In this document: piece after piece, positions 1 to 64,000 of the stretch
Numbering within the stretch: the stretch's first letter is position 1
How the letters are laid out: every line of letters begins with the position of its first letter
From: Escherichia phage vB_EcoS_VAH1
Direction: 5' to 3' (one strand)
Length of the DNA stretch: 64,000 nucleotides
Sequence record: MK373792.1
Made by a program: the position numbers and the translations under genes
Notes under the pieces: generated by a model
The model's database searches: none
What the model saw: the letters and a program-made list of their open reading frames with translations, nothing else
What the model was told of the DNA's origin: nothing

Positions 1-17
1 GAAGAACCAAACAATAA

Positions 18-52
18 AGCCCCTAAGTCTTTCGACTAGGGGCTTTTCTTTT
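18..52 (+). terminator. Rho-independent terminator-like hairpin with T-run
   Basis: Stem AGCCCCTA/TAGGGGCT with inner GTC/GAC pairing, followed by TTTTCTTTT on the + strand. Confidence 0.45.
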
Positions 53-60
53 ATCTTAAA

Positions 61-99
61 TACAGAAAAGCCCTGCGCTCTCCAGGAAACGCAGGGCTT
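61..99 (-). terminator. Rho-independent terminator downstream of the SPFH gene
   Basis: Perfect 10-bp stem AAGCCCTGCG/CGCAGGGCTT; an A-run precedes it on + (a T-run on the - strand), just 3' of the CDS ending at 123. Confidence 0.5.
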
Positions 100-122
100 A
101 TTTCAGATGTTACATGCGGGTA

Positions 123-1070
123 TTATTTATTACGCATATCCATAATCATTTGGCCATCATAGCCAGTGCCAACCACAGTCTGCGGTACACCACCTTGGTA
201 TTTCTGAGCACGAATCATTTCAACTTCCAGTTGCTTCCAGCGAATCATCTCAGGAGTAATGGTACGTTGCAACGCGGCGTTAGCTTCAGCTTCTTTCTTA
301 GCTGCGTACAGTTTGGCATCTGCGTCACGCTCATTGGCAATAGCTTGGTTATTACGAGCTTCGCGATCTGCTTCTGCTTGTTTAACCTTCTGCTGTGCTT
401 CTTGTTCAACACGAGCCAGTTCAGCTTTCGCAGCATTAACTTGCTCTTCACGAACTTTGGTATTCTGTACCTGTTCCATGATTACCGGTGGCAAAGTAAT
501 ATCCTGAAGGAATACCTGCTTAACTGTATAACCATATGGGCGTGCATACTCTTCAACTTCCTGTTGAATTGCAGTTTGCAATTGAGCCTGAATTTTAGCA
601 TCAAACAAATCTTGTGCTTTAGGTACAGACTTACCAAACTCACGAATAGTAGACAGTAATTTTTCAGTTACATATTTATCTAGTGCTTGATCCTGGGTGC
701 CTGCGTTAATACGGTTAATCGGTGCCTTAGAACCATCAAATTGTAACATAACAGTCAGGTCAACAGTGGATTTAAACTTATCTTGGCTAGGAACCTGAAG
801 TTTATCTAATTTTACAGCAATATCTTTTGTACTAAAAGTATCGAAAGATGCAAATGGGTTTACAAGATGGAAACCAGGTAATACTGGGTTAGGATCTACT
901 TTACCTAGAAATGTTTGGGTTTTAACCGTACCATCAGAAACAATAGTATATGAATTAAAAGCTAGGATTAAACCTGCTAAACCAACTACAGCACCAATAC
1001 CCCAACGTTTAATAGTGCGAATTACTTTTTGCTCAGAAGTCAGTTCTTTCATATTTTTAGTATTAAACAT
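123..1070 (-). CDS. SPFH/band-7 (prohibitin/HflC-like) membrane protein
   Basis: 315 aa; N-terminal hydrophobic segment (IGAVVGLAGLILAF), band-7 core, then a Gln/Ala/Glu-rich coiled-coil tail; AAGGAA ribosome-binding site 5 nt before the ATG. Confidence 0.75.
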   Translation of the reverse strand: MFNTKNMKELTSEQKVIRTIKRWGIGAVVGLAGLILAFNSYTIVSDGTVKTQTFLGKVDPNPVLPGFHLVNPFASFDTFSTKDIAVKLDKLQVPSQDKFKSTVDLTVMLQFDGSKAPINRINAGTQDQALDKYVTEKLLSTIREFGKSVPKAQDLFDAKIQAQLQTAIQQEVEEYARPYGYTVKQVFLQDITLPPVIMEQVQNTKVREEQVNAAKAELARVEQEAQQKVKQAEADREARNNQAIANERDADAKLYAAKKEAEANAALQRTITPEMIRWKQLEVEMIRAQKYQGGVPQTVVGTGYDGQMIMDMRNK

Positions 1071-1104
1071 ATATTTCCTTTGTTTTAGTTACAGTTAATA
1101 AAAT

Positions 1105-1179
1105 TGGCCGAGGTGACAGGATTCGAACCTGCATAAAGGAATTTAGAAGACTCCTGCCTCTCCCTTAGACTACACCCCG
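1105..1179 (-). tRNA. tRNA-Arg (anticodon UCU), CCA encoded
   Basis: Hand-folded cloverleaf: acceptor CGGGGTG/CACCTCG, D-arm with GG, anticodon stem GGAGT/ATTCC with loop CUUCUAA, T-arm GCAGG-TTCGAAT-CCTGT, discriminator G plus CCA. Confidence 0.8.
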
Positions 1180-1682
1180 TTTAAGTATTTTTAAGAACTC
1201 TCGTAAAAACTCTTAAAAATACAGACGATACCGGGAGAGTCATAAGTCTCACTCATTAAGTATTTCAAGACAAAATACAGTAACGTCTATTATTTTCCAG
1301 TTTAAGTCAGGGTGACTTAGTGGTTATGTCCTGCGGTATATTGAGGACTCGGTTAGGCTTTGGGGTCATGACTTCCCGCCTTTTGCTGCTACTCAACAGG
1401 AGTTATCGCGAATTACCTGTGCTATTGTGCACCATTAGTGACATCTCTCATGTCAGCATTTCCCACTTTGTGGATAGCTTGAAAAACTACTCCGATATGG
1501 AGAAAGAACTTCACTATCCTAGAATACCTTCTAAAGTTCTTCTTTAGCCTGGACATAGTTAAATCGTAATAAAACTATTCAGCAGACTGGTTGGTTAGTC
1601 TGGAACCAACTACCGCGTGGTTTAGGCAGTGCGCAACTAACCTCGGAAGCTTTTACGTTAAAAGCATCAGTTATCCAGTTCT

Positions 1683-1754
1683 TACCGACCGTAGGATTCG
1701 AACCTACATCTTCCACCAGTTACGGCTTGATAATACCAATTATACTAGGACGGC
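1683..1754 (-). tRNA. tRNA-like element (possible pseudo-tRNA); anticodon arm not foldable by eye
   Basis: Canonical T-arm GTAGG-TTCGAAT-CCTAC, 6 of 7 acceptor pairs (GCCGTCC/GGTCGGT), D-loop AATTGGTA, but no 5-bp anticodon stem found. Confidence 0.35.
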
Positions 1755-1992
1755 AGTGTTACTACATAAGTGATTTCCACACCCCACTATCAGTAAATTA
1801 GAGAAGAGTTTAGGGGAGAGGTTTCAGACGCCTCATTTTACACGTTCTAGCCACTAACCGGGATTGCCGCCCCCTGTGTACTAGTTTTACAACTAACCCA
1901 CCGACTCTATTCAACGAATCTTAGTGCTCGACGCATCTTACATTAAGACAAGTTCAGCGTAATCGGCTCGCTGTTCCCTAATTTATGAATAT

Positions 1993-2021
1993 ATTATACA
2001 GAATTTAAAGGCATTTAGCAA
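1993..2021 (-). promoter_or_regulatory. T5-type early sigma70 promoter (TTGCTA-N17-TATAAT) reading leftward into the tRNA region
   Basis: On the - strand: TTGCTAAATGCCTTTAAATTCTGTATAAT with AT-rich flanks; one of a repeated promoter family. Confidence 0.6.
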
Positions 2022-2029
2022 ATAAATTT

Positions 2030-2473
2030 TTAATTAAATTCGCCAGCAATCTGAGCAGCAGTACCACCATCATAACGCCCAGGAAATTCTTCCTTAATCG
2101 CTTTCATCAGCATACCTTTTGTAATTCCAGGGTTTAGCTTAACTAATTCTGCAAAGTATTTACGAATCTCAGTATCAGATAACTGAGGAGGCAGATACTC
2201 CTGCAACCACTTATTTAGAATGTATTCATACTGAGCGGACTGCAAGCTATAACTATCAAGATCTTGACCATGAAGTTTAGCTTTCATCTGGTTAATGCTT
2301 TTTAGTTGAGCTTTGAGATAAGACACAAATTGTTCAGAAGTGATGAAATCTTTATCAATACGCTGAAGATCCCCGATTATGGTCTGATAGCTTTTAGCGA
2401 CTTCTTTATCAGAACCATTAAACTTAGAATCCTGCAAAGCTCTACGCAAAACATCTAAAATATTCTCTTCCAT
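2030..2473 (-). CDS. Hypothetical early protein
   Basis: 147-aa ORF; its ATG overlaps the stop of the upstream small ORF (TAATG), suggesting translational coupling. Confidence 0.6.
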   Translation of the reverse strand: MEENILDVLRRALQDSKFNGSDKEVAKSYQTIIGDLQRIDKDFITSEQFVSYLKAQLKSINQMKAKLHGQDLDSYSLQSAQYEYILNKWLQEYLPPQLSDTEIRKYFAELVKLNPGITKGMLMKAIKEEFPGRYDGGTAAQIAGEFN

Positions 2474-2643
2474 TATTTCATTCCTAACGCTTGGTTAAAA
2501 GATTGTTCCGTCATAACTGCTGAGACTTTGGCGAAATCAAACTTTTTAGGGTTCGTAGTGATCTCAGCAACGTTAGAAGTTTTAACAGTTTTCGTAGTAC
2601 GAATACCGCGAGTGTTAACACCAATAATTACAACTGATTTCAT
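2473..2643 (-). CDS. Small hypothetical protein (~56 aa), absent from the ORF track
   Basis: ATG at 2643 preceded by GAGAGGAAG and by the promoter at 2675-2703; stop overlaps the next gene's ATG. Confidence 0.45.
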   Translation of the reverse strand: MKSVVIIGVNTRGIRTTKTVKTSNVAEITTNPKKFDFAKVSAVMTEQSFNQALGMK

Positions 2644-2674
2644 ATTTCGCTTCCTCTCATTAATTTATGGAAGT

Positions 2675-2703
2675 ATTATACGGAAATTTAAGTATTTAAG
2701 CAA
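2675..2703 (-). promoter_or_regulatory. T5-type early promoter (TTGCTT-N17-TATAAT)
   Basis: The -35 and -10 hexamers are spaced 17 nt apart on the - strand, about 30 nt upstream of the ATG at 2643. Confidence 0.55.
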
Positions 2704-2711
2704 GTAAATTT

Positions 2712-3161
2712 TTAAGTTTTAGTGACAACAGGTTTATAAAACGTATGTCCCTTAATCTTAGTTGTTTTCTTAAACTTCTTTGTCCAGTAAGGTTTATCTT
2801 TACCACTATGGAAGTATAGTGCTCCATATGTAGGATCTTGTGGTAAATCAACGTAGTATATCACTCTAGCTAAATTCTTAGCGGTTTGCCAAGCCTCATC
2901 AGTTTTATCAACTTTTGGTCTCTTAGATACCCAAGAGAACTGGTTAGACTGATATACTACTTTACAGTAGGAATCTGGGAATTTACCGGAGTTTACACGG
3001 TTTTTAGTAACGTGTGCAATCGCCGTCATTCCCTTTATGCCCTCACCACGACTTTCGAAATAGATATTTTTAGCAATGCAATCTATTTCTTTTGCATCGT
3101 GCGATGCCTGACTACTAAAGCTGAAGGTAAGGGCAGCTACTAAAAGCAAAGCTGCCTTCAT
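2712..3161 (-). CDS. Secreted cell-wall hydrolase (SleB/Hydrolase_2-like) with signal peptide
   Basis: ORF-track frame 2712..3179; likely start is the ATG at 3161 (MKAALLLVAALTFSFSSQA signal peptide, AGGAG 8 nt upstream); mature region has the FESRGEG motif typical of SleB-type hydrolases. Confidence 0.65.
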   Translation of the reverse strand: MKAALLLVAALTFSFSSQASHDAKEIDCIAKNIYFESRGEGIKGMTAIAHVTKNRVNSGKFPDSYCKVVYQSNQFSWVSKRPKVDKTDEAWQTAKNLARVIYYVDLPQDPTYGALYFHSGKDKPYWTKKFKKTTKIKGHTFYKPVVTKT

Positions 3162-3166
3162 TCTTT

Positions 3167-3484
3167 TTACTCCTGCCAATCATATTCAACACGATTGGGA
3201 TTTTCTTTATACCCTAAGTCAAGCAAATCATTACGCATATTTTGCTTAGCTACTGGGTTCGAGGTTACTAGTACCACTTTCTTTGGTCTCTGCCCAAATT
3301 CTAAGAGTAAGCGAAGAATTTGATAACCTTCCATACCATCTACAGCCAAGTCATTATCCATATAAACGAAATGGCCTGTGGTATCAGTTTTATTCAGAAA
3401 CTCTACAGCGGCTTCTGGGGTTCGAATGATAATGTCCATTCCGTGAAGATTACGCACATCATCAATCAAAATATGAAAAGTCAT
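3167..3484 (-). CDS. Stand-alone receiver (CheY-like REC)-like small protein
   Basis: 105 aa; the pattern ILIDD...YMDNDL...VVLVTSNP resembles the acidic pocket, phospho-acceptor Asp and conserved Thr of receiver domains; weak, by eye. Confidence 0.45.
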   Translation of the reverse strand: MTFHILIDDVRNLHGMDIIIRTPEAAVEFLNKTDTTGHFVYMDNDLAVDGMEGYQILRLLLEFGQRPKKVVLVTSNPVAKQNMRNDLLDLGYKENPNRVEYDWQE

Positions 3485-3514
3485 AATAGCCTCGTTTCAT
3501 CAATTTAAAAATAT

Positions 3515-3543
3515 ATTATACAGATAACTTAGTAAATTAGCAA
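3515..3543 (-). promoter_or_regulatory. T5-type early promoter (TTGCTA-N17-TATAAT)
   Basis: Consensus hexamers with 17-nt spacer on the - strand, about 30 nt upstream of the start at 3484. Confidence 0.6.
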
Positions 3544-3926
3544 ATACATTTTTAAATTGTGAAACTAGTAAACCGATAAACAGCCTAGAGGCGCCACAGG
3601 CCATATCTTACGAGCCATGTACCTTTGATCTAGGGTTTGAATCATCAACGAATACTTTGCATCTTTTAGCTTTAGAAGTTTAGAAGTTTGAGTTCTTTAA
3701 ACTTTTCAGCTTTCATACTTAAATGTTGATCTTTGAAGTTGTGTCGGTAATATCAACGACGCTTTGTTTTTACGTGTCAGATTAAGTGTCTGATGTAATA
3801 AACATAATCTCCAATAGATTATACTTTATAGTATGGTCAGCGGTCTTATTTAACCTCGTATTTCAACCGCTGCTGCGAGGTAAGATGCTTGGGCTTTCGT
3901 CTACCGATTTACTAGCTTTTAAATTA

Positions 3927-4565
3927 TTACTCTACTTCAATGAAGGTAGAGGCGTTAGACTCGGACAGAACAAAGTCAACATTTGTTGCAAAGTCCTGGT
4001 ATTCCTCGTCATGCTGCTTAATCAGCTTTTCCAGTTCCAGCGGATCAATCAAGAATGGAGTATTCTTGAGTTCCAGCAGGTTGAGCTGCATTTTAACTTC
4101 ATCTTCGGAAGTTTTCTTATCGCGGGTAGCCATGCTATCCTGCAAACGCTCATATTTAGCATCAAACTGTGCTTTCTGCGTATTAAACTTAACCGTAGCG
4201 GCATGGAACTGCTTACGCATGTTAGCCAGCAGTTGGGCTTTAAGTTCCATAGAACGCTTAGCTTCAATTGCTTCCGCAACAGTCATCTTACGAGAGCCAA
4301 TCTCAACGATTGTTTCAGCATTGCTTTTAATCAGAGCAGCTTTGATACGATCACGCTGGGACATCATATCCAGGAGAGATTGGAAATCTGCCTTAATACG
4401 AGCGGACAGATCGTCTACTTCGATTGCAGCGCCAACTACAACCTTATTTTTATCCTTACCTTCACCAACAGCGATCAGAAGCTGTTGTTCAGTAGCTTTA
4501 CGGATTTTAGCTTCCAGAGATTTGATAGTTGCCAGAGCGCGAGTTTTAGAAATACGAGTAGTCAT
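3927..4565 (-). CDS. Hypothetical coiled-coil early protein
   Basis: 212-aa ORF with AAGGAA ribosome-binding site; charged, helical composition. Confidence 0.6.
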   Translation of the reverse strand: MTTRISKTRALATIKSLEAKIRKATEQQLLIAVGEGKDKNKVVVGAAIEVDDLSARIKADFQSLLDMMSQRDRIKAALIKSNAETIVEIGSRKMTVAEAIEAKRSMELKAQLLANMRKQFHAATVKFNTQKAQFDAKYERLQDSMATRDKKTSEDEVKMQLNLLELKNTPFLIDPLELEKLIKQHDEEYQDFATNVDFVLSESNASTFIEVE

Positions 4566-4618
4566 TATTTGCTTCCTTATATGAAGTTTGAGATTTGAAT
4601 TTGTTTAAACTTGGTTTA

Positions 4619-4801
4619 TTACAGACCAATTGCCAGCAGAGTGCGCAGAACAGTATCGTTACTGTTATCAATTTTAGGATTAGCACGATTTAGCAGATCA
4701 AAGATTTTCTGGACACCTGATTGACGTTCAGCCATACGACGGATACCCAGATTACGAGTAGCTTTCTTACCATTTTTACGAACATTTTTAGATACTGGCA
4801 T
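4619..4801 (-). CDS. Small basic hypothetical protein (60 aa)
   Basis: ATG with AAAGGAAA ribosome-binding site, directly downstream of the promoter at 4842-4870; Lys/Arg-rich. Confidence 0.5.
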   Translation of the reverse strand: MPVSKNVRKNGKKATRNLGIRRMAERQSGVQKIFDLLNRANPKIDNSNDTVLRTLLAIGL

Positions 4802-4841
4802 ATTTGTTTTCCTTTTATTGTTTTCTCAAATTTATGAATAT

Positions 4842-4870
4842 ATTATACAGAATTTTGGGGCCGGAAGCAA
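4842..4870 (-). promoter_or_regulatory. T5-type early promoter (TTGCTT-N17-TATAAT)
   Basis: Consensus -35/-10 on the - strand between the genes at 4801 and 4872. Confidence 0.6.
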
Positions 4871-4871
4871 A

Positions 4872-5573
4872 TCAAATTTTCATTTTTTCGATCATAGCTG
4901 CAACACAATAGCTTTCAACTAAGGCATCAAATGCAGGATCATGCTTAACCGGATAGATCCCATAACGAATAGTGTCCATCTTCTCCATTTTAGCTATTGC
5001 CCAGCTAATACCTTCGGTCTCTAGAGCCTTATAACTGTATCCAGCTTGCATCCAGAGATTACGAAGAGATCGAACATTACCCAAATTCCAGAATTTCCAC
5101 GGAACTACCTCTTCATTGGTTCCAGCATGGAACGTGTTTGCAGAGTAGATAGTCATATCAAACTCTGGACCATTGCCATAATACAAAGCATTTTCGCCTA
5201 GAGCCAACTCCATAATATTTTGAGCCATAGAGAAGGCAGCATAGTTAGAGCCGAGCTTATTAGTACAGTGATGTTTACCGTCTTGAAAAGCAATCAGCTT
5301 TGGATTGCATTCCCTCATAGCTTCCATAATATGTAGAGCTGATGGACTATTTTTAGCTTGATCCATCCAGAATGCTAGAGTAGATGCCGTAACTTTAGCT
5401 CCAGAATTAAGCTGATCTTGTACATCCAAAATAACAAACACTAGACCAGGATCTTTATCAATTCCGTGCATAGCCACAAAAGCGAAAGAAGGCATTACGA
5501 TATGAGTAGTACCACAATCTCCTGGAGTTCCTAAAGATTCAATATCTAGCATACCAAATGGTTTTACTTTCAT
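4872..5573 (-). CDS. DEDDh-type 3'-5' exonuclease-like protein
   Basis: 233 aa; Exo I-like DIESLG near the N-terminus and Exo III-like HDPAFDA near the C-terminus; AAAGGA ribosome-binding site. Confidence 0.5.
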   Translation of the reverse strand: MKVKPFGMLDIESLGTPGDCGTTHIVMPSFAFVAMHGIDKDPGLVFVILDVQDQLNSGAKVTASTLAFWMDQAKNSPSALHIMEAMRECNPKLIAFQDGKHHCTNKLGSNYAAFSMAQNIMELALGENALYYGNGPEFDMTIYSANTFHAGTNEEVVPWKFWNLGNVRSLRNLWMQAGYSYKALETEGISWAIAKMEKMDTIRYGIYPVKHDPAFDALVESYCVAAMIEKMKI

Positions 5574-5601
5574 AACTTATCCTTTATTGCGTAGAAAACT
5601 A

Positions 5602-5838
5602 TTAAAGAGCTGTCTCTTTAATAGACTCCCACTTCTTGGGGTCTTTAAAACCAGGAAGCATATCCTCACTGACATCCCAGTTCTCTTCCATAGAGAAGTC
5701 AGGCCATTCATTCCAGCTACCTTCCAATTCTTCATAACAGGTATCCATTACCTCATGACTAGAAAGTCGTGTATAATCTCTAGCGGACTTATGAGTGCTA
5801 GCACGGTTAAAATCATTCTTTGCTACAAAATTACGCAT
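5602..5838 (-). CDS. Hypothetical acidic small protein
   Basis: 78-aa ORF with GGAGAAACT ribosome-binding site; Trp/Glu/Asp-rich. Confidence 0.5.
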   Translation of the reverse strand: MRNFVAKNDFNRASTHKSARDYTRLSSHEVMDTCYEELEGSWNEWPDFSMEENWDVSEDMLPGFKDPKKWESIKETAL

Positions 5839-5852
5839 AGTTTCTCCAAACT

Positions 5853-5874
5853 AAGAGGGGCTTTCGCCCCTCTT
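5853..5874 (-). other. Intergenic GC-rich hairpin (attenuator or RNA-processing site) between two early genes
   Basis: Stem AAGAGGGGC/GCCCCTCTT with TTTC loop; no strong U-run, immediately followed by the ribosome-binding site of the next gene. Confidence 0.4.
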
Positions 5875-5879
5875 ATCTA

Positions 5880-6395
5880 TTACTTCGCTTTACATTTACG
5901 AGCTGGTTTAGCAGATTTATGAGCAGAATCGCCCGTGAATTTAATCCCTACACCGTAGCACAGAGCACGAACGTTATCTTTGCTATACTCTACACCGAAG
6001 ATATTTGGCTTAACAGAACCAAACTGTCCACGAGCATCACGCAGTACATCTGCCGTTGGTTTACGCTTCTGGTTAACTGCTTTCTCATAATCTTTCATGG
6101 CCATGCCATTACGAGAGAACAATTCAGCTCCAGCATTGAAACTCAGTGTTACTGGAACAGATTTGTGACCATAACCCTGTACATAGGTCACAAGGCGGGC
6201 TACAGAACGAGTAGCATTCTTAGCCTTCGGCTTTTGACGAATCGGAGCCGGACGATTCAGTGCCTGTGCAGCTTGAGCATCAGTAGGATGCTTGCGCAGG
6301 TGGCGTTCCAGACGAGCTTTGCGGTTAGCCTCAGTCTGCGGGAAAGTTTTAACTGTAGTAGCTGCTTGAGTTTTTGCGTTTTTCTGCTTAGCCAT
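5880..6395 (-). CDS. Hypothetical basic protein
   Basis: 171-aa ORF rich in Lys/Arg/Ala; preferred-codon usage; downstream of the promoter at 6434-6462. Confidence 0.55.
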   Translation of the reverse strand: MAKQKNAKTQAATTVKTFPQTEANRKARLERHLRKHPTDAQAAQALNRPAPIRQKPKAKNATRSVARLVTYVQGYGHKSVPVTLSFNAGAELFSRNGMAMKDYEKAVNQKRKPTADVLRDARGQFGSVKPNIFGVEYSKDNVRALCYGVGIKFTGDSAHKSAKPARKCKAK

Positions 6396-6433
6396 TATTT
6401 GTTTTCCTTTTTGTTTATCAATTTATGAAGTAT

Positions 6434-6462
6434 ATTATACGAGAATTTGAAGCGTTTAGCAA
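6434..6462 (-). promoter_or_regulatory. T5-type early promoter (TTGCTA-N17-TATAAT)
   Basis: Consensus hexamers on the - strand with AT-rich upstream element. Confidence 0.6.
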
Positions 6463-6478
6463 ATGAATTTTTTAAAAA

Positions 6479-6757
6479 TTATCTGCCGACCATCTTAGCT
6501 TGTTCTTCATCAGAAACGTATTGATATGCACCCTTGTTATACGCCGGAGCAGTGCACATCTTCTTACGCTCAATCTCTTCTTGAGCTTTTCTTTCGCGTT
6601 CAGCTAATTCTTCGTCCAGATAAACTAAACGTTGTTCTGGAGGGGGTGGAAGACGTGTTTCTGGCTCACCAATATTAGCCTTTCTTATTTGACGGGGTGA
6701 TTGTGCACGTTTTCTCAACGGTTTAAATCCTAATGAATTTGAGTTATAAATTCGCAT
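6479..6757 (-). CDS. Hypothetical protein
   Basis: 92-aa ORF with its own upstream promoter (6785-6813). Confidence 0.5.
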   Translation of the reverse strand: MRIYNSNSLGFKPLRKRAQSPRQIRKANIGEPETRLPPPPEQRLVYLDEELAERERKAQEEIERKKMCTAPAYNKGAYQYVSDEEQAKMVGR

Positions 6758-6784
6758 AAAGCCCTCCTCACTTTCAATACGAAT

Positions 6785-6813
6785 ATTATACTAAATTAGG
6801 GGGCTTTAAGCAA
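6785..6813 (-). promoter_or_regulatory. T5-type early promoter (TTGCTT-N17-TATAAT)
   Basis: Consensus hexamers on the - strand. Confidence 0.55.
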
Positions 6814-6833
6814 GAAGATTTTTAATTTATTTA

Positions 6834-7322
6834 TTACATCTCAGCCATTTCAGCTTCAGTAATAACTGTGTTACACAATGCATCTACAGCTTCATTACCA
6901 CTAATACCAGAATGTCCTTTAACCTTAATAAAGGTAGGATTAGTATTGTGAAAGTTGATATACTGCTGTGTTAATTTAAATGCTTCCTGCCAAAGTTCTA
7001 GATTAAGAGGGACTTCACCATCTGCTTTCTTCCAGCCTTTCCTTTGCCAAGAAAACATCCAACTTTCCATACCATTTTTGCAATAAGCAGAGTCAGTATA
7101 GATAGCAATTGGTCTATTATCTTTTTTAACAGACCAACGTAGGGCTTCTACGATAGCTGTGAGTTCCATCTCATTATTTGTAGTTTTAGGATTATAACCA
7201 GATTTAGAACCTAAACGATCGTCGTTATCATCATAGACAATAAAACCCCAAGCACCTGGACCTGGATTAGACTTACAAGCACCATCTGTGTAAATGTGGA
7301 AAACCGACATTATACCTCCCAA
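6834..7322 (-). CDS. rnhA: Ribonuclease HI
   Basis: 162 aa; the pattern TDGACKSNPGPGAWG...ELTAI...YTDS...VKGHSGISGNE matches the RNase H catalytic Asp/Glu/Asp/His motifs. Confidence 0.9.
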   Translation of the reverse strand: MGGIMSVFHIYTDGACKSNPGPGAWGFIVYDDNDDRLGSKSGYNPKTTNNEMELTAIVEALRWSVKKDNRPIAIYTDSAYCKNGMESWMFSWQRKGWKKADGEVPLNLELWQEAFKLTQQYINFHNTNPTFIKVKGHSGISGNEAVDALCNTVITEAEMAEM

Positions 7323-7591
7323 CTAATTTTAAGACCCATGTCTACAAAGGCGGCTTCTCGGTAGTATTGTGAGAGATGATACCCCTTATCCGATAAGGTT
7401 TTTAGTACCGATTTAGCTGCTCCTGGCATTTCTCTAGGATTATATAGCCACCTAGCGTAAGGATTATCTCGAATAATTACTTCTGTATTTCCAGACTTAG
7501 CAGCTTCTACAATCTTTTCTTCTATAAACTTTAGAAATGCGGGTACTTCTGTTAATCCTGCAAGTTCTTGGGCTTCTTTGGCTGAAATCAT
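7310..7591 (-). CDS. Hypothetical protein
   Basis: 93-aa ORF overlapping the RNase H start (operon-like), downstream of the promoter at 7617-7645. Confidence 0.5.
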   Translation of the reverse strand: MISAKEAQELAGLTEVPAFLKFIEEKIVEAAKSGNTEVIIRDNPYARWLYNPREMPGAAKSVLKTLSDKGYHLSQYYREAAFVDMGLKISWEV

Positions 7592-7616
7592 TGTATACCT
7601 CCAATTTATAAAATAT

Positions 7617-7645
7617 ATTATAGTTAAATTTCACTAAATAAGCAA
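7617..7645 (-). promoter_or_regulatory. T5-type early promoter (TTGCTT-N17-TATAAT)
   Basis: Consensus hexamers on the - strand. Confidence 0.55.
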
Positions 7646-7660
7646 ATGAAATTTAAATAT

Positions 7661-7680
7661 AATAGCCCCGAAGGGCTATT
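7661..7680 (-). terminator. Hairpin terminator after thyA
   Basis: Stem AATAGCCC/GGGCTATT with CGAA loop, immediately 3' of the thyA stop, AT-rich flank. Confidence 0.5.
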
Positions 7681-7684
7681 TAAG

Positions 7685-8524
7685 TTAAGAGGACATTTTA
7701 GCTTTAAGAGCCGGATGCGGATCATATCCTTCAAGCTGGAAGGACCAAGCTGCCGTATTATTTTCTAATAAATCGTAAAGATCTACAAACTCTGGCATTA
7801 CTAGAGTTGGTAAAGAGCGAGGTTTACGTTTTACCTGTTCTTCTACCTGTTCCATATGGTCATTATAGATATGAGTGTCACCACCACTAAAGATAAGATA
7901 GCGAGGTTTTAATCCTGTCAGTTTTGCTAATATATGCGTTAATAAAGCATAACTAGCGATATTGAAAGGTAAACCGAGGAAACAATCTACAGAACGTTGT
8001 GTCCATTTAAGATCTAGGTATCCATCGTTACTTACATAGCACTGGAAGCCGTAGTGACAGGGTGGTAATGCCATCTTATCCAGTTCAGCAACGTTCCATG
8101 CAGATACTAGATGTCTGCGGCCATGGGGGTTATTCTTGAGTCCTTCAATAAGTTCTAGAATCTGATCTCGTCCACCAAAGTTACGCCACTGTTTACCATA
8201 TACTGGTCCTAGATTACCCTTATCATACCCCATACTTATAGCTTGGTCTTCATAATTTGGAGTCCAGATGGTCCACTGTCCTTCGTCACGACCAAATGTG
8301 AATACACGTAGATCATGAAGATTTGTGGAACCAGACAAGAACCATAAAAGTTCTCCTACTACTGATTTCCAGGCTAGGCGTTTAGTAGTTACAGCCGGGA
8401 ACCCTTCACGTAGATCGAATTTAGCATAGGAATCAAAAATTGAAACTGTGCCTGTTCCTGTACGGTCATTACGGGGTTCACCTAGTAAAATTACATCTGT
8501 CAAAATTTTTAAGTATTGTTGCAT
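7685..8524 (-). CDS. thyA: Thymidylate synthase
   Basis: 279 aa; active-site region PPCHYGFQCYV and overall ThyA signature. Confidence 0.95.
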   Translation of the reverse strand: MQQYLKILTDVILLGEPRNDRTGTGTVSIFDSYAKFDLREGFPAVTTKRLAWKSVVGELLWFLSGSTNLHDLRVFTFGRDEGQWTIWTPNYEDQAISMGYDKGNLGPVYGKQWRNFGGRDQILELIEGLKNNPHGRRHLVSAWNVAELDKMALPPCHYGFQCYVSNDGYLDLKWTQRSVDCFLGLPFNIASYALLTHILAKLTGLKPRYLIFSGGDTHIYNDHMEQVEEQVKRKPRSLPTLVMPEFVDLYDLLENNTAAWSFQLEGYDPHPALKAKMSS

Positions 8525-9057
8525 TAATAAGTAACCAATTCCTGTACAAATCGCAGGCTGTTATCACTGTTTGCGCCAACTGCATAGACTAATCGAGTGG
8601 ATTCATAGTTATAATCCAGTATTATACTATCTAGGTGTATATCTGCCTCTAGCTTCTGTTCGCTAAAGATTGTAGATACAAAAGCACTTTCTATATGCCC
8701 ATGTTGGTACATTTCTAGAAGAAGATTAGCTCCGCCTAGAACTACTGTTTGCTGATCTTTTAGAAAGGTAGGTAATGTATCACCTATCATTGATATGGGA
8801 GTGTAAATATCATGTGTAATATCGTCTGGTAGTGGACGATCAGCACGAATAAATAGGTCAGAAGCTCCAATCATACGTTCCCTAACGGCATATGGAAGAG
8901 CTAAATAAGTACCTGCCCCAATAATAATATTATCAGGATTTAGTACATCTAATTGTGAATAAAAAGCATCTAGTTCTTCTTTAAAAGAACCCCAGGGAAG
9001 CTTACCTCGGAGGCCGAACTCCCCATTCGGCCCAACTGCATACATTGCTGTAATCAT
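8524..9057 (-). CDS. frd: Dihydrofolate reductase
   Basis: 177 aa; DHFR-like N-terminus (IGxxGxLPW pattern); stop/start overlaps with thyA and nrdB. Confidence 0.8.
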   Translation of the reverse strand: MITAMYAVGPNGEFGLRGKLPWGSFKEELDAFYSQLDVLNPDNIIIGAGTYLALPYAVRERMIGASDLFIRADRPLPDDITHDIYTPISMIGDTLPTFLKDQQTVVLGGANLLLEMYQHGHIESAFVSTIFSEQKLEADIHLDSIILDYNYESTRLVYAVGANSDNSLRFVQELVTY

Positions 9058-10199
9058 AGGAAATCTCCAAATTCATTGCCCAGATCTTTTAGAGTATCAG
9101 TAGAGGTCTCAGTTACCTGACCTACACGGTAGGCTGCACCAATCTGGATTTCTTGTGGAGCAGGCTGTAGAGAGGTAGTATCCAACCAGTTCATGATCCA
9201 CGGAATAGGGTTTTTAGTGATTACTGGTAAGTGACTAGGCCATTCTACGCCAATGTGCATAAACGCGTTGCGTCCCACAAAGTACAAGTATTCTTCTAGA
9301 AGTTCTGCATTCAAACCAATCAGACTACGACCTTTGAAGATGAAATGACCCCATTCAATTTCAGTTTTCAGAGTTTTCAGGAGCTGTGCTGGTGCTTTAG
9401 CCACTGCTTCATCTACCAGATCTTTGTCAAACTGCTGGAACATAATCTGGATGATTGTTTTAGACATCTGAGTATGTAGGGCTTCATCTTTAGCAATCAA
9501 TTGCAGATTTTTAGCAATACCTTGCAGAATATCGTTCTCTGCTAACGCAAAGGTACATGCAAAGGATGCGTAGAACTGCATTGCTTCCAGACCGTAGATT
9601 GCAAAATAAGCGTCTAATAACTTAGCCTGAGTTTCACGTTTAACTTCAGGAAACTCTGTTTCTGGGTAAGTATTATCACCACGATGATCGCGTACTGCGA
9701 TGAAATACTGACCTAACTGGTACAATTCATCGAACAGTTCAACAGAATCAGCGATACGTGCGAATGCTTCTTGGTTTTTAGTTACAGAATCAATAAATTC
9801 TGCCGGATCAGTCAGCACATTACGGATAATATTGCTATACGCACGACTATGCAGGTCTTCAAAATAGCTCCACTGCTTGAGCATACCTTCCAATTCTGGA
9901 CGACTTACAAGCGGCATAATAGCTGCTTCCGGGGCACGACTGATAAAGGAATCAGTTTGAGTCTGCCATGCTAAGTTCAGGAGTGTAATTTCCTGAATTT
10001 CACGTGGGAGATTAGGCCATTGTTTCTTATCTGCTTCCAGACTGATTTCAGTTTCAGTCCAAAATTGAGAGCGTTGCAGAAGTGCCAGACGTTCTAGTTC
10101 TGGATGTGCTACACGTACATAATCTGCGATACCGAGAGAATCTCCCAGGAAAAGGTCAGCGTTAGTATGATCCCAATTCAGGTTTAGTAAAGTAGTCAT
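9054..10199 (-). CDS. nrdB: Ribonucleotide reductase class Ia small (beta) subunit
   Basis: 381 aa with ferritin-like di-iron architecture; adjacent to nrdA. Confidence 0.85.
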   Translation of the reverse strand: MTTLLNLNWDHTNADLFLGDSLGIADYVRVAHPELERLALLQRSQFWTETEISLEADKKQWPNLPREIQEITLLNLAWQTQTDSFISRAPEAAIMPLVSRPELEGMLKQWSYFEDLHSRAYSNIIRNVLTDPAEFIDSVTKNQEAFARIADSVELFDELYQLGQYFIAVRDHRGDNTYPETEFPEVKRETQAKLLDAYFAIYGLEAMQFYASFACTFALAENDILQGIAKNLQLIAKDEALHTQMSKTIIQIMFQQFDKDLVDEAVAKAPAQLLKTLKTEIEWGHFIFKGRSLIGLNAELLEEYLYFVGRNAFMHIGVEWPSHLPVITKNPIPWIMNWLDTTSLQPAPQEIQIGAAYRVGQVTETSTDTLKDLGNEFGDFL

Positions 10200-10230
10200 T
10201 GATTTTCCTCTTTCTCACTATTTCAGGAAT

Positions 10231-10259
10231 ATTATAGCAAATCTGGTAGCGATTAGCAA
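10231..10259 (-). promoter_or_regulatory. T5-type early promoter (TTGCTA-N17-TATAAT) for nrdB
   Basis: Consensus hexamers on the - strand, about 30 nt upstream of the nrdB ATG. Confidence 0.6.
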
Positions 10260-10276
10260 GTAAAATTTCAAAGAAA

Positions 10277-10298
10277 AAGGAGACCCGAAGATCTCCTT
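10277..10298 (-). terminator. Hairpin terminator after nrdA
   Basis: Stem AAGGAGA/TCTCCTT; T-runs on both sides (GTTTTTATT on +, TTTCTTT on -). Confidence 0.5.
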
Positions 10299-10305
10299 GT
10301 TTTTA

Positions 10306-12636
10306 TTAAATAGTACAACCACCGGATGCACAACCGGCTGCTTCTTCTCCAGCACCTCCACCATTTGCGGTATTGAAGTTAGCATAATACCAAGTTTTCC
10401 ACCCATACTTAACAGCAGTCATGAAATCACGAACTACTACTGGGCCAGGAATTATTTCATTCTCAAACTTGGTGTAGTCATAGTACATATTCGTACTGAT
10501 AGACTGACTGAAGAATTTCTGCATAGTTGCTACCCACTTGATCCACTCGATACGATCTACATCATAAGCCAGTTTATAGCTCATTAACGTTTCCCAATCG
10601 GTTGCACCCGGAGCAATTGCAATTACTTTATTAACTGCACTACCCTTGATAGATACAATCTTACGAGGTGGTTCGATAGAGTTAGTAACGCCTAGCAGAA
10701 CAGAAGAGCTTTCTCCTGGCATCTGAGCAGTCAGAACAGAGTTCCGCATACCATATTTCAGAATATCTGCACGCAGAGACTCCCAATCCATTTCTAGACC
10801 TACGGATACCAGTTCATCAACAGTTTTCTTGTACGTGTCGATTACCAGAATTCCTTTAGATGGTTTAGTACGATCAAACCACTCACATGCACCCTGTTCT
10901 CTAGCTAGGCGTACAGAGGCTTTATGCAGGAAGTAGGACAGTTTTTCAGCCTCACGGTGAATCCAGTTACGGGCTTCAATACCTTCGTAAGCCAGACCTT
11001 CTGCTGCCATTGCACCTGCTGCGTTCATTAGGCCAATACCAACATTACGACGTTTCTTAGCTGTGTATTCCATAGTTGGGAACGGATAATCCTGAATTTC
11101 AATGATGGTATCAACGAATTTCAGAAGAATATAGCAAGTCTTTTCCCACTCAGCTAGAGATTCCATGCGTCCAAGTACAACACCACCTAAGTTACACAGA
11201 GATACTTCACCAATATCCTCCGGCTTCATTTGATCAAGCTGCTCTTTTGTCTTATACAGCTCTGTGATATGATGGAACGGGCGTGTAGGCTGAGTAATTT
11301 CAACACAAAGGTTTGTCATACGGATCGGATCAAGGAAATTACCATGACGATTAGATTCCCCAATGTGATGAGCATACATACGTCCTGTTTCCATTCGGAT
11401 ACGTAGCCAAGTATCTAGGATTTCTTTTGCAGAGACTTTAGGAGCTGCTGGAACTGTTTTTCCTTCGTGGTCGATCTTTGTAAGAGATGCCACACGTTTC
11501 TCCGCTGCCACATAGATTTCTTCAAATTTAGCCTCGTCATCACTATAAAACGCTTCATGAACTTCTGGAGCATAGAAGTATGACATTAGCGTAATATCTT
11601 CATTTTTCAGATAACGTTTTAACAAAAGATTGTTGAAGCTCAGAGAATAATCCATCTTATCGATTTTATTCTCATCTGTAGCACGTTGTTGCTTAACCTG
11701 CATCAATTGAATGATTTCAGGGTCAAAGTATGGATAAGACACTGTAGCAGAACCACCACGAGTTTGCTGAGTATTGGCCTTTACTGAGCGGTCAATGTGT
11801 CGATAATATGGCAGTTTTCCGGAATGCGGGAATGCCCCATTTCGCACCGGATCAGCAATTGATCTGCTTTCAAGATGATACCCGATTCCCGCTCTGGCTG
11901 CGACCATTTTGAAGACGATGTGCTCGGCGGTGTCGATTGAATCCAACGTGTCAGTGGAATCCACGAGGCAGCAACTAGCAAATCCACGGTCACTAGAGCG
12001 CAGGCCAACCAGTGGCGGCGTAGGAACGTTGATTTTGTGGAGTGACATTGCGTTGTAGAGGTCGATTGCATCTAGAATTGTCCAGTTAGGTTGAGATAGC
12101 ATCGCCATTGCCATACCCATGTAGGCAAACTGCGGAGTTTCATAAATTTCACCAGTGGCTATGTTACGCCGGGAATACTTATCAAAGAACTGCTTCAGTC
12201 CACCACTAGTAAAAAGACGGTCACGATCATGGTCGATAACCTGATTCAGAGCTTCAAATTGCTCATCGGTAATCCATGCACTCATGTCTTCCCATGCACC
12301 TACGCTAACCATATGGTCGTGGAAGAAGCGCAGAGAAGGCGGTTCGAAAGAGTCATAAAGGCGTTTACGCATTTGCGCAAGACGTAATTCCTTTGCTGGC
12401 ACATCGTATGCTGGGTTATCTTTGATAAGACTTTCAGCAGCTTTAATTAATGCGTCCATCAGAGTGTCGGAATCTACAACCCCTTTAGGTAGAGTTTTTT
12501 GAGCAGCCATAGTAATGGCTGACCAACTTACATCAACTGTTTTGCAACCATACTCTGCCCAACCATTGAGTTTTTCAGGAGCAAAGTCTTCTACAGTACC
12601 GTCACGTTTAATTACTTTTTCAATGCGATGGCTCAT
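10306..12636 (-). CDS. nrdA: Ribonucleotide reductase class Ia large (alpha) subunit
   Basis: Same frame as track ORF 10306..12741; likely start is the ATG at 12636 (MSHRIEKVIKRDGTVEDF, ATP-cone) with AAGGAAA ribosome-binding site and promoter at 12675-12703; Cys-rich C-terminal tail. Confidence 0.9.
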   Translation of the reverse strand: MSHRIEKVIKRDGTVEDFAPEKLNGWAEYGCKTVDVSWSAITMAAQKTLPKGVVDSDTLMDALIKAAESLIKDNPAYDVPAKELRLAQMRKRLYDSFEPPSLRFFHDHMVSVGAWEDMSAWITDEQFEALNQVIDHDRDRLFTSGGLKQFFDKYSRRNIATGEIYETPQFAYMGMAMAMLSQPNWTILDAIDLYNAMSLHKINVPTPPLVGLRSSDRGFASCCLVDSTDTLDSIDTAEHIVFKMVAARAGIGYHLESRSIADPVRNGAFPHSGKLPYYRHIDRSVKANTQQTRGGSATVSYPYFDPEIIQLMQVKQQRATDENKIDKMDYSLSFNNLLLKRYLKNEDITLMSYFYAPEVHEAFYSDDEAKFEEIYVAAEKRVASLTKIDHEGKTVPAAPKVSAKEILDTWLRIRMETGRMYAHHIGESNRHGNFLDPIRMTNLCVEITQPTRPFHHITELYKTKEQLDQMKPEDIGEVSLCNLGGVVLGRMESLAEWEKTCYILLKFVDTIIEIQDYPFPTMEYTAKKRRNVGIGLMNAAGAMAAEGLAYEGIEARNWIHREAEKLSYFLHKASVRLAREQGACEWFDRTKPSKGILVIDTYKKTVDELVSVGLEMDWESLRADILKYGMRNSVLTAQMPGESSSVLLGVTNSIEPPRKIVSIKGSAVNKVIAIAPGATDWETLMSYKLAYDVDRIEWIKWVATMQKFFSQSISTNMYYDYTKFENEIIPGPVVVRDFMTAVKYGWKTWYYANFNTANGGGAGEEAAGCASGGCTI

Positions 12637-12674
12637 TTGGCTTTCCTTTTTATAGTTATCAGGATTTAAGGAAT

Positions 12675-12703
12675 ATTCTACTTTATTATTGGTCATTAGG
12701 CAA
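12675..12703 (-). promoter_or_regulatory. Early promoter (TTGCCT-N17-TAGAAT) for nrdA
   Basis: Near-consensus hexamers on the - strand, about 35 nt upstream of the revised nrdA start. Confidence 0.45.
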
Positions 12704-12780
12704 ATAAAATTTTCTGATAGAAAAGGCCCGAGTATTTTCATACCCAGGCCCTGTATATTACCAGTCTAGTTTTTGGCCAC

Positions 12781-12978
12781 TTAAGTTCTCAGCAGAATAT
12801 CTATTGAGGTACTTAGTTCATTATAATTGAAGGGCCGATTTGGATTTGAGGTTACAATTTTCCACGCTAGGGTAGTCTTAGGACTTTCTTCCCCTTCCTT
12901 ACGTGTAATCATATTAGCAGCACTCAGTGAAGTACGATGTATTTTAGTTTTACGGTGTAGATGTACGACGTTTCCCAT
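12781..12978 (-). CDS. Small basic hypothetical protein (~65 aa)
   Basis: In-frame ATG at 12978 with GGAAGG ribosome-binding site directly after the phoH stop; the track ORF 12781..13047 starts at an upstream alternative codon inside phoH. Confidence 0.4.
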   Translation of the reverse strand: MGNVVHLHRKTKIHRTSLSAANMITRKEGEESPKTTLAWKIVTSNPNRPFNYNELSTSIDILLRT

Positions 12979-12979
12979 A

Positions 12980-13741
12980 TTACACCTTCCCCATGTCTTT
13001 AAAAATATCGTAGAATGCTTTAGACTCAGCAGAACGAACGTTATCAATCAATTCGATCATTGAGAATGGAGCATTTTCATATTTCTCATAAACTTCCATA
13101 AGAAGTGCTAGACCTGAGTCACCTTTAATGTCTTTCTGAGCTATATCTCCGCAGATAATTAAACGGCAGTCTTGTCCTACACGAGTTAGGAGACAAACCA
13201 TTGCCTCAACGGAAATATTCTGAGCTTCATCGACAATTACATAGGAGTTGTTGAAAGTTCTGCCACGAGCATGTTCTATAGCCAAAAATTTAATTTTCTG
13301 ACGTTCGACATATCCCTTATATGCATGATCACCGATGGCCCATTTCATACCATCAGCTATTGGCTCTAACCAAGGCTCTAGCTTTTCTGCTAGATCACCA
13401 GGAAGCATACCAAGAGACTTACCTAGAGGTTCATTAGGACGTACGAGAATTACTTGCTCAATATCTGAGTGAATGTCTACGAGTTCCTGAGCTGCAAGAA
13501 CAGACGGGATAAAGGTTTTACCAGTACCTGGCTCTCCGATACCCACAGTCACTGTGTTGTTCTTGATCATATTGATATATGATTTTTGCTCGCGGTTTTT
13601 ACCTACTAGGGATTTAGCAACTGGATTAGCGTAATCATTAGAAAAATCAGCCTGAATTACGTTATTCTCATATTTGTTGCCACGCTTTCTTGAACCATTG
13701 CGGTTCTCTCTTTTTTGACGTGCTTTTCCCATAAATAACAC
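12980..13741 (-). CDS. phoH: PhoH-like ATPase
   Basis: 253 aa; Walker A GEPGTGKT, Walker B VIVDEAQN. Confidence 0.85.
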   Translation of the reverse strand: MLFMGKARQKRENRNGSRKRGNKYENNVIQADFSNDYANPVAKSLVGKNREQKSYINMIKNNTVTVGIGEPGTGKTFIPSVLAAQELVDIHSDIEQVILVRPNEPLGKSLGMLPGDLAEKLEPWLEPIADGMKWAIGDHAYKGYVERQKIKFLAIEHARGRTFNNSYVIVDEAQNISVEAMVCLLTRVGQDCRLIICGDIAQKDIKGDSGLALLMEVYEKYENAPFSMIELIDNVRSAESKAFYDIFKDMGKV

Positions 13742-13808
13742 TCCTATAGTGTACTTCGCTTCTAACAGAGGATCAACAAAGAGATCTTGTTTATCAACTT
13801 ACAAATAT

Positions 13809-13837
13809 ATTATAACAAGGTTTACAGCAAAAAGCAA
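13809..13837 (-). promoter_or_regulatory. T5-type early promoter (TTGCTT-N17-TATAAT) for phoH
   Basis: Consensus hexamers on the - strand in an AT-rich divergent promoter region. Confidence 0.55.
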
Positions 13838-14009
13838 GTATAATTTTAAATAAACCTATGATATTGCTTTTAAGTAAAAAATTTACTTGCTTATAAAGGT
13901 AGAAATATGATACTAGATAATCATTTATTTATATGTAAAAATACTATGCTGTATAGCATCAATAAAAATTGATAAAAATCAAAAGTCAAATAGTATTAGA
14001 AAAATGTAG

Positions 14010-14038
14010 TTGACGTATGGGGTGGAATTATGTATAAT
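14010..14038 (+). promoter_or_regulatory. Sigma70 promoter (TTGACG-N17-TATAAT)
   Basis: Near-perfect consensus 21 nt upstream of the ATG at 14060. Confidence 0.65.
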
Positions 14039-14059
14039 ATGTGAATTAGGGAGAATTTA

Positions 14060-14731
14060 ATGGTAAGAAAGAAAATAACTACAGAAGATGTGAACTTAGC
14101 ACTTGCTCCCAGAGGAATAATTATGCTAAGCACGTATATATCAGCTAAATCCAATGCTATATTTAAGTGCTCTAATGGGCATAGTTGGGAGGCTAGAGTA
14201 GATAATGTAAAAGGTGGGAGAGGTTGCCCTTATTGTGCTAGTCGTACTTTAGATCTTAAAGAGGTAAATGAATCCTTAGCTGCTCGTGGAATAAAGATGG
14301 AAGGTAAATACATCAATTCTAAGAGTAAAATTATGTTCAGCTGTGAGAATAATCATAGGTGGGAGTCTACACTTGATAGTGTTAGAAACCATAGTTCTGG
14401 TTGTCCTATATGTTTATTAGAGAAGGATAATTATCCTACTAACGTATATATTTTAATAAGTAATGTGGGAACCAAAATAGGAGTGTCTAGCAGAACTAAA
14501 GATAGACTCAGAGATATTAAAACTTCTTCTAACATACATGATTTAAAAATATTTAAGGAATATAGCTTTTCAGATAGATCAAAAGCTATACGTATTGAAA
14601 GAGAGGTCCATTTACAGTTTAAGGAATATAATTGTCAGTACAAAGATTTTGATGGTGCTACAGAATTTTTTAATATTGAGCCAGAAGTAGTAGCAAGGTT
14701 TATTGAGGAAATAATTAATGACAGAGAATGA
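14060..14731 (+). CDS. T5orf172-domain (GIY-YIG-like) protein with two N-terminal zinc ribbons; putative homing or nicking endonuclease
   Basis: 223 aa; two repeats of C-x3-H...C-P-x-C, then a T5orf172-like C-terminal domain; sits between phoH and nrdD. Confidence 0.6.
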   Translation: MVRKKITTEDVNLALAPRGIIMLSTYISAKSNAIFKCSNGHSWEARVDNVKGGRGCPYCASRTLDLKEVNESLAARGIKMEGKYINSKSKIMFSCENNHRWESTLDSVRNHSSGCPICLLEKDNYPTNVYILISNVGTKIGVSSRTKDRLRDIKTSSNIHDLKIFKEYSFSDRSKAIRIEREVHLQFKEYNCQYKDFDGATEFFNIEPEVVARFIEEIINDRE

Positions 14732-16544
14732 ATTAATTGAGAATTGCAAAGGTCTGCTCACTCTAACTGCGGATAAGGACTTACAGCATAATAATGCTAA
14801 TAAGCCTAGTGAGATGTTCCATACTCAAAGAGACTTATTAGCTGGGGAAATTAACAAGTATTTAGTATCGCAAGAATTACCTAAACACCTGTTAGACGCA
14901 CATAATCTAGGTAAAATACACATTCATGACATGGACTACAGAGCACAAGGGTACACCAACTGTTGCTTAGTAGATCTAGGCGGTATGCTGAAAAATGGCA
15001 CTAAAATTGGTAACGCAAATATTGAAACTCCTAAATCCATAACTACTGCATGCGCGATTACTGCTCAGATTATTGCTCAAGTATCGGGTGCTCAGTATGG
15101 TGGCACTTCTATTGATCGTATCGATGAGGTTTTAGCCCCCTATGTCAGAAAGTCTTATGATAAGCACCTGGGTCGTGGTCTACGTTGGCTCAAGGATGAA
15201 AGGAAAGCTGCTGTATATGCTACTGAACTTACTGAAAAAGAGTGTTATGATGCATTCCAAGCCCTAGAGTATGAAACTAATTCATTATTTAACTCTAACG
15301 GACAGACTCCTTTTGTTACGCTTGGCTTTGGGCTAGGACAGGGGTGGGAGGAAAGGATGATTCAGAAAGCCATCCTCCAAAACCGTATTAAAGGTTTAGG
15401 TGCTGCTGAGTCAACCCCTATCTTCCCTAAACTAGTATTCTCAGTTAAAGAAGGGTTAAATAAAAATCCAGGCGATCCTAACTATGATATAAAACAGCTA
15501 GCACTTGAGTGTTCTGCTACCCGTATGTACCCGGACTATTTAAGTTACGAGAAAGTTGTAGCTGTTACTGGTGATTTTAAAGCACCTATGGGTTGTCGTA
15601 GTTTTTTATCCGCTATTCCTTCTGGGGAAACTGCCGGCCGTAATAATCTGGGTGTAGTGTCTATTAATCTACCTATGGTTGCTGCTGAGGCAGATGGGGT
15701 TTTTGAAGATTTCTGGGATATTCTGGACAAATATGTGGATGAGGCTTTTGAAGCTCATGATTTTTTCTTGGATAGACTTAAGAAAGTGAAGGCTAAACAA
15801 GCCCCTATTCTTTATATGCACGGTGGTTTTGGTGTGCGTTTAGATGGGGAAGAGTATGTATGGCCAATTTTTGAGGGTAGATCTTCTGTATCTCTTGGGT
15901 ATATTGGGGTCTATGAGATGTGCCAAATAATGTTTAGTTTACCGCAGACTCATAGGGACTGTATTGAATTTACAGAGGAAGTTCTTACTCACCTAAAAAA
16001 TCGTTGCGAAGTTAAAGCTAATGAGACTAATCTTGGGTTTAGCTTGTATGCTACTCCTAGTGAGTCTCTATGTAATCGCTTTAATAAACTACTGGAACGT
16101 AGGTTCCCTGAGTATTCTTGGCTAACAGATAAAGGCTATCTCACTAATAGTCATCATTTGGACGTAAGGGAGAAGGTAGCTCCGGATACTAAATTTGAGT
16201 ATGAAGCTCATTTCACCAAAATAGCTAATGGTGGTAATATATCGTTTGTGGAACTACCACAAATGAAAAAGTTCCATAAAGCTCTTGAATACGTAGTAGA
16301 TAAGGGATTAGAATGTAGCCATTATATTGGTGTTAATATACCAATTGATGAGTGCTTCAACTGTGGGTATATGGGTGAATCTGTTGCCTCTGAACGTGGG
16401 TTTGTATGTCCAAGTTGTGGGTCTGAAGAAATAGAGGTTACACGTAGGGTTTGCGGGTACCTGGGATCCCCGGGCAGTAGGCCTTTCAATTCTGGGAAAC
16501 AAAAAGAAGTGCTTGGTAGAGTAAAACACTTAAATCTTAAGTAA
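14718..16544 (+). CDS. nrdD: Anaerobic ribonucleoside-triphosphate reductase
   Basis: 608 aa; C-terminal glycyl-radical motif TRRVCGYLG and a Cys-rich zinc ribbon (CFNCGY...CPSCGS). Confidence 0.9.
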   Translation: MTENELIENCKGLLTLTADKDLQHNNANKPSEMFHTQRDLLAGEINKYLVSQELPKHLLDAHNLGKIHIHDMDYRAQGYTNCCLVDLGGMLKNGTKIGNANIETPKSITTACAITAQIIAQVSGAQYGGTSIDRIDEVLAPYVRKSYDKHLGRGLRWLKDERKAAVYATELTEKECYDAFQALEYETNSLFNSNGQTPFVTLGFGLGQGWEERMIQKAILQNRIKGLGAAESTPIFPKLVFSVKEGLNKNPGDPNYDIKQLALECSATRMYPDYLSYEKVVAVTGDFKAPMGCRSFLSAIPSGETAGRNNLGVVSINLPMVAAEADGVFEDFWDILDKYVDEAFEAHDFFLDRLKKVKAKQAPILYMHGGFGVRLDGEEYVWPIFEGRSSVSLGYIGVYEMCQIMFSLPQTHRDCIEFTEEVLTHLKNRCEVKANETNLGFSLYATPSESLCNRFNKLLERRFPEYSWLTDKGYLTNSHHLDVREKVAPDTKFEYEAHFTKIANGGNISFVELPQMKKFHKALEYVVDKGLECSHYIGVNIPIDECFNCGYMGESVASERGFVCPSCGSEEIEVTRRVCGYLGSPGSRPFNSGKQKEVLGRVKHLNLK

Positions 16545-16551
16545 GCTAATC

Positions 16552-16589
16552 AGCCGGGTTGCTAGTCGACCTGGCTTTTATTTTATTTG
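16552..16589 (+). terminator. Rho-independent terminator after nrdD
   Basis: Stem AGCCGGG/CCTGGCT followed by TTTTATTTTATTT; overlaps the -35 of the next promoter. Confidence 0.5.
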
Positions 16590-16615
16590 CTTTCAGCCAA
16601 AAATTTATATATAAT
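16587..16615 (+). promoter_or_regulatory. PN25-like strong early promoter (TTGCTT-N17-TATAAT, then AGATTTATAAATTTGAGAGGAG)
   Basis: Resembles the T5 N25 promoter as I recall it, including the downstream CATAAAT-like region and GAGAGGAG ribosome-binding site. Confidence 0.65.
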
Positions 16616-16643
16616 AGATTTATAAATTTGAGAGGAGAAAGCT

Positions 16644-16925
16644 ATGAGCGAATTGCTTCCTAAAGTAGATGTCTCCCATCTTGGGGAGCCTAGTGAAGAA
16701 CGTAAGGCTCTAGATTGGTTGGGCGGATTTGATTATCGTCGTGTTGTTGCAACATGGAATGATAAGAAAGTTAAGAAGTTTCGGGTACATTATGTAGGTA
16801 AAGACAAGTGGCTCTGGATTGATTATGAAGAATCGAAGGGGTCTACTAAGGCTGTGAAAATTTATCGTATGTATGGGTATTATTATGCTCACTGTGATAA
16901 GAATGAATTTACAGTACAGAACTAA
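16644..16925 (+). CDS. Hypothetical protein
   Basis: 93-aa ORF with GAGAGGAG ribosome-binding site; first gene after the PN25-like promoter. Confidence 0.55.
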   Translation: MSELLPKVDVSHLGEPSEERKALDWLGGFDYRRVVATWNDKKVKKFRVHYVGKDKWLWIDYEESKGSTKAVKIYRMYGYYYAHCDKNEFTVQN

Positions 16926-16934
16926 GGAACAAGA

Positions 16935-17138
16935 ATGAAAAACGTAAAACATCTTAAATATCGCTTAATTTACAACGGACGTATGGAAACAGAAGATCTG
17001 GCCCAGTTAGCTATTAATTCTAATGAGGTTACAGTGCGTGCGCTGGCAATTGAAAAGTTGCGTGCCTCTTATGAAAATCGTGTTATGGAACTAGAGGAGA
17101 AACTTTATGGCATTCTCGAAGCCGATGCTACCAGATAA
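16935..17138 (+). CDS. Hypothetical protein
   Basis: 67-aa ORF with AAGGAA ribosome-binding site. Confidence 0.5.
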   Translation: MKNVKHLKYRLIYNGRMETEDLAQLAINSNEVTVRALAIEKLRASYENRVMELEEKLYGILEADATR

Positions 17139-17328
17139 GGGTTTAAACGCCGCTTTGGAAAACGCATTAATGCAGCACTGGGAAACTGGCTATAAGGATG
17201 GTGTTGAATCCTGCGCTACTATGCTAGAAGTTATTGCTAATACCTTAATGGAGAAAGGCAATAAAGAATTAGCTGAGCTATTAGACAGTATTGGGCAAAA
17301 CTTCAGAGAACAGGTGAAAAATGCGTAG
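17107..17328 (+). CDS. Hypothetical protein
   Basis: 73-aa ORF with GGAG ribosome-binding site; overlaps both neighbours. Confidence 0.5.
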   Translation: MAFSKPMLPDKGLNAALENALMQHWETGYKDGVESCATMLEVIANTLMEKGNKELAELLDSIGQNFREQVKNA

Positions 17329-18136
17329 ATTAATTGTTATTAGCGGTGCAGGTTTGAGTGTTGAAAGTGGTGTACGAGCTTTTCGTACTGATACTGCTAG
17401 TGGTAAAGCATTGTGGGATGATTATGACTTAGAAGAGGTATGTAATATTCATGCCTTTCGTGGTAATTTTTATCATAAAACCCACACGTTTTACAACAAA
17501 CGTCGTGAAGAGTTAGAAACTGTTGAACCCAATCTTGCACACTTGCGTATTGGTGAATGGTATAAGAAATATCCAGGTCAAGTAGTAAACTTGACTACCA
17601 ACGTTGATGACCTTATTGAGCGTGCTGGCGTTCCACATAGTGACATTCTGCACATTCATGGGTATTTAAAAGAGGTTGTTGTAGCTGATAGCTACAATAG
17701 TAGTAATAAACGAATTATTGATGTTGGGTATAGCTCTATTGACCCAGATGATTATAAATGGGTTAAACCTAATGTAATCTTCTTCGGGGAACATGCTCCA
17801 GCATATGCAGAAATGTACAATGTTTTTGATGGTATTACCAGTCAAGATATGATCATTGTGGTTGGTTGCTCTAACCAAGTAATTAACTTCTACTGGGAAT
17901 TATTTCCTGTTCTTAATCTGACTGCTGCAAAACTTATGGTAGTTAACTACTATGATAGTGCTCTAGCGGTGGAACCAGGCTATCAAGGTATGACTCGTAG
18001 TGAGATGTACCAGCTGGAAGAACGTGGTATCCCTTACTGGAGTAAAGGTGCGATAGATGCTTTCAATGATCCTGATTTTATTGCTCGTGTAGAAGCTCAT
18101 TTAGAGGGTAGACCTTATGTGTCGGGAAATAAGTAA
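17321..18136 (+). CDS. Sir2-family (sirtuin-like) NAD-dependent protein lacking the zinc-ribbon module
   Basis: 271 aa; GAGLSVESGVRAFR (NAD-binding), TTNVDDLIERAG, catalytic HIHG, PNVIFFGE, VVGCS; no CxxC...CxxC. Confidence 0.8.
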   Translation: MRRLIVISGAGLSVESGVRAFRTDTASGKALWDDYDLEEVCNIHAFRGNFYHKTHTFYNKRREELETVEPNLAHLRIGEWYKKYPGQVVNLTTNVDDLIERAGVPHSDILHIHGYLKEVVVADSYNSSNKRIIDVGYSSIDPDDYKWVKPNVIFFGEHAPAYAEMYNVFDGITSQDMIIVVGCSNQVINFYWELFPVLNLTAAKLMVVNYYDSALAVEPGYQGMTRSEMYQLEERGIPYWSKGAIDAFNDPDFIARVEAHLEGRPYVSGNK

Positions 18137-18629
18137 TACTCCAATTATTTTTCTAGATATTGATGGGGTGCTCAATTCGAGCATCTCCCACCATCATGCG
18201 CCTGATGATGAAAAGATTTTCTTTGGAAGTGACTGGGTTTTCAAACCGCTTCTCAAGGCTTTTCAGGACTTTATTCGTCCTTCTCCAATAATGATTGTTG
18301 GGGTATCTTCATGGTTCTCTGTCAGGAATGAGATGGAGAACGTTCAGATTATGACCGGATTAGATCTTATCGATCGTTTTCTAGGTACAACGGATTTTAC
18401 TGGTGGTGGGCTATCTAGGGGTAATTCTGTTCTTCGCTTCGTTGAAAAGCATAAGCTCAAACATTGGTGTGTGCTGGATGACGCTGGTGCTATGATGTAT
18501 CAGTATCCAACGGTTATAGTCAACGGTAGAACTGGAATAAATCTTCAAGATTTAAGAGCTGTTAGCTATATGTTAGAATTTAGTCCAGATCTTGAAATGT
18601 GTAAAGCCCTACAACAATTTAAGGTATAA
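18117..18629 (+). CDS. HAD-superfamily phosphatase-like protein
   Basis: 170 aa; N-terminal FLDIDGVLN (HAD motif I, DxDG); start overlaps the Sir2 gene end. Confidence 0.55.
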   Translation: MCREISNTPIIFLDIDGVLNSSISHHHAPDDEKIFFGSDWVFKPLLKAFQDFIRPSPIMIVGVSSWFSVRNEMENVQIMTGLDLIDRFLGTTDFTGGGLSRGNSVLRFVEKHKLKHWCVLDDAGAMMYQYPTVIVNGRTGINLQDLRAVSYMLEFSPDLEMCKALQQFKV

Positions 18630-18631
18630 AT

Positions 18632-19060
18632 ATGTTCAATAATGTATTCTCTAAAGAAGCTAACCCAATATTGGTTAATTTTTGGCGTACTCTTCCAGCC
18701 AACCTGTACAATGAGGCTATTAATGCTCTGAAAATATGGTGTGAGAATAATGAAATCTCCTTTGCTTTTAAGGGTGAGATTGAAGAAGCTCCCTGTATTG
18801 GTTTAATTGTGCAGGTAGAGGATGGTCTGGAAGAGATTGTCGGCTGGAAAGAGTTGGATGAAATGGGGTTGGTTTTTGCATTAAACTATAAGCTATTTAT
18901 GCCCAATAAACACCGTATTGTTGTTAATTATAAAACCAGTGAATCTCCGGGCTTTCAAGTTAATGAACATTACGGTTGGTCTTACTCACCGGAAGAAGTA
19001 AATGATGGTATCCAGAAACTTCGTCGTTTTGGTTATCAAATTCCTGGTTTAACCGCCTAA
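18632..19060 (+). CDS. Hypothetical protein, paralog A of a tandem pair
   Basis: 142 aa; shares the motif PCIG...W.EL..MGL..ALN..LF...PGL with the next ORF. Confidence 0.6.
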   Translation: MFNNVFSKEANPILVNFWRTLPANLYNEAINALKIWCENNEISFAFKGEIEEAPCIGLIVQVEDGLEEIVGWKELDEMGLVFALNYKLFMPNKHRIVVNYKTSESPGFQVNEHYGWSYSPEEVNDGIQKLRRFGYQIPGLTA

Positions 19061-19069
19061 GGGGGCACA

Positions 19070-19462
19070 ATGGAACAAGTATATTGGCGTCAGATTGATC
19101 CTAGTTTGGTGAAGCGTGCGGAGAAGCTGCTACAACGTTGGTTGGGGGTAAGACAAGCTTCCTTCACTTTTCCGGAGCAGCAAATAGACGATCCCTGTAT
19201 TGGTGTTTTCCTATCAGGCTACGCTAGGGAATGGGAACTGGATTGGAATGAATTGTCTGCTATGGGTTTAATTGTTGCACTAAATTTCTCTTTGTTCCAT
19301 CCACGTGGTTTTGCCATATGTTGTGTGCCTGATGATGGTTGTTCGCCCCATCTTTTACAGGTGGAAGATGATATTTGGGAGTACACTCCAGATATTCTCA
19401 AAGAAGCTAAAGAACAATTAAATCGTGTTGGGATTTATGTTCCAGGCCTGAATGATGAATGA
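19070..19462 (+). CDS. Hypothetical protein, paralog B of a tandem pair
   Basis: 130 aa; AGGGGG ribosome-binding site; alignable by eye with 18632..19060. Confidence 0.6.
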   Translation: MEQVYWRQIDPSLVKRAEKLLQRWLGVRQASFTFPEQQIDDPCIGVFLSGYAREWELDWNELSAMGLIVALNFSLFHPRGFAICCVPDDGCSPHLLQVEDDIWEYTPDILKEAKEQLNRVGIYVPGLNDE

Positions 19463-19553
19463 TTTTTATTAGCTGAAGTTTGTAATCCGGGCTATTAGTG
19501 CTCGGATTATTACATAATCTTTCTAGTCGATTGACAGTCAAAATAAATTGTCG

Positions 19554-19584
19554 TTGACAATTTGGATGGATTATGTAATAATAT
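19554..19584 (+). promoter_or_regulatory. Putative promoter (TTGACA with AT-rich -10) upstream of the HNH gene
   Basis: Two TTGACA hexamers (about 19531 and 19554); the -10 is imperfect (TAATAA/TAATAT). Confidence 0.35.
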
Positions 19585-19601
19585 ATGTATTGGAGGTGAG
19601 G

Positions 19602-20054
19602 ATGTCATTCACACAGCAAGAACTTTTAGATAACTTCCGATATGAAGATGGTAAGTTATTTAGAACTACAGGAAGAAATGCAGGGAAAGAATGTTGTGTC
19701 TCTACTGGTAACGGATATTATCGTATATCTCTAGGGAATAGGACTATGCTTCGGCATAGAGCAATATTTTTAATGCATCATGGATACTTACCTGATTTAG
19801 TAGATCATGTGAATACTGTAAAAGGTGATGATCGTATTGAAAATCTTAGAGAGCAGACAGTATCCGGTAATCTAAGAAATATCAAATATAAGAAAGGAAT
19901 GCATGTTTACCCTTCTGGTAGTAATAACTGGCAAGTAGTATTTACTATTAACCGTAAACGTATAGTTAAAGGAACATATGACAACTATGAGGTTGCATGT
20001 TCTATGGCCAAGATGTTTAGAGGTCAACTATACGGTAGGGAATCAATCCAGTAA
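19602..20054 (+). CDS. HNH homing endonuclease (HNH_3/AP2-like)
   Basis: Start moved to the ATG at 19602 (GGAGGT ribosome-binding site); HNH region RHRAIFLMHHGYLPDLVDHVN. Confidence 0.8.
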   Translation: MSFTQQELLDNFRYEDGKLFRTTGRNAGKECCVSTGNGYYRISLGNRTMLRHRAIFLMHHGYLPDLVDHVNTVKGDDRIENLREQTVSGNLRNIKYKKGMHVYPSGSNNWQVVFTINRKRIVKGTYDNYEVACSMAKMFRGQLYGRESIQ

Positions 20055-20059
20055 AATTT

Positions 20060-20589
20060 CATTTGCAAGGGAGTATTATTTTATAGTATAATATTCCCAT
20101 AAATGAGAGACATTAGTAAAAATTGATTTTGCTAATTTTTCTTGTTTACAATCCGCGATACGGAACAGTTAGGCTGCCCCATTAAGGGTTGTTTTAACTG
20201 TTACGTGTTAGTTTTTAAACAAATAGTTAATAGAATACTTAGCGATCTGCGTCCCGTAGGAACCCTGGTAAGGCCTCGAAGCAACCTAGATAGAGGTGGT
20301 TGTGAAGTGAGACGGGAGGAGTGAAAAACTCCGAGACGTGATTCTGTAAGTTATATTGCATCTAGTATGAGCTAGTATATGAAGCATTAGGTGAGCAAAT
20401 CTGGCTTAGCGGCCATCCTCAAGGATTTGTGCGGTATAGCAAAGCAGCAGCGCAGCGTGAGAGTGGAAGTTGCCACCCCACTTCAGTATTTGAGATTAAT
20501 TTGTTGAGAAATTGACAGTAACAGTTGTTCTATTCTTTCTGAATAGTCCTAAAGAAAACTTATTTCATTTCCAACACAGGAGTATTGTT
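20060..20589 (+). other. ORF-free, GC-richer structured region (promoter plus long leader; candidate ncRNA, origin or intron remnant)
   Basis: About 520 bp without a credible ORF; promoter-like TTGCAA...TATAAT near 20075-20110; hairpins AACAGTTA/TAACTGTT, GGAGT-GAAAA-ACTCC, GAAGT/ACTTC; direct repeat GAGACG. Confidence 0.4.
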
Positions 20590-23379
20590 GTGTTTTCAAT
20601 CCTACAAGGTCATGCAGGATTTCATCGCGATTTAGCCACGGGCAATTGGCGAGAAGTTAAAGCAGAAGACTATCTTTTTGCTAAAAGATTTTCCTCAAAG
20701 CATCCTGAAGGTAAACCAGCTTCAATGCCCTTCAAGTTTGATGTAATTGATGAAGTTGATCCTCAAACCCTAGTAGAAATGCTTCCTCTTATGAGACGTT
20801 TAACGTCTGACCCTCATATCGTTGCGGTACGAGGTCGATGTCTTGCACCTAAAAATAATGTGCGACGTAAGAAGGGCAACTTTAATGTATCTAACCCAAG
20901 TCATATAATTGCAATGGACGTGGATGGTATTGTAGATACAGGTGGTTGTAACAAGTTTGATCTTGTTGGCATGGCTCGACACATTATTAGAATGTTAAAT
21001 AGTATTAGTGAGGATATGTTTCCTCTTGATGCAGGGTTTATCGCTCATGCATCGTCTTCGGCTGGGCTAAAACCAGGTATCCGAATGCACTTAATACTAG
21101 AATCTAATGTTAAAGTAACTCAGGGTCAAATCAAGTTCTTATTTACATCTATCAATGAAAGTAGTAGACAAAAGTATGGCTTTGATATTGCCGACTTAGC
21201 TTATTACTCTTCCGTACAGCTCCATTACTTTGCAGATCCTTTATTTATTGATGGTATAGTCGATCCGTTTAAAGCGGAGGGTGCTTCACGTCTGGTATTT
21301 GTTAAAGGCTCAAAAGTAAATTTACCTAATAATCTAGTTGACTATGAAACAACTAGAGGAGAGTTTAAAGAGGAATTCTACTCTTTACTCGATCAAATTA
21401 AAGGTAAAAAAGCTGCCTCTGATAAAGTAGAAGAAACTATCAGCGAACTAGAAGAAGCTGAGGATGGAGTGTATCTACGTATTATTCCTAAACTCTATCA
21501 CAGGGCTTTAGAGGATGGTGTTGATTTTGCATGGCTAGAAAAAGAAATCCGTCCAGCCTTATCAGAATATATTGCAACTAAAGATAATAGTCGTAATATT
21601 CAAGACTACTTTAATAACGGTCGTAAACAGGCTCTAAAAGCGTTTGTTAATAATTCTAAGCGTGAGATCCCTGAAGTATTAAAAGGTATCCCCCTTAAAA
21701 AGCTAGAAACTAATTCACTAGAGACCGACAACTTCTTGAAATTAAATACTGTACCACCAGAAGGCTATATGACTTTTGTAAAAGCAAGTCTAGGCACAGG
21801 TAAAACCACGGCGGTTGTGCGTTGGTTAGATTCAGGGGTTATTAAAGGTAATTTCTTAGCAATTACCAATACTAGAGCACTGGTATCTTCAAATGCTAAG
21901 AAATTTAGTGCAGGACAATATGATAAGTCTGTAGATATGCTTAATTTTAAGCGTGGTGCTATTGACCGTATGTCCACAACTATTCACTCTTTGCATAAAT
22001 TCAAGAGTTTTATTGGTCAAATTGATGCAATCTTTATCGATGAATGTGATGCAGTAATGAATGACCTATTATTCGCCCCGGTTGTTAAGCAACGTCGTGA
22101 ATGTATTCAGGTTCTTCGGGATATTCTTGCAACTGCAAAAATCATTATATTATCTGATGGTGATATTAGTGCAGAAACAATTGAAGCATATGGTTCTTTG
22201 ATTGAGTTTGATAAACCGGTCGCATTTTATAATCATCATCGTAAGATGTTGTCAAAAGCTCATGCTTATGAGTTCCCTGATGAATCTAGTATTTGGGTTG
22301 CACTTCAAACATCACTAGAGATGGGTGAGAAATCTATTCTAGTATCTGATTGCGGCCCAGATGAGCTGAATGAGAAAGGTATGGCATTACGTCGTAATAC
22401 GGGTGCATTAGTTAAAGAAATCCATTCAAACTCTACATCTGATGTGGATATTAGACGTATTCTGGATTACACAACTAATGAGCTAATTGATCAACAAATT
22501 GATTGCTTATTATGTAGTCCATCCGTAACGAGTGGTGTTGACTTCAACTATTTTGATAACGTATTCGTTATTACTAGAACCAGTAACCAGGCGCCGAACA
22601 TGCGTTTTCAAGCAATCAGGCGCGACCGTGGTGCTCAGAATATCTATTATTTTATTGATAAATCCACTAGTGGATTCTCCGCAGGTTCTGAGCAATATAA
22701 CATTGATGAAGGTTGGCTCGAATTAGCACAGCAGTTATATGCACGTCGTAGGGAATTAGAGTCTAGGAACTATACTAGTACCTTACGCTATTACTTGCTT
22801 GATCAGGGAGCAACTATTGATATTTTCAGTGAAAGCTGGGGAACTATTGAAGGTGCTGGTAAAGAGTACACAGAAGAGCGAATCAAAGCTATTCTGCACT
22901 CAACTCCTGATTATTGTGCTCCACGTCATGCGGATGCGTATGAAGCTAAACTACTTCTTGTTCGCTATTATCATCTTGAGTCTATTAAAGATGTAACAGT
23001 TGAGCATGTTGAACAATATATCAAAGATAAGCCGAATGATCGAGCTGCATTCTTCCATAAGATGCACGAGATGTTCTGGGAAGATATTAAGAAGTGTTCA
23101 AATGTGACCATTAAACCATTCATAGAAGCTCTGAAAGGTAAGAAGAAGGACTTCTTCCTTAAAACAGGTCAGAGTGCTAACCCAAAATATGCTAGAATGT
23201 ATCTTGGTATGATGGGTATTGGTAAAGATATGAACACGGAGAATATCGTAGACTGGTACAGAACCTATTGTAAAATCGAATGTATGCCAATTCCTTTCAA
23301 ATTTATGACAGAGGAAGAGAAGGCTATGGCAGAAGAAGCAATGTCAGAGCTAGGTGCTAGAAATGACAGTGAAGAATAA
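20590..23379 (+). CDS. Large P-loop NTPase, putative replication origin-binding or helicase-like protein
   Basis: Track ORF 20512..23379; likely start is the in-frame GTG at 20590 (GGAG 7 nt upstream); Walker A SLGTGKTT about aa 420. Confidence 0.55.
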   Translation: MFSILQGHAGFHRDLATGNWREVKAEDYLFAKRFSSKHPEGKPASMPFKFDVIDEVDPQTLVEMLPLMRRLTSDPHIVAVRGRCLAPKNNVRRKKGNFNVSNPSHIIAMDVDGIVDTGGCNKFDLVGMARHIIRMLNSISEDMFPLDAGFIAHASSSAGLKPGIRMHLILESNVKVTQGQIKFLFTSINESSRQKYGFDIADLAYYSSVQLHYFADPLFIDGIVDPFKAEGASRLVFVKGSKVNLPNNLVDYETTRGEFKEEFYSLLDQIKGKKAASDKVEETISELEEAEDGVYLRIIPKLYHRALEDGVDFAWLEKEIRPALSEYIATKDNSRNIQDYFNNGRKQALKAFVNNSKREIPEVLKGIPLKKLETNSLETDNFLKLNTVPPEGYMTFVKASLGTGKTTAVVRWLDSGVIKGNFLAITNTRALVSSNAKKFSAGQYDKSVDMLNFKRGAIDRMSTTIHSLHKFKSFIGQIDAIFIDECDAVMNDLLFAPVVKQRRECIQVLRDILATAKIIILSDGDISAETIEAYGSLIEFDKPVAFYNHHRKMLSKAHAYEFPDESSIWVALQTSLEMGEKSILVSDCGPDELNEKGMALRRNTGALVKEIHSNSTSDVDIRRILDYTTNELIDQQIDCLLCSPSVTSGVDFNYFDNVFVITRTSNQAPNMRFQAIRRDRGAQNIYYFIDKSTSGFSAGSEQYNIDEGWLELAQQLYARRRELESRNYTSTLRYYLLDQGATIDIFSESWGTIEGAGKEYTEERIKAILHSTPDYCAPRHADAYEAKLLLVRYYHLESIKDVTVEHVEQYIKDKPNDRAAFFHKMHEMFWEDIKKCSNVTIKPFIEALKGKKKDFFLKTGQSANPKYARMYLGMMGIGKDMNTENIVDWYRTYCKIECMPIPFKFMTEEEKAMAEEAMSELGARNDSEE

Positions 23380-23595
23380 AAAATGGGAAACAAGGAAGTT
23401 TCCAGTAAAAGAACGTAAAGTTCCTATTTATGATACTTCGGAAAAGCTATGTAGGGTGGTACCATCTAGATTAGCTGGCATCCCTAACATATCCGAGTGG
23501 TTACTTAAACAACGGAGGACTAGCGTATCCCTTCGCATAGGGTTTGAGTTAGATAAAGTATATGCTGAACTTTCTTCTTTGCTCAAGGAACAATA

Positions 23596-24168
23596 ATGTT
23601 TATAAGAATTCCCGAATTTCCTGACTATGCAGTGAATGAAAATGGAGAGGTGTACTCTTTTCTCTCCTACAAGTTTCTTACTCCAGGTCAAAATACTGCT
23701 GGGTACTTACAAGTTAATTTAATGAAGGACGGCACCCCTATAAATGTGAGGGTGCATAGGTTAGTAGCTTATTGTTTTGGGCTACTTCCTGGGTTAGAAT
23801 CAGAATTGGTAGTAGACCATATAAACGATGATAAGTTAGATCCTAGACTATCTAACTTGCAGGTATTAACCTACAGAGCTAATGCAATAAAATTTCATAA
23901 TAAAAATTGGAGAGAACATCCAGATTTCCTAGTAGAAATTAAGAAATTAGAAAGTATGGGCATAACTAAAGCAGCTGCATCTTATAGGCGCAGGGCTATG
24001 TTTAAATATATTGTGGCTGTTCCCTCTAGTGATACTCTAACCTTAGAATTAATAGAATCTACATATCAGAAAACCAATTCTTGGGGAAAAACTGCTAGGG
24101 CTCTAGGCTTTAACAGTGCTCCTGCTATTAGATACAGGTATAATAAGCTGAAAGCAGCTTCTTTATAA
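23596..24168 (+). CDS. HNH homing endonuclease (NUMOD4 + HNH_3)
   Basis: 190 aa; N-terminal IPEFPDYAVNENGEVYS, HNH core VHRLVAYCF...VVDHINDDKLDPRLSNLQ. Confidence 0.8.
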   Translation: MFIRIPEFPDYAVNENGEVYSFLSYKFLTPGQNTAGYLQVNLMKDGTPINVRVHRLVAYCFGLLPGLESELVVDHINDDKLDPRLSNLQVLTYRANAIKFHNKNWREHPDFLVEIKKLESMGITKAAASYRRRAMFKYIVAVPSSDTLTLELIESTYQKTNSWGKTARALGFNSAPAIRYRYNKLKAASL

Positions 24169-24174
24169 ATTTTC

Positions 24175-24203
24175 TTGCTTTACGATGAATTTTTCTGTAT
24201 AAT
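24175..24203 (+). promoter_or_regulatory. PN25-like strong early promoter
   Basis: TTGCTTTACGATGAATTTTTCTGTATAATAGATTCATAAATTTGAGAGAGGAGTT; matches the T5 N25 promoter as I recall it. Confidence 0.7.
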
Positions 24204-24234
24204 AGATTCATAAATTTGAGAGAGGAGTTTAAAT

Positions 24235-24939
24235 ATGGCTGGTTCTCGCAGAAAGAAACATATCCATGAAATCCCGGATGAAGTCTTTAAAAAAGTTATA
24301 GAGCATCTGGAGAACGGTGGTACTAAGAAAGCAGCATGTGAAATGCTCGGCGTATCATCCAACCCAACTATGGAAAGGATGATAGAAGAGTGGCAAGACC
24401 GCCAGATCCAAGTTGCCGAGATGAAGAAAAAGAAACGTGGTACACTCATTGAAGGTATTGAGTTGGCCAACGTTATTGAACAGTATCTATCTGGTGATTC
24501 TTTTGAAGAGATTGCCGATCGTAATTACCGCTCTGTAGCAATGGTTAAATCTGTTCTGGAACGCTATGGTGCTCTGCTTCGTTTGAACGATATTGTAGAT
24601 CCATTGAATCCACCAATTATTCCTGATGATGCTGTAGCAGAAGAATTTGAGGTAGGTGAGCTTGTTTGGGTTCCTGGATACCAGTGTATCGGTGAAATCA
24701 AAAAAGCAATGGATAACCCTGTTGGTTGTTACCGTGTATGGCTTCTATCAGAAGGCAAACAACAGAATGTTCATTATATGAATTATGAATTAGCTTCTGT
24801 AAAGCATTTGGAAAAGCTAGGGGTAGACGTAAAATCTCTGGGGTATAAATGGTCCCGGGAAGAAGTTATCACACTGATTAACGAAGCTGTTAAGGCCGCC
24901 TTGAAACTTGATAAAGAAAAAGGAAAACGCCGTGAGTAG
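24235..24939 (+). CDS. Putative DNA-binding regulator with two helix-turn-helix-like segments
   Basis: 234 aa directly downstream of the PN25-like promoter; helix-turn-helix-like TKKAACEMLGVSSNPTMERMI and SFEEIADRNYRSVAMVKSVLERYG. Confidence 0.55.
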   Translation: MAGSRRKKHIHEIPDEVFKKVIEHLENGGTKKAACEMLGVSSNPTMERMIEEWQDRQIQVAEMKKKKRGTLIEGIELANVIEQYLSGDSFEEIADRNYRSVAMVKSVLERYGALLRLNDIVDPLNPPIIPDDAVAEEFEVGELVWVPGYQCIGEIKKAMDNPVGCYRVWLLSEGKQQNVHYMNYELASVKHLEKLGVDVKSLGYKWSREEVITLINEAVKAALKLDKEKGKRRE

Positions 24940-25183
24940 ACTAACTGATTTACTTAAAGATGGGGAAGTAAAAACACTATATCGTAGAAGCTGGGATAAC
25001 GATAATAACGGCTTAGTGTTACTAACTTTAGATGCTGACTCAGATGTAGCTACTCAGCATACCTGGGTAGCCGGTAACTATCCATATAGCGAGGTTGTTT
25101 CATTAACAGTATGCGAAGCTATTGCAGACGATTGGGAGGTTGCCAGCATCGATGATATGCTTGCTGTTGGCCTGGTGGAGTAA
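24932..25183 (+). CDS. Hypothetical protein
   Basis: Track ORF 24908..25183; more likely start is the GTG at about 24932 with AAGGAA ribosome-binding site. Confidence 0.4.
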   Translation: MSRLTDLLKDGEVKTLYRRSWDNDNNGLVLLTLDADSDVATQHTWVAGNYPYSEVVSLTVCEAIADDWEVASIDDMLAVGLVE

Positions 25184-25200
25184 CTACTTAAAAATTTCAG

Positions 25201-25229
25201 TTGCTTAATCCTACAATTCTTGATATAAT
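25201..25229 (+). promoter_or_regulatory. Sigma70 promoter (TTGCTT-N17-TATAAT)
   Basis: Consensus hexamers upstream of the gene at 25287. Confidence 0.55.
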
Positions 25230-25286
25230 ATTCTCATAGTTTGAAAGAACTATTCTGTTTAATTCTTAATTAAGGAAATATAAAAT

Positions 25287-25697
25287 ATGACTACTCCAAC
25301 TCAGTGGACTGATGAACTATTCGAAAAAATGTCTTCCGAATACGTTGCTCGTATGGAGCAATTCCCAGAGGATGAACGTCCGAATGTTAGCATGGAAATT
25401 GTTAGCGAAATTGCCCAGGAAAATGGTGTAACTCCGAACGGTTTTCGTATGAAGCTGACTAAAGCAGGTTTGTATATCAAGAAAGCTGCTGGCTCTGCTT
25501 CTAAATCTAGCGCATCTACTGGAGAAAAAGCTTCCGGTGGTTCTCGTACCTCCAAAGCTCAAGCCCATGCCGACCTTCGTTCAGCTTTCTCTGATGCTGG
25601 CTTAGCACCAGATTTTCTGGATGATGCAATTATCGACAAACTGACCGGTAAAGCGGCTGCTCATCTGGCAGAAGCAATCCGAGCTATCACTAAGTAA
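25287..25697 (+). CDS. Hypothetical protein
   Basis: 136-aa ORF with AAGGAAA ribosome-binding site; preferred-codon usage. Confidence 0.6.
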   Translation: MTTPTQWTDELFEKMSSEYVARMEQFPEDERPNVSMEIVSEIAQENGVTPNGFRMKLTKAGLYIKKAAGSASKSSASTGEKASGGSRTSKAQAHADLRSAFSDAGLAPDFLDDAIIDKLTGKAAAHLAEAIRAITK

Positions 25698-25734
25698 TAT
25701 TTAGATAAATCCACCAACAAAAGGAACTATAGCT

Positions 25735-26031
25735 ATGACTAAAGCTGAAATTATTGCACAGTGCGAAAAATTTGGTGAGTTTTATCTTCATTACGAGAAA
25801 CTTCGTCAGAAAGGAACCACGTACCTTCAGGGTACAATGGAATTTGATCCGGCCCAAGATAAATATCTGGCTGAGCGTATTAAACGTGAACGTATTCGTA
25901 AAGCGAAAGATGATGAAATCCTTGTCTTCTCTCGTACTAATGATAGCTTCCGTTTTATTCCTGTCGAGAAAGTTCGTCGTGTGACTAGCCTCCAATCAGA
26001 GTTAGATCGTGCTTCTCCAGTAGGCCGATAA
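25735..26031 (+). CDS. Hypothetical protein
   Basis: 98-aa ORF with AAGGAA ribosome-binding site. Confidence 0.55.
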   Translation: MTKAEIIAQCEKFGEFYLHYEKLRQKGTTYLQGTMEFDPAQDKYLAERIKRERIRKAKDDEILVFSRTNDSFRFIPVEKVRRVTSLQSELDRASPVGR

Positions 26032-26041
26032 GAAAACAATT

Positions 26042-26063
26042 AGCCCCTATATGGGGCTTTTTG
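26042..26063 (+). terminator. Rho-independent terminator
   Basis: Stem AGCCCC/GGGGCT with TATAT loop, followed by TTTTT. Confidence 0.6.
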
Positions 26064-26081
26064 TGTATTTGGGATATGTAA

Positions 26082-26390
26082 ATGAGCGAACAGGTAAATC
26101 AAAACTATGAAGGACACGTTGATGACCAGTCCATCATACTTTGGGAGAAGGAGGGAGAACAAGTAAGATTAACAGTATCTGAATTTCGTGGGAATCTATA
26201 CATGGGTATTCGTTACTGGCTTCTTGATATTAATGATGAATGGTTTCCAACGAAATCTGGCTTCTCTTTTCCTTACACCCTAGAAACAACATCACAGCTT
26301 TTCTATGCGTTTACACAGATTCTTAGCGAATCTGAGGTTTTACATGAAGTACAGAAACGAGCTGAAGAACTCAAAGCCAAGAATGCCTAG
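26082..26390 (+). CDS. PC4-like ssDNA-binding protein
   Basis: 102 aa; VRLTVSEFRGNLYMGIRYWLLD...PTKSGFSF resembles the PC4/Sub1 fold. Confidence 0.65.
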   Translation: MSEQVNQNYEGHVDDQSIILWEKEGEQVRLTVSEFRGNLYMGIRYWLLDINDEWFPTKSGFSFPYTLETTSQLFYAFTQILSESEVLHEVQKRAEELKAKNA

Positions 26391-26407
26391 TTCTTGGCTT
26401 TTTCTTT
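26376..26407 (+). terminator. Rho-independent terminator overlapping the gene 3' end
   Basis: Stem GCCAAGAA/TTCTTGGC followed by TTTTTCTTT. Confidence 0.55.
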
Positions 26408-26417
26408 ATAAATGTAT

Positions 26418-26446
26418 TTGCTTTCAACTCAGTTTTGTTATATAAT
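26418..26446 (+). promoter_or_regulatory. Sigma70 promoter (TTGCTT-N17-TATAAT) for the ligase N-terminal ORF
   Basis: Consensus hexamers about 30 nt upstream of the ATG at 26478. Confidence 0.6.
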
Positions 26447-26477
26447 ATTTATATAAATTAATGAGAGATATAAATAA

Positions 26478-26747
26478 ATGACCAATGTAAAAGAATTTAT
26501 TAAACGCTGTCAAGAAGCATATTATCAAGGTATGTCTTTAATCTCTGATGAGGAATATGATTGCCTAGTAAAACGCTTCCCGTTAGAGGAAGAGATCGGG
26601 CCTAAGGGTGATATTCCACATCTGTATCGTATGTATTCTTTACAGAAAGTTTACTATAACCGTGGAGATAAACCACCATTCAATCCTTTAGGTCAGGTGG
26701 AAACCGATAAGTTAGATGGTTGTGCAATTTCTCTGCTATATATTTAA
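26478..26747 (+). CDS. lig: NAD-dependent DNA ligase, N-terminal fragment (ends just after the KxDG adenylation motif)
   Basis: 89 aa ending ...KLDGCAISLLYI*; the ligase continues in another frame from about 26746. Confidence 0.7.
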   Translation: MTNVKEFIKRCQEAYYQGMSLISDEEYDCLVKRFPLEEEIGPKGDIPHLYRMYSLQKVYYNRGDKPPFNPLGQVETDKLDGCAISLLYI

Positions 26748-27303
26748 TGGCGAATTTGTTCAAGCACTAACTCGTGGTAATGGTATTCTGGGGAATGATG
26801 TCACAAGCAACGTAAGATTGCTGAACATCCCTAAAAAGATTTCCCAAAAAGTACCTACTCAAATCACTGGTGAAGTTCTAATTACAAAAGAAGTAGAAAA
26901 TAAACGTAACTTTGCCTCTGGTGCTATTAACCTCAAAGATAGTGATGCTTTTGTACAACGTATCGGGGAAGGTGGTTTAATCTTCGTTGCATACGGTATC
27001 CAGTGTTCTGCTGAATCTGTAGGTATTACAGAAGCGTATTTAAAAGATATGCTTTGGCTAGAGAATGAGAACTTCTTAACAGTTGTTATGTGCGTTCCTC
27101 CTTTAAAATGGATTCCGACGGACGGTAAAGTTGTTCGTATTAATGACAACAACAAATTCTTCCGGGAAGGCTGGACTAATAAATTCCCTCGTGGGGCATT
27201 CGCTATTAAAGAGGATGAAGAAGGCGAGATTACAACTCTTACTAAAGTTGAATGGCAGGTAGGGGCTTCTGGTAAAGTTCCAGTTGGTTATTTCGAACCG
27301 TAA
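26716..27303 (+). CDS. lig: NAD-dependent DNA ligase, adenylation-domain fragment
   Basis: Frame contains NGEFVQALTRGNG... directly continuing the KLDG motif of the previous ORF; ends at tandem TAA TAA. Confidence 0.7.
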   Translation: MVVQFLCYIFNGEFVQALTRGNGILGNDVTSNVRLLNIPKKISQKVPTQITGEVLITKEVENKRNFASGAINLKDSDAFVQRIGEGGLIFVAYGIQCSAESVGITEAYLKDMLWLENENFLTVVMCVPPLKWIPTDGKVVRINDNNKFFREGWTNKFPRGAFAIKEDEEGEITTLTKVEWQVGASGKVPVGYFEP

Positions 27304-27306
27304 TAA

Positions 27307-27453
27307 TTGATTGATGCCACAATTGTTAAAGCGACTCTTAATAACGTTGATTATATTAACTCTCTCGATCTAGAGATCGGTTGCCAGATTCGAGTGATTC
27401 GTGCTGGTGGTGTAATCCCGTGCATAGTAGAGCGAGTATACGATTATACATAA
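27307..27453 (+). pseudogene. lig: NAD-dependent DNA ligase OB-fold segment lacking its own start
   Basis: Same frame as the previous fragment, right after TAA TAA; encodes [13 protein letters not shown]...[16 protein letters not shown] (compare ligase ATLHN...RAGDVIP). Confidence 0.5.
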
Positions 27454-27585
27454 CCCTTTGCTACCCATCTACCGTATCGGAATTATGGTTATTGACATTT
27501 CGCCGCTTAGGTATATATACTATTATCATTCAGTTGAGGGATAGAAAGTTATGGCGAGGGTAAGCAAAGTTAGTTAAAATTGTAG

Positions 27586-27614
27586 TTGCTAAATGCTTAA
27601 ATACTTGCTATAAT
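27586..27614 (+). promoter_or_regulatory. Sigma70 promoter (TTGCTA-N17-TATAAT) for the ligase C-terminal ORF
   Basis: Consensus hexamers in the 190-bp gap between the ligase parts. Confidence 0.6.
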
Positions 27615-27644
27615 ATTTATATAAATTGATAAGGAAGAAATTTG

Positions 27645-28424
27645 ATGAAAATCGAAATTCCAACACAATGTCCCTCTTGTGGTTCTAAGCTAGATCTTGT
27701 CAACGGACAATTATTCTGTCGTAATAAGTCCAACTGTCCAGCGCAATCAAGTAAGTTAATTGAGAACTTCTGTACAAAAATGAAGTTAAAGGGCTTTGGC
27801 CCGAAAACTATTGAGAAGCTGGAGCTGACGAAGATTTCAGAACTATTTTACCTAACCGAAGAAGATTTGGTTAGAGCAGTGGGTAGCAAGGTTGCCGCTA
27901 AATTAATTAGCGAATTAAATACTAAAGTTCGCGGAGACATTGACTTTGGTTCAGTTCTCGGTTCTTTAGGAATCCCTCTAATTGGAGAGGTTGCAGCAAA
28001 GAAATTATCCCAAAATTGCACTAGCTTCCACGATGTGAAGGCTGACGGCAAGGCTGGAGAAAACTATAAAGCCTGGCTAAATTCCCCACAAGGCAAGGAT
28101 GTTATCGAATTACCGTGGAAATTCACAACTGGTGTTAAAGGTGCTAAAGCTGAGGTCATCATTACTGATGGTCTAGTAGCCCAACCAAACGGAATAACGG
28201 TATGTATTACCGGATCTTTGCAAGATTTTGCAAATAGAACGGATGCAACAAACTATCTAGAAGGTCTAGGGTATACTGTTAAAAAATCAGTTACCAAAGA
28301 CGTTAAATACCTAATCTGTGAGGATGAATCTAAGCGTTCTTCCTCATCTTATAAGAAAGCCGAAACGAATGGGATAGAAATCCTGTCGATTAAAGAACTA
28401 TTGGAGAAAAATAATAATGTCTAA
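27645..28424 (+). CDS. lig: NAD-dependent DNA ligase, C-terminal part (Zn finger, HhH, BRCT)
   Basis: Track ORF 27642..28424; ATG at 27645 with AAGGAAG ribosome-binding site; CPSCGS...C...C zinc finger and BRCT-like C-terminus. Confidence 0.75.
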   Translation: MKIEIPTQCPSCGSKLDLVNGQLFCRNKSNCPAQSSKLIENFCTKMKLKGFGPKTIEKLELTKISELFYLTEEDLVRAVGSKVAAKLISELNTKVRGDIDFGSVLGSLGIPLIGEVAAKKLSQNCTSFHDVKADGKAGENYKAWLNSPQGKDVIELPWKFTTGVKGAKAEVIITDGLVAQPNGITVCITGSLQDFANRTDATNYLEGLGYTVKKSVTKDVKYLICEDESKRSSSSYKKAETNGIEILSIKELLEKNNNV

Positions 28425-29184
28425 ACTGAACTGGAACGTAGAAGGTGTAACCGAGTCTCTGAAAGCAAAAGCCACTGCTCTGGGTGTTGCTGTAATCTCT
28501 CAAGAACAAGTAGCTGCTATCGCTGCTGAACTGGCTGCTGAGACTGGCAAAGACGTTACCGCTCGCTCTGTTGGCTCTAAGCTGCGTAAAGAAGGTTTCG
28601 AAGTACAGAAAGCTAACGAAGTACAGAAATCTCCGTGGACTCCTGAGCAGGAAGCTGAACTGGTTGATTTCCTGAACGCTCATGCTGGTCAGTATACCTA
28701 TGCTGAAATCGCTGCTGCTGTAGCTGGTGGTCAGTTCGGTGCTAAACAGGTACAGGGTAAGATCCTGAGTCTGGAAATGACCGCTTCTGTTAAACCAACC
28801 GAAAAAGCTGCTGCTGTTCGTTCCTTCACTCCGGATGAAGAAACTGATTTTGTTAATCAGGTTGTTGCTGGGGCTACTATTGAAGCTATCGCTGCTCACT
28901 TCGGTCGTAATATCAAACAGATCCGTGGTAAAGCTCTGAGTCTGCTTCGTGAAGGTCGTATCGCTGCTATGCCGGTACAGGAAACTTCAAGTGCTAAAAC
29001 TCGTGAAGATCTGCTAGAAGGTCTGGATCTGGTTAACATGACCGTTGCTGAGATCGCTGAGAAAACTGGTAAATCTGAGCGCGGTGTTAAATCTATGCTG
29101 TCTCGTCGTGGTCTGGTTGCTAAGGACTATGATGGTGCCGCTAAGCGTGCTAAACTGGATGCAAAAGCTGCGGCTGCTGAATAA
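28417..29184 (+). CDS. Abundant DNA-binding-like protein with three internal helix-turn-helix-like repeats
   Basis: 255 aa; repeated modules (YAEIAAAVAGG...KQVQGKILSL; IEAIAAHFGRNIKQIRGKALSL; VAEIAEKTGKSERGVKSMLSRRG); strongly preferred codons. Confidence 0.55.
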   Translation: MSKLNWNVEGVTESLKAKATALGVAVISQEQVAAIAAELAAETGKDVTARSVGSKLRKEGFEVQKANEVQKSPWTPEQEAELVDFLNAHAGQYTYAEIAAAVAGGQFGAKQVQGKILSLEMTASVKPTEKAAAVRSFTPDEETDFVNQVVAGATIEAIAAHFGRNIKQIRGKALSLLREGRIAAMPVQETSSAKTREDLLEGLDLVNMTVAEIAEKTGKSERGVKSMLSRRGLVAKDYDGAAKRAKLDAKAAAAE

Positions 29185-29201
29185 TCTGGTAAATTAAACC
29201 T

Positions 29202-29235
29202 AAGGGGAGGGGGCTATGCTCCTTCCCCTTTTTGC
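29202..29235 (+). terminator. Rho-independent terminator
   Basis: Stem AAGGGGAGGG/CCTTCCCCTT (one mismatch) followed by a U-run; the track ORF's ATG at 29216 lies in the loop. Confidence 0.6.
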
Positions 29236-30739
29236 ATTTAGAAGGCACGAAAGCGTGCAAAGGAGAATGACCTTGTTTAACGTGCAAGCTGTAGTGTTGA
29301 AGATGCTTCTAGCTTCCGAACAGAAGCAAATAGCATTGGAAACATTCTCAAAACTGCATAAAGATCATTTTAATGACGCTTTCTCCTCAATTTACCAAGC
29401 CGTCCAGAATTATTATAAAAAATATAACACAATGCCGTCCATTGACGCACTTATGCTTGAAGCTAATAGGAACGCCCGCCTTTCTCAAGCTCTAGTCGTC
29501 TTAGCTAACACTCAAATTCCAGAAGTGAGCATGGAACAGGCACTTGAAGTCCTAGAGGCCGAATATACACAGGATTTATTCCTGAAGCTTCTAGAAACAG
29601 ACGTGCTTCAAGATTTAACAATGCTGGATCAGGGAGAAATTCTCAACCGAGTTGCCTCCCTTCACTTAAAATTAGAAGAGAAAGTAACGAATACTGGAAA
29701 AGTATTCAACGCAGATAACATGCGTATTTTCCAGAGAGAAGAAGATACCAAACTGAACTTAATCGCTCTTGGTATTTGTAATGAGTTCGACGCTCAAATC
29801 GGTTTAGCTCGCACAGAAACGTTACTGCTTGGTGGTTGGCGTGGTACTGGTAAATCCATTATCTGTTCAAACATACAGGTTCAGCAATATTTGAATGGGG
29901 ATATTGCTCCATACTTCTCAATTGAGATGAAAGAACATGAAGTATTTAGACGTAATCTAGCCATGTTAGCTGGTGTATCAGCATTAGCAATGCGTAATAA
30001 TACTCTAGAAGGTGCAGCTCTGTTGAGATTAGCCAGAACTAGAGCTAGAATGTTTAATGGTGGTGAAGAGCTTTTCGACAACTTCGTTAAACAGTATACA
30101 ATGGCTAAGATGAGTGATTTCTACGATATGGAGAGTAAGCTAATAGAGGGATATGAACTACATACTCCTATGATTATCGTTTATGACCCTGAACTGTCCA
30201 TTACAACAGTTGACGTAGAATTAAATAAATTAGTTGCTAGATATGGTGATAAAGTTACAGTAGCTCTACTTGACTATATTAACCAAACCCGACTTCCAGA
30301 CTCTAAAACCATTGATATGTATGACTGGAAAGAACAGATGGTTGTTAGCTCGTCTTTCAAATCTATCTGCCAGAAACATAACGTGGCTGGTGTAGCTCCT
30401 TACCAGATCGATCAAGATGGTAGAACACGTATGTCAAAGGGTATTCTTGATTCCGCAGATATGGCTGCTAATCTTAATGCTGCAAAAGCTGATAATGGTC
30501 AAGGTGCTATTATGTTTGACTTCGTTAAGACTCGTTCTTCTGATAGCGTGAAGTTTATGCCTAAAATGAACTGGGAAACCTTGCGGATGGATAACACTAC
30601 CAACCTAGCAATGGAAGATATATCTCAAATGGAAGCTGAGTTCATTATCCCTATTGAGAAGGATAAGCCGGCTCAACCTAAACGTGCTAAGAAAGACAAA
30701 ACTGAAAATTCAACAGGTGAACAGGCCAGCGATATATGA
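29216..30739 (+). CDS. DnaB/RecA-like P-loop ATPase, putative replicative helicase
   Basis: 507-aa frame; Walker A GGWRGTGKS; true start uncertain because 29216 is inside the terminator hairpin (alternatives near 29267-29273). Confidence 0.55.
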   Translation: MLLPLFAFRRHESVQRRMTLFNVQAVVLKMLLASEQKQIALETFSKLHKDHFNDAFSSIYQAVQNYYKKYNTMPSIDALMLEANRNARLSQALVVLANTQIPEVSMEQALEVLEAEYTQDLFLKLLETDVLQDLTMLDQGEILNRVASLHLKLEEKVTNTGKVFNADNMRIFQREEDTKLNLIALGICNEFDAQIGLARTETLLLGGWRGTGKSIICSNIQVQQYLNGDIAPYFSIEMKEHEVFRRNLAMLAGVSALAMRNNTLEGAALLRLARTRARMFNGGEELFDNFVKQYTMAKMSDFYDMESKLIEGYELHTPMIIVYDPELSITTVDVELNKLVARYGDKVTVALLDYINQTRLPDSKTIDMYDWKEQMVVSSSFKSICQKHNVAGVAPYQIDQDGRTRMSKGILDSADMAANLNAAKADNGQGAIMFDFVKTRSSDSVKFMPKMNWETLRMDNTTNLAMEDISQMEAEFIIPIEKDKPAQPKRAKKDKTENSTGEQASDI

Positions 30740-31269
30740 TAACACAGGAAAGGCTAAAAGAGTTATTTGATTACTCCCCAGGAACTGGGGAGTTTACTAG
30801 AAAAGTATCTAGAGGTAATCAGAAAGCTGGTAGTATAGCTGGTTCTTTAAGAAAAGATGATTATATATGTATATGGGTAGATGGAAAGCCTTACTATGCG
30901 CATCAACTAGCTTTTCTCTATATGGAAGGTTATTTACCTGAAGAAGTAGACCATATAAACCGTATACGAAGTGATAATCGTTGGGTTAACCTTAAAGATT
31001 CTTCTCACCAAGAGAATAGCAGGAATAAAGCAGCTAAAAGTAAATCAGGGTATATAGGAGTTAGTTGGAATAAACAAAGGCAAAAATGGCAAGTTCAACT
31101 AAGAGATACCAATAAAAAGAAAATATTCGGTGGATATTTTGAGTACCAGAATTTAGAATCAGCCGTAGATAAGATTAATAAGCTACGATTACAATTTCAT
31201 GGGGAAAATGCTATTCAAGAAATATTCGACCCGTCTAATTATCCTGCATTAGAGGAGATAAATTCATGA
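30736..31269 (+). CDS. HNH homing endonuclease (HNH_3 + AP2)
   Basis: 177 aa; N-terminus MITQERLKEL shared with the ORF at 38324; HQLAFLYMEGYLPEEVDHINR. Confidence 0.8.
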   Translation: MITQERLKELFDYSPGTGEFTRKVSRGNQKAGSIAGSLRKDDYICIWVDGKPYYAHQLAFLYMEGYLPEEVDHINRIRSDNRWVNLKDSSHQENSRNKAAKSKSGYIGVSWNKQRQKWQVQLRDTNKKKIFGGYFEYQNLESAVDKINKLRLQFHGENAIQEIFDPSNYPALEEINS

Positions 31270-32156
31270 GTAGAATAACAGAATTACTTGATCTTAAGGG
31301 AATTGAGTATAAAGATACTGGTGGAGATATTTTAATCTGTTGCTTAAATCCAGATCATGATGATAAACACCCAAGTTTGCGTATTGATCCTGAAACCGGG
31401 ATTATGCACTGCTTGAGTTGCGGGTTTGGCAAAGGTATACCTAGTATTTATCATTATTTTAATGAGACTCAATATAGACAATCTCCAAGACTATCCCAAG
31501 TACGTAAAAAGATTTCAGAGATTAGAAATGGATCTACGAATCTTGCAATCCCAGAATCTGCCTGCCTTTTCGAAGGTGATTTCCGAGGTATCAGTTCTAA
31601 GACCTTGAAGAAATATTTTGCTTTCCAACATCAAGAGAACTGGGAAGGCAGAATTGTATTCCCAATCACAGATGCTGTTGGACGCAATATCCTATTTTTG
31701 GGTCGTTCTATAAACAGTTCTGCCCCTCCTAAATACTTAGTAAAACCAAAACAAGTTTCACCACCGATTTTCCCTGTACGATATAATACTCCAGTTCTTG
31801 TTCTAGTTGAAGGTATCTTTGATATGCTGAACCTAGAGGATAATGGTATAGACTATGCTTCTTGCTGCTTTGGTACACATCAGTTTACCTCGGATAACAT
31901 TGCAGATAAGTTCAGTCCGTATATTATTGCTGGTGTTAAAGTTGTTGTTATCTTACTAGATAATGATGCTTCTGGTAATAAAGCCGCACAAGCACTGGCT
32001 AAGCTAATTCGTACAAAAACGCGTTTAACACCTGTAGTTGCTAACTTTCTTCTGCCTGAAGGTAAAGACCCAGGTGACTTAAATAAAGAAGAAATTGATA
32101 TGTTAGCAAAACGTATTGAAATTTTAGTTGCTGAATCGCTTAAAGATTTGGTATAA
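31266..32156 (+). CDS. DNA primase (DnaG-like, CHC2 zinc finger + Toprim)
   Basis: 296 aa; zinc finger CLNPDHDDKHPSLRI...CLSCGFGKG; Toprim-like EG..D region. Confidence 0.8.
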   Translation: MSRITELLDLKGIEYKDTGGDILICCLNPDHDDKHPSLRIDPETGIMHCLSCGFGKGIPSIYHYFNETQYRQSPRLSQVRKKISEIRNGSTNLAIPESACLFEGDFRGISSKTLKKYFAFQHQENWEGRIVFPITDAVGRNILFLGRSINSSAPPKYLVKPKQVSPPIFPVRYNTPVLVLVEGIFDMLNLEDNGIDYASCCFGTHQFTSDNIADKFSPYIIAGVKVVVILLDNDASGNKAAQALAKLIRTKTRLTPVVANFLLPEGKDPGDLNKEEIDMLAKRIEILVAESLKDLV

Positions 32157-32182
32157 TAGTCCTAAATAACTGAGGAGCTACT

Positions 32183-32512
32183 ATGGAATATGTATATATT
32201 TATGCGGATGTTCCAGTGTATGATAGTATAACACACAAAGAGGTTAAACTAGAGCGGTTTACAACACTGGAGTCCCTTAATAAACGAAAGAATTTCCATT
32301 TATTTGGTGATCCTAAATTACCTGCATCTTATATTTACTTTAAAGTAAAAGATACAGGTCAAGAGGTATACCTAACATATGATTGGGCTGTTGTAGAAAA
32401 TACTGAGCAATCTATGAAAGCGCTAGATGCTTTTCTGCGTATAGATGAAGAATTTCGGGTACTAGAAAAGCAGCGCAATGAAATGCGTAAATTACTACAT
32501 ACCTATAAATAG
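32183..32512 (+). CDS. Hypothetical protein
   Basis: 109-aa ORF with GAGGAG ribosome-binding site. Confidence 0.55.
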   Translation: MEYVYIYADVPVYDSITHKEVKLERFTTLESLNKRKNFHLFGDPKLPASYIYFKVKDTGQEVYLTYDWAVVENTEQSMKALDAFLRIDEEFRVLEKQRNEMRKLLHTYK

Positions 32513-32515
32513 TAT

Positions 32516-32544
32516 TTGCTATTATCCCAATATTTTGATATAAT
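32516..32544 (+). promoter_or_regulatory. Sigma70 promoter (TTGCTA-N17-TATAAT) upstream of the DNA polymerase gene
   Basis: Consensus hexamers about 60 nt upstream of the pol start. Confidence 0.6.
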
Positions 32545-32605
32545 ATATTGGTAAGTTAGAGAAGAAACACTGAAGTTATACTTACTTACCAAGAGGAGAT
32601 TAAAT

Positions 32606-35173
32606 TTGAAAATCGCAGTAGTTGATAAAGCTCTAAATAACACTCGTTATGATAAACATTTCCAGCTATACGGCGAGGAAGTTGATGTATTCCATATGTG
32701 TAACGAGAAGTTGTCCGGTCGTTTGCTCAAAAAGCATATTACTATAGGGACTCCGGAAAACCCATTTGACCCGAATGATTATGATTTTGTTATACTGGTA
32801 GGTGCCGAACCTTTCCTGTACTTTGCAGGTAAGAAAGGTATTGGTGATTATACTGGTAAACGTGTAGAGTATAATGGATATGCTAACTGGATTGCGAGTA
32901 TCAGCCCAGCCCAGTTACACTTTAAACCTGAAATGAAACCAGTTTTTGATGCAACAGTAGAGAATATCCACGATATTATCAATGGTCGTGAGAAGATTGC
33001 AAAAGCTGGTGATTACCGTCCTATTACTGACCCTGATGAGGCAGAAGAATATATCAAGATGGTGTATAATATGGTTATCGGACCTGTCGCATTCGACTCC
33101 GAAACCTCAGCACTATACTGTCGAGATGGTTATCTACTTGGTGTTTCTATATCTCACCAAGAGTATCAGGGTGTATATATCGATTCTGATTGCCTCACAG
33201 AGGTTGCAGTATATTACCTCCAGAAAATCCTGGATAGTGAAAACCACACTATTGTTTTTCACAACTTGAAGTTTGATATGCACTTTTATAAGTACCATCT
33301 GGGACTTACTTTTGATAAAGCACATAAAGAACGCAGGCTCCATGATACCATGTTGCAGCACTATGTTCTAGATGAACGTCGTGGTACTCATGGCTTGAAA
33401 TCTCTAGCAATGAAGTATACCGATATGGGTGACTATGACTTTGAACTAGATAAGTTCAAAGATGATTACTGCAAAGCACATAAAATCAAGAAAGAAGATT
33501 TCACCTATGATTTAATTCCGTTTGATATTATGTGGCCTTACGCTGCGAAAGATACAGATGCCACCATACGTTTGCACAACTTCTTCTTACCAAAGATTGA
33601 GAAGAATGAAAAACTTTGCAGTCTGTATTACGATGTTTTGATGCCTGGTTGCGTATTCTTGCAACGTGTTGAAGATCGTGGTGTACCTATTTCTATCGAT
33701 CGTTTAAAAGAAGCTCAGTATCAGTTAACCCATAATCTGAATAAAGCCCGTGAGAAACTGTACACTTATCCAGAAGTTAAACAGCTAGAACAAGATCAGA
33801 ATGAAGCGTTTAACCCGAACTCTGTTAAGCAGCTGCGCGTTCTTCTGTTTGATTACGTTGGCTTAACTCCAACAGGTAAACTGACGGATACTGGAGCAGA
33901 TTCTACAGATGCAGAAGCTCTGAATGAGCTGGCTACGCAGCATCCAATTGCTAAAACTCTACTAGAGATTCGTAAGCTGACTAAGCTGATCTCTACTTAT
34001 GTTGAGAAGATTCTACTGAGTATTGATGCAGATGGTTGCATTCGTACTGGTTTCCATGAACATATGACTACTTCTGGTCGTCTGAGTTCTTCTGGTAAAC
34101 TGAACCTGCAACAGCTACCTCGTGATGAATCTATTATCAAGGGTTGTGTAGTTGCACCACCTGGATACCGTGTAATCGCGTGGGACTTAACAACTGCGGA
34201 AGTTTACTATGCTGCTGTTCTATCTGGGGATAGAAATATGCAACAGGTATTTATCAACATGAGAAATGAACCCGATAAATACCCAGACTTCCACTCTAAC
34301 ATCGCCCACATGGTATTTAAATTGCAATGTGAACCTCGTGATGTTAAGAAGCTGTTCCCAGCTCTACGTCAGGCAGCTAAGGCAATTACCTTTGGTATTT
34401 TGTATGGTTCTGGCCCGGCTAAAGTAGCACATTCTGTTAACGAAGCATTGCTCGAACAAGCAGCCAAAACTGGGGAACCGTTTGTTGAATGTACTGTTGC
34501 AGATGCTAAAGAGTACATTGAGACTTACTTTGGTCAATTCCCACAGCTTAAGCGTTGGATTGATAAGTGCCACGATCAGATCAAGAATCATGGATTTATC
34601 TATAGTCACTTTGGTCGTAAACGTCGTCTGCATAATATCCATTCCGAAGACCGTGGTGTTCAGGGTGAAGAAATTCGTTCTGGATTTAACGCAATCATTC
34701 AGTCTGCTTCTTCTGATAGTCTCCTTTTAGGTGCTGTAGATGCAGATAATGAGATCATTTCTCTTGGTTTAGAACAAGAGATGAAGATTGTTATGTTGGT
34801 TCATGACTCCGTAGTTGCTATTGTTCGTGAGGATTTGATCGACCAATACAATGAAATCCTGATTCGTAATATTCAGAAAGACCGTGGTATCAGTATTCCT
34901 GGCTGTCCGATTGGTATTGATTCAGATTCTGAAGCCGGGGGTTCTCGTGACTATTCTTGTGGTAAGATGAAGAAACAGCACCCATCAATTGCTTGTATTG
35001 ATGATGATGAATATACTCGTTACGTTAAAGAAATGCTACTTGATGCAGATTTCGAGTATAAGAAACTAGCTGCGATGGATAAAGAGCATCCAGACCACAG
35101 CAAGTACAAGGATGATAAGTTTATTGCTGTATGTAAAGATCTGGATAACGTGAAAAGGATTCTCGGTGCTTAA
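32606..35173 (+). CDS. DNA polymerase, family A (T5-type, 855 aa), TTG start
   Basis: 855 aa from a TTG with AAGAGGAG ribosome-binding site; N-terminal 3'-5' exonuclease and C-terminal Pol I-like polymerase domains. Confidence 0.9.
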   Translation: MKIAVVDKALNNTRYDKHFQLYGEEVDVFHMCNEKLSGRLLKKHITIGTPENPFDPNDYDFVILVGAEPFLYFAGKKGIGDYTGKRVEYNGYANWIASISPAQLHFKPEMKPVFDATVENIHDIINGREKIAKAGDYRPITDPDEAEEYIKMVYNMVIGPVAFDSETSALYCRDGYLLGVSISHQEYQGVYIDSDCLTEVAVYYLQKILDSENHTIVFHNLKFDMHFYKYHLGLTFDKAHKERRLHDTMLQHYVLDERRGTHGLKSLAMKYTDMGDYDFELDKFKDDYCKAHKIKKEDFTYDLIPFDIMWPYAAKDTDATIRLHNFFLPKIEKNEKLCSLYYDVLMPGCVFLQRVEDRGVPISIDRLKEAQYQLTHNLNKAREKLYTYPEVKQLEQDQNEAFNPNSVKQLRVLLFDYVGLTPTGKLTDTGADSTDAEALNELATQHPIAKTLLEIRKLTKLISTYVEKILLSIDADGCIRTGFHEHMTTSGRLSSSGKLNLQQLPRDESIIKGCVVAPPGYRVIAWDLTTAEVYYAAVLSGDRNMQQVFINMRNEPDKYPDFHSNIAHMVFKLQCEPRDVKKLFPALRQAAKAITFGILYGSGPAKVAHSVNEALLEQAAKTGEPFVECTVADAKEYIETYFGQFPQLKRWIDKCHDQIKNHGFIYSHFGRKRRLHNIHSEDRGVQGEEIRSGFNAIIQSASSDSLLLGAVDADNEIISLGLEQEMKIVMLVHDSVVAIVREDLIDQYNEILIRNIQKDRGISIPGCPIGIDSDSEAGGSRDYSCGKMKKQHPSIACIDDDEYTRYVKEMLLDADFEYKKLAAMDKEHPDHSKYKDDKFIAVCKDLDNVKRILGA

Positions 35174-35181
35174 TTTCAAAT

Positions 35182-35208
35182 TGCCCGTATATGCTTTACG
35201 GGCATTTG
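35182..35208 (+). terminator. Terminator-like hairpin after the polymerase gene
   Basis: Stem TGCCCGTA/TACGGGCA followed by a weak TTTGTAT run. Confidence 0.4.
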
Positions 35209-35375
35209 TATCAATTGAGCAAGAAGGTGATTATTCCGTAATTACAACAAGATATAATAAATATGTGCTAGATAACAGGAAGTTGCCTGGTACTTTTTCT
35301 CAACGTAGGCTTATTCTATTTGAGAAACGGAAAGAATTACCATACAAGCTCTATCCTATTAGAGGTAGAATATCA

Positions 35376-35663
35376 ATGTTGTCTCAATTAGTTGGGTCAA
35401 AGCGTAGCCAATTTATAGATTCTGATGGAAATCTTATTAACTGGAAGAAAACTACGTTCTATGATGTTGTCACCTCTAAAGTTTTGCATTCAGCTAGAAT
35501 TTATAACGGAAAATACCAATGCTATGTAGCTAAAGTTCCATATCCATTTGTATTATCCTATGTTCCAGCTTATATAAGCTATATTCTGGTAAATAATAGC
35601 CCTGTTATTTATCAAGTCCATCAAGAGGAGCCTGAAATTCCTAGACTTAGAATAAAATTATGA
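35376..35663 (+). CDS. Hypothetical protein (start uncertain)
   Basis: Track ORF 35166..35663 begins over the terminator; the internal ATG at about 35376 has a GAGGT ribosome-binding site. Confidence 0.3.
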   Translation: MLSQLVGSKRSQFIDSDGNLINWKKTTFYDVVTSKVLHSARIYNGKYQCYVAKVPYPFVLSYVPAYISYILVNNSPVIYQVHQEEPEIPRLRIKL

Positions 35664-35812
35664 AGGTTGTTATATCTAATAAAGCCTATTTCAAGCCCGA
35701 TGATGAACTTTGGGATTATTGTAGTAAGCAAACCACTTATCACATAGAGACAATGACTAGTAAATACCCTATTATGTATAAGAATAGTGGTGTTGTTGCC
35801 CAAAGAGATTAA
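35660..35812 (+). CDS. DExH-box helicase, N-terminal fragment (about 50 aa; absent from the ORF track)
   Basis: ATG overlaps the upstream stop (ATGA); MKVVISNKAYFKPDDELWDYCSKQTTYHIETMTSKYPIMYKNSGVVAQRD*; the frame shifts at a GCCC run into the next fragment. Confidence 0.4.
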   Translation: MKVVISNKAYFKPDDELWDYCSKQTTYHIETMTSKYPIMYKNSGVVAQRD

Positions 35813-36239
35813 GTGGATTCCTATTACGCGTCTGGACTTATTAGATGCTAAAGGAATAAAATACGAATTAGTCGATAAACGCACATTAGCTCCAGTAGAT
35901 ATACCAAAACCTGAGTTCAAGCTGCGTGAAGAAGACCAGCTCCCAATATATAAAGAGTGTGATGATACCTGTATTATTAATGGTAAGCCTGGATTTGGTA
36001 AAACTATCCTAGCCCTTGCACTTGCGTATAAATTTGGCCAGAAAACTTTGGTAATCTGTACAAATACATCCATACGTGAAATGTGGGCGGCAGAAGTTCG
36101 TAAATGGTTTGGGTTTGAACCAGGCATCATAGGTTCTGGGAAGTACAATATTGATCCACCAATTGTAGTCAGCAATATTCAAACAGTAAATAAACATGCG
36201 AATAATCTTTCTAAAGTATTCGGTACTGTTTATAGTTGA
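35787..36239 (+). CDS. SF2 DExH-box helicase (D10-like), fragment with motif I
   Basis: No ribosome-binding site at the track start; Walker A GKPGFGKT; ends ...KVFGTVYS* at a GTTT run. Confidence 0.7.
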   Translation: MVLLPKEIKWIPITRLDLLDAKGIKYELVDKRTLAPVDIPKPEFKLREEDQLPIYKECDDTCIINGKPGFGKTILALALAYKFGQKTLVICTNTSIREMWAAEVRKWFGFEPGIIGSGKYNIDPPIVVSNIQTVNKHANNLSKVFGTVYS

Positions 36240-37014
36240 TGAAGTTCACCATTGTGTGGCTACAACTTTCACTAATTTCCTAGAAATATCATGTGCTCGC
36301 TATAAAATTGGACTATCCGGTACACTAAAACGAAAAGATGGTTTACAAGTTATGTTCAAAGATTTCTTTGGATATAAGATATTTAGCCCGCCGGTTAATA
36401 ATACTGTTGCACCTACAATCCATAGGTACTCCGTGCCTGTTGAGCTATCAGGAAACCAAAACGTGCCGTGGGCATTACGTGCTAACGATGTGTATAATCA
36501 TCCTGAATATCGAGAGACTATTATAAACCTAGCACATTTATATGTGAATATGGGGCATAAAGTACTCATTGTAAGTGATAGAACAGAGTTAATCCAAACA
36601 GTACTAGAAGCTCTTACGCAGCGGGGTGTTACAACATATGAAATTATAGGGGCAACCCACTTAGATGACCGATTAAAAATTCAGGAAGATATAGCAAAAG
36701 GTGGGCCTTGTGTACTTGCAGCAGCTCAAAGTATCTTCTCTGAAGGTATTTCTCTTAATGAGCTATCTTGTTTAATAATGGGAAGCCTCATTAATAATGA
36801 ATCTCTCATTGAACAGCTTGCAGGCCGTGTTCAACGTATTGTCGATGGTAAACTCGACCCTATTGTTGTAGATCTAATTATGAAAGGTGGCACTGGACTA
36901 AGACAGGCTTCTGGACGTATGGCAGTATATCGTAACAACGGGTGGAAAACTATTACTATGACCCCGGAGAAAGCAGTTCAATTAGCTAAAATTGCATTTG
37001 GCAACAGCTCATAA
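36196..37014 (+). CDS. SF2 DExH-box helicase (D10-like), fragment with motifs II-VI
   Basis: Begins ...FIVDEVHH (motif II), then SGT (motif III) and QLAGRVQR (motif VI); frame is +1 relative to the previous fragment. Confidence 0.7.
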   Translation: MRIIFLKYSVLFIVDEVHHCVATTFTNFLEISCARYKIGLSGTLKRKDGLQVMFKDFFGYKIFSPPVNNTVAPTIHRYSVPVELSGNQNVPWALRANDVYNHPEYRETIINLAHLYVNMGHKVLIVSDRTELIQTVLEALTQRGVTTYEIIGATHLDDRLKIQEDIAKGGPCVLAAAQSIFSEGISLNELSCLIMGSLINNESLIEQLAGRVQRIVDGKLDPIVVDLIMKGGTGLRQASGRMAVYRNNGWKTITMTPEKAVQLAKIAFGNSS

Positions 37015-37026
37015 ATGATGTATAAT
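36998..37026 (+). promoter_or_regulatory. Putative promoter (TTGGCA-N17-TATAAT) within the helicase 3' end
   Basis: Followed by CATAAATTTGAGAGAGAGAAAG, which resembles the PN25 downstream region. Confidence 0.45.
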
Positions 37027-37099
37027 ATATACATAAATTTGAGAGAGAGAAAGTTTCGGATTGATAAGAAAGTCCGAAGCAGAAAAATAAAAATTTTAG

Positions 37100-37129
37100 T
37101 TGCTAAATTCTCTCGAAATCTAGTATAAT
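37100..37129 (+). promoter_or_regulatory. Sigma70 promoter (TTGCTA-N18-TATAAT)
   Basis: Followed by CATAAATTCGAGGAG; upstream of the genes at 37237 and 37514. Confidence 0.55.
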
Positions 37130-37236
37130 ATATACATAAATTCGAGGAGAAAACAAAAATTAAATTCTTCGATTATGAAAAGCTATACTTACTAGCTAGA
37201 GGAAATTCCGACTTAATTATTAAGTTATTCAAAAGA

Positions 37237-37521
37237 ATGCTTACAGAGCCTGATGCTCACCAATTATTGGTCGGTTCCTCATTCATTTTGAATGAATCAA
37301 CAATAGTTGATAATCAAAATAAATTGTCTAATAGACAACTGGCAGAATATCTAGGAATTTTAAGTCTACGAAATTATGCCGAATACAAGTTTACAAACGA
37401 TCCTAGTTTGGACATACAATATGTTCCAGTATGGATACCTCGTTTAGTAATCGACACTAACCCACTAATCGCAATTAACAAATCGAAATTAATCTTTAAA
37501 GAGGAAATAAAATATGGCTAA
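37237..37521 (+). CDS. Hypothetical protein
   Basis: 94-aa ORF with a weak ribosome-binding site; overlaps the next gene's start. Confidence 0.35.
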   Translation: MLTEPDAHQLLVGSSFILNESTIVDNQNKLSNRQLAEYLGILSLRNYAEYKFTNDPSLDIQYVPVWIPRLVIDTNPLIAINKSKLIFKEEIKYG

Positions 37522-38287
37522 GTCTTGGGGCGAAACTACTGGCGGTTCTAACGATAAAATCGAATTCCTGAAGTTCAACAACGGTATCACTCATGTTCGT
37601 ATCGTTTCTGGTGTTCTTCCACGTTATGTCTACTGGCTGACTAATAAAGAGGGTAGCGTAGCTCCTTTCGAATGTCTCCGTTTTAACCGTGACAAAGAGA
37701 GCTTTGTTCGTGGTAAAGCTGATCCGGTTCATGAGATGGGCTTCTTTGAGAAAGAGCTGGATAAAGATGGTAATCGCGTTCCGCTGAAACCGAAGAAAAA
37801 CTATATCGCTTTTGTTATCGACCGTTCTGATAACAAACTGAAAGTAATGGAAGTCAAAGCTACTATTCTGAAAGGCATCCAGTCTATCATGAAGCAGTTG
37901 AGTCTGGCAACTCCGTTTGATATTGATATTTCTATCGAGAAAAAAGGTAAAGGTTTCGATACTGAGTATGATGTACAGCAGATTGCTGCTATGCAATTCC
38001 AGATTAAGCTGCAAGATCCTAACAGTGCAGAATCTAAGCAATATGCTGCGGATGTAGATCTGATTGGTGAAGCTATGTGTGATGAAGATGGCGACATCAT
38101 TAAGTTCGAGAAAGTTCCTTCTCTGGAGCAAACCTATCCGGTTCCTACCTATGAAGAGCAGAAAGAAGCAATTCAAGCCTTCATGGAAGGTCGTGAGAAT
38201 AAAGATGATGATGCCAAATCTGGTAACAGCAATGCTGGTTCCCAGAAAGGTATTGACCAAGAAGCTGCAAGCGATCTGGATGACTAA
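37514..38287 (+). CDS. Putative ssDNA-binding protein with acidic C-terminal tail
   Basis: 257 aa; strong AAAGAGGAAA ribosome-binding site; preferred codons; C-terminus ...QEAASDLDD is typical of SSB-type tails. Confidence 0.45.
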   Translation: MAKSWGETTGGSNDKIEFLKFNNGITHVRIVSGVLPRYVYWLTNKEGSVAPFECLRFNRDKESFVRGKADPVHEMGFFEKELDKDGNRVPLKPKKNYIAFVIDRSDNKLKVMEVKATILKGIQSIMKQLSLATPFDIDISIEKKGKGFDTEYDVQQIAAMQFQIKLQDPNSAESKQYAADVDLIGEAMCDEDGDIIKFEKVPSLEQTYPVPTYEEQKEAIQAFMEGRENKDDDAKSGNSNAGSQKGIDQEAASDLDD

Positions 38288-38294
38288 TAAATAG

Positions 38295-38318
38295 AGGGGC
38301 TTCGGCCCCTTTCTTTTT
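38295..38318 (+). terminator. Rho-independent terminator
   Basis: Stem AGGGGC/GCCCCT with TTCG loop, followed by TTCTTTTT. Confidence 0.7.
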
Positions 38319-38323
38319 AACCA

Positions 38324-38800
38324 ATGATTACACAAGAGCGATTAAAAGAGCTGTTAGATTATAATCCTGAGACTGGAGTATTTACCTGGAAAGTATCTCG
38401 TGGTAGAGTTTCAAAAGGATCTGTAGCTGGAACAGCAGTATCAGTAGGGAATAGGTACACCCGCTGGGAGATTCGAGTTGAAGGAAAAAGATATAAGGCG
38501 CATCAGTTAGCATTTCTATACGTTCATGGTTATATTCCACCTGAGATTGATCATGAAGATAGGAATCCATTGAATAATGCAATACTTAACCTAATAGACT
38601 CTTCAAAGTCTCGTAATCAATTAAATAAGAATAAAAACTTCGGTAAAGAAACACCAAAAGGAGTCTTTGTAAAAGCCTCTACTGGAAGATACTTCGTACA
38701 GATTCAAGGAAAGCACTACGGCTACTTTGATGACGTAGAACAGGCCAGAACTGTTGCTAATGAGGTATATGATAGGTTGTTAAATGAGAATACTGTTTAG
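38324..38800 (+). CDS. HNH homing endonuclease (paralog of 30736..31269)
   Basis: 158 aa; MITQERLKELLDY...HQLAFLYVHGYIPPEIDHEDRN. Confidence 0.8.
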   Translation: MITQERLKELLDYNPETGVFTWKVSRGRVSKGSVAGTAVSVGNRYTRWEIRVEGKRYKAHQLAFLYVHGYIPPEIDHEDRNPLNNAILNLIDSSKSRNQLNKNKNFGKETPKGVFVKASTGRYFVQIQGKHYGYFDDVEQARTVANEVYDRLLNENTV

Positions 38801-39761
38801 TGCTGATCACCATATCAAGCTAGGGCAGGATAAGGTACCTAAAGAGTTTCAGAAGCGTCGCTTCCTGATGCTAGGAGAACGGTTAAATGATATATTCCAT
38901 AATCATAACTGTGATCTTCATATTGCTGGTGGTGATATACTTGATGTTGCCGACCCGTCGTCAGAAGAAATAGAACTGCTTGAACAGTTCATGTCAAGAC
39001 TTGACCATCCAGGCAAAATCTTTACTGGAAATCATGAAATGTTAACTAAAACCATTTCATGTCTATACCATTATGCGGGAGTTATTAATAAAGTAACTAG
39101 TGGGAAGTGGGAAGTAATTACCAAACCATATCGTTCCCCTGAATTTGATATTGTTCCGTATGATGAGATTCATAAACCCAAGTGGAAACCTGCTGAATCA
39201 AAACTATGTTTCACGCATGTTCGTGGTGAAATCCCTCCACATGTAAAACCAGAAATTGATCTAACTAAGTACAACTGTTATGATACTGTAATTGCTGGCG
39301 ATTTACATTCTTATACTAATAGCCAGACTATCGGGTCTACTAGACTCCTTTACCCAGGGTCTCCATTAACTACATCGTTCCATAGAGAACGCACAAAAGG
39401 TACAAATGGTTGCTTTATCATTGATACCGACACATTAAAAGTAGAATGGATTGAACTAGGTGATTTACCACAACTGATTCGTAAAACAATCGGAGCTGGG
39501 GAAGAGATGGAACCTAGTGATTATGATCGTGTAGTCTACGAAGTTACTGGTGACGTTGTTCAATTAAAGTCTATCAAAGACTCTGATTTATTAGATAAGA
39601 AGATTAACCATCGAGTTACTAAAGATGCTAAGTTAAATCTTGTTGATCTTGATATGTTGGGCGAACTTGAACTTTACTTCCGTGAAGTCGAGAAGCTATC
39701 TCAAGGCGACATTGATAGAATCTTGGCTAGAGCTGCGAAATATGTCAAAGATTACAATTAA
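38784..39761 (+). CDS. SbcD/Mre11-like nuclease (D12-like)
   Basis: 325 aa; N-terminal calcineurin-like phosphoesterase motif ILFSADHH...GD. Confidence 0.75.
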   Translation: MRILFSADHHIKLGQDKVPKEFQKRRFLMLGERLNDIFHNHNCDLHIAGGDILDVADPSSEEIELLEQFMSRLDHPGKIFTGNHEMLTKTISCLYHYAGVINKVTSGKWEVITKPYRSPEFDIVPYDEIHKPKWKPAESKLCFTHVRGEIPPHVKPEIDLTKYNCYDTVIAGDLHSYTNSQTIGSTRLLYPGSPLTTSFHRERTKGTNGCFIIDTDTLKVEWIELGDLPQLIRKTIGAGEEMEPSDYDRVVYEVTGDVVQLKSIKDSDLLDKKINHRVTKDAKLNLVDLDMLGELELYFREVEKLSQGDIDRILARAAKYVKDYN

Positions 39762-41580
39762 GACACTAAAATTTAGTAACGTTATGTCTTACGGTAAGGA
39801 CATCGTAATTCATTTCGATAAGAATCCAGTTACTCAACTAATTGGTGGCAATGGGCTAGGGAAATCCACCATCGCTACTGTTATCGAGGAATTGTTTTAT
39901 AACAAGAACTCACGTGGTATTAAGAAGGATGCTCTATTCTCTTGGAATGCCCCTAAGAAAGAATATGATATGCACGCTTATTTCTCGAAAGATGATGATG
40001 AGTATGAGCTGCATAAAGTAGTTAAATCAACTGCTAAAGTAACGTTGATTAAGAATGGGGAAGATATTAGTGGACATACGGCAACCCAAACATATAAAAT
40101 GATTGAAGAGATTATGGGCGGTGACTTTCAAACGTTCACCAAACTGATTTATCAATCAGTGGGTTCCAACCTAGATTTTCTAAAAGCAACAGATGCAACA
40201 CGTAAGGCTTTTCTTGTCAACTTGTTTAATCAAGAACAATACAAAGAAATGTCGGAAACTATTAAGGCTGACCGTAAAGAAATAGCAAATACCTTAAATA
40301 ATTTGCAGGGCCAAATGGCTGTAATTACGAAAATCCTTAATGGAAAAAATAATCTAGGAACTTTGCAGGAACCTATAGAAGTACCGGAGTTTGATGAAGA
40401 GCCATTAGCACAAGAACTTACTGAATCGAAAATTAAGGCGGCATTAGCCAAGTCTCAAGAGGCTAATATTACTAAGTTGCGTAATTTGGACAAAGCTGTA
40501 CAAGTTGCCGAACAATCTTTCGAACCTTTCAAAAATTTGCCCGCGCCCACCGACCAAAGTGAAGAGATCTCGAGTGTTACGCGTGACCTAACGATTGTGA
40601 CCTCACGTGCGAGCGAAGTTAAGAAACGTTATCAGAAGTTCAAGCAAGAGGCTTCAAATACTGAATGCCCTACTTGTGGCACTCATCTGGATACAACTGC
40701 TGCTCAAAAAGCAATGGATATGGCTAGAATAGAATATGATCCTCTGTTCAAAGAGAAGCAATCTCTTGAAGCTAAGCTAGAACAGTTGAAGAAAGAACAA
40801 CTTGAGTACGTTGCGTATACTAGAGCAAAGGATGCTCTTGATAAAGCGGTGGTAGCTAGAGACGAGTTCAAAAATTCAATGAGTGATGCTTCTTTTGAAG
40901 AACTCAATGTGCAAATCCTACAGGTGCAAATACGACAATTAGAACAGGCAATCGCTGATGGACGTTCTAAGGTTGCAATTGCCAAAGAGCATAATGCAAA
41001 TGTCGAATTAGCCAATGCAAAATATAAAGCAAAGCTAGAACAGATTGAGAAAGCTGAAGCAGAAATGTCTGAGATTACTTCCAAACTGAATGGAGTATCT
41101 GAAGCTGTTGCTGATCTCGATATTCTGATTGCTGCATTGAAAAATCTGGTGGGATATAAGCTAGAACATAGTGTGAAAGTATTTGAAGAACTAATTAATA
41201 AATACCTTTCCATTATGACTGGTGGTAAATTCGCACTTGGATTCGAACTTGATGAAACGAAGTTACAAGTAGTAATCTTCAATGATGGAAACCGTACCAG
41301 TATGGAGAACTGCTCTACTGGTCAGCAAAGTCGAATTAATCTAGCAACCCTGTTAGCTATTCGAATGCTGTTAACATCTATTAGTAAAGTTAATATTAAT
41401 CTTCTATTCCTTGATGAAGTAATTAGCTTTATTGATACGAAAGGACTTGATACTCTCGTTGAATTATTAAATGAGGAAGAAAGTCTAAATTCTATCATTG
41501 TTTCTCATGGGCATACGCATCCATTAGCTCATAAGATTACTGTCAAAAAAGATGCAGAAGGATTTTCCTACTTAGAATAA
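39742..41580 (+). CDS. SbcC/Rad50-like ATPase (D13-like)
   Basis: Track ORF 39640..41580; likely start is the ATG at 39742 overlapping the SbcD stop; Walker A GGNGLGKST, long coiled coil, C-terminal LLFLDEV. Confidence 0.75.
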   Translation: MSKITIKTLKFSNVMSYGKDIVIHFDKNPVTQLIGGNGLGKSTIATVIEELFYNKNSRGIKKDALFSWNAPKKEYDMHAYFSKDDDEYELHKVVKSTAKVTLIKNGEDISGHTATQTYKMIEEIMGGDFQTFTKLIYQSVGSNLDFLKATDATRKAFLVNLFNQEQYKEMSETIKADRKEIANTLNNLQGQMAVITKILNGKNNLGTLQEPIEVPEFDEEPLAQELTESKIKAALAKSQEANITKLRNLDKAVQVAEQSFEPFKNLPAPTDQSEEISSVTRDLTIVTSRASEVKKRYQKFKQEASNTECPTCGTHLDTTAAQKAMDMARIEYDPLFKEKQSLEAKLEQLKKEQLEYVAYTRAKDALDKAVVARDEFKNSMSDASFEELNVQILQVQIRQLEQAIADGRSKVAIAKEHNANVELANAKYKAKLEQIEKAEAEMSEITSKLNGVSEAVADLDILIAALKNLVGYKLEHSVKVFEELINKYLSIMTGGKFALGFELDETKLQVVIFNDGNRTSMENCSTGQQSRINLATLLAIRMLLTSISKVNINLLFLDEVISFIDTKGLDTLVELLNEEESLNSIIVSHGHTHPLAHKITVKKDAEGFSYLE

Positions 41581-41583
41581 AAC

Positions 41584-42066
41584 ATGGCTGTAGATAGTAG
41601 AGAGAAAGGTAAACGTGGTGAATATCAGGTAAGAGATATTCTACGTGAGCGTACAGGTCTTGAGTGGGAACGTGTTCCTGGCTCTGGTGCTTTTGGCCAG
41701 AGCCACGGACTGAAGGGTGACATCTACCTTCCACCACAAAGCGGGCACATTAGTAAATACTGCTTCGAAGTTAAGTGGTATAAAGATGATAATATATCAA
41801 GTAATTTATTTAATGTTGGTGAATCCACTCTAGAGAAGTGGTGGCAGCAGTGCTCACGTGAAGGTGAGCAGATGAACTCCAAACCTGCATTAATATTCAA
41901 AAAAGACAGAGGACAGTGGTTAATAGCTTTGGATAGCTCAGACCCGATGGTTGACAACTTAATGAGTCGTACCCATATGGTGTTAAATAAGAAAGACATG
42001 GAAATCGTAATTGGTTTATTTGAGCCGTGGCTACATAATGCATCTGTTGAGGACTTAATTAAATAA
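41584..42066 (+). CDS. Putative Hjc-like / PD-(D/E)xK nuclease (D14-like)
   Basis: 160 aa; KGKRGEYQVRDIL...GSG...GDIY...EVKW resembles Holliday-junction-resolvase-type nuclease motifs. Confidence 0.4.
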   Translation: MAVDSREKGKRGEYQVRDILRERTGLEWERVPGSGAFGQSHGLKGDIYLPPQSGHISKYCFEVKWYKDDNISSNLFNVGESTLEKWWQQCSREGEQMNSKPALIFKKDRGQWLIALDSSDPMVDNLMSRTHMVLNKKDMEIVIGLFEPWLHNASVEDLIK

Positions 42067-42941
42067 TGAGTAAATCCTGGGGAAAATTTATTGAAGAAGA
42101 GGAAGCTGAAATGGCTTCTCGTCGTAACCTAATGATTGTCGATGGAACTAACTTAGGCTTTCGCTTCAAACATAACAATAGTAAAAAACCATTTGCCTCA
42201 AGTTATGTTTCCACTATTCAGTCTCTAGCAAAATCTTATTCTGCTAGAACTACAATAGTTTTAGGGGATAAAGGGAAGTCTGCATTCCGCTTAGAGCATC
42301 TCCCTGAGTATAAAGGGAATCGAGATGAGAAATACTCGCAGCGTACGGAAGAGGAGAAAGCGCTAGATGAGCAGTTCTTCGAGTATTTGAAAGATGCTTT
42401 CGAGCTGTGCGAAACCACATTCCCAACATTCACTATTCGTGGTGTAGAAGCAGATGATATGGCAGCTTATATTGTTAAGCTCATTGGTCATCTTTATGAT
42501 CACGTTTGGTTGATCTCTACTGATGGTGACTGGGATACTTTATTAACAGATAAAGTTTCTCGTTTCTCTTTCACAACACGTCGTGAATACCATCTTCGTG
42601 ATATGTATGAGCATCATAATGTTGACGATGTAGAGCAGTTTATCTCTCTAAAAGCAATTATGGGTGATTTAGGGGATAATATCCGTGGTGTTGAAGGTAT
42701 TGGGGCAAAACGCGGGTATAACATTATTCGTGAATTCGGTAACGTTCTGGATATTATTGATCAGCTTCCACTGCCTGGAAAACAGAAATATATACAGAAT
42801 TTAAATGCTTCGGAAGAATTGCTTTACCGAAACCTAATTCTGGTTGATTTACCTACCTACTGTGTGGATGCTATTGCTGCTGTAGGTCAAGACGTATTAG
42901 ATAAGTTTACAAAAGATATTTTGGAGATTGCAGAACAATGA
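42066..42941 (+). CDS. Flap endonuclease / 5'-3' exonuclease (T5 D15-type)
   Basis: 291 aa; the sequence closely matches my recollection of the T5 5'-exonuclease (MSKSWGKFIEEEEAEMASRRNLMIVDGTNLGFRF...). Confidence 0.9.
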   Translation: MSKSWGKFIEEEEAEMASRRNLMIVDGTNLGFRFKHNNSKKPFASSYVSTIQSLAKSYSARTTIVLGDKGKSAFRLEHLPEYKGNRDEKYSQRTEEEKALDEQFFEYLKDAFELCETTFPTFTIRGVEADDMAAYIVKLIGHLYDHVWLISTDGDWDTLLTDKVSRFSFTTRREYHLRDMYEHHNVDDVEQFISLKAIMGDLGDNIRGVEGIGAKRGYNIIREFGNVLDIIDQLPLPGKQKYIQNLNASEELLYRNLILVDLPTYCVDAIAAVGQDVLDKFTKDILEIAEQ

Positions 42942-43384
42942 TTAAAATTAAGTTAACTCATCCAGATTGTATGCCTAAGATTGGCTCTGAAGATGCCGCA
43001 GGTATGGATCTGCGAGCATTTTTTGGTACTAATCCTGCAGCGGATTTACGTGCTATTGCACCAGGCAAATCCCTAATGATTGACACCGGTGTCGCGGTAG
43101 AAATTCCACGAGGTTGGTTCGGTTTGGTGGTTCCGCGTAGTTCTTTAGGTAAGCGCCATCTGATGATTGCAAATACCGCAGGAGTGATCGACTCAGACTA
43201 TCGTGGGACTATTAAGATGAACCTCTATAACTACGGTTCTGAAATTCAAACTCTGGAGAATTTTGAAAGACTTTGTCAGCTAGTAGTAGTACCACACTAT
43301 TCAACTCATAATTTTGAAATCGTTGACGAACTAGAGGAGACTATTCGTGGAGAAGGTGGATTTGGAAGCTCAGGAAGCAAGTAA
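42938..43384 (+). CDS. dut: dUTPase
   Basis: 148 aa; dUTPase motifs AGMDLRA, RSSLG, GVIDSDYRG and the C-terminal RGEGGFGSSG. Confidence 0.9.
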   Translation: MIKIKLTHPDCMPKIGSEDAAGMDLRAFFGTNPAADLRAIAPGKSLMIDTGVAVEIPRGWFGLVVPRSSLGKRHLMIANTAGVIDSDYRGTIKMNLYNYGSEIQTLENFERLCQLVVVPHYSTHNFEIVDELEETIRGEGGFGSSGSK

Positions 43385-43610
43385 TTTTGTTGATCCTAAT
43401 ATGGTAGGTATTGATACTAATATGTCAACTTATCAGACTAAAACTACAGAACCAGAAACATTTGTGCTAAAAACAGACAAAGAAGGTAATGTTACTTTCT
43501 GGGATCCTGAAGGTTTTGTAGAACTTTGTACTAATACAGATAATGAGCAGTTAAAATTACTACTAACTATTTATAATCTTGGTATTATAGAAGGTTGTAG
43601 AAAAGAATAA
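43347..43610 (+). CDS. Hypothetical protein
   Basis: 87-aa ORF from a GTG with GAGGAG ribosome-binding site; overlaps the dut 3' end. Confidence 0.4.
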   Translation: MEKVDLEAQEASNFVDPNMVGIDTNMSTYQTKTTEPETFVLKTDKEGNVTFWDPEGFVELCTNTDNEQLKLLLTIYNLGIIEGCRKE

Positions 43611-43611
43611 C

Positions 43612-43653
43612 AGAAAAAACCCCAGTGGATTTTGTCCACTGGGGTTTCTTTTT
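43612..43653. terminator. Bidirectional rho-independent terminator between convergent early and late units
   Basis: A-run, stem CCCCAGTGG/CCACTGGGG with ATTTTGT loop, then TTTCTTTTT. Confidence 0.75.
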
Positions 43654-43654
43654 A

Positions 43655-46600
43655 CTATACCTTATTTGCTAGTAGAGAATTAACTACTAGGGTTAGGTCT
43701 GCAATTTGCTTTTTAAGATCAGATACTTCTGATTCTAGGGCTGAGATCCTGCTATCAGATTCTCTGCCTGCCTGTACTAATAGACCTGTTATAGCCGCAT
43801 AGTCAACAGAATAGAAACGTTCCTCACCAACTAGTTGCTCACCAGTAAGTGTAGGCCCTTCAAGATCTGTATATTTTGTAAACCCACTTACAGCTTCAGG
43901 TAGAGCTTCCATTACTTCCTGAGCTATAACACCAGCGTAAGGTAGCCCATTTTCCTTAAGGGTATAAGTATAGCCTTTCATTTTACGCAATGATTCAGTG
44001 GCGTTTTGGATTTCCTCAATATTATCCTTCAGATCTCTATCGGATGACTGGGTAATGTTTGTTGCTTCAACTTTTCCATTAACATTAAAAACACGGGATC
44101 CATCAGAGCTTTGCTGAGCATAAAACAAATAACCATCTGATAGCTTACATTCAACAACAGAGGGCCTCCCAGTAGTATTACCCCATAGCAAGATAGTAGC
44201 ACTTTTTGCGGCTGTCTGATTATTTTCGTAACTAAACGTCCTACCATTACCCCGCCGTACAACCACTGCAGATCCATCAGCAAATATACCCCCATTATAA
44301 TTAGGAGTTCTTAATGTGATATTATCGCTTACAGTTAGAGTACTGCTATTCATATCGTTATGTATGATAACATCCTTAGCAGCCCCACCTTTCCCCACAT
44401 ACCACAGTCTACCAGAATCTGTTCTACATGCTAAATAGCCAACTTGAGACGTATCGGTTCCGGTAAGTCTTATCGATAAGGCCTCACCAGCTTTAGTTAT
44501 CGAAACAGGCACACCAAAATCAGCAAATTTATCTGTAATTAATCTGTTCCATGCCCCAATAGTACCACCATCAATACTTCTAGCCCAGAATTTAGATCCA
44601 CGACCTGCAAACTGGGTAGCATAATTACCGCTAAACCCTACATGGATACCACCATATACAACATTGTTTTCCGGAGTATTAACTTGACCAGCAATACCAT
44701 AAAACTTATTGACAGTGTTATGTTGTGTATTCCAGTCTACACCAGTAGAAGATAGAATACCAGAAGGAGCTGAAAAAGTTCCTTCTTTATTGAAGTTAAA
44801 GAATTGATGGTTAATTCCTGCTGGATCTCTAACAATAACCTGACCAGCATTTTCACTAGCTCTAAACTCTGCACCATATATTGTATCTCCCACTCTATAC
44901 CTAGAATAGAAGGTGGCATTAGATACAGATATACCATCAGCAATAACACCATTACCAGCCGCTATAGTACCACTAAAAGTAATCTTAGGAGCATATAAAG
45001 ACAGTTCGTCCCCGACGTTCATACCGTTAGAAAGAACTATACGCTCACCATTTCCTATGTAATAGTTCCCTTCCGTTGTTGCTTGATAGAAACCTATACG
45101 GTTTAAAGAAAAATCAAACATAGTAAGAACATCAGTTGAATCTGTTGCAGGATTAGCGGTCCCCCATGCGTAAGTTGTATTTTTATACGTAAAGTTTGAC
45201 GTTGGTACAGTTACTTCACAGAATGCAGGAACACGTAGCTGAACAGGAAAACCACGGGCCTCAATATAAATTGCAACATATCTTTCAGCATCTTTGGAAG
45301 AAGAAAGAATACATTTCATTGCAATCTCACTTCTCGCATAGTTATTGAAGTACCCGTACCCACCATCTTTACGATCACTCCAGCCCCCGCACCTAATAAA
45401 GCCATTGAAGCTACAACAGTTCATAGGGTCATTGCCAGTAGAGGATCGTGTTTTTATATCAATAAAAGCACCAGAGGCATATAGTGAACGGTAAGCAAGA
45501 TCAATAATGACAGGATAATACTTTCCATCTTCAACACCAGCAGGTGCATTAAGTGTTACCCATTCACCACCACCTATAGAGGGTATCTGGAGGTTATTTT
45601 TTGCTTCTGATATAGAGCGGCCACCGGTACCTCCTTGTCCTACTGCAAGAGGTATATATGATCTATTCTCTATATCATAAGCTCCCCAAAGTTTACCACT
45701 AGTAATAATGATTTTAGCATTATTACCTGGGTTTAACAGTTGGGTCTCAGAGCTAAGCTGTACAAGCCTATTTACATCATCTATTCTAGCATTTTTTGTC
45801 CATAAAGGGCCGCTTTCTGGTCTCCAACGATATGAGTATATTGCTTTAGTGGACGAGCCTACAAATAAGCCTGCAAATGAAGGTACACCATCAGTACCTG
45901 AAATAAATCCTGTAAGAACTGTTTCACCTACTGCTATACTAGGAAAACCTGTAGCCGTTTCATATATTCTTAGAAACCCCAGGAAATTGGAGGGATTACC
46001 AGAAATATCTGGACAATCCCTTGGGGAATCCCCAAGACCGATAGAAGCTTTCATACCAGAAGCTACATTTTCAGCTTTAGTAGCAGATGCCGCCGCATTA
46101 GTTTCTGATGTTTTAGCATTGGTTTCTGATGCTTTAGCAGCATTAGCACTGTTAGCAGCAGCATTTTTACTATTATTAGCATTAGTTTCTGAAGTTTTAG
46201 CCGCAGCAGCCGAAGCACTGGCATTAGTTTCTGATGTTTTAGCTGCTGAAGCAGAAGCAGCCGCAGCAGTTTTGCTACTATTAGCATTGGTTTCTGAGGT
46301 TTTAGCTGCGGTTTCACTAGCCTTTGCTTTAGTTTCTGAAGTTTTAGCAGCAGTTTCACTAGCTTTTGCATTAGTTTCAGAAGTTTTTGCAGCTTTAGCG
46401 CTATTAGCAGAAGCAGTAGCAGAAGAAGCAGACTGAGTTGCAGACTGCTGAGAAGATGCCGCAGAAATTTCTGCTTCATTTTCAGAATCTTTGGCATTTA
46501 GCTCCGACTGTTTTGCATTAATTTCAGATTGCTTAGCTGCTGCAGCAGATGCTTTAGAAGACTCTATAGCAGAGACTAGCTCTCCTGCTGTAATAGAGCT

Positions 46601-46705
46601 GATTGTACTTCCCAGAACTATAGTATATTTAGGATATTTACTTGCAGTTATACTATTCTGGTCCATAGTGACCATTTGCTGTAAAATTATTTTAGTTATA
46701 GCCAT
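43655..46705 (-). CDS. L-shaped tail fibre protein (pb1-like) with C-terminal S74 intramolecular-chaperone domain
   Basis: 1016 aa; Ala/Thr/Ser/Glu-rich N-terminal repeats; C-terminus ...DLKDNIEEIQNATESLRKMKGYTYT... is typical of the auto-cleaving chaperone domain. Confidence 0.75.
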   Translation of the reverse strand: MAITKIILQQMVTMDQNSITASKYPKYTIVLGSTISSITAGELVSAIESSKASAAAAKQSEINAKQSELNAKDSENEAEISAASSQQSATQSASSATASANSAKAAKTSETNAKASETAAKTSETKAKASETAAKTSETNANSSKTAAAASASAAKTSETNASASAAAAKTSETNANNSKNAAANSANAAKASETNAKTSETNAAASATKAENVASGMKASIGLGDSPRDCPDISGNPSNFLGFLRIYETATGFPSIAVGETVLTGFISGTDGVPSFAGLFVGSSTKAIYSYRWRPESGPLWTKNARIDDVNRLVQLSSETQLLNPGNNAKIIITSGKLWGAYDIENRSYIPLAVGQGGTGGRSISEAKNNLQIPSIGGGEWVTLNAPAGVEDGKYYPVIIDLAYRSLYASGAFIDIKTRSSTGNDPMNCCSFNGFIRCGGWSDRKDGGYGYFNNYARSEIAMKCILSSSKDAERYVAIYIEARGFPVQLRVPAFCEVTVPTSNFTYKNTTYAWGTANPATDSTDVLTMFDFSLNRIGFYQATTEGNYYIGNGERIVLSNGMNVGDELSLYAPKITFSGTIAAGNGVIADGISVSNATFYSRYRVGDTIYGAEFRASENAGQVIVRDPAGINHQFFNFNKEGTFSAPSGILSSTGVDWNTQHNTVNKFYGIAGQVNTPENNVVYGGIHVGFSGNYATQFAGRGSKFWARSIDGGTIGAWNRLITDKFADFGVPVSITKAGEALSIRLTGTDTSQVGYLACRTDSGRLWYVGKGGAAKDVIIHNDMNSSTLTVSDNITLRTPNYNGGIFADGSAVVVRRGNGRTFSYENNQTAAKSATILLWGNTTGRPSVVECKLSDGYLFYAQQSSDGSRVFNVNGKVEATNITQSSDRDLKDNIEEIQNATESLRKMKGYTYTLKENGLPYAGVIAQEVMEALPEAVSGFTKYTDLEGPTLTGEQLVGEERFYSVDYAAITGLLVQAGRESDSRISALESEVSDLKKQIADLTLVVNSLLANKV
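46060..46480 (-). repeat. Tandem in-frame nucleotide repeats encoding the (AAKTSETNA)n-like low-complexity region of the tail fibre
   Basis: Repeated GCAGCAGTTTCACTAGC.../TTAGTTTCTGAAGTTTTAGC units; they also generate spurious ORFs on the + strand (45708..46436, 46063..46497). Confidence 0.6.
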
Positions 46706-47127
46706 TATTGAGTTACTCCATCACTAATATAAACTTTGCCTTCCATAATACGGAAAGAACTAGCAGCACTACCAACAGCTGTTCTAGTAATAATTACATC
46801 ATAGTATCCAGCTAATCTCTGTCTAGGATTATATCTATCCCTTTCTTTAGATGCTTTGGAAGCAATAGTTGTTACGGCACTAACAGGTAGACTTATAGAT
46901 GCTACACCTTGTGTAGCATCTACAATAGATGTAGTAAAAGATGCTAAAGTTTCAGCTCCATCTTCTAAACTACTTTTAATACTTCCTCTAAGAGAGAAGC
47001 CAGTAAGATCTACTGGCTTAGATGTAGCAGGATAAACACTATCATCTACATCCATAAATTGCATAAGTAAACCATAAGGTACGTTTTCGTCTACTACTAA
47101 ATCAATAACTCTATTTTCTGTACTCAT
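46705..47127 (-). CDS. Tail collar protein (p132-like)
   Basis: 140 aa, the same length as the T5 p132 collar protein as I recall it; positioned between the tail-fibre and pb4-like genes. Confidence 0.5.
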
Positions 47128-47132
47128 TATTT

Positions 47133-49235
47133 TTACCTTATATGGATATACCCGTTTTGCAGGTCTATCTTCATTTTGTAAGATCCCTCTGGATTAGAGG
47201 ATAGTGCTGCTGCACGATCATATATAATATTTACACCAATTTGTGATAAGAAAGCATTATTAGCAACAATTTTACTAGCAGTTACCGTACCATTAACTAT
47301 CATATCACCATGTAAAACCATTGCAGGGCTAGCCCATGCTGAACCATTCCACTGCCTAGTAAACGCTGTTCCTGGTGCTCCACTTTTATACTCGGTTAAT
47401 ACATCATATTTAACAGGGCCAGTACCAAAGTTAGATGTAAAGAATGAATTAGCTTGTGAATCATTCCATGCTGTTAAATTAGCGATAGCAAGAGAATACA
47501 TTCCAGGACCACGTTGTCCTGTATCTCCTGGCCTGCCATCGGCACCTGGTTTACCGTCTGCTCCAGGCCTACCATCAACACCTTCTGTACCGCTCCATTG
47601 AACCACGTCTGACCAACTAGTTCCAGATACTAACTGATTAGTAACAGGGTCTAAAGTACCTGTAGAACAGTAAATATTTTGAGTATTAGATGTTCTATTG
47701 GGTGGAGTCTTTGACCAACCTGAAGGTGGGTATGCAGGGCTTGTAGGTTTAGCAGGTAGTGAGGTTCCTAGAATATAGATAAATACTGTTTGCTTGCCCT
47801 GTATACCTGTCTGTATATCAATATCACCATTTGGTGTACCAATTACAACCCCGCTAGAAATCCTTAATGTATCTCCATCATAACGTATATACTGAGTAGC
47901 ATTACCAATATCTAGTTTTGGTTTAGCAGTAGCATTATCCATGCCCATCCAGATACCAGATTTTGTATCGCCCCAAGTTTTACCCTGAGTATAGATTGCT
48001 GGGTTATCTTGACCGGTTAAATTAGTCATGACAAAGTTAGCAGCGTTAATAGTTTTAGTTATTACACTTCCATCAACGTTAACTATCTTTTTAATAGGGT
48101 CGAAAGATATTGGTGCTTTTCCTTCAGCATCTAGAAGACCTATATTAATAGCACCGGTGGAGGCATCTATTAGGAAGGTTTGTTTCCAGGTAGATCCATC
48201 TTTAATTTTACCCTTAATGTACGCATAATTTACTTCGATACCAGTTTCATTAACAAAACTATTGTCTAACGGTGTGCTCTCATTTAATATAAATGTCTGT
48301 ACTGCGGAATCAGTAACATCTTGAGCGCCTGGTCCCCAGGCAATAGATGACACTTTAAATTTATGCTCTACTTTCCATGGGAATGATATAATTGTTGCCG
48401 ACTGAGCAGCCCCCACGTTGATTTTTTGTGCTTTAGTCCATCCAGTTCTTGCAAACTCTGCCGAATCTATATAAGATAGAACGAACTCACGAACATTAGC
48501 ACCTGCACCTCTATTCCAATCCCATTGTACACGCAAGTCATAGCGTTCTTTACCATCTGCAATACGCGCTGCTTTAAATTCAATATTAATAGGTGCAGTA
48601 GGGGGAACAAAATTATACTTAACTTCAAAAACAGTGGGATACTCATAGTATCCAGATGAATCAATAGTAACACCGTCTGGTAGGCTTATTTGACCAGAAA
48701 TTCTTACTTTATAGAACCCGATTGGCACACCACCAAACATAATAGTTGGCATTAGTGCACCAACGTAATATTTAACCCATGGATTATTGGCATTAGAATT
48801 ATTTTTTAATTCTATAGTGCAATAATCGGCCTCCCCTGTAGTATCTATATAAACTATTGGTGCTCCAACACCAACATCTACTAGTTCTGACTCGCATCTA
48901 GCACCCATGATTTTGGGTGCTGATTTCATTTTAAAGGTTTGCTTATCAGATAGGTTAATTCCTATCTGTGCATTAAGGAGTTCAGAGTCTATTATGGAAT
49001 CATAAAATGCACCCTGAACTTCATAAGTTGTTGTAGGTTTTAGATTATTAATAGTTACAGAGAAAGTATCAACACCCGTGAAGTCTCTACGAGTAATATT
49101 ACTACCTTCCTTTAGCCAAAAAGATCTGCCTATAACGTCATAATCTGAGTAAATAGAATGCTGGATATACGCCAACGTATACCCAGTTAAGACGCTATTT
49201 AGGACCATTTTAGCTGGTGCATTATTTGAAATCAT
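47133..49235 (-). CDS. Baseplate/tail-tip protein (pb4-like) with collagen-like Gly-X-Y repeat
   Basis: 700 aa; [27 protein letters not shown] segment. Confidence 0.6.
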
Positions 49236-52085
49236 TTAAATAGTAGCCCAACTAACAGATTGTTCTCCGCTTTCTCCTTCAGCCCGTATTCTAAATCGTA
49301 ATTTACGATTGATACCTAGAGCACTTGAGTTCAGCAAAGCAAAATCCGCCTTATTATATGTTAATAGGTAATCATAAGTATAGACATCTTCTATTCTAAC
49401 ACTACGAAGCATTCTATCTTGAGAATCATAAATTTCCAGAGTATAATAGATTTCAGGAATTATCTCCTCCTCTGGAATCTTATCCCAGGCAAGTTTGACA
49501 TCTGGACCAACAAATTCAGTCACATCTCCTGAAGCAGTATTAACAACTCTAAAGTTACTAACTACACTTAAGTTCTTAGCTGAATTAAGGTCTACAGATA
49601 GTGTAACTGGGGAACTACGTCTACCATTAATATCTACTGCGCGTAGCTCAAAAATAGCTAAACCAGCAGGCTCTCCTATAATCTCCTGAACCATTCTTTC
49701 ATTAGGATTATTTTCCAGTTGTTGAACTATATAGGGATCAACATGTCCAGAATGTGCAATAGAATAGTATACTACGTTATTTGTAAGACTAGGAAGCCAG
49801 GATAACTCACCATTCTTACCTATAGCACCAACTACGCCACCTGGAGTAGGGGTGTATTTAAAATCTCTAGGAGGTAGAACATTATTACTAATATCAGGAA
49901 TATCATTACCACTATTATCTACCTGTTCTGAATTAATAAATACATCTTCCCCATACTCTTGGAGAACTAGATTAATTTTACCATCACGAGTATTTTCTAC
50001 TTCGTCAACCAGGAAGAATTTGTCCTTCCAGCCATAACGTTCGTATGTGAAAGCAATAGGATCGTTAGGTTCTATACCTATAAATTTATATGGTACAGAA
50101 AAACTTAAAGTACGGGAGTATCTAGATTTCTTAAGTTCTCTATCTGCGTAACTCCTAGCGGTGTAGTAGTTAGTAATATTTGCAAAAGATAGCTGAAGTT
50201 TTTTGTCCAAACCCTTATCTTGTTCTTTAAACTTAGAGTTATAGAACGTAATAGAGTTTGTTTTCCAGCTTAGTGCAGGGTCTACTAGAGATGCTTGTAC
50301 TGAGTTAAACTTATTTCTACCAGTAGTATCAGATAAGTCTAAGTCCCCATAAGTATCTAGAAAACTTATCTTCAAAGGAGTTGTAGAATGTTTTTCTACT
50401 GTTATTCTATACTCACCTGATAGGTTATTTATAGCTCCGCCAAAAGAATCCAGTACTCCTTGAACATTTTTAAATACTGATTCGGAGGTATCTAATATAG
50501 TGTTTAACTGAACTACTTGGCGGTGTTCAGAGATAGAATCACTCCAACCAACATATCTCCAATATGGTTGCCAGCTAACCTGATAAGATTCATCAATTAT
50601 ATCTAGAATTTTTGCTTCTGATATAATCTTTTGTAGTGGGAACTGATCTAGAGTTATATTAGCTCCATAACGTTCAGAGGTTAGATAGTCCATAAGCTGC
50701 CAGATACCGTTAAGGCTAGTTTTATCAGCTTTAACAGACCCATCAGAACTATATACTTTGACTTTCTTACCTTGTACTTCAGCACTAATTTCTGGAATTT
50801 CAGTTCTATTCTCATTAATAGTAAATCTAACTACAGCGTAGGCTGTGTCTAAGAGCTTATAACGAGAATCCCAGTATTCTGGTCCATTGCCGTTTTGATT
50901 CTGTAAATAGAAACCTTTTCTTTTAGCAATATCCACTAATACTTGAGCTGCTGTCTGGTCTGGTTTGCCATGAAAGGTCCATATTCTTATGTCACCATTA
51001 CCATCATTATACTTATACTCCTGACCATGAACAGAAGGTTGAGAAGTGCTTGTACCCGCAGCTAATCTATGCATTGTATCACCCACTAGTTTCTTACGAC
51101 CGAAGCAGGTTCTAGCATTGGAATCCGTTTCATCGAAACAGATCATTGGGCTGTCCCCAATATAGAAATCTAGGAATCCGTCAATTTCTCCTTCCGAAAA
51201 AGCATAGACTACATACACTATATTAGGGTTATTTAGCTCAGTATCTGCAAAAATAGGGATACCAGGAATTTTCTGAACTCCATATACAACAGGTATAAAT
51301 TTAGCAGCTAAGTTAAAGTCTAAGTCAACTTCTTTAGTTACAGTCTCATAATACTTTTTAAGACTGTAACTTCTTGATAGACCAAAGAGTTTCTTCTTGG
51401 ACTGAAGTTTATAACGCTCTTCTTTTACTTGATACTTAGCTAAGATAGTGGTACTTTTATTAGAGTGGAAGAATCCATAGTCTTCTTGGTATTCAGGACG
51501 TTTAGCCCCATTAGAAGGCTGTAATTGCCCATTAACAACTTCAAGTCCTCGATGAGAAGCATCATCGGTATAACGACCATTCACCCTATCAAAGTCATAG
51601 AACTGGTTGGAACAGTTCCATGTGATAACAGAGGTTCCTATCCCTGAAGTAGTAACATTATCTTTTATTCCGCCTCCGGTAATTCTACCGCGGAAGAATA
51701 ATAAAGGCCCGTCTGTACTAGGATCTACGGGAAGAATATTTCCTTCTTCATCAATTATCGCTTGGTGTATAGTAATAGTTCTATCTAAGAAAGATACCCC
51801 ATTTTGAACTAGTTTTAACACTTCATCTTCTGCTGTACCAGTTATTGTAAAAGATAAGCTACCAATAGATAGTTGACGGTTCTGCTTATGGGAGCTTATA
51901 CTTTTTACTTTACCTGATCTGTACAAAATACCATTATATGTAACATCTCTAAAATAGTCTGTCAGGTAGATATAAGTAGCAGCAGAGCCAGATGAACTAG
52001 GAAGTTCTAAAGCTATAAGACAAGCTGTTTTTAGCTTGTCATGAGTATTAAGGTATGTTTTAGCACTATCGAGTATCTGCTTCAT
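49236..52085 (-). CDS. Baseplate hub protein (pb3-like)
   Basis: 949 aa, the same length as T5 pb3 as I recall it; precedes the pb4-like gene. Confidence 0.65.
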   Translation of the reverse strand: MKQILDSAKTYLNTHDKLKTACLIALELPSSSGSAATYIYLTDYFRDVTYNGILYRSGKVKSISSHKQNRQLSIGSLSFTITGTAEDEVLKLVQNGVSFLDRTITIHQAIIDEEGNILPVDPSTDGPLLFFRGRITGGGIKDNVTTSGIGTSVITWNCSNQFYDFDRVNGRYTDDASHRGLEVVNGQLQPSNGAKRPEYQEDYGFFHSNKSTTILAKYQVKEERYKLQSKKKLFGLSRSYSLKKYYETVTKEVDLDFNLAAKFIPVVYGVQKIPGIPIFADTELNNPNIVYVVYAFSEGEIDGFLDFYIGDSPMICFDETDSNARTCFGRKKLVGDTMHRLAAGTSTSQPSVHGQEYKYNDGNGDIRIWTFHGKPDQTAAQVLVDIAKRKGFYLQNQNGNGPEYWDSRYKLLDTAYAVVRFTINENRTEIPEISAEVQGKKVKVYSSDGSVKADKTSLNGIWQLMDYLTSERYGANITLDQFPLQKIISEAKILDIIDESYQVSWQPYWRYVGWSDSISEHRQVVQLNTILDTSESVFKNVQGVLDSFGGAINNLSGEYRITVEKHSTTPLKISFLDTYGDLDLSDTTGRNKFNSVQASLVDPALSWKTNSITFYNSKFKEQDKGLDKKLQLSFANITNYYTARSYADRELKKSRYSRTLSFSVPYKFIGIEPNDPIAFTYERYGWKDKFFLVDEVENTRDGKINLVLQEYGEDVFINSEQVDNSGNDIPDISNNVLPPRDFKYTPTPGGVVGAIGKNGELSWLPSLTNNVVYYSIAHSGHVDPYIVQQLENNPNERMVQEIIGEPAGLAIFELRAVDINGRRSSPVTLSVDLNSAKNLSVVSNFRVVNTASGDVTEFVGPDVKLAWDKIPEEEIIPEIYYTLEIYDSQDRMLRSVRIEDVYTYDYLLTYNKADFALLNSSALGINRKLRFRIRAEGESGEQSVSWATI

Positions 52086-52696
52086 AGACTTTCCCTCAAG
52101 GAAAGTGAAATACCAGAATAAGTACCATTGTTATTTAGGGTAGAACCGAAGGAATCTCCGTTCATTAGCTTAGTTCTAAATAAGATACCGTTAAAAACTG
52201 GTTTTTCACTACCCGTAGTAGTAATAAATAGATCAGGATACAGGGAAATATTCCATACGTTTCCTGAACTACTAAAATTTGTTATTTTATAAACTTTAGG
52301 ATGATTAGATAACTTAAATAAATCCCCAGCTTTTGGCTGCCCAGCTAATGTTCCATTAGTATTTAGTATAATTTGAGAACCTTTTTGACCGGCAGGTATG
52401 GTAACACTCTTAGTATCACCACGTACTCTAAATGCTTCATACTGAGGCAGGAGTACATCTAAATAATCTCCAGTTCTTTTATATTCTAAAAGCCTAGAGT
52501 CTAGAAATGCATATTCATCCGGGAAAAGTTCCGGGTATGAGATATTAATTCCCCAGTATTGAGCAGATATTTTAACCTCTTTGACTTTACCATTAGGTAA
52601 TTCATCACGAATCATAGGGTCGTTATCTACTAAATTGACGCTTTCAAAACCTAACCCTGGGTACTCTGGGTTCGTGTATGGATCTGGTAGTCTCAT
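52082..52696 (-). CDS. Distal tail protein (pb9-like)
   Basis: 204 aa, immediately downstream of the tape-measure gene; overlaps the pb3-like start. Confidence 0.6.
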   Translation of the reverse strand: MRLPDPYTNPEYPGLGFESVNLVDNDPMIRDELPNGKVKEVKISAQYWGINISYPELFPDEYAFLDSRLLEYKRTGDYLDVLLPQYEAFRVRGDTKSVTIPAGQKGSQIILNTNGTLAGQPKAGDLFKLSNHPKVYKITNFSSSGNVWNISLYPDLFITTTGSEKPVFNGILFRTKLMNGDSFGSTLNNNGTYSGISLSLRESL

Positions 52697-52779
52697 AGTT
52701 AATTTCTCCTCTTTAATAACAATATTATAATAGTATTGGAAAATTTTATCAAGAAATTTTTATTTTTCCATAAAGAAAA

Positions 52780-52798
52780 GGAGGACATAAAGTCCTCC
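52780..52798 (-). terminator. Hairpin terminator after the tape-measure gene
   Basis: Stem GGAGGAC/GTCCTCC; U-run on the - strand. Confidence 0.5.
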
Positions 52799-52805
52799 TC
52801 CAATA

Positions 52806-55800
52806 TTAAGAATTACCAAGAGATTTCAGGGTGGTTCCATTCTCATTAAGAGCCAGTTCCACGGCATCTCTGAAAGCAGTACTATTATTCGATGCAAAAT
52901 CTCTGAAGCTTGCTGCATCCATAGTGCTGATATTCAGGATAATAGGTCTACCAGAAGAGGACCTTGATCCTTCGGAAAGCTGATCATTAGGCGTAGCTTT
53001 CATAGGAACCATAGGAGTAATTACCTCGGTACCGTGCTCACCCATTTGATAGCTTACTCCAGGATACATCATACCGCCTTCCGCACGTGGAACAAAGGAG
53101 TTAGCATTACCGATACCTTTATCACCACGTAGATAGGATAATTCTCCTGAGCTAGCCTGCATAGATACATCAACGTTCTTCTGTCGTTCACCTAGGGTTA
53201 AATACTGAGTAGTATCTGCTCCAGAGTCAGCGATAGAAGACATACCAGATGCGGAAGATGCCTGAGCAAGAGCTAGTGCACCTGCCAAACCTGCCGCCAC
53301 CATTAGAGGAATAGAGAACGGATATGGTACAGCTGTTGCTGCTTGCATTACTGCTACTGCTGTCTGAATGATAATCTGTTTCTTAGCTGCATCCTGTTGA
53401 ATTTTAAGCTTTTCAGCTTCTAATTTCTTCAGTTTAGCTTTAGATGCCTCAGATTTACCATCACGCTTCTGTTCTGCGGCAATAGCCTGATCAATTGCAC
53501 TAACCTGCTGACTAGTACTGTATTGAATCATAGAAGCCACAGTTTGCATACCAGAAGCAATCATAGACGTAGTATCTAAAGATCCCTGAGAGAATTGAAT
53601 CATAGCATTAGTTAAATTACCCATGCTTTGAGCCACAGCGGTTGCTTCGGAATTTAATTCAGATAACTTAGAGATCGCCTGGTCATAAGAAGCCATTCTA
53701 TTTTGCATATCAGCAAAATCTTTATCTTCTCCGATTAACCCAGTAGTAGGAGTATAAGTAGCCCCAACAGAAGATCCTACCTGTTGCTGCATTTGACTTT
53801 CTCTCTGCTTTCTGAGTTGCTCTAGAGCAGCAACAGTTTTATAAATCTCATTACGATACTTAAGCTCTTCTTCCGTATTACCCTTAGATAGTTCCAGCTG
53901 TTGCTGCAGAATGGATAGTCTTTCCGTAAGAATTTGGGATTGGCCAGTAACATTTCTTTGTGTTTGGCTGACTTCTAGTGCATCCATGAGAGCTGATACA
54001 TGTGAGGCAGTTGCTTGTTTTTCTGCTTCCCATAGCTCTCTGCTTATTTGTGCTTGCGCACGTCTAGACTGTTCCGCCTCTTTTTGTTTATCTGCCTGTT
54101 TTGTATACCATTCGTACTTCTCTTTCTCTATAGTTAGTTCTAGTTTTAGCTGAGCTAATCTATATTGAGTAGTAGTCATAGTACGGTCATTCAGAAGAGC
54201 TATCTCACGATCTACACCAAGAATTTTATCTGTGTAATCCTTAACCTTCTTCTGAGCTTCCATACCCTGATTGGTAAGTTTAAGTTTCTCCAGCTGAATT
54301 TTTTCAATTTCTTTCTCAACAGCTTTATTTCCCTGGTTTGTTTGAAGAACACGTCGTAAAGCAGCTTCTTGCTCTTCTAACTGTTGCAACTCTAAACGTC
54401 TACCAGCTTCCTGAGCTTTTTCCTTATCCTTAGTTTGATTATACACATCAGCTATTTTCTGTTGAACTGCTAACTGATTTTTAGTTTCATTACCAGTTAG
54501 TTTAACATACTCAGATAGAGCCTGAGAAGCAGTTTTCATCTCAGATAACGTATTATAGCCTAAGTTAAGATTTTTAACGTACTCATCAGCACTTTTACCT
54601 GTTCCTATAGATAGGGACTCTATATTTTTTATAACAGCTACTAAAGTAGCGCTAGTTTTAGCCGCGGTATCTGTACTCTGAGCAACGTTCTGCATATCAT
54701 TAGCTAAGTCACCAGCTGTTTTCTTAGTTTGATTATACGCTTTCTGTTCTTCGGTTAGTCCTTTTAGTACTGCAGAGTTAAAATCATATACAGCACCAGG
54801 ATCAGTAGTATCCCTATGTAGGTTAATCTGTTTTTGGAATTCTGGGTTAGCTTTTGCAGCGGCAGCACCCGCAGCTTGATAGGCTGACTTCCAAGCATTA
54901 AGGTTTTCAGTAGAGTCATCAACTTCTTTGCTTAACCTTGCTATCTGTAGTCCCATAGCTGCGGTTTCCTCTACGAACTTTTTATTAGCTTCGGAAGAAC
55001 CTATGCGCATCCCTCCTACTTCAAATCCCCCAGCAGCTAACCCAACAGGCATTCCCTCACCCACCAACCTAATAGCGGCGGCAGTACTAGCGTCTGCTTG
55101 GGACATTCGTTTATCGAACTCAGATTTTAGCTTATTACGCTTATCAAGGGATTCCCTATACATATCTAGAGCTTTATTATACCCTTCTTCAGAAGCGGCT
55201 AAACTTAAAGCAACAGCACCAACGTTGGTAGGATCTATCTGTCTATTAGTCTTTTCTTGGGCTCTAGCTGCTTCAGCAGATACAGAAGCCTGAGAAGTAT
55301 AGAATACCGTATTGATGGCATCGATTACTGGTCCTAAATACTTAGCAGCAGCCTGCTGAATCTTTCTCAGTGCGGCATCAGCATTAGCGGCAAATTGCTC
55401 CCATGGAGTAGCTCGCAGAACTTCATCTAGATACCCAAAACGTCTGGTAGATTCTGCTATAACAGCATTGGCATACGCCTGCTGTTTCTGGAAAGTAGTA
55501 AGACTATTAATGTTATAAGTTATACCTGTGTTAGCAGCATTTAGCTGTTTAACATAGTCAGCATATGCGTCATTAAGACGAATAGTAACACCAAGTTCAT
55601 CCAGAAGTTCTATTTCCTGTTTTGATACACCCTTGATTACACGATTAAGCGCATCAGTCATATCAACACCAAGAACAGCAGCAGCACGACGAGCTACTAG
55701 ACCAAATTTATTAAGTTGTTCAGCATCAAATCCGTACGCAGAAGCAGAGGATGCTTGTCTCATTGCTTCTTCAAAGGAGATAGCATATCCGGCAGCTTCT

Positions 55801-56513
55801 TGTAGTGATCTAGCAAGAGACTGAACAGGAGTACCCGTCTGAGTACCTACTATAACACCAAATTTTTCTAGACGATTTAGCTGATCACCTAACTTAAGTT
55901 GCTCGAATGCAGATTGCAAAACGAAGATGTTGGAAGCAAGAGCTGCATACATAATAGGTAAACTACCACCGATCTTAGCCATTGCTGCAAAATCACGGGT
56001 AGCCCCACGTGCCGAACCAGAAGTATTACCAATAGCTCTAGAAGCTCTACCAGCGGCACTAGCAGTATCATTAAAACCTCTAGCTGTACCACCTAAAACT
56101 CTATTGGTGTCATACAATCTATCTTGAACTTTCTCTGTTGCAGCTGCAACATCATTACCCATTGCTTTAACAGATCTAGAAACTCCATCGAATCCAATTT
56201 CTAGTTTATCTGTTACTTCAATAAGTTGGATAGCCAGGTAATCTAGCTTATCACCAATACCATCAATGGATTTAGTGATACCAGCCATACCCCTACTAGC
56301 CTGCATTTTAGTAAGACTTCTTGCTGCTCTATCTGCTGCCCTCTCAATGGAGTATAGAGTTTTGGGCATTTTACCTAACTGTTCGTTTGTTAGTTCAGAA
56401 GCAGCAGCAGCGTTCTCTAATGCATCAGCTACGTTTTCAATAGACTTTGCAGTACGGGTTGCCCCCTTCTGTTTAACGTCTATTAATAATTCTCGTATTA
56501 GCTTATCAGTCAT
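52806..56513 (-). CDS. Tail tape measure protein (pb2-like)
   Basis: 1235 aa, largely alpha-helical and coiled-coil, with hydrophobic segments. Confidence 0.85.
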   Translation of the reverse strand: MTDKLIRELLIDVKQKGATRTAKSIENVADALENAAAASELTNEQLGKMPKTLYSIERAADRAARSLTKMQASRGMAGITKSIDGIGDKLDYLAIQLIEVTDKLEIGFDGVSRSVKAMGNDVAAATEKVQDRLYDTNRVLGGTARGFNDTASAAGRASRAIGNTSGSARGATRDFAAMAKIGGSLPIMYAALASNIFVLQSAFEQLKLGDQLNRLEKFGVIVGTQTGTPVQSLARSLQEAAGYAISFEEAMRQASSASAYGFDAEQLNKFGLVARRAAAVLGVDMTDALNRVIKGVSKQEIELLDELGVTIRLNDAYADYVKQLNAANTGITYNINSLTTFQKQQAYANAVIAESTRRFGYLDEVLRATPWEQFAANADAALRKIQQAAAKYLGPVIDAINTVFYTSQASVSAEAARAQEKTNRQIDPTNVGAVALSLAASEEGYNKALDMYRESLDKRNKLKSEFDKRMSQADASTAAAIRLVGEGMPVGLAAGGFEVGGMRIGSSEANKKFVEETAAMGLQIARLSKEVDDSTENLNAWKSAYQAAGAAAAKANPEFQKQINLHRDTTDPGAVYDFNSAVLKGLTEEQKAYNQTKKTAGDLANDMQNVAQSTDTAAKTSATLVAVIKNIESLSIGTGKSADEYVKNLNLGYNTLSEMKTASQALSEYVKLTGNETKNQLAVQQKIADVYNQTKDKEKAQEAGRRLELQQLEEQEAALRRVLQTNQGNKAVEKEIEKIQLEKLKLTNQGMEAQKKVKDYTDKILGVDREIALLNDRTMTTTQYRLAQLKLELTIEKEKYEWYTKQADKQKEAEQSRRAQAQISRELWEAEKQATASHVSALMDALEVSQTQRNVTGQSQILTERLSILQQQLELSKGNTEEELKYRNEIYKTVAALEQLRKQRESQMQQQVGSSVGATYTPTTGLIGEDKDFADMQNRMASYDQAISKLSELNSEATAVAQSMGNLTNAMIQFSQGSLDTTSMIASGMQTVASMIQYSTSQQVSAIDQAIAAEQKRDGKSEASKAKLKKLEAEKLKIQQDAAKKQIIIQTAVAVMQAATAVPYPFSIPLMVAAGLAGALALAQASSASGMSSIADSGADTTQYLTLGERQKNVDVSMQASSGELSYLRGDKGIGNANSFVPRAEGGMMYPGVSYQMGEHGTEVITPMVPMKATPNDQLSEGSRSSSGRPIILNISTMDAASFRDFASNNSTAFRDAVELALNENGTTLKSLGNS

Positions 56514-56530
56514 ATTTTATTTTTCCCAAT

Positions 56531-56561
56531 AAAAAAGGCTCTGGGCAAATCACCCAGAGCC
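56531..56561 (-). terminator. Rho-independent terminator upstream of the tape-measure gene
   Basis: Stem GGCTCTGGG/CCCAGAGCC, then TTTTTT on the - strand; part of a motif repeated at 61519-61558. Confidence 0.6.
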
Positions 56562-56596
56562 AAGCCTCATCGTGGAACGCCCATTGGAGGAAACTT

Positions 56597-56965
56597 TTAC
56601 CGTGCTCGAGATTTGGCGTGCGGCTTAACGTTAGGTATTCTACCGTTTTGCGGCTTATGCTTCTCAGCACGTTTACGTGCAGCGTCTACAGCTTTAGCAT
56701 CAAATATATTGATGATGTGTAGAACAAATTCTTTTTCTATAGGATCGGTAATCCCATAAATATCGAATAAAACACCTAAAGCAGCTTTGTCTTTACCTAT
56801 AAATATAGGAAAGTCGCCAGGTATGAAACAGTCAACTAGACTATTATAAATATTCATACTAATAGCTACAATAGGTGGAAAATCTTCAAGTTCAACAGGC
56901 ATAGCCTTAGGATCAGGTTCTATACCCATTGATTCACAAAGTATTAAATATTGTTGTTTAGTCAT
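56597..56965 (-). CDS. Putative tail assembly chaperone (second ORF)
   Basis: 122 aa; this frame is open for about 87 nt upstream of its ATG and overlaps the 3' end of the ORF at 57027..57431 in the +1 frame. Confidence 0.4.
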   Translation of the reverse strand: MTKQQYLILCESMGIEPDPKAMPVELEDFPPIVAISMNIYNSLVDCFIPGDFPIFIGKDKAALGVLFDIYGITDPIEKEFVLHIINIFDAKAVDAARKRAEKHKPQNGRIPNVKPHAKSRAR

Positions 56966-57026
56966 TTTAGATGCTGAGCTTTTAATACACTTATCTGCAA
57001 AATCAGCAACAGCATCTAGTAATTCT

Positions 57027-57431
57027 TTACGCTTTTGAGCTACGAAAAGTGTCTAAATGGAACACTGTCTGGTTGATCCAAGAATCAAACGCAGCAGAGT
57101 TCTGCATAAGCATTACAGCATTATCACGACTAAATGGAACTTCAGTAGCAGGATCAGCATCTGTTTCAATCAGCATCAGTTTTTCAACGTCACCTACAGT
57201 CAAACCAGTCCAACCTTTAATCGCAGCATCAACGAAAGCTTCAATAAACTTATCATCATCTTGTACCTGAATCAAAGTACCATTAACCCACTCGTCACGC
57301 TTAGCAGAGGTGATAACTCGTTTAGAAGTAGCACGAGACATATAATTAAGCTCTAGCTTAAAGTTCGGCATACCTGGGTATGAAAGAGTGACAGTACGAG
57401 TTTCTAGAGTAATATCTTTTAAGTTAATCAT
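57027..57431 (-). CDS. Putative tail assembly chaperone (first ORF)
   Basis: 134 aa, acidic, in the canonical position between the tail tube and tape-measure genes. Confidence 0.45.
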   Translation of the reverse strand: MINLKDITLETRTVTLSYPGMPNFKLELNYMSRATSKRVITSAKRDEWVNGTLIQVQDDDKFIEAFVDAAIKGWTGLTVGDVEKLMLIETDADPATEVPFSRDNAVMLMQNSAAFDSWINQTVFHLDTFRSSKA

Positions 57432-58327
57432 TATTTTCTTTCTCCAAAGAAGTTTATTTCTACAGGATCTGAATCAGCAGTAGGAATTACATCATACTCT
57501 ACCTGATACAAATCTGAGAAGTTTAGGCGTTTTGAAATACGTGCTAAAGGGAATGTTATAGAAACATACTTATTTTTAATAATTAGTGGAGTTCTTGTTT
57601 CAGGGTCTAGATTCAAGAACTTATCTCCTACCAATCTCTTAACGTAATAGAAAGCTAGTGTTGCGGAAGCATTCATTTCATTGACATAAGCTCGTTTATT
57701 AGTATAAACTTTGTTTATATCAAATATACTTCTATCTTCTCTCCAAGAACATTGTTGTTGGAAGGACATAGATGCTGAAATTAATGCCGGCAGCGGCGCG
57801 CTATTAGTATACACAGCTGGAGGACTATACGGAAGTACTTCACCTTGTGTAATTGTATATCCATCACGGAAAGTAGATACTTCAGAGAATTTTCCAGACT
57901 CAATACCAACATTTAGAATTGGTACACTCTTATCTAGAGAAAAATCAACTGTTGATACATAACAGTTTTCGAAATAAATACAGCTATTATTATAATTAAT
58001 AATATACATATTGAACATAATAGGTTCAATATTAGGAGTATTTCTTGGCAAAAATAAAGAATTTCCCTCACGCGTGAATCCCATCCAATCAAAGAAATTA
58101 GACTCAATAAGCGTAGTACTGAAATTTATTGCCAATGAAATAGATGAAGGATCTTGAGCATTAATAATAGAGTCTGCATAGTTAGTACGATTATGGATAG
58201 TACGTCTAAGAGTCTTAAACTCTTGAAAAGACGTACTAGCATCATAGTTAGAGAGGGCATCGAAATGATACCCCCTACCATCGTACTCAATAACTATTTT
58301 AGACTCTCGCATGAGAGAATAAAACAT
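57431..58327 (-). CDS. Tail tube-associated protein (p140-like)
   Basis: 298 aa, immediately downstream of the tail-tube gene. Confidence 0.5.
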   Translation of the reverse strand: MFYSLMRESKIVIEYDGRGYHFDALSNYDASTSFQEFKTLRRTIHNRTNYADSIINAQDPSSISLAINFSTTLIESNFFDWMGFTREGNSLFLPRNTPNIEPIMFNMYIINYNNSCIYFENCYVSTVDFSLDKSVPILNVGIESGKFSEVSTFRDGYTITQGEVLPYSPPAVYTNSAPLPALISASMSFQQQCSWREDRSIFDINKVYTNKRAYVNEMNASATLAFYYVKRLVGDKFLNLDPETRTPLIIKNKYVSITFPLARISKRLNFSDLYQVEYDVIPTADSDPVEINFFGERK

Positions 58328-58331
58328 TTAA

Positions 58332-59723
58332 TTAACCACCTGTTACAGTAATCTGTTTAGTACCTTTAACTCCAGAACCATCTTTAGCAGTAGCTTCTAC
58401 AGTTACTGCACCAGTTTTACTAGCATGTGCTGTTAATAGTCCTGTTGCACTGATAGTAGCTGCATCGCCAGCAGTAATAGCCCAGGTAACATCCTTATTC
58501 CTTGCGGAAGAAGGAGTAACTTCAACGCTCATCTGAAGAGTTTGTCCAGTCCGAACAGAAGTAGCATCACCGGCAGATTTAACAGTAATTGCGGTTACAG
58601 CATCAATAGCACCATCACCATTAACAATCAAATTATTAATAGTTGTTTTGGTATATTTACTAGAGAAGCCCAAGTAACCCTCATCACCAGCATCCAGATC
58701 TGACGGAATAGCCTTAAATTCTACCGAAGTACCAAGTACATCATCAGTCTCAATAGTAGGAATATTAACGTGTGCCTGTTTAGCTACCAGAATAGCGGCA
58801 GGACGTTCATCATCGTATTCACCACCAAGTACCAGAGCGATTTCGAAGCGGTTAACTACTTTCAGAGTTTTGATAAGATCTTTATACAGTTCCATAGAAC
58901 CAAGAGATTTATCATTCAGATAGGCAGTTAATGAACCAGTTAATTCAAAAGCACCAGTAAAGGAACCAATTGGAATAGTAACACGGGACATTACATTAGG
59001 TGTTAGGTAAGTAATGTTGTTGTTAATAGTAAAAGTACCACCGGTAATTGGTATGTCATAAGACTTATTGGTATCCATATCCTTGATCTTCAAGACGGTT
59101 AGTTTGTTCTTAATGTAAGAACCCTGGATAGTCATATAAGTTTCATCATCAATACCTATTTCATCCGGATCAAATGGTTGCTCATCCAGCGGGATTAACT
59201 GGTTACCATTACCAGACCAAGTTACACGACCAATATCTTCGATATCAACGTTAACTTCTGCCTGATTAATCTGACAGGAATCAATATAACTCCATGCTTT
59301 ATCAGTCAGAATATAAATATGTAACATTGCTAACTCATGATAGGAGTTATCTTTGAAGTTAACCATGAAGTTAGTTGCGTTATTGTGTGCCCCTGTATTA
59401 CCTTCTAAGTTAATAGCTTTACCACTAGAAAGTGCATGCCATAACATATAGTCAGGAACAATTTGTTTGCTAGTAGTTTTATCTTTATACGGTAGGATGT
59501 AAGTAGAGAAACTCCACTCAGCTGCGTTTAAAGAATCGTTAAAACGTTTAGAACCACGAGTTGGACGCGGACCAGCTTCATTAACAGTAATATCTGTTGA
59601 GTTACTGTCCTGACCCCAAGAAATATCATCCTGAACTAGAATCTCTTGCGTGTTGGTCTTATTATGACCAGTCTTAACCGTAGACACGAAGATTCGAGTA
59701 TTACGTAATAGTTGTAAAGACAT
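58332..59723 (-). CDS. Major tail tube protein (pb6-like) with C-terminal Ig-like domain
   Basis: 463 aa; C-terminal Big_2-like segment (...VTWAITAGDAATISATGLLTAHASKTGAVTVEATAKDG...). Confidence 0.75.
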   Translation of the reverse strand: MSLQLLRNTRIFVSTVKTGHNKTNTQEILVQDDISWGQDSNSTDITVNEAGPRPTRGSKRFNDSLNAAEWSFSTYILPYKDKTTSKQIVPDYMLWHALSSGKAINLEGNTGAHNNATNFMVNFKDNSYHELAMLHIYILTDKAWSYIDSCQINQAEVNVDIEDIGRVTWSGNGNQLIPLDEQPFDPDEIGIDDETYMTIQGSYIKNKLTVLKIKDMDTNKSYDIPITGGTFTINNNITYLTPNVMSRVTIPIGSFTGAFELTGSLTAYLNDKSLGSMELYKDLIKTLKVVNRFEIALVLGGEYDDERPAAILVAKQAHVNIPTIETDDVLGTSVEFKAIPSDLDAGDEGYLGFSSKYTKTTINNLIVNGDGAIDAVTAITVKSAGDATSVRTGQTLQMSVEVTPSSARNKDVTWAITAGDAATISATGLLTAHASKTGAVTVEATAKDGSGVKGTKQITVTGG

Positions 59724-59749
59724 TTAATTATTTTCTCCTAATCTGTAAC

Positions 59750-60235
59750 TTATCTGCGAAGTGACCTACGTGGAGGCTGATACCTCACTGTTACATTTAT
59801 TTCTGCTAAACCATATGGGGCCAGTAGACCCTCATCTGTACTAACTGATGTAATGATCATATCAGTTACCTCACATGGGAAGGTCGATCCATTAGGTTTA
59901 CTAACAGTATATTCTAAATTTCCACCTGTGTCAATAACGGTTTTTATATCCGCTACGAGTTTTTCAAGTTGCTCTTGAATGTCTGTTTTCTCTTTATCGT
60001 ACACCAGGATTGGAAGTTCTAAAAACATCCACTGTTGGCCTGAAGGAAGATACTGCCCAGTTTCAGTTCCGATATGAACTGCTACATAAGGAAACTCTCG
60101 TATTTCCTCAAATTTATAAGTTTGACGAGAAACGTTTCCATATAGGTTATTAAAATATTCGTCAGGTTGAGAACCATCCATTTGTTTAGAGATTCGGTCA
60201 ACCATAGCTTGTGCAATACTTGTTCTATGGTCCAT
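59750..60235 (-). CDS. Tail terminator / tail completion protein
   Basis: 161 aa, between the neck genes and the tail tube gene. Confidence 0.45.
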   Translation of the reverse strand: MDHRTSIAQAMVDRISKQMDGSQPDEYFNNLYGNVSRQTYKFEEIREFPYVAVHIGTETGQYLPSGQQWMFLELPILVYDKEKTDIQEQLEKLVADIKTVIDTGGNLEYTVSKPNGSTFPCEVTDMIITSVSTDEGLLAPYGLAEINVTVRYQPPRRSLRR

Positions 60236-60238
60236 TTA

Positions 60239-61006
60239 CTAGGTTCCTTGATTAACCTTAATTTTATATCTGGAGTGAATTAGGTCTCTTGCAGCTTTTG
60301 CTATAGCCTCACCAATAAGTTTTTGTGGGTTTCTAGCGCCAGGATAAGGTCGTAGGGATAATCTTCTGTATGTAGATACTGCCGGATTGAACACAGAATA
60401 TGGACGAGTCATATAATTATATGTTACGTTTAGTTCAGGAGAGCCTTTACTAGTTTCAGAATCACGAAGCATAACATCTTTAATTTTTAAAGAGTTTGCA
60501 AAGCGACCGGTTCTAAACTTTAATGGTGCTCCAGCTTTTTTCATATCCTTTATTAAGTATTCTTTAGCAACTATCTCTAGTATAATCTTCATATTGCTGT
60601 TAGACACGAAACGTCCAGAAGCACCTGTTACTGCACCAGAATATCCATCTTCAACATCACTAGGATCACCAAAGTTTACCTGCACTCTACCAGTAGAACG
60701 TTTTTTACCTACTGAGGATTTTTTACCAGCGGTTGCTTGTATTAGATTCTCCAGAGCACCTAAATCTCCAGAAAGATCTAAACTAGAGGATACAGCTTTT
60801 AATATAGAAGCTGTTCTAATATTAAGGAGATCTTGTGATACAGGTTTTGAAAACTTAAAAGATACTTGAGCAACAGTACCATCTCGGGTAGGATCTTTTA
60901 ACCCTGTTTCAACAGAATATACAACGGTATTCTTATTGTTTTCAGATCGGCTTGCAGTATCTAGCTGCTCTTTAATAATTTGTCTAGCTAGATCAGAAAG
61001 AGACAT
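60239..61006 (-). CDS. Putative neck / head-tail joining protein
   Basis: 255-aa ORF in the head-tail junction module. Confidence 0.45.
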   Translation of the reverse strand: MSLSDLARQIIKEQLDTASRSENNKNTVVYSVETGLKDPTRDGTVAQVSFKFSKPVSQDLLNIRTASILKAVSSSLDLSGDLGALENLIQATAGKKSSVGKKRSTGRVQVNFGDPSDVEDGYSGAVTGASGRFVSNSNMKIILEIVAKEYLIKDMKKAGAPLKFRTGRFANSLKIKDVMLRDSETSKGSPELNVTYNYMTRPYSVFNPAVSTYRRLSLRPYPGARNPQKLIGEAIAKAARDLIHSRYKIKVNQGT

Positions 61007-61518
61007 TATACTCTCCTATATACTTCAATAATAGTACGAATATGCTCTGGAATACCAGATTTAGTGTTATTGAAGGTTACTGTTTCACCACCAATTGTTC
61101 TAGCTTGGCGATAATCTTGTTTGTGCCAATGATCTACTAGCATACATGCTGCAAGTTTGAGATCTTCAGGAATTGGGTTAAATCCACCTTGTGTGTACTC
61201 TACATCCATATAACCTTCTGGAGGACTAAATTTAAGAAGTATAACCCCATCAGAGTATAACTTATACTGTTCGGGATCTATCTCCTTATCATTAATAGTC
61301 ATTTTGGTTACTGAAGTAGCTGAGGGAGAACTTAAAAAATATTTTTTTCTAGTAGGTTTTGTATTGATTAACTGGTCTACCGCATCAGCATCATCCATAC
61401 CTAAAAGGCTAGTAATCAGCGCATTGGCAGCAGTAATCATCATCTCTACTCCAGATTCTAGTTCAGGTCGTTTTAACCCGCCGTATAATCTATAGTCTTC
61501 AGCTGTGATTATTTGCAT
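61006..61518 (-). CDS. Putative head completion / head-tail connector protein
   Basis: 170-aa ORF directly downstream of the capsid gene. Confidence 0.45.
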   Translation of the reverse strand: MQIITAEDYRLYGGLKRPELESGVEMMITAANALITSLLGMDDADAVDQLINTKPTRKKYFLSSPSATSVTKMTINDKEIDPEQYKLYSDGVILLKFSPPEGYMDVEYTQGGFNPIPEDLKLAACMLVDHWHKQDYRQARTIGGETVTFNNTKSGIPEHIRTIIEVYRRV

Positions 61519-61532
61519 TTATTTTTCCCAAT

Positions 61533-61558
61533 AAAAAAGGAGAGCCGAAGCTCTCCTT
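61533..61558 (-). terminator. Rho-independent terminator after the major capsid gene
   Basis: Stem AAGGAGAGC/GCTCTCCTT with CGAA loop, then TTTTTT on the - strand. Confidence 0.6.
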
Positions 61559-61577
61559 ATCGGCTGAAAAGCCTGTA

Positions 61578-62954
61578 TTAAACGGAAGCGTAAGCACCAG
61601 ATACAACGCCATTATTAAAGTAACGTTGCAGGTTAACACGCTGAGTAACGTAGTATGCGTCACGCTGTTTACCAGCTTGGCGCTCACGTTCAACAGTAAC
61701 AGCACGCTGACGTGGCATTACGAAGTTATCTTTATAAACAATAACTGCGAACTCTTTATCAGCCGCTTTAGCTGGGAAGTACTCAGAAACTACAACCGGC
61801 AGACCGTAAATACGACCAACTTGACCTTGCAGTTTAACAGCATCATTACCAACCTGGGAAACATCCTGCCATTCTTCATCTTCCAGCAGATCGTAGTAAG
61901 CATCCATAGATACAATCAGTACCAGTTTGCTTAGCTTCAGACCATGACGGCCCAGTTTACGACGCAGTTTAGAGATAGTTTTAGCAGTTACCAGAACAGA
62001 ACCATCAGCTTTAGCTTCGGTAGTAACTTTAGCACTATCTTCACTAGCAAGAGTCAGCAGACCTTTCGGTTTACCAGAACCATCACCAGTCATGAAAGCT
62101 TCTTCGATAGAAACAGCATGTGCTTCAATCAGACGCTTACGCAGCAGCGGCAGCAGGGAGAAGATTGCATCTTCTTCAGTTTCATCAGTAATAAAGGACT
62201 TAGCAGCCAGTTTATAGGTCTTAAACTGGATTTCTTTAAGAGCGCCTTTAACTTCGTTACCAGTAGTTGTATCATTACCATAAGTAGAAGCATCTACCCA
62301 AGTAGCTTTACCAGCTTCTGGTTCAACCAGCATAGTAAGAATCTTACTGGACATCGGCAGTTCTTCGAACAGTGCACCAACTACCAGCTCTTTCTGCAGG
62401 TCACGAATGATACGCTGAGAGAAGATAGTTTCATAGCTTTCACTAGAAACTTCTACAGAAGAAGAGTTATTTACTGCCTTAAGATGATTCTGACCGTGTT
62501 CGGTTTCGAATACACCTTTTTCCATTACGTAAGACAACAGAACCAGTTTTTCTACTTCATCTTCAAAGTTTTCCTGAGTACCATACAGTGCTTTAGCTAC
62601 GCTATCACCGACGAAGGAACGACCTTCACGAGCTGTCAGCAGGGATTTGATTTCATCCTGAAGACCAACAATAGTTTCCTGCTGTTTTTCTACGGTTTGT
62701 GCAAACAGTTCTGCACTCTTCTTAGATTTCTCATCCAGCGACTTAACCAGTTCCAGAGCCTCTTCCAGACGCTTACGGTCTTCGCCAACTGCTTTAGAAA
62801 CCAGGTCATTCATACGAGCCAGTTCTTTTTCTTCCTGCTCTTTACGCATACGTTCAGCTTCCTGAGCTTTCTGAGCAGCGGTCAGACCTTCCAGAGATTT
62901 AGCCAGATCACCCAGACCAAGTTCTTCTTTCAGCTTATTAATATCAATAGTCAT
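61578..62954 (-). CDS. Major capsid protein (HK97 fold, pb8-like) with N-terminal scaffold domain
   Basis: 458 aa; N-terminal coiled-coil delta-like domain of about 150 aa, then an HK97-like capsid region. Confidence 0.85.
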   Translation of the reverse strand: MTIDINKLKEELGLGDLAKSLEGLTAAQKAQEAERMRKEQEEKELARMNDLVSKAVGEDRKRLEEALELVKSLDEKSKKSAELFAQTVEKQQETIVGLQDEIKSLLTAREGRSFVGDSVAKALYGTQENFEDEVEKLVLLSYVMEKGVFETEHGQNHLKAVNNSSSVEVSSESYETIFSQRIIRDLQKELVVGALFEELPMSSKILTMLVEPEAGKATWVDASTYGNDTTTGNEVKGALKEIQFKTYKLAAKSFITDETEEDAIFSLLPLLRKRLIEAHAVSIEEAFMTGDGSGKPKGLLTLASEDSAKVTTEAKADGSVLVTAKTISKLRRKLGRHGLKLSKLVLIVSMDAYYDLLEDEEWQDVSQVGNDAVKLQGQVGRIYGLPVVVSEYFPAKAADKEFAVIVYKDNFVMPRQRAVTVERERQAGKQRDAYYVTQRVNLQRYFNNGVVSGAYASV

Positions 62955-62971
62955 TTTTAAATAATTCTCCG

Positions 62972-63604
62972 TTATTCTTTAACGTAGCCTAAAGCTATCG
63001 CAAGTTTTTCTAGTTCAGAAAGATTACGTTCTTGAGCTGGGACAGCTTTAGAACTTATTGCAGTAAAAGATTTACGCCATTCAGTATAATCATGACCATT
63101 CATGCTCTTAGCGAGATTGAACGTTGAGTCCTGATTACAAGGTACAGAAACTACCGAAACTTCGTATAGTTCTAAATCTTTAATAATAAATATATCAGTA
63201 GCTTCATCCCACTCTGCATCTAGGCAGCGGAATCCGATACTAAAAGTTTTCAGTACACCGTTTTTAATTAGTGAAAAGATAGCCGGGTCAGAACTTTCAT
63301 AGATCTCGCATTCGATTTCGAGACCCATTTCAGTAGGGTTAAGATCAATACACTTGCCGATTGGACGACGATGATCGTGTCCGAAAAGAATAATCGGGTT
63401 TTTCATGTAGTTAGCAAGTGCATTAGATGTTTTCCACGCAGAAGCAGGAATTACATCACCAGCGCGATCTTTACTAATTGTGTTAGCGAATCCACGGATT
63501 TTTACAACACCTTCTTTGGATTCGCTATCAATAGATTTAATATAAGCATCTAAATGAACGGGTGCTGATTTTAACTTGTTATAGTCAATAGCAGCTTGTG
63601 TCAT
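62972..63604 (-). CDS. Prohead protease (HK97-family, pb11-like)
   Basis: 210 aa; ILFGHDH active-site region; upstream of the capsid gene. Confidence 0.8.
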   Translation of the reverse strand: MTQAAIDYNKLKSAPVHLDAYIKSIDSESKEGVVKIRGFANTISKDRAGDVIPASAWKTSNALANYMKNPIILFGHDHRRPIGKCIDLNPTEMGLEIECEIYESSDPAIFSLIKNGVLKTFSIGFRCLDAEWDEATDIFIIKDLELYEVSVVSVPCNQDSTFNLAKSMNGHDYTEWRKSFTAISSKAVPAQERNLSELEKLAIALGYVKE

Positions 63605-63607
63605 TTA

Positions 63608-64000
63608 TTAGCCTCCAACACCAGGATTAACTGTAGTTACACACTCGTTAGAGGTTAAACTAGCTTGTTTACTATCAGTAACTACTACTTTATAAGTACC
63701 AGCGTCATCCTCAGCAGCACTAGCCTTAGTAAAGTTAGGTCCTGATGCTTCTTCTAGAGGGGAACCATCCTTAGTCCAAGCATACGTATATGGGGCTGTA
63801 CCGCCACTAACTGTTACGCTTAGATTAATTGCCGCTCCAGTATCAACTGCCAAAGTTTTCTCTAGATTCTTGGTAAAAGCCAGCGGAGGGGTAGGAGGAG
63901 CAGGAGGAACTGCTTTACCATAAGCCTCTACAAATTTCTTCCATACTTTACGGTTAGTATGCGCAGATGAAAGCCCTAGTTCTCTACGCAGAAAAGCATA
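63608..64000 (-). CDS. Capsid decoration protein (pb10-like), 5' end beyond the window
   Basis: The frame is open to the window edge; Pro-rich linker PPAPPTPP then an Ig-like C-terminal domain; the track's start at 63853 is a TTG. Confidence 0.65.
   Translation of the reverse strand, partial: YAFLRRELGLSSAHTNRKVWKKFVEAYGKAVPPAPPTPPLAFTKNLEKTLAVDTGAAINLSVTVSGGTAPYTYAWTKDGSPLEEASGPNFTKASAAEDDAGTYKVVVTDSKQASLTSNECVTTVNPGVGG

What the first reader, a model, noticed from the sequence alone, without database searches (positions are those of the whole stretch)
3927..7591. Cluster of promoter-equipped small early genes of unknown function (60-212 aa), several strongly basic
The ORFs at 3927, 4619, 5602, 5880, 6479 and 7310, together with the small ORF at 2473..2643 and the exonuclease-like ORF at 4872, lie between RNase H and the tRNA region. 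Most have their own consensus promoter and ribosome-binding site. Lys/Arg-rich small proteins expressed early are typical of host-shutoff factors, nucleoid-binding factors or anti-defence proteins.
Basis: inference. Interest (0 to 1): 0.4.

Follow-up and report, generated by a model that had tools for sequence, protein, structure and literature searches.

The report
T5 early genes hide protein-RNA module
The flagged genes are the ordinary, already annotated early-gene block of a T5-like phage, but the gap after its 212-residue gene holds an unannotated, roughly 357-base folded RNA that follows this gene family in phages and bacteria and often leads into transfer-RNA gene arrays.

Summary
The window is a Tequintavirus, 97% identical to phage VEc33. 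The listed ORFs are the orthologues of T5.082 and T5.085 to T5.090, plus one 93-aa ORF that T5 lacks.

All are real genes. Five of the eight have their own T5-type promoter (TTGCTW-17-TATAAT). Four of the eight are basic. T5 already annotates these genes and promoters, so the cluster itself is known.

Nothing supports a host shut-off role. In a close relative these genes are silent when second-step DNA transfer is blocked, so they are early genes, not pre-early take-over genes.

The block is mixed:
- a DEDDh exoribonuclease-like enzyme (4872-5573);
- DUF7022 (5880-6395), an abundant protein with net charge +25;
- the operon 4619-4801, then 3927-4565, then a structured RNA at 3562-3918.

The RNA has a 21-bp closing helix, a pseudoknot, a run of heptamer repeats and a covarying 3' hairpin. 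It matches no Rfam family. One distant copy gives a below-threshold hit to RAGATH-27.

A covariance model finds the RNA directly downstream of the 212-aa gene family in 131 of 145 loci searched. A tRNA gene often follows within a few bases to about 1 kb.

The 212-aa protein has the fold of DIP1984 and is mislabelled 'tail fiber'.

My best reading is an abundant protein-RNA particle linked to the phage's tRNA genes. This is inferred, not shown.

The parts
7617..7645 (-). T5-type sigma-70 promoter (TTGCTT-17-TATAAT) for the 93-aa ORF and rnh
   Evidence: Exact pattern match. Sequence read.
7310..7591 (-). 93-aa ORF, pI 5.8, phrog_5321, function unknown. Absent from T5 and present in VEc33 (gp128).
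   Evidence: The Bas33 orthologue has TPM 1753/1855.
6834..7310 (-). RNase H (T5.091 orthologue, 158 aa from the ATG)
   Evidence: Pfam RNase_H E = 2.9e-32. Annotation.
6785..6813 (-). Promoter for the 92-aa ORF
   Evidence: T5 annotates a promoter at the same place.
6479..6757 (-). T5.090 orthologue: 92 aa, pI 9.5, phrog_4593, function unknown
   Evidence: The Bas33 orthologue has TPM of only 59/67.
6434..6462 (-). Promoter equivalent to T5 P-H207 (TTGCTA-17-TATAAT)
5880..6395 (-). T5.089 orthologue (DUF7022): 171 aa, pI 10.6, net charge +25. A codon-optimised, abundant early protein.
   Evidence: Pfam 254 bits. CAI 0.497 against a window median of 0.25. Bas33 TPM 7677/6658. Model pLDDT 65. 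The full-length form was found only in T5-like phages, including Klebsiella, Pectobacterium and Yersinia phages. The N-terminal ~65-aa basic domain occurs alone in about 120 small proteins.
5852..5875 (.). GC-rich palindromic hairpin after the DUF7022 gene, a likely terminator or attenuator
   Evidence: Terminator scan. The Bas33 gene just downstream drops to TPM 102.
5602..5838 (-). T5.088 orthologue: 78 aa, acidic (pI 4.7). Its N-terminal ~25 aa resemble DUF7230, below threshold.
   Evidence: No promoter of its own.
4872..5573 (-). T5.087 orthologue: 233 aa, Rv2179c-like DEDDh 3'-5' exoribonuclease-like enzyme
   Evidence: Pfam PF16473 scores 32.5 bits against a cut-off of 27. Candidate catalytic motifs: LDIES starts at residue 9 (so D10, E12), GPEFD at 135 (so D139), HDPAFD at 211 (so H211, D216). 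Start positions are; the catalytic assignment is by eye. The 'metallopeptidase' label is not supported.
4842..4870 (-). Promoter of the operon: 60-aa ORF, 212-aa ORF, then the RNA
   Evidence: No terminator-like site lies between 4870 and 3562 on this strand.
4619..4801 (-). T5.086 orthologue: 60 aa, pI 11.6, phrog_5252. Codon-optimised (CAI 0.46).
   Evidence: Outside close T5 relatives only one candidate was seen, by eye, in Pectobacterium phage DU_PP_V; tblastn found none there. Bas33 TPM 3368/3035.
3927..4565 (-). T5.085 orthologue: 212-aa helical protein with the DIP1984-like fold. It is the partner gene of the RNA. The database label 'tail fiber protein' is wrong.
3562..3918 (-). Unannotated structured RNA, about 357 nt, starting 9 nt after the stop codon of the 212-aa gene
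   Evidence: RNAalifold predicts 35 pairs, 23 with compensatory changes. Covariance models place it here and at the same position in 131 of 145 loci. No Rfam match.
3898..3918 (-). RNA closing helix P1, 5' strand. It pairs with 3562-3582: 21 bp, of which 5 are G-U.
   Evidence: An equivalent ungapped helix of at least 12 bp is present in 43 of 60 elements, against 3% of shuffled controls.
3838..3881 (-). H-type pseudoknot. S1 is 3876-3881 with 3853-3858. S2 is 3866-3872 with 3838-3844.
   Evidence: S2 differs in sequence but stays complementary in most of the 10 aligned phages.
3642..3741 (-). Central, largely unpaired run of roughly 7-nt repeats (YUYAAAG, core U-N-A-A-R)
   Evidence: 9 U-N-A-A-R sites in 100 nt against 2.9 +/- 1.6 in shuffles. 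A period of 7 fits best in 28 of 33 homologous elements.
3575..3644 (-). 3' hairpin domain, AAAUCC-stem...stem-GGCUG. This is the part the covariance models describe.
   Evidence: R1 77 bits, R2 52 bits. 94.3% of cells are paired against 73.6% in shuffles, and 11 of 13 pairs show compensatory changes.
3515..3543 (-). Next promoter, for the cREC gene. It starts 19 nt after the 3' end of the RNA.
3167..3484 (-). T5.084 orthologue: cREC_REC domain, a predicted cyclic-phosphate-processing receiver domain
   Evidence: Pfam PF20274 E = 3.8e-15. Predicted role taken from PMC7824862.
2473..2643 (-). T5.082 orthologue: 56 aa, DUF7616, pI 10.4. Its own promoter lies at 2675-2703.
   Evidence: Bas33 TPM 1094/977.
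2030..2473 (-). T5.081 orthologue: a weak YqeY-like (GatB C-terminal-like) match
   Evidence: Pfam YqeY scores 25.4 bits against a cut-off of 27, so it is below threshold. Bas33 TPM 4599/4142.

Best explanation
The segment is the early (second-step-transfer) gene block T5.082 to T5.091 of a T5-like phage. Host RNA polymerase transcribes it from seven strong T5-type promoters. It is a mixed set of genes, not one class of small basic effectors. Three parts stand out.

**1. An operon that ends in an RNA.**
- The promoter at 4842-4870 drives a 60-aa basic protein, then a 212-aa helical protein with the DIP1984 fold.
- With no terminator-like site in between, it runs on into a ~357-nt structured RNA at 3562-3918.
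- The protein gene and the RNA travel together across phages of Proteobacteria and Bacillota and in many Bacillota genomes.
- In many of these a tRNA gene or a tRNA array starts just after the RNA.
- I infer that the protein and the RNA form an abundant particle, made together with or ahead of the phage tRNAs.
- I infer that it acts in tRNA or translation-related RNA biology, and that its row of heptamer repeats is displayed as binding sites.

**2. An abundant basic protein.** The P-H207-type promoter drives DUF7022, a very basic and probably disordered protein. It most likely coats nucleic acid.

**3. RNA-end enzymes.** A DEDDh exoribonuclease-like enzyme lies here. The neighbouring cREC gene and a weak YqeY-like gene add an RNA-end or tRNA-related flavour.

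**Shown:** gene identity, promoters, high expression, the RNA structure, and the gene-RNA-tRNA linkage.

**Inferred:** that protein and RNA bind each other, and what they do.

**Likelihoods by layer:**
- about 0.95 that this is the known T5 early block with real promoters;
- about 0.8 that the gene and the RNA form one functional unit;
- about 0.35 that they act as a protein-RNA particle in tRNA or translation biology.

The overall confidence of 0.6 is a blend of these layers.
For: **Identity and promoters.**
- 97% identity to VEc33, and synteny with T5 genes and annotated T5 promoters, including P-H207.
- The promoter pattern occurs 15 times against 0.14 expected.

**Expression.**
- CAI is 0.535, 0.497 and 0.46 for the 212-, 171- and 60-aa genes, against a window median of 0.25 and 0.65 for the capsid gene.
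- Bas33 RNA-seq at 20 min gives TPM 8541 and 7677 for the first two. These are among the six highest values in the part of the table that I read.
- Both fall to about zero when second-step transfer is blocked.

**RNA structure.**
- RNAalifold predicts 35 pairs, 23 with compensatory changes.
- In the 3' domain 94.3% of cells are paired, against 73.6% in shuffles and 33-53% when partners are slid.
- A closing helix of at least 12 bp is present in 43 of 60 elements, against 3% of controls.
- G-U pairs and hits on the gene strand show that the fold belongs to the RNA, not the DNA.

**Linkage of RNA to gene.**
- Model R1, built only from enterobacterial-phage copies, gave 38 hits in 1.04 Mb. All lie just downstream of the gene.
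- Model R2 hit downstream of the gene in 52 of 59 viral and reference loci, 74 of 80 bacterial loci and 5 of 6 named cultured phages.
- R2 gave only three weak stray hits (E = 0.026 to 0.35); one locus also carries a second strong hit in tandem.

**tRNA linkage.**
- 28 of 53 non-T5 viral loci carry tRNAs.
- In about 22 of them the first tRNA lies within roughly 1 kb downstream on the same strand.
- This includes loci with only 1 to 3 tRNAs in 20 kb.
- In PVP-SE1-like phages tRNA-Thr starts 4-5 nt after the closing helix.
- Single tRNAs follow the RNA in several bacterial loci.

Against: - No experiment shows that the RNA accumulates as a discrete species.
- No experiment shows that the protein binds it.
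- The covariation counts come from an alignment fitted to the model.
- In T5-like phages themselves no tRNA follows the RNA directly. The nearest tRNA-like gene is about 1.8 kb away.
- Many bacterial copies have no tRNA nearby, so the tRNA link is frequent but not obligatory.
- The protein is neutral (pI 6.8) and has no recognised RNA-binding domain.
- The function of DUF7022 rests only on charge, disorder and abundance.
- The YqeY match is below Pfam's threshold.
Confidence: 0.6

Rival explanations
1. At least one of the small basic proteins (the 60-, 171-, 92- or 56-aa ORFs) or the 93-aa ORF is a host shut-off, nucleoid-binding or anti-defence factor.
For: - Four proteins are basic.
- DUF7022 is abundant and highly charged.
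- The region is mosaic. Relatives carry a NADAR gene coupled to the 92-aa ORF, and NADARs reverse DarT ADP-ribosylation (PMC11543638).
- A 71-aa gene and the 93-aa ORF come and go between relatives.
Against: - No family match points to anti-defence or shut-off.
- The literature places host take-over in T5-like phages in the pre-early genes (PMC3326045, PMC13250531).
- These genes are not expressed when only first-step DNA enters the cell.
- The 92-aa ORF is barely transcribed at 20 min, with TPM about 60.
Confidence: 0.25
2. The RNA is only a cis-acting 3' untranslated element of the 212-aa gene. It would act as a stabiliser or processing signal that protects the highly expressed mRNA from 3' exonucleases, not as a separate functional RNA.
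For: - It starts a median of 21 nt after the stop codon and always lies on the gene's strand.
- No terminator-like site separates it from the gene.
- The upstream mRNA is very abundant.
- A 13-22 bp closing helix would block exonucleases.
Against: - A conserved pseudoknot, a heptamer array and a covarying 3' domain kept at 25-45% protein identity, from Proteobacteria phages to Bacillota, is far more than a stabiliser needs.
- In many lineages a tRNA follows within 4 to about 20 nt. RNase P would then release the RNA as a separate molecule.
Confidence: 0.2
3. The RNA belongs to the tRNA operon as a leader or processing scaffold and works without the protein. The protein gene would sit upstream only because it supplies a strong promoter.
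For: - tRNAs follow in about 22 of 53 viral loci.
- GOLLD and ROOL RNAs are also found near tRNA islands with no known protein partner (PMC12286853, PMC5737381).
Against: - The RNA follows the gene in 131 of 145 loci, whether or not tRNAs are present. Most Bacillota loci have no tRNA within 3 kb.
- The downstream neighbour varies while the upstream gene is constant.
- A pattern scan found no RNA copy without the gene.
Confidence: 0.1
4. The conserved intergenic element works as DNA, for example as an origin, as iterons or as a protein-binding array.
For: Short repeats of about 7 bp could serve as binding sites on DNA.
Against: - The helices contain many G-U pairs, which would be mismatches on the other strand.
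- All covariance-model hits lie on the gene's strand, apart from two weak stray hits (E = 0.026 and 0.22) on the other strand.
- Long-range compensatory changes preserve pairing, not sequence.
Confidence: 0.03

Closest known systems
Phage T5 genes T5.082 to T5.091 with promoters P-H207, P-D/E 33 and others (NC_005859)
   Same: Same gene order, same sizes and highly similar proteins. Promoters are annotated at the same positions.
   Different: The window has an extra 93-aa ORF before rnh. The T5 record annotates nothing between 43,142 and 43,504, where the RNA lies; the model hit is at T5 43,153-43,222.
RAGATH-27 RNA (Rfam RF03100, 86 nt, function unknown)
   Same: - One distant copy, in an Acholeplasmataceae genome (L169), matches at 61.4 bits, E = 5e-8.
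- The match lies exactly at the 5' end of the element.
- The family consensus shows the same order of parts: a closing-helix strand, CGAAAA, then a pseudoknot-forming hairpin.
   Different: - The match is below the family's gathering score of 76.1.
- The window, L037 and 22 other loci scanned give no match.
- The family model covers only about 86 nt and lacks the closing helix partner, the repeat array and the 3' domain.
- The paper library holds no text on it.
GOLLD and ROOL RNAs (large phage and prophage RNAs near tRNA islands)
   Same: All are found in phages and prophages, often next to tRNA genes. All have structured domains around a flexible internal linker. Function is unknown for all (PMC12286853, PMC5737381).
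   Different: - There is no match to their Rfam models.
- This RNA is much smaller, about 240-400 nt against about 580 to more than 800 nt.
- Its architecture differs.
- It is tied to one specific upstream protein gene, whereas no protein partner has been identified for ROOL.
DIP1984 of Corynebacterium diphtheriae (PDB 3kdq); Pfam DUF6847 / NCBIfam DIP1984_fam
   Different: - The window protein does not reach either sequence model.
- Only 8 of 55 (Pfam) and 4 of 55 (NCBIfam) family members match weakly.
- The window protein is about 60 residues longer.
- DIP1984 itself has no known function.
Rv2179c-like 3'-5' exoribonucleases (Pfam PF16473)
   Same: The 233-aa ORF passes the Pfam threshold. 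D-x-E, D and H-x4-D motifs are present by eye.
   Different: No solved relative was found by sequence. Its substrate is unknown. Databases variously call it 'metallopeptidase' or 'exonuclease'.
RNA motifs tied to one nearby protein family (DUF3800-I, drum, skipping-rope)
   Same: These are a precedent for structured RNAs of unknown function that show a compelling association with one protein family (PMC5737381). A skipping-rope RNA lies right after one bacterial copy of this module.
   Different: Those motifs occur on either side and either strand of their gene. This RNA is always immediately 3' of its gene and on the same strand.

Membership tests
T5 early gene block (Tequintavirus) | Synteny and high identity with T5.082 to T5.091 | tested here: met
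   97% nucleotide identity to VEc33 and the same gene order as T5. T5 proteins fall in the same 90%-identity clusters.
T5 early gene block (Tequintavirus) | Expressed only after second-step DNA transfer | tested here: met
   Bas33 orthologues have TPM from about 60 to 8500 without drug and 0 to 26 when transfer is blocked. The data come from a relative, not from this phage.
T5-type strong sigma-70 promoters | TTGCTW -35 element, 17-nt spacer, TATAAT -10 element, A/T-rich upstream block | tested here: met
   Seven exact copies between 1993 and 7645, with 15 in the window against 0.14 expected. Five of the eight listed ORFs have their own.
Pre-early host take-over genes | Located on first-step-transfer DNA and expressed when transfer is arrested | tested here: not met
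   The block lies next to thyA, frd and nrdAB in the second-step region. It is silent under daunorubicin arrest.
Tail fiber protein (database label of the 212-aa ORF) | Encoded in the late structural module and present in virions | tested here: not met
   The gene lies in the early region and is highly transcribed at 20 min. It is not among the four virion proteins identified for AKFV33 (PMC3326045). Its fold is a helical bundle like 3kdq.
DIP1984 / DUF6847 family | Reaches the curated sequence-model threshold | tested here: not met
   The window protein gives no hit. 8 of 55 relatives match PF20935 weakly (best E = 7e-4) and 4 of 55 match NF038048 (best E = 3e-3).
DIP1984 / DUF6847 family | Same fold as PDB 3kdq | tested here: met
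Rv2179c-like exoribonuclease (PF16473) | Pfam gathering score | tested here: met
   32.5 bits against 27.
Rv2179c-like exoribonuclease (PF16473) | DEDDh catalytic residues | tested here: inconclusive
   Motifs LDIES (start 9), GPEFD (start 135) and HDPAFD (start 211) are present. I assigned them as catalytic by eye, not by a structural alignment.
DUF7022 (PF22887) | Pfam gathering score | tested here: met
   254 bits against 27, over the full length.
RAGATH-27 (RF03100) | Rfam gathering score of 76.1 bits | tested here: not met
   The window region gives no hit at E up to 10. The best relative, L169, scores 61.4 bits.
GOLLD / ROOL | Match to the Rfam covariance model | tested here: not met
   No hit in the window, L037, L007-L009 or 20 bacterial loci.
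GOLLD / ROOL | Phage or prophage RNA located near tRNA islands | tested here: met
   About 22 of 53 non-T5 viral loci have a tRNA within roughly 1 kb downstream.
tmRNA / RNase P RNA | Detected by ARAGORN or the Rfam models | tested here: not met
   ARAGORN finds only tRNA-Arg. Rfam finds nothing in the element.
Type III toxin-antitoxin (ToxIN-like) | A repeat RNA upstream of an endoribonuclease toxin, separated from it by a terminator | tested here: not met
   Here the RNA lies downstream of the gene. The repeats are about 7 nt long and embedded in a folded RNA. The protein is a helical bundle with no PADLOC match.
cREC (PF20274), neighbour gene 3167-3484 | Pfam gathering score | tested here: met
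   56.8 bits against 27.
YqeY (PF09424), neighbour gene 2030-2473 | Pfam gathering score | tested here: not met
   25.4 bits against 27, matching the C-terminal part only.

The most novel reading that the evidence does not exclude
The 212-aa protein and its 3' RNA form an abundant protein-RNA particle. It would be a third, protein-partnered class of tRNA-island-associated phage RNAs, beside GOLLD and ROOL.

Its single-stranded array of about 8 to 13 heptamers has the core U-N-A-A-R. This is the pattern of an anticodon loop, U33-N34-A35-A36-R37. The array would act as a decoy or sponge for a host factor that binds or cuts tRNA or mRNA, and so protect phage translation.

The likeness to an anticodon loop is my own reading of the repeat and is untested.
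Probability: 0.12. Interest if true: 0.85.

Novelty: new variant of a known kind. Interest (0 to 1): 0.6.

Why it matters
**The cluster as flagged is ordinary.** The genes and promoters have been in the T5 record for years, and nothing links them to host shut-off.

**What is worth keeping is the module next to it.**
- A folded RNA of about 240-400 nt follows one protein family in large tRNA-rich phages. Examples are T5-like phages, Vequintavirinae, Herelleviridae and Erwinia jumbo phages.
- The same pairing occurs in 74 of 80 Bacillota and other bacterial genome loci tested.
- It is missing from every genome annotation that I inspected.
- It matches no Rfam family. Only one branch gives a partial, below-threshold match to RAGATH-27.

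**Why that is useful.**
- The large phage RNAs found beside tRNA islands (GOLLD, ROOL) have had no known function since their discovery.
- This RNA has a likely protein partner.
- It sits in T5-like phages of E. coli K-12, where genetics, RNA-seq data and defence-system libraries already exist. The question becomes directly testable.
- The result also corrects a widely copied wrong label, 'tail fiber protein', carried by many of the 742 matching phage records.

Tried and rejected
- **Solved structures by sequence.** PDB searches with the 212-, 171- and 233-aa proteins gave nothing useful.
- **Fold library.** The AlphaFold-database library was not available.
- **DUF7022 model.** It was too poor for a fold search, with pLDDT 65 and pTM 0.26.
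- **Literature.** Searches for T5.085 to T5.090 and for RAGATH-27 found no paper. The 2017 motif paper has no supplement held as text.
- **NADAR and the 92-aa ORF.** A 90%-identity cluster joined the 92-aa ORF with 149-aa NADAR proteins. This is a clustering artefact, because the two are unrelated (BLASTP E = 9.5).
- **RNase P RNA or tmRNA.** I considered both because of the end-to-end helix, the pseudoknot and a UUCAAAUCC stretch that resembles a T-loop. I rejected both. Neither Rfam nor ARAGORN matches, and the AAAUCC stem pairs locally rather than with distant sequence.
- **Generic pseudoknot finder.** It did not separate real from shuffled sequences (13.1 bp against 11.8 bp). The pseudoknot therefore rests on covariation in the enterobacterial-phage group only.
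- **Pattern scan for the 5' motif.** In IMG/VR it found 12 true copies, all with the gene 68-111 nt upstream. It also found 17 unrelated matches with no 3' domain, so the pattern is not specific.
- **A conserved small partner upstream of the 212-aa gene.** None exists outside T5-like phages.
- **Possible paralogue.** The 203-aa ORF upstream in PVP-SE1-like phages is not one (hhalign probability 0.65%).
- **Conserved ORF inside the gap.** None was found.
- **Tandem Repeats Finder.** It sees only an 8-nt repeat with 2.4 copies, because the heptamers are degenerate.

Full report
**What the window is.**
- Bases 2000-8000 are 97.4% identical to Escherichia phage VEc33 and match 452 T5-like phage records.
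- All genes between 1 and about 12,700 run on the minus strand.
- Gene order and protein clusters give these equivalents in T5:

| Window | T5 gene or name | Note |
|---|---|---|
| 2030-2473 | T5.081 | |
| 2473-2643 | T5.082 | |
| 2712-3179 | T5.083 | SleB-type cell-wall hydrolase |
| 3167-3484 | T5.084 | |
| 3927-4565 | T5.085 | |
| 4619-4801 | T5.086 | |
| 4872-5573 | T5.087 | |
| 5602-5838 | T5.088 | |
| 5880-6395 | T5.089 | |
| 6479-6757 | T5.090 | |
| 6834-7310 | rnh | |
| 7310-7591 | none | 93-aa ORF absent from T5, present in VEc33 and many others |

Upstream of this block lie thyA, frd, nrdB and nrdA. Downstream lie a tRNA-like region and tRNA-Arg.

**Checking the observation.**
- The ORFs are real. 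Each matches its PHROG family over its full length, with E-values from 1e-32 to 1e-99.
- The promoter claim is largely right.
  - The exact pattern TTGCT-N18-TATAAT occurs 15 times in the window against 0.14 expected. Seven of these lie on the minus strand between 1993 and 7645.
  - Read against the ORF starts, the ORFs at 7310, 6479, 5880, 4619 and 2473 have their own promoter.
  - The ORFs at 3927, 4872 and 5602 do not.
- T5 annotates promoters at the same places. They include P-H207 in front of T5.089.
- Four of the eight proteins are basic (pI 9.5 to 11.6). Four are acidic or neutral.

**Expression.**
- A codon adaptation index picks out four genes.

| Gene | CAI |
|---|---|
| 3927-4565 | 0.535 |
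| 5880-6395 | 0.497 |
| 4619-4801 | 0.46 |
| 2473-2643 | 0.416 |
| window median | 0.25 |
| capsid gene | 0.65 |

- Published RNA-seq of the close relative Bas33 at 20 min after infection agrees (PMC13250531 Dataset S1):

| Orthologue of | TPM (two replicates) |
|---|---|
| T5.085 | 8541 / 6881 |
| T5.089 | 7677 / 6658 |
| T5.081 | 4599 / 4142 |
| T5.087 | 3569 / 3043 |
| T5.086 | 3368 / 3035 |
| 93-aa ORF | 1753 / 1855 |
| T5.082 | 1094 / 977 |
| rnh | 785 / 856 |
| T5.088 | 102 / 92 |
| T5.090 | 59 / 67 |

- All drop to 0-26 TPM when daunorubicin blocks second-step transfer.
- These are therefore early genes, not pre-early ones.
- The literature places host take-over in T5-like phages in the pre-early genes (PMC3326045; PMC7472727; PMC13250531).

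**The individual proteins.**
- **T5.087** passes the Pfam threshold for Rv2179c-like 3'-5' exoribonucleases. It has D-x-E, D and H-x4-D motifs.
- **T5.084**, just outside the flagged range, is a cREC domain. This domain is predicted to process cyclic phosphates and is linked to RNA ligases (PMC7824862).
- **T5.081** is a below-threshold YqeY-like match.
- **T5.089** is DUF7022.
  - The full-length form was found only in T5-like phages.
  - Its basic N-terminal ~65 residues occur alone in about 120 other small proteins.
  - Its model has low confidence.
- **T5.088** has a below-threshold DUF7230-like N-terminus.
- **T5.086, T5.090, T5.082 and the 93-aa ORF** have no informative match.
- None of the ten proteins matches a PADLOC model.

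**The 212-aa protein.**
- Databases call it 'tail fiber protein', yet it lies in the early region.
- It is not among the four virion proteins identified by mass spectrometry for AKFV33.
- It belongs to a large family of proteins of about 210 aa with no Pfam model.
- A confident model (pLDDT 89) is a helical bundle with a small sheet at one end.
- Weak sequence links point the same way.
- The family occurs in 742 cultured phage records. Most of those outside the T5 group that I inspected are large phages, about 95 kb or more.
- It also occurs in 396 IMG/VR loci and 177 bacterial genome loci, mostly Bacillota.

**The lead.**
- Distant homologues sit inside tRNA arrays.
- Among 53 non-T5 viral loci, 28 carry tRNAs. 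In about 22 of them the first tRNA lies within roughly 1 kb downstream on the same strand.
- This includes loci that have only one to three tRNAs in 20 kb.
- Between the gene and the first tRNA there is always a gap of about 300-450 nt, as in the window (3485-3926).
- The gaps hold no conserved ORF, but they share sequence and architecture.

**The RNA.** In the window the core is 3562-3918 on the minus strand, 357 nt, starting 9 nt after the stop codon. The parts are:
- a 21-bp helix closing the two ends, 3898-3918 with 3562-3582, including 5 G-U pairs;
- an H-type pseudoknot, with S1 at 3876-3881 / 3853-3858 and S2 at 3866-3872 / 3838-3844;
- variable hairpins;
- an unpaired run of roughly 7-nt repeats (YUYAAAG) at about 3642-3741. 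It contains 9 U-N-A-A-R sites against 2.9 expected;
- a 3' hairpin domain, AAAUCC-stem...stem-GGCUG, at 3575-3644.

**Evidence that the fold is real.**
- RNAalifold on ten phages predicts 35 pairs, 23 with compensatory changes.
- The S2 stem has a different sequence in most of those phages and stays complementary.
- An ungapped closing helix of at least 12 bp is present in 43 of 60 elements, against 3% of shuffled controls. The median RNA length is 313 nt.
- A period of 7 is the best fit in the central region of 28 of 33 elements.

**Linkage of RNA and gene.**
- A covariance model of the 3' domain built only from enterobacterial-phage copies (R1) found 38 hits in 1.04 Mb. All lie on the gene's strand directly after the gene.
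- On that alignment 94.3% of cells are paired, against 73.6% in shuffles and 33-53% when partners are slid. Eleven of 13 pairs show compensatory changes. The alignment is fitted to the model, which favours the structure.
- The rebuilt model R2 hit directly downstream of the gene as follows:

| Set searched | Loci with a hit after the gene |
|---|---|
| Viral and reference loci, including T5 itself at 43,153-43,222 | 52 of 59 |
| Bacterial genome loci | 74 of 80 |
| Named cultured phages (KpS8, PMBT69, pVp-1, Bcp1, Deimos-Minion) | 5 of 6 |

- Each of the six cultured-phage records shows an unannotated gap of roughly 350-480 nt after the gene; only PMBT69 marks a misc_feature inside it.
- R2 gave only three weak stray hits, and one locus has a second strong hit in tandem.
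- In PVP-SE1-like phages tRNA-Thr begins 4-5 nt after the closing helix.
- Single tRNAs follow the RNA in several bacterial loci.
- RNase P cleavage at those tRNAs would then release the 3' end of the RNA. This is an inference.

**Is the RNA known?**
- Rfam 15 gives no match for the window, L037, L007-L009 or 20 bacterial loci.
- There is one exception. In an Acholeplasmataceae locus the 5' end of the element hits RAGATH-27 (RF03100) at 61.4 bits, below the gathering score of 76.1.
- The consensus of that family shows the same closing-strand, CGAAAA and pseudoknot layout.
- RAGATH-27 therefore looks like the 5' domain of one branch of this larger RNA.
- I found no text on RAGATH-27.
- GOLLD and ROOL are the nearest analogues in context. 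They are phage or prophage RNAs, often near tRNA islands, with flexible internal linkers and unknown function. They differ from this RNA in model, size and architecture.

**How it most likely works.**
- Shown:
  - the operon layout, with the promoter at 4842-4870 and no terminator-like site before 3562;
  - high expression;
  - the fold of the RNA;
  - the constancy of the gene-RNA pair.
- Inferred:
  - the protein binds the RNA;
  - the repeat array is a row of binding sites held between folded domains;
  - the particle acts in tRNA or translation-related biology.
- The rivals are a cis-acting 3' UTR stabiliser, a tRNA-operon leader that needs no protein, and a DNA-level element.
- Each is weighed in its own section. 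The DNA reading is disfavoured by the G-U pairs and by hits almost entirely on the gene strand.

**Verdict.**
- The flagged cluster is the known T5 early block, and the host shut-off reading has no support. Taken alone it would score low.
- The follow-up shows that its largest gene is half of a widespread, unannotated protein-RNA module linked to tRNA genes.
- That module is a new variant of a known kind of element, and it can be tested directly in T5-like phages of E. coli.

Noticed in passing
L005 5248-5697 and L006 5246-5695 (relatives); no counterpart in the window between 6395 and 6479: IrisVonRoten, MET_P1_100_107 and Bas33 carry a 149-aa NADAR gene that overlaps the stop of the T5.090 orthologue by 4 nt. 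NADARs reverse DarT ADP-ribosylation, so this spot looks like an accessory or anti-defence insertion site.
   Followed up: partly
window 5838-5880; L001 6381-6596: VEc33 and many relatives have a 71-aa gene (phrog_2380) between the T5.089 and T5.088 orthologues. The window, like T5, has only the GC-rich hairpin at 5852-5875 there.
   Followed up: partly
Bas33 genes bas33_0069, 0072 and 0073 (orthologues of window 6479-6757, 5602-5838 and 4872-5573): The T5.090 and T5.088 orthologues have TPM of about 60 and 100. This is 30-100 times below their neighbours, although T5.090 has a consensus promoter. The exonuclease gene just downstream of T5.088 is about 35 times higher, yet I see no promoter between them.
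   Followed up: no
window 1683-1754 (-): A tRNA-like sequence scores 35.5 bits with the Rfam tRNA model, but ARAGORN does not call it. It lies in the stretch that T5 annotates as stable 'RNAX', downstream of the promoter at 1993-2021.
   Followed up: no
window 123-1070 (-): The gene annotated 'lipoprotein' or 'transmembrane protein' in relatives is an SPFH/Band 7 domain protein (Pfam E = 2e-17).
   Followed up: no
L129 9-70 and 575-632; L090 4019-4147: Bacterial copies of the protein-RNA module lie next to other orphan RNAs. Two type-P5 twister ribozymes lie upstream in a Parabacteroides contig. A skipping-rope RNA lies directly after the module in Paenibacillus xylaniclasticus.
   Followed up: no
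L129 3830-3902 and 4192-4260: One bacterial locus has two strong hits of the 3' domain model in tandem after the gene, so the RNA may be duplicated there.
   Followed up: no
L049 11026-11214 and L064 11048-11236 (approximate, from spacer positions): In two metagenomic phages a 62-aa very basic ORF (MSRQSK...) follows the RNA directly, before the tRNA array.
   Followed up: no
window 28417-29184 (+), 37514-38287 (+), 25287-25697 (+): Together with the capsid gene, these three ORFs have the highest codon adaptation in the window (0.72, 0.55, 0.53). The Bas33 gene with the highest TPM that I read (22,868) is also 768 nt long.
   Followed up: no
L204 (Pseudomonas phage phiPsa347) 2116-2518: This phage has the 212-aa family gene and a 400-nt unannotated gap after it, but the 3' domain model gives no credible hit. 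The RNA may be absent, or too diverged to detect.
   Followed up: no

What the first reader, a model, noticed from the sequence alone, without database searches (positions are those of the whole stretch)
14060..14731. T5orf172-domain protein with duplicated zinc-ribbon N-terminus, under its own consensus promoter between phoH and nrdD
Two C-x3-H...C-P-x-C zinc-ribbon repeats precede a T5orf172 (GIY-YIG-like) domain. This is the architecture of a sequence-specific DNA endonuclease or DNA-binding factor, not a metabolic enzyme, and it sits inside a nucleotide-metabolism cluster as homing endonucleases typically do. It could be a homing enzyme, or a site-specific nicking enzyme of the kind expected for T5-type nicked genomes.
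Basis: partly seen in the sequence, partly recalled or inferred. Interest (0 to 1): 0.45.

Follow-up and report, generated by a model that had tools for sequence, protein, structure and literature searches.

The report
Homing endonuclease gene upstream of nrdD
This is an ordinary selfish "homing endonuclease" gene of a class already described in T5-like phages. It sits in front of the anaerobic ribonucleotide reductase gene, shows clear signs of having jumped between related phages, and is not the enzyme that nicks T5 DNA.

Summary
Window 14060-14731 (+) is an intact 223-aa ORF with two tandem C-x3-H...C-P-x-C zinc-finger modules (Pfam DUF4379 and CapR) and a C-terminal T5orf172 domain. An AlphaFold model of that domain matches GIY-YIG nucleases. 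The ORF lies between phoH and nrdD, behind a TTGACG-17-TATAAT promoter. That promoter is not private: it drives ORF plus nrdD as one operon, and the ORF's stop overlaps the nrdD start by 14 nt.

Comparative evidence supports the homing reading.
- About 350 of 445 related records, T5 included, lack the ORF here.
- 20 records carry this allele and 27 carry a 45%-identical three-finger allele. Others carry a third allele or deletion remnants.
- The same allele sits in front of two nrdD alleles that are only 57-60% identical in protein.
- Phages rutana (filled) and rokbiter (empty) are 98-100% identical except for this cassette, with a flanking tract of mismatches that decays with distance.
- A ~1 kb block is 98-100% identical between genera whose flanks are ~90% identical.
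- dN/dS is about 0.2.

The T5-nickase idea fails. T5 is nicked yet lacks the gene, the sci nicking genes map to the late region, and a different late gene is annotated as the nickase.

The class is published (Barth et al. 2023). Interest is low.

The parts
13765..13937 (.). Left flank of the exchanged block: the phoH-proximal spacer, which includes the leftward phoH promoters. It exists in two haplotypes, and one of them travels with the endonuclease cassette.
   Evidence: Window, ESCO40, SelmaRatti, rutana and NG_A1 share one haplotype. T5, DT57C, HildyBeyeler and rokbiter share the other. The rutana/rokbiter difference starts just upstream of the phoH start codon.
13927..14725 (+). Mobile cassette proper: allele-specific spacer, promoter, RBS, the endonuclease ORF and the first ~5 codons of nrdD.
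   Evidence: Sequence shared with endonuclease-free T5 ends after GATAATCATTT (window 13926). Sequence shared with the type B allele ends at 13933. The right junction is at the nrdD start. The cassette is 93-100% identical in phages with either nrdD allele.
14010..14038 (+). Sigma-70-type promoter TTGACG-17-TATAAT that drives the endonuclease-nrdD operon.
   Evidence: 11/12 match. The -35 and -10 hexamers are invariant across types A, B and T5 in alignment A6. T5 annotates the equivalent site as the nrdD promoter.
14048..14054 (+). Shine-Dalgarno sequence AGGGAGA for the endonuclease.
   Evidence: Read from the sequence; six nt before the ATG at 14060.
14060..14731 (+). Endonuclease ORF, 223 aa (called type A here).
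   Evidence: All five type A alleles examined are intact, with dN/dS 0.17-0.20 between sublineages. GC is 32.9% against 38.8% for the window.
14060..14245 (+). Zinc-finger module 1 (residues 1-62); ligands C37, H41, C56, C59.
   Evidence: Pfam DUF4379/CapR; conserved ligands; model pLDDT 90-94 over residues 11-50.
14246..14422 (+). Zinc-finger module 2 (residues 63-121); ligands C95, H99, C115, C118.
   Evidence: Pfam DUF4379/CapR second stretch, residues 80-118; conserved ligands; internal repeat 25/64 identical to module 1.
14435..14722 (+). T5orf172 / GIY-YIG-like nuclease domain (residues ~126-221). Invariant residues: Y130, K139, G141, R149, E180, G199, E202.
14705..14731 (+). Overlap region: the nrdD Shine-Dalgarno GAGGA (14705-14709) and the nrdD ATG (14718) lie inside the 3' end of the endonuclease ORF, whose stop is at 14729-14731.
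   Evidence: Read from the sequence. This 3' segment survives in the decayed alleles of HildyBeyeler and DT57C.
14718..16544 (+). nrdD, a divergent allele co-transcribed with the endonuclease.
   Evidence: Pfam NRDD E 3e-157. It is 57-60% aa identical to T5-type NrdD. Only 50 records carry this allele.
16552..16576 (+). Intrinsic terminator that ends the operon.
12980..13741 (-). phoH, the divergently transcribed left neighbour.
   Evidence: Pfam PhoH E 1e-61; 99% identical to T5 phoH.

Best explanation
The ORF is a free-standing homing endonuclease gene of the T5orf172 class, which belongs to the GIY-YIG superfamily.

Proposed mechanism, with shown and inferred steps marked:
1. Shown from sequence: it is transcribed early, from the sigma-70 promoter it shares with nrdD.
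2. Inferred: its two tandem treble-clef zinc-finger modules ('beads on a string') bind an extended asymmetric DNA site. The C-terminal GIY-YIG-like domain, tethered by a short flexible linker, cuts nearby, as I-TevI does.
3. Inferred: in a co-infection with a T5-like phage that lacks the gene, it cuts the rival's phoH-nrdD junction. The best guess for the target is sequence spanning the 5' end of the endonuclease-free nrdD and its promoter, which the cassette replaces in carrier genomes. Recombinational repair from the carrier genome then copies in the cassette and variable lengths of flank.
4. Shown: the gene moves. Filled, empty, replaced and decayed alleles exist. The same allele occurs in two nrdD backgrounds and in two genera. 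There are graded co-conversion tracts with different end points.

Not shown: nuclease activity, the cut site, and whether the cut is a double-strand break or a nick.

The cassette also supplies the promoter, ribosome-binding site and first codons of nrdD. This explains why decayed alleles keep both of its ends.
For: Architecture:
- Pfam DUF4379 x2, CapR x2 and T5orf172, all above their curated cutoffs; PHROG 681 'endonuclease' E 4e-50.
- Zinc ligands and Y130/K139/G141/R149/E180/E202 are invariant in 21 homologues.
- A T5orf172 protein (ICP1 Odn) cleaves DNA in vitro, and mutating its conserved Glu abolishes cleavage (PMC8263062).
- CapR-type zinc fingers bind DNA, and this depends on the conserved Cys residues (bioRxiv 10.1101/2020.11.28.402263).

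Mobility:
- The allele is present in 20 records.
- A 45%-identical three-finger allele is present in 27 records, with internal-deletion remnants in 8 or more.
- A third allele is found in EH7.
- T5 and the roughly 350 records that match its nrdD 5' region lack the ORF here.
- The same allele lies upstream of window-type nrdD and of T5-type nrdD.
- rutana and rokbiter are 98-100% identical over 5.7 kb except for the cassette. Mismatches are dense in the first ~90 nt of nrdD and sparse out to +740 nt; the next 1,680 nt have none.
- NG_A1 (Tequintavirus) and rutana (Epseptimavirus) have ~90% identical flanks but a 98-100% identical block of ~1 kb.
- Crossover end points differ among rutana, YZU-L1 and NG_A1.

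Function retained: all type A alleles are intact, with dN/dS 0.17-0.20. GC is lower than the genome.

Literature: T5orf172 homing endonuclease genes with repeated CapR-like zinc fingers are reported as enriched in T5-like phages, and 33% of their neighbourhoods contain ribonucleotide reductase genes (PMC10448857).
Against: - There is no biochemical evidence for this protein or for any close relative. No solved structure of a relative exists.
- The target site is only inferred. NG_A1 and YZU-L1 carry the gene next to nrdD 5' sequence that looks like the endonuclease-free form from about +0 or +30 nt onward. If the site lay entirely inside nrdD, they would cut themselves.
- The comparative pattern shows recombinational mobility of the block. 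It does not prove that this protein's own cleavage drives that mobility.
- The record counts include GenBank/RefSeq duplicates.
Confidence: 0.8

Rival explanations
1. It is the site-specific nickase that introduces the single-strand interruptions typical of T5-type genomes.
For: GIY-YIG enzymes cut one strand at a time, and T5-like virion DNA carries sequence-specific nicks, which are annotated in T5.
Against: - T5 has the nicks but no ORF between phoH and nrdD.
- Only 20 of ~445 related records carry this allele.
- sciA and sciB, the nicking genes, map to the late region (PMC3517423). This gene is in the early region.
- A conserved late gene next to the terminase (the T5.153 orthologue) is the one annotated 'nicking endonuclease'. 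It is not in this window.
Confidence: 0.02
2. It is a domesticated DNA-binding regulator, like the satellite repressor CapR or like I-TevI autorepression. On this reading it controls the nrdD/phoH divergent promoter region and no longer acts as a mobile nuclease.
For: - CapR-homology domains are present, and CapR is a proven transcriptional repressor derived from such endonucleases (bioRxiv 10.1101/2020.11.28.402263).
- The gene sits immediately downstream of a strong promoter in a divergent promoter region.
- It is under purifying selection.
Against: - The nuclease domain is complete, with all its motif residues invariant. CapR, by contrast, is known through its DNA-binding region.
- Most relatives express nrdD without this gene.
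- The gene shows recent horizontal movement and decay remnants, which is the life cycle of a selfish element.
Confidence: 0.06
3. It is a weapon rather than a homing device: a nuclease aimed at competing phages, satellites or host DNA (like ICP1 Odn). Its spread would then come from the benefit it gives the carrier, not from self-copying at its own cut site.
For: - Odn is a T5orf172 nuclease that was repurposed against a satellite (PMC8263062).
- There is a weak PADLOC hit to candidate defence family PDC-S57 (E 2e-4).
- The target site has not been shown.
Against: - The DNA-binding part consists of the generic zinc-finger modules of the endonuclease family, not a captured replication-initiator domain as in Odn.
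- Three divergent alleles and their remnants occupy exactly the same site. The filled/empty pair shows a co-conversion gradient centred on the gene. That is the signature of homing at this locus.
- Marker exclusion of rival phages is in any case a by-product of homing.
Confidence: 0.08
4. It is an inactive relic that survives only because its 3' end carries the nrdD ribosome-binding site and start codon.
For: Decayed alleles (HildyBeyeler, DT57C) keep exactly the promoter and the 3' end. This shows that those parts are what nrdD needs.
Against: - The window's copy is full length with every conserved residue.
- dN/dS is 0.17-0.20 across intact alleles.
- It transferred between genera recently.
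Confidence: 0.03

Closest known systems
T5orf172-class homing endonuclease genes with CapR/DUF723/DUF4397-type zinc-finger repeats (ICP1 gp165, gp174 and others; T5-like, Plateaulake and VpaJT-like phages), described by Barth, Dunham & Seed 2023 (PMC10448857)
   Same: - N-terminal tandem zinc-finger modules plus a C-terminal T5orf172 nuclease.
- Free-standing gene next to an essential gene; ribonucleotide reductase genes occur in 33% of their neighbourhoods.
- Explicitly reported as enriched in T5-like phages.
- Allele turnover and domain-number variation (two fingers here, three in type B).
   Different: - The main text read here does not describe this particular allele or the phoH|nrdD site in T5-like phages.
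- The ligand pattern here is C-x3-H...C-P-x-C, whereas CapR is reported as CxxC...CxC.
- No member with this architecture has had its cut site mapped.
T5 paralogues T5.154 (between the large terminase and T5.153/portal) and T5.141 (between the tape measure gene and the tail chaperone)
   Same: T5.154 is 36% identical over the full length, with the same architecture of two fingers plus T5orf172. T5.141 is 27% identical and has two CapR modules. Both are sporadic among T5-like phages.
   Different: They sit at different loci, in the late region, and presumably have different targets. The window's copy is in the early region and is co-transcribed with nrdD.
ICP1 Odn (Gp88), an origin-directed T5orf172 nuclease (PMC8263062)
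   Same: It has a T5orf172 catalytic domain with a conserved Arg and Glu. This is the experimental proof that the domain cleaves DNA.
   Different: Odn's DNA-binding part is a captured RepA_N domain aimed at a satellite's replication origin, not zinc-finger repeats. It acts in defence rather than homing.
T4 free-standing GIY-YIG endonucleases (the Seg proteins) and I-TevI
   Same: - A GIY-YIG-fold catalytic domain joined by a linker to a modular DNA-binding region that includes a zinc finger.
- Intronless homing with co-conversion of flanking markers.
- A preference for nucleotide-metabolism genes.
   Different: - The nuclease sits at the C-terminus here and at the N-terminus in I-TevI and the Seg proteins.
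- The second motif is K-I-G rather than Y-I-G.
- The DNA-binding modules are unrelated.
- There is no detectable sequence similarity: Pfam GIY-YIG was not hit.
PLE CapR (satellite-encoded capsid-operon repressor)
   Same: It shares the zinc-finger DNA-binding domain family (Pfam CapR homology).
   Different: CapR acts as a repressor. The window protein keeps a complete nuclease domain and behaves as a mobile element.

Membership tests
Pfam T5orf172 (PF10544), GIY-YIG clan | Match to the family HMM above the curated gathering score | tested here: met
   44.0 bits against a cutoff of 20, E 3.2e-11, residues 120-218 covering profile positions 6-100 of 101. The sister family MUG113 scores 42 bits against 22.3.
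Pfam T5orf172 (PF10544), GIY-YIG clan | GIY-YIG-type alpha/beta fold (three-stranded sheet flanked by helices) | tested here: met
Pfam T5orf172 (PF10544), GIY-YIG clan | Catalytic residues conserved (Tyr of motif 1, Arg in helix 1, Glu in helix 2) | tested here: met
   Y130, R149 and E180 are invariant in 21 homologues, as are K139, G141, G199 and E202. Their equivalence to I-TevI Y6/R27/E75 is inferred from position in the secondary structure, not from a structure-based alignment.
Pfam T5orf172 (PF10544), GIY-YIG clan | Metal-dependent DNA cleavage | not testable with these tools
   Shown only for the distant relative Odn (PMC8263062).
DUF4379 / CapR treble-clef zinc-finger DNA-binding modules | Match to the family HMMs above the gathering scores, in tandem | tested here: met
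   DUF4379 scores 53.4 bits against 24.5 with two stretches. CapR scores 34.8 against 24.2 with two stretches.
DUF4379 / CapR treble-clef zinc-finger DNA-binding modules | Four conserved zinc ligands per module | tested here: met
   C37/H41/C56/C59 and C95/H99/C115/C118 are invariant or at least 90% conserved. The pattern is Cys-His-Cys-Cys, not the four Cys reported for CapR.
DUF4379 / CapR treble-clef zinc-finger DNA-binding modules | Zinc binding and sequence-specific DNA binding | not testable with these tools
   Shown for CapR by Cys-to-Ser mutants (bioRxiv 10.1101/2020.11.28.402263).
Free-standing homing endonuclease gene | Presence/absence polymorphism at one defined site among close relatives | tested here: met
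   20 records carry type A and 27 carry type B. Remnants occur in 12 or more, and there is a third allele in EH7. About 350 records, T5 included, lack it. Near-isogenic filled/empty pair: rutana and rokbiter.
Free-standing homing endonuclease gene | Co-conversion of flanking markers, decaying with distance, with variable end points | tested here: met
   In rutana versus rokbiter, mismatches are dense to +90 nt and sparse to +740 nt of nrdD; the following 1,680 nt are identical. The crossover points in YZU-L1, NG_A1 and rutana differ.
Free-standing homing endonuclease gene | Horizontal spread independent of genome background | tested here: met
   The same allele sits next to two nrdD alleles. 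A ~1 kb block is 98-100% identical between a Tequintavirus and an Epseptimavirus whose flanks are ~90% identical.
Free-standing homing endonuclease gene | The encoded enzyme cuts the gene-less allele near the insertion site, and carrier genomes are immune | not testable with these tools
   Only a candidate region can be named: the promoter and 5' end of the endonuclease-free nrdD, which the cassette replaces in carriers.
T5-type genome nickase (sci function) | Present in the phages known to carry the nicks (T5) | tested here: not met
   T5 has no ORF between phoH and nrdD, and its best paralogue is only 36% identical and lies elsewhere.
T5-type genome nickase (sci function) | Maps to the late region, where sciA and sciB were placed | tested here: not met
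   The gene lies in the early nucleotide-metabolism cluster behind a sigma-70 promoter. The sci mapping is as cited in PMC3517423. The gene annotated as the nickase is the T5.153 orthologue.

The most novel reading that the evidence does not exclude
The cassette may be more than a parasite. It supplies the promoter, ribosome-binding site and first codons of an essential-type gene (nrdD). It is also always linked, intact or as a remnant, to a divergent nrdD allele that is 57-60% identical in protein. At least four different endonuclease genes compete for the same ~1 kb spacer.

The most novel reading not excluded is this. The phoH|nrdD junction could be a hot spot where rival zinc-finger-array endonucleases with two or three shuffled modules are in an arms race over one target. 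That race would drive wholesale replacement of nrdD alleles across T5-like genera, as an 'endonuclease island' with cargo. The ~58-aa modules would then form a modular, recombinable DNA-recognition code.
Probability: 0.2. Interest if true: 0.45.

Novelty: already known. Interest (0 to 1): 0.15.

Why it matters
It matters little as a discovery. Near-identical genes are already deposited and annotated 'endonuclease' or 'putative homing endonuclease'. The class (T5orf172 nuclease with repeated CapR-like zinc fingers, enriched in T5-like phages and next to ribonucleotide reductase genes) was described in 2023.

The work done here has three practical uses:
- It removes the attractive but wrong link to the T5 nicks.
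- It identifies a natural, nearly isogenic filled/empty pair (rutana and rokbiter) and a candidate target region. These would make this enzyme an easy first case for mapping the cut site and recognition rules of a zinc-finger-array T5orf172 endonuclease.
- It documents the phoH|nrdD spacer as a hot spot of gene turnover that anyone comparing or engineering T5-like therapeutic phages should expect.

Tried and rejected
- Sequence searches of solved structures with the protein and with a 21-sequence profile: nothing significant, only a weak DUF4379 hit at E 0.43.
- NCBIfam: no family. PADLOC: one weak hit, E 2e-4, to an uncharacterised candidate family; not pursued.
- The word-indexed homologue search with the single protein gave only 6 hits. 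The exhaustive representative search (13,746 hits) and a profile search were needed.
- Rfam scan of 12.5-17.8 kb found no RNA family, so there is no sign of an intron or ribozyme context.
- Repeat search around the cassette found no terminal repeats or target-site duplication, so it is not a transposon.
- Paralogues in the window: none.
- Nickase idea: followed through the T5 annotation, the T5 paralogues, the sci literature and the 'nicking endonuclease' annotation, then rejected. Rhoades 1984 (PMC254472) is not held, so the sci mapping is cited second-hand. One search hit for 'sciA' was only reference-list noise.
- Pinning the target site from fixed differences between carrier and non-carrier nrdD 5' ends was inconclusive. 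Carriers differ among themselves in that segment because their crossover points differ.

Full report
**What is there**

Window 14060-14731 (+) is an intact 223-aa ORF with a good Shine-Dalgarno sequence (AGGGAGA, 14048-14054). It has three parts.
- Residues 1-62 and 63-121 are two copies of one ~60-aa module, 25/64 identical to each other. Each copy carries C-x3-H ... C-P-x-C: C37/H41/C56/C59 and C95/H99/C115/C118.
- Pfam calls both copies DUF4379 ('probable treble clef zinc finger', E 3e-14) and CapR homology domain (E 1.9e-8).
- Residues 120-218 match T5orf172 (E 3.2e-11) and MUG113. All these hits are above their curated cutoffs. PHROG 681 'endonuclease' scores E 4e-50.

The neighbours are phoH on the minus strand (12980-13741) and nrdD (14718-16544). 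They lie in a cluster with nrdA, nrdB, thymidylate synthase and dihydrofolate reductase. The window comes from a T5-like phage. The closest complete record is Escherichia phage ESCO40, a Tequintavirus, at 97% over this locus.

**Promoter and operon**

TTGACG-17-TATAAT at 14010-14038 is the best promoter-like site in the region, with 11/12 matches. It is not private to the ORF, for four reasons.
- No terminator lies before 16552-16576, which is after nrdD.
- The ORF's stop (14729-14731) overlaps the nrdD ATG (14718).
- The nrdD Shine-Dalgarno (GAGGA, 14705-14709) lies inside the ORF.
- In T5, which lacks the ORF, the equivalent promoter is annotated as the nrdD promoter.

The -35 and -10 hexamers are the only invariant blocks across the three allele types in that spacer. 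The unit is promoter - ORF - nrdD - terminator.

**Fold and catalytic residues**

An AlphaFold2 model built on 21 homologues has mean pLDDT 87.5. Its pTM is low (0.47), as expected for three domains on flexible linkers; the residue blocks 111-120 and 121-130 average pLDDT 68 and 77.

In the family alignment, Y130, K139, G141, R149, E180, G199 and E202 are invariant. The eight zinc ligands are invariant or at least 90% conserved. By position in the beta-beta-alpha-beta-alpha topology, Y130, R149 and E180 correspond to the Tyr, Arg and Glu of GIY-YIG enzymes. This equivalence is inferred.

No relative has a solved structure. A distant T5orf172 protein, ICP1 Odn, cleaves DNA in vitro, and mutating its conserved Glu abolishes cleavage (PMC8263062). 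CapR-type fingers bind DNA in a Cys-dependent way (bioRxiv 10.1101/2020.11.28.402263).

**The locus in relatives**

Of 445 phage records that match the phoH-nrdD stretch (the counts include GenBank/RefSeq duplicates):
- 20 carry this allele, called type A here, at 94-98% nucleotide identity.
- 27 carry a different allele, type B: 301 aa as annotated, three finger modules, 45% local (34% global) protein identity to type A. The BASEL collection annotates it 'putative homing endonuclease'.
- HildyBeyeler and seven other records keep only the first codons and the last ~50 codons of type B. DT57C and Gostya9 are decayed further.
- EH7 has a third allele, type C, 222 aa and 45% identical.
- KKP_3831 has a fourth family member just downstream of nrdD.
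- gmork has an HNH/AP2-like endonuclease gene on the opposite strand of the same spacer.
- T5 and the roughly 350 records that match its nrdD 5' region have no such ORF there.

All decayed alleles retain the promoter and the 3' end that carries the nrdD ribosome-binding site. This is what one expects if the cassette has become the expression signal for nrdD.

**Evidence of movement**

1. Type A sits in front of two nrdD alleles. One is the window's allele, 57-60% identical in protein to T5-type NrdD and present in only 50 records. The other, in rutana, NG_A1 and YZU-L1, is the T5-type allele.
2. NG_A1 (Tequintavirus) and rutana (Epseptimavirus) are ~90% identical in their flanks. They are 98-100% identical in a ~1 kb block running from the phoH start to the nrdD start.
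3. rutana (filled) and rokbiter (empty) come from the same study and are 98-100% identical across 5.7 kb except for the spacer and cassette. To the right, mismatches are dense and mostly silent in the first ~90 nt of nrdD and sparse out to +740 nt. The following 1,680 nt have none. This is a classical co-conversion gradient.
4. The crossover points differ: about +0 nt in NG_A1, about +30 nt in YZU-L1, and at least +90 nt in rutana. These were therefore separate events.
5. At codon level, endonuclease-free NrdD begins MNRNDELKYKEMQS|LIRNCK, while carriers begin MNKDE|LIRNCK. The cassette replaces the native promoter and the first 14 codons.
6. Type A alleles are all intact, with dN/dS 0.17-0.20. 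GC is 32.9% against 38.8% for the window.

No terminal repeats, target duplication or RNA element flank the cassette.

**Mechanism proposed**

The gene is a free-standing homing endonuclease gene. It is expressed early together with nrdD. The two finger modules read an extended site, and the tethered GIY-YIG-like domain cuts nearby. In mixed infection the endonuclease-free allele is cut and then repaired from the carrier genome.

The movement is shown. The nuclease activity, the nature of the cut and the site are inferred. The best candidate for the site is sequence spanning the endonuclease-free promoter and nrdD 5' end, which is absent from carriers. A site wholly inside nrdD is unlikely, because NG_A1 and YZU-L1 carry nrdD 5' sequence that looks like the endonuclease-free form.

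**The nickase idea**

- T5 carries the annotated nicks but not this ORF.
- The allele is rare among relatives.
- sciA and sciB were mapped to the late region (PMC3517423).
- A conserved 145-aa Cys/His-rich late gene next to the terminase, T5.153, is the one annotated 'nicking endonuclease'. It is not in the window.
- T5 does have two paralogues of the window protein in its late region: T5.154 (36% identical, same architecture) and T5.141 (27% identical). They too are sporadic.

The nickase reading is rejected for this gene.

**Comparison with what is known**

Barth, Dunham & Seed 2023 (PMC10448857) describe T5orf172 homing endonuclease genes with repeated CapR/DUF723/DUF4397 zinc fingers. They report these as enriched in T5-like phages, with 33% of neighbourhoods containing ribonucleotide reductase genes, and as showing allele turnover and 'islands' that carry essential cargo. 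This ORF fits that description in every tested respect.

It works like the T4 Seg proteins and I-TevI (modular binder plus GIY-YIG cutter, intronless homing). It is not a member of their sequence family, and its domain order is reversed.

Near-identical proteins are already deposited and annotated 'endonuclease' (for example NC_031042).

**Verdict**

The feature is real, the homing interpretation is well supported and the nickase interpretation is refuted. It is a known kind of element, and interest is low (0.15). The locus does offer a convenient natural filled/empty pair for the first cut-site mapping of a zinc-finger-array T5orf172 endonuclease.

Noticed in passing
window 13900-17320: The whole block (promoter, endonuclease gene, nrdD and three small ORFs) is a divergent island relative to T5. 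The NrdD here is only 57-60% identical in protein to T5-type NrdD, while phoH on the left is 99% identical and Sir2 on the right about 95%. This nrdD allele occurs in only 50 phage records, always with a T5orf172 endonuclease gene or its remnant upstream. The next closest NrdD (72%) is in a Klebsiella T5-like phage.
   Followed up: partly
window 19548-20054 (+): A 168-aa ORF with an HNH_3 endonuclease domain (E 3e-11) lies in a segment with no counterpart at this position in T5. It is probably a second, unrelated homing endonuclease gene.
   Followed up: partly
window 10200-10305: nrdB and nrdA are adjacent here. T5 has the HNH endonuclease gene hegH (T5.095) between them, and SelmaRatti has an intein in nrdA. 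Endonuclease content around the reductase genes varies from phage to phage.
   Followed up: no
L010 (T5) 33777-34529 and 43773-44606; L018 2165-2602: T5 has two late-region paralogues with the same architecture of zinc fingers plus nuclease: T5.141 and T5.154. T5.154 abuts T5.153, a 145-aa Cys/His-rich ORF annotated 'nicking endonuclease' in BASEL phages and in PMC10194208. Pfam finds no domain in T5.153.
   Followed up: partly
L014 (gmork) 2415-2906, minus strand; L012 (KKP_3831) 2501-3187; L011 (EH7) 2495-3163: The phoH-nrdD neighbourhood is an endonuclease hot spot. There is an HNH/AP2-like gene on the opposite strand in gmork, a third T5orf172 allele upstream of nrdD in EH7, and a fourth family member just downstream of nrdD in KKP_3831.
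   Followed up: partly
protein family: The ~58-aa zinc-finger module matches 13,746 cluster representatives at E <= 0.001. Many are long proteins with up to about 12 tandem copies and no T5orf172 domain. This is a large, little-studied family of repeat arrays.
   Followed up: no
window 7310-7591 (-): A 93-aa ORF with no Pfam match lies in a ~300-bp segment that does not align with T5 (7-29% identity). The sequence on both sides is 90-100% identical to T5.
   Followed up: no
public records MG065692 and OR848434: Records named 'Campylobacter phage C13' and 'Listeria phage LM 4-14-1' contain this T5-like locus at 92-99% identity. Mislabelled hosts or contaminating coliphage or Salmonella phage seem likely.
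   Followed up: no
L005 (T5) nrdD, about 15962-17686: The T5 reference nrdD lacks ~48 codons that are present in the window's nrdD and in other T5-type alleles: 575 aa against 615-624 aa. This is either a strain-specific deletion or an assembly or annotation issue.
   Followed up: no

Follow-up and report, generated by a model that had tools for sequence, protein, structure and literature searches.

A CobB-like sirtuin and a HAD_SAK_2 phosphatase in the T5.100-T5.107 operon of T5-like phages: a possible role in NAD-dependent RNA-end repair

The T5.100-T5.107 operon of phage vB_EcoS_VAH1

The window, the whole 64,000-nucleotide stretch of Escherichia phage vB_EcoS_VAH1 (MK373792.1) analyzed here, belongs to a T5-like phage and shares about 95% DNA identity with ECOP18 and BF23. 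Seven co-directional ORFs occupy the interval from nrdD to the gene of the origin-binding protein, and they are certain to be the early accessory operon known from T5-like phages as T5.100-T5.107 (Table 1). This cluster is already annotated, the pairing of its sirtuin and phosphatase is already in print (2022), and the operon is dispensable for lytic growth, with a predicted sigma-70 promoter of the PN25 family for its transcription after nrdD. Operon DNA was matched in 447 phage records, and all seven ORFs were assigned to PHROG families (E values from 7e-31 to 1e-119).

Table 1. Features of the operon and its flanks, in window positions
Feature	Position	Strand	Remarks
Terminator-like hairpin and T-run	16552..16576	+	10 pairs, 6 GC, TTTATTTTAT tail; ends nrdD transcript
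PN25-family early promoter and short leader with ORF1 Shine-Dalgarno	16587..16643	+	pattern match, PN25 alignment (activity predicted)
ORF1, 93 aa, phrog_7953	16644..16925	+	variable; missing from T5 and DT57C
ORF2, 67 aa, phrog_5236	16935..17138	+	T5.101 orthologue
ORF3, 73 aa, phrog_5827	17107..17328	+	weakly conserved
Sir2-family protein, 271 aa	17321..18136	+	T5.102 orthologue; CobB-like class III, predicted from sequence and fold
HAD_SAK_2 phosphatase (predicted), 170 aa	18117..18629	+	T5.105 orthologue; motifs I-IV intact
DUF7415 protein a, 142 aa	18632..19060	+	T5.106 orthologue; PF24187
DUF7415 protein b, 130 aa	19070..19462	+	T5.107 orthologue; PF24187; paralogue of protein a
10-bp hairpin	19483..19509	+	site of annotated operon terminator in T5 and BF23; z = -2.4

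The order of nrdD, terminator, promoter, operon, terminator and origin-binding protein gene is common to T5 (T5.100-T5.107; AY543070 55786-58927), BF23 and ECOP18, and identity to their orthologues is 93-96% for Sir2, 98-99% for the HAD protein and 95-100% for the DUF7415 pair. Differences are found among the leading ORFs, where T5 has T5.100 instead of ORF1 and no ORF3, and downstream, where the VAH1 genome carries an additional HNH endonuclease gene 3' of the operon. The set of three leading ORFs differs from phage to phage. ORF3 is 66% identical to its BF23 counterpart and 34% to that of SuperGirl, while ORF2 lies 5' of Sir2 in all 28 Tequintavirus- or Epseptimavirus-type loci (Sir2 identity of at least 92%, or of 52-53%) and was not detected in the more divergent locus L044.

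A Shine-Dalgarno sequence precedes each of the seven starts, and the junctions, in ORF order, are +9, -32, -8, -20, +2 and +9 nt. The initial annotation of seven adjoining or overlapping ORFs is therefore borne out, with no gap above +9 nt. Its description of a tightly coupled operon fits the close spacing seen here but not a fixed unit, as the leading ORFs and the Sir2/HAD junction vary among relatives.

The predicted operon promoter consists of a -35 hexamer TTGCTT (16587-16592), a 17-nt spacer and a -10 hexamer TATAAT (16610-16615), extended as ...AGATTTATAAATTTGAGAGGAG. TTGCTT, spacer and TATAATAGATT (from 16610) together show 0 mismatches to a PN25-derived pattern, which has 13 sites in the window against 1.1 expected. 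From the -35 hexamer through the Shine-Dalgarno sequence, the alignment to T5 PN25, the promoter used in pQE-type expression vectors, is near-identical, with the -35 hexamer, spacer length, extended -10 and downstream ATAAATTTGAGAG block in common; near-identity also extends to the promoters annotated at the equivalent position in T5 and BF23. Because of this resemblance, calling the promoter PN25-like was right, yet it is a paralogous copy; true PN25 drives D2 (T5.111) in T5, and its copy in the window lies at 24175. A simple sigma-70 scan did not pick up the operon promoter, since TTGCTT agrees with TTGACA at only 3 of 6 positions.

The upstream hairpin overlaps the A/T-rich region 5' of the promoter and coincides with terminators annotated at the equivalent position in the T5 and BF23 records. 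The downstream hairpin has a weak U-tract and was not called in a terminator scan of the window.

The Sir2 protein and its relatives

The Sir2 protein matches Pfam family PF02146 (E = 1.2e-24; 87.7 bits, cut-off 24), with residues 9-187 aligned to positions 1-178 of the 180-position profile. Its motifs GAGLS, FR, TTNVD, HG and FFGE are all present, and G9, A10, G11, S13, F21, R22, N94, D96, H113 and G114 are invariant among 26 family members. By the same alignment, the active site is intact and invariant, with H113 as the general base and Y58 and R61 forming an anion pocket. The latter two belong to a class III YxxR motif, with FYNKRR of the phage protein aligned to FYNARR of CobB; this motif is known from work on SIRT5 and CobB to bind acidic acyl groups.

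The zinc module, on the other hand, has lost its ligands. Between HG and FGE there is no cysteine in the VAH1 protein and 0 or 1 in 24 relatives, never the four of the classical module. This segment nevertheless retains a CobB-like length of 36-39 aa and is modeled as three strands, so that the cysteines alone have gone, throughout the clade. The initial annotation had described just this combination of NAD-binding and catalytic His motifs without a CxxC zinc module.

These features allow for a CobB-type NAD-dependent lysine deacylase, probably acting on acidic acyl groups (succinyl or malonyl), which would reset host or phage acylation early in infection with HAD and DUF7415 as unrelated neighbors. 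We consider this a real but somewhat doubtful possibility. It is favored by the invariant GAGxS, FR, N94/D96, H113, FFGE and Y58xxR61 residues, by the CobB-length small-domain segment with its three modeled strands, and by the closest relatives in both sequence and fold, which are deacylases: E. coli CobB is the best PDB sequence match (7e-18), and CobB (TM 0.85 on the target), Sir2Af1 and SIRT5 head the Foldseek matches. Against it stands the clade-wide loss of the four zinc ligands, whose mutation inactivates classical sirtuins. The protein also scores well under the cut-offs of the NCBIfam CobB models, with 100.3 bits against 243 for the subfamily model NF001753 and 90 against 320 for the equivalog model NF040867. 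Compared with E. coli CobB (PDB 1S5P, 6RXJ), the phage protein has the GAGxS, FR, N/D, catalytic His and FGE motifs, YxxR pocket and small-domain length in common, but identity is approximately 25%, the zinc cysteines are missing and there is a C-terminal extension. Members of the phage Sir2 clade are restricted to phage-sized contigs.

Missing zinc ligands are also typical of defense SIR2 domains. The protein could accordingly be an effector-type NADase or ADP-ribosyltransferase for host shut-off, of the defense SIR2 or SirTM type, with HAD as an accessory, but we regard this as highly improbable. The two points that would suggest it are the absence of zinc ligands and an early expression predicted from the promoter. 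No PADLOC defense model was matched at E <= 0.01, Pfam returned the classical SIR2 family (PF02146) only, and none of the best 50 Foldseek matches was a defense SIR2. SirTM ADP-ribosyltransferases lack the catalytic His (PMC8556138), whereas H113 is invariant here, and no Macro domain was found in any of the seven ORFs. Defense SIR2 effectors (ThsA, DSR1/2, SIR2-HerA, SIR2-APAZ) have a fused or partnered sensor domain; the phage Sir2 is a stand-alone protein of 271 aa with none. The likeness to NAD-consuming or ADP-ribosylating effectors proposed in the initial annotation is thus not supported, given the CobB-type best matches, the absence of a PADLOC match, the retained catalytic His and the retained length of the zinc module, and a defense-type NADase should not be assumed for the Sir2 of T5-like phages.

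The HAD phosphatase, the DUF7415 pair and linkage across phages

The predicted phosphatase matches HAD_SAK_2 (PF18143) with E = 1.9e-20 (74.1 bits; cut-off 27.5), and five diverse members all have the motif residues D14xD16, S64/S65, R101 and D121/D122 unchanged. The profile match and all four HAD motifs support its earlier assignment as a DxDG HAD-type phosphatase. No relative of solved structure was detectable by sequence or profile. The family was defined from RNA-repair 'Swiss-army-knife' proteins, and the function of the family is itself predicted.

The last two proteins of the operon both match DUF7415 (PF24187; 114 and 105 bits, cut-off 27) and, as proposed earlier, are paralogous, with 31% identity over 124 aa (E = 4e-20). 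The AlphaFold model of protein b is confident, and no solved structural relative was found for it.

Sir2 and HAD are neighbors in all 29 HAD-bearing T5-like loci. In the VAH1 genome, the last 20 nt of the Sir2 gene are also the first 20 nt of the HAD gene, an overlap seen in 4 of the 29 loci; the others have one or two additional small ORFs at the junction (two in T5, one each in BF23 and ECOP18). HAD is absent from Klebsiella T5-like phages, which keep Sir2. The translational coupling suggested by the initial annotation therefore applies to a minority of genomes, this one included, and the gene order in related phages confirms constant adjacency in the HAD-bearing T5-like loci, but not a fixed unit. 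Two independent natural deletions, in DT57C and SHSML-45, have removed Sir2 together with the catalytic N terminus of HAD and left the DUF7415 pair intact. In a more remote viral contig, NrdD/NrdG, Sir2 and HAD_SAK_2 all lie within 8 kb.

The adjacency and the twofold joint loss count against a deacylase with unrelated neighbors, as do the genes that recur beside Sir2, which encode phosphoesterases, nucleotide kinases, RNA ligase and NAD-salvage enzymes and nothing protein-directed; retention of Sir2 without HAD in Klebsiella T5-like phages argues in its favor. The DUF7415 pair, like the three small ORFs at the head of the operon, seems to work independently of Sir2 and HAD. This leaves a cleaner target list of Sir2 and HAD, separable from the DUF7415 pair, and DT57C and SHSML-45 offer natural knock-outs for phenotype work.

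Candidate functions and comparison with known systems

As the likeliest mechanism, we tentatively favor the one put forward by Iyer et al. (2022), a two-enzyme, NAD-dependent removal of phosphates from damaged RNA ends. The CobB-derived sirtuin would bind NAD+ and move ADP-ribose to an anionic acceptor with release of nicotinamide. The acceptor is proposed to be the 2'-phosphate at a broken RNA end, as with KptA/Tpt1. The invariant His may then activate the ribose 2''-OH for a second step, releasing an ADP-ribose cyclic phosphate or phosphate, and HAD_SAK_2 would take off a terminal phosphate that is left over, whether on the RNA or on the by-product, ADP-ribose phosphate. Sealing would fall to a host ligase, because T5-like phages lack Rnl1. 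Against this mechanism, no sirtuin is known to use an RNA 2'-phosphate as substrate, and the host ligase RtcB does not require removal of a 2'-phosphate.

The mechanism is favored by the intact active sites of Sir2 and HAD, the RNA-repair origin of the HAD_SAK_2 family definition, the early-type promoter, the adjacency of the two genes in T5-like loci and their twofold joint loss. Gene context in other phages supports it further through RnlA, cREC and kinase genes. In rV5-type phages, the same Sir2 clade occurs within an RnlA-cREC-Sir2 arrangement adjoining an AAA_33 kinase and a metallophosphoesterase, and an Rnl1 homologue lies within 2.2 kb in 12 of 59 IMG/VR Sir2 loci. RnlA of Aeromonas phage PX29 has HAD_SAK_2 on one side and a single-domain DUF7415 protein on the other (td-HAD-DUF4326-DenA-RnlA-DUF7415). 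Context equally supports NAD-salvage links and does not single out RNA repair, since the same Sir2 clade and HAD family also adjoin NAD-salvage genes. Within 10 kb of Sir2, RnlA, cREC and Acb1-type 2H genes were found in 0 of 32 loci with T5-like gene order, a search that, among RNA ligases, covered the Rnl1 type. A self-contained set of ligase and cyclic phosphodiesterase was accordingly seen in the rV5-type relatives and not in the T5-like loci. RnlA is also essentially absent from Salmonella T5-like phages, where tblastn returned only 14 Salmonella phage records against some 273 Salmonella T5-like records. That the nearest Sir2 relatives are true lysine deacylases, and that Klebsiella T5-like phages have Sir2 without HAD, likewise counts against RNA repair.

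The NAD-salvage neighbors raise the alternative that the pair handles NAD or ADP-ribose metabolites for counter-defense, either feeding NAD reconstitution or destroying immune signals. Sir2 would convert or exchange an NAD-derived molecule, and HAD would act on ADPR-1''-P as a functional analogue of the NARP1-AP Macro-domain Adpp. A 4-nt overlap links the HAD_SAK_2 gene of Acinetobacter phage ABPH49 to the beginning of a Prs-like/Nampt-like pair, the combination (Adps and Namat) by which NARP1 is defined (bioRxiv 10.1101/2024.02.11.579819). In Serratia phage BF, Sir2 lies between NadR-like and Nampt genes and an Acb1-like 2H gene, followed by a Nudix-cREC gene. Prs-like/Nampt-like genes occur 4.5-7.9 kb from Sir2 in eight rV5-type loci, and another three loci have NAD-salvage genes alone. 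Counter-defense by a phage phosphatase with ADPR-1''-P as its substrate is proven (bioRxiv 10.64898/2026.01.28.702374), and the T5-like BASEL phage Bas30 has the NAD-restoring NARP3 pathway (PMC13464706). Even so, we judge this alternative unlikely. A sirtuin uses up NAD+ and would make its depletion worse; the NARP1-AP phosphatase of proven activity belongs to the Macro domains and not to the HAD proteins; and in none of the loci with T5-like gene order was a NARP gene, including any Prs-like or Nampt-like match, found less than 10 kb from Sir2. The associations, moreover, come from few lineages whose large accessory regions are crowded with unrelated auxiliary genes. An NAD or ADP-ribose module, as first suggested for this locus, thus survives as an early-promoter accessory module with an NAD-using enzyme and a phosphatase whose relatives lie beside NAD-salvage genes; the resemblance to effectors is unsupported. 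RNA-end repair, as put forward in PMC9503650, is at least as well supported.

Sequenced phages with these genes number in the hundreds and comprise T5-like, rV5-like, KVP40-like and jumbo phages. If phosphorylated RNA ends or ADP-ribose phosphates are the substrates, sirtuin chemistry would reach past acyl-lysine, and the pair would add one more component to the NAD-centered arms race between phages and bacteria, a very active field (NARP1-3, aRES/Adpp). More speculatively, T5 Sir2 could be the first sirtuin with a phosphate acceptor, whether RNA 2'-phosphate or an ADP-ribose/NAD-derived phosphate; HAD_SAK_2 could represent a second class of phage ADP-ribose-phosphate phosphatase besides the Macro domains, also attached to NARP1-type operons of Acinetobacter phages; the pair could form a new NAD-centered counter-defense or repair module; and DUF7415 could be a phage-only family of new fold that travels with nrdD, RnlA or Sir2.

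A close precedent is the Type 3 'sirtuin + Swiss-army-knife HAD' neighborhood of Iyer, Burroughs, Anantharaman and Aravind (2022; PMC9503650), with T5-like phage SP15 as its exemplar; as described there, it consists of the two genes that are paired in the VAH1 operon, and it too comes from T5-like phages. Section 3.7.3 of that paper predicts a KptA-like removal of RNA 2'-phosphate. The treatment of this neighborhood is purely predictive and makes no mention of the DUF7415 pair, variable junction, natural deletions, YxxR pocket or NARP-type neighbors. The proposed chemistry, transfer of ADP-ribose from NAD+ onto a phosphate followed by a phosphatase, is common to the KptA/Tpt1 pathway (PMC9503650) with its cyclic phosphodiesterase and Poa1p/Adpp ADPR-1''-P phosphatase. 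The folds differ, however, with KptA an ART-fold enzyme and Poa1p/Adpp Macro domains where the T5 genes encode a sirtuin and a HAD protein, and the T5 genes have neither a ligase nor a cyclic phosphodiesterase beside them. The rV5-type RnlA-cREC-Sir2 cluster, comparable to T4 Pnkp/Rnl RNA repair, has the same Sir2 clade (56% identity) beside RNA ligase 1, phosphoesterases and a P-loop protein resembling polynucleotide kinase, whereas in the T5-like operon, which lacks these partners, the HAD phosphatase is the sole enzymatic partner of Sir2.

Gene content and promoter of the cluster

All seven ORFs proposed in the initial annotation are present, each starting behind a Shine-Dalgarno sequence and each matching a PHROG family (E 7e-31 to 1e-119): three small ORFs (ORF1 to ORF3), a Sir2 protein, a HAD protein and two DUF7415 proteins. 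None of the operon proteins has a specific NCBIfam name, an Rfam search of the operon region gave zero family matches, and its base composition is unremarkable. By megablast, positions 16500-19600 matched 447 phage records, all T5-like, with Escherichia phage ECOP18 (95.4%), Salmonella phage S131 (97.1% over 94% of the query) and BF23 (94.8%) as the top matches. Annotated T5 carries the same stretch as T5.100-T5.107, with T5.099 (nrdD) on one side, T5.108 (encoding the replication origin binding protein) on the other, and T5.102 named 'putative Sir2-like protein', and the BF23 annotation has the same layout; the operon is therefore a known, annotated Tequintavirus gene cluster. Both the cluster and its Sir2-HAD association are already known.

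The flanking genes were also compared. NrdD shares 99% identity with its counterpart in Shigella phage SHSML-45 and only 60% with that in ECOP18, whereas ECOP18 is the closest match for the adjoining Sir2 operon; the genome is mosaic at the junction. On the other side, the origin-binding protein ORF was called mechanically from a TTG at 20512 (955 aa). In T5 and BF23 this gene encodes about 929 aa, so the true start probably lies some 26 codons downstream.

The promoter had been described as PN25-like, and this description holds. It fits a PN25-derived T5 pattern without mismatch. Alignment with PN25 shows two near-identical sequences, starting at the -35 hexamer, continuing over the extended -10 and the ATAAATTTGAGAG block, and ending at the Shine-Dalgarno sequence; the annotated T5 and BF23 promoters at the orthologous position are near-identical to it as well. 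With up to three mismatches allowed, the pattern has 13 matches in the window versus 1.1 by chance. It is not PN25 itself, which in T5 lies about 7 kb downstream, before D2; the window has its own PN25 orthologue there, with a spacer that differs from that of T5. A simple sigma-70 scan overlooked the operon promoter, since TTGCTT, the -35 hexamer of T5, scores 3/6, and the PN25-derived pattern was used in its place. The terminator scan overlooked the downstream hairpin because its U-tract is weak. Across the window, 13 T5-early-type promoters (TTGCTT, 17 nt, TATAATAGATT-like) span 1988-49452, with copies on the minus strand at 1988-13837 and on the plus strand from 16587 onward. This strand split marks a divergent early-transcription switch between phoH and nrdD.

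Two endonuclease-like genes lie near the operon. An HNH_3 homing-endonuclease gene (likely ATG 19602, 150 aa) separates the operon from the origin-binding protein gene and has a near-consensus promoter of its own (TTGACA, 17 nt, TG-AATAAT); the insertion is found in ECOP18, but not in T5 or BF23. A 223-aa ORF, whose domains are a DUF4379 zinc finger and T5orf172/MUG113, overlaps the nrdD start and is probably a further mobile endonuclease gene inserted between phoH and nrdD. Other RNA-directed early genes upstream, encoding a Rv2179c-like 3'-5' exoribonuclease, an RNase H and tRNA-Arg(TCT), are not linked to the operon.

Coordinates of features in VAH1 (MK373792.1) and in comparison loci from other phages (each in its own coordinates)
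Feature	Source	Coordinates	Strand	Remark
tRNA-Arg(TCT)	VAH1	1105-1179	-	
Exoribonuclease gene	VAH1	4872-5573	-	
RNase H gene	VAH1	6834-7322	-	
223-aa ORF	VAH1	14060-14731	+	
NrdD	VAH1	14718-16544		
Hairpin and T-run	VAH1	16552-16576		closes nrdD
Operon promoter	VAH1	16587-16620	+	TTGCTTTCAGCCAAAAATTTATATATAATAGATT; 0 mismatches to T5 PN25-derived pattern
Sir2	VAH1	17321-18136		
HAD	VAH1	18117-18629		
DUF7415 pair	VAH1	18632-19462		
10-bp hairpin	VAH1	19483-19509		position of annotated operon terminator in T5 and BF23
HNH_3 gene	VAH1	19554-20054	+	
Origin-binding protein ORF	VAH1	20512-23379	+	
PN25 orthologue	VAH1	24175-24208	+	TTGCTTTACGATGAATTTTTCTGTATAATAGATT; drives D2-like gene 24235-24939
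DT57C remnant ORF	L008	3854-4126		90 residues: Sir2 ~169-215 joined to HAD 130-170
SHSML-45 remnant ORF	L013	3522-3818		ORF3 1-25 joined to HAD 66-170
Locus with single-domain DUF7415 (77-79 aa)	L007, Aeromonas phage PX29	2661-5228		directly after RnlA (Aeromonas T4-like phages)
Single-domain DUF7415 (77-79 aa)	L006, Klebsiella Jiaodavirus KP17	3980-4213		between nrdD and nrdG
HAD_SAK_2, Prs-like and Nampt-like genes	L010, Acinetobacter phage ABPH49	3980-7201		HAD_SAK_2 overlaps Prs-like start by 4 nt

Predicted properties of the Sir2, HAD and DUF7415 proteins

The Sir2 protein matches Pfam SIR2 across the whole domain (1.2e-24). As had been noted from the sequence, it keeps the NAD-binding and catalytic His motifs: aligning 26 family members, the most divergent at 54% identity, showed G9, A10, G11, S13, F21, R22, Y58, R61, N94, D96, H113, G114, F154, F155, E157, G182, S184 and N209 to be invariant. 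The absence of zinc-binding cysteines was likewise confirmed, with none between the HG and FGE motifs here and 0-1 in each relative examined. This segment is 36-39 residues long, equal in length to that of CobB, and forms three strands in the AlphaFold model (pLDDT 88.8); the zinc module has therefore been retained, and the ligands alone lost.

The initial annotation had likened this protein to Sir2 domains acting as NADase or ADP-ribosyltransferase effectors, a likeness that the comparisons do not support. Among solved proteins, E. coli CobB is closest in sequence (7e-18), followed by Sir2Af1/2, SIRT5 and Sir2Tm, and the nearest folds are CobB (TM-score 0.85 on target), Sir2Af1 and SIRT5; these nearest solved proteins are deacylases. 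PADLOC defence models gave zero matches, and no defence SIR2 occurs among the top 50 fold matches, making a defence-like NADase or toxin a very improbable reading. Resemblance to SirTM-type transferases is also unsupported because those enzymes lack the catalytic His (PMC8556138), which is invariant in the phage Sir2.

Homology taken plainly would make the protein a CobB-like deacylase. The CobB YxxR motif (FYNARR in CobB, FYNKRR here) corresponds to Y58 and R61. In class III sirtuins, as work on SIRT5 and CobB established, YxxR forms the pocket that recognizes acidic acyl groups. NCBIfam CobB models score the phage protein far under their cut-off (100 bits versus 243), and the phage Sir2 forms a clade of its own, found on phage-sized contigs only. 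We regard deacylation as possible but somewhat doubtful.

The neighboring protein, which had been called a HAD-type phosphatase, is a full-length match to HAD_SAK_2, 'HAD domain in Swiss Army Knife RNA repair proteins' (Pfam, 1.9e-20), in agreement with that predicted activity. Its motif residues D14, D16, S64/S65, R101 and D121/D122 are invariant among members from T5-like, Aeromonas, Acinetobacter and Proteus phages. Neither sequence nor profile searches of the PDB returned a meaningful solved structure.

The two small proteins are indeed paralogues, both DUF7415, with 31% identity over 124 residues (E = 4e-20). DUF7415 is a small family: an eight-member profile found 69 clusters out of 5.8 billion proteins, nearly all on phage contigs. 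Single-domain members of 72-98 residues correspond to the C-terminal half of the window proteins, and this phage-only domain accompanies nrdD, RnlA or Sir2. Public records variously call DUF7415 proteins 'exonuclease (ACLAME 70)', 'tail tube protein' or 'RNA-binding protein', names for which this analysis found no support.

Variation and natural deletion of the operon

The tight coupling seen at first holds for this genome, where successive junctions measure +9, -32, -8, -20, +2 and +9 nt, but the arrangement varies between phages. ORF1 is missing in T5 and DT57C; ORF3 is missing in T5 and is 66% identical in BF23 and 34% in SuperGirl. The stretch between Sir2 and HAD holds two additional small ORFs in T5 and one in each of BF23 and ECOP18. 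We took 59 Sir2 loci from IMG/VR, including 29 T5-like loci with HAD downstream, and in these the Sir2-HAD gap was -20 nt (4 loci), ~140-200 nt (14), ~330-380 nt (9) or ~500 nt (1). Gene order is conserved in part: Sir2 and HAD adjoin in 29/29 HAD-bearing T5-like loci, but HAD is missing from three loci of Klebsiella-type T5-like phages and from phage SEL21, where nrdD is followed by a small ORF, Sir2 and a pair of DUF7415 genes. The operon is not a fixed unit.

Sir2 and HAD have been lost together twice, independently and with differing breakpoints, in the natural viable phages DT57C and SHSML-45. Sir2 is wholly gone from SHSML-45. These viable deletions mean that neither Sir2 nor HAD is needed for growth. 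Both phages have an intact DUF7415 pair, which is kept independently of Sir2 and HAD. Together, the deletion phages and the separable DUF7415 pair offer a practical route to testing function. The remnants also account for a misleading name: the 'Sir2' label that HAD bears in many RefSeq records (phrog_18062, and 'Sir2 x2' annotations) is an annotation artefact. The phrog_18062 profile covers HAD residues 79-170, the C-terminus, and its label, borne by the chimeric DT57C and SHSML-45 remnants, spread onto intact HAD genes in RefSeq.

Candidate functions and neighborhoods in other phages

Literature searches found no functional study of T5.102/T5.105 and no experiments on phage sirtuins. Section 3.7.3 of Iyer, Burroughs, Anantharaman and Aravind (Viruses 2022, PMC9503650) describes a distinct phage sirtuin clade with three neighborhood types and proposes there that these sirtuins remove RNA 2'-phosphates as KptA does. 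Records of the families number 993 for the Sir2 clade, 715 for DUF7415 and 474 for HAD, and their neighborhoods show two recurring themes, RNA-end repair and NAD/ADP-ribose metabolism, frequently in one accessory region. In rV5, RNA ligase 1, cREC ('cyclic-phosphate processing receiver') and Sir2 follow one another, with a polynucleotide-kinase-like AAA_33 protein and a calcineurin-like phosphoesterase divergent from them and a tRNA array close by; an Rnl1 homologue lies within 2.2 kb of Sir2 in 12/59 IMG/VR loci. The T4-like phage PX29 has the order td, HAD_SAK_2, DUF4326, DenA, RnlA and single-domain DUF7415. A distant viral contig has NrdD, NrdG, Sir2 and HAD_SAK_2 within 8 kb.

We tentatively rank RNA-end healing first for Sir2-HAD, with a substrate that we infer, because it accounts for the HAD family, the RnlA, cREC and kinase partners of the Sir2 clade, and the PX29 arrangement. 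A two-step KptA-like reaction would also be compatible with the invariant His of Sir2. Against RNA-end healing, T5-like phages lack an Rnl1 homologue (RnlA tblastn found 14 Salmonella phage records versus ~273 Salmonella T5-like), loci with T5-like gene order have zero cREC or Acb1-type 2H partners within 10 kb of Sir2, and HAD is missing from the Klebsiella T5-likes. It also counts against this model that, to our knowledge, KptA-like chemistry is without precedent among sirtuins.

The second theme bears on a specific form of the idea first put forward, NAD/ADP-ribose counter-defence with HAD as an ADP-ribose-phosphate phosphatase. Serratia jumbo phage BF has the order NadR-like, Nampt, Acb1-like 2H, zinc-binding protein, Sir2, Nudix-cREC and PIN-PhoH; a Prs-like/Nampt-like pair lies 4.5-7.9 kb from Sir2 in eight rV5-type IMG/VR loci, and three additional loci have NAD-salvage genes only. 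A scan for NARP3 genes (PnuC-like or NadR-like) took in the nine larger ORFs within the window's first 14.7 kb and came up empty. We consider the counter-defence reading unlikely. T5 orthology, an early-type promoter, intact predicted Sir2 and HAD active sites and zinc-ligand loss are established in this analysis. As an NAD-linked early accessory module, the initial interpretation is partly supported in outline, but its key argument, an effector-like Sir2, is wrong.

Known systems offer parallels. The T5-like BASEL phage Bas30 has the NAD-restoring NARP3 pathway (PMC13464706), and the Macro-domain protein Adpp, a phage phosphatase acting on ADPR-1''-P, extends NARP1 against aRES defence (bioRxiv 10.64898/2026.01.28.702374). 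The Prs-like/Nampt-like pair of ABPH49 is arranged as in the NARP1 NAD reconstitution pathway, and the HAD_SAK_2 protein encoded beside it may be a HAD counterpart of the Macro-domain phosphatase of NARP1-AP operons.
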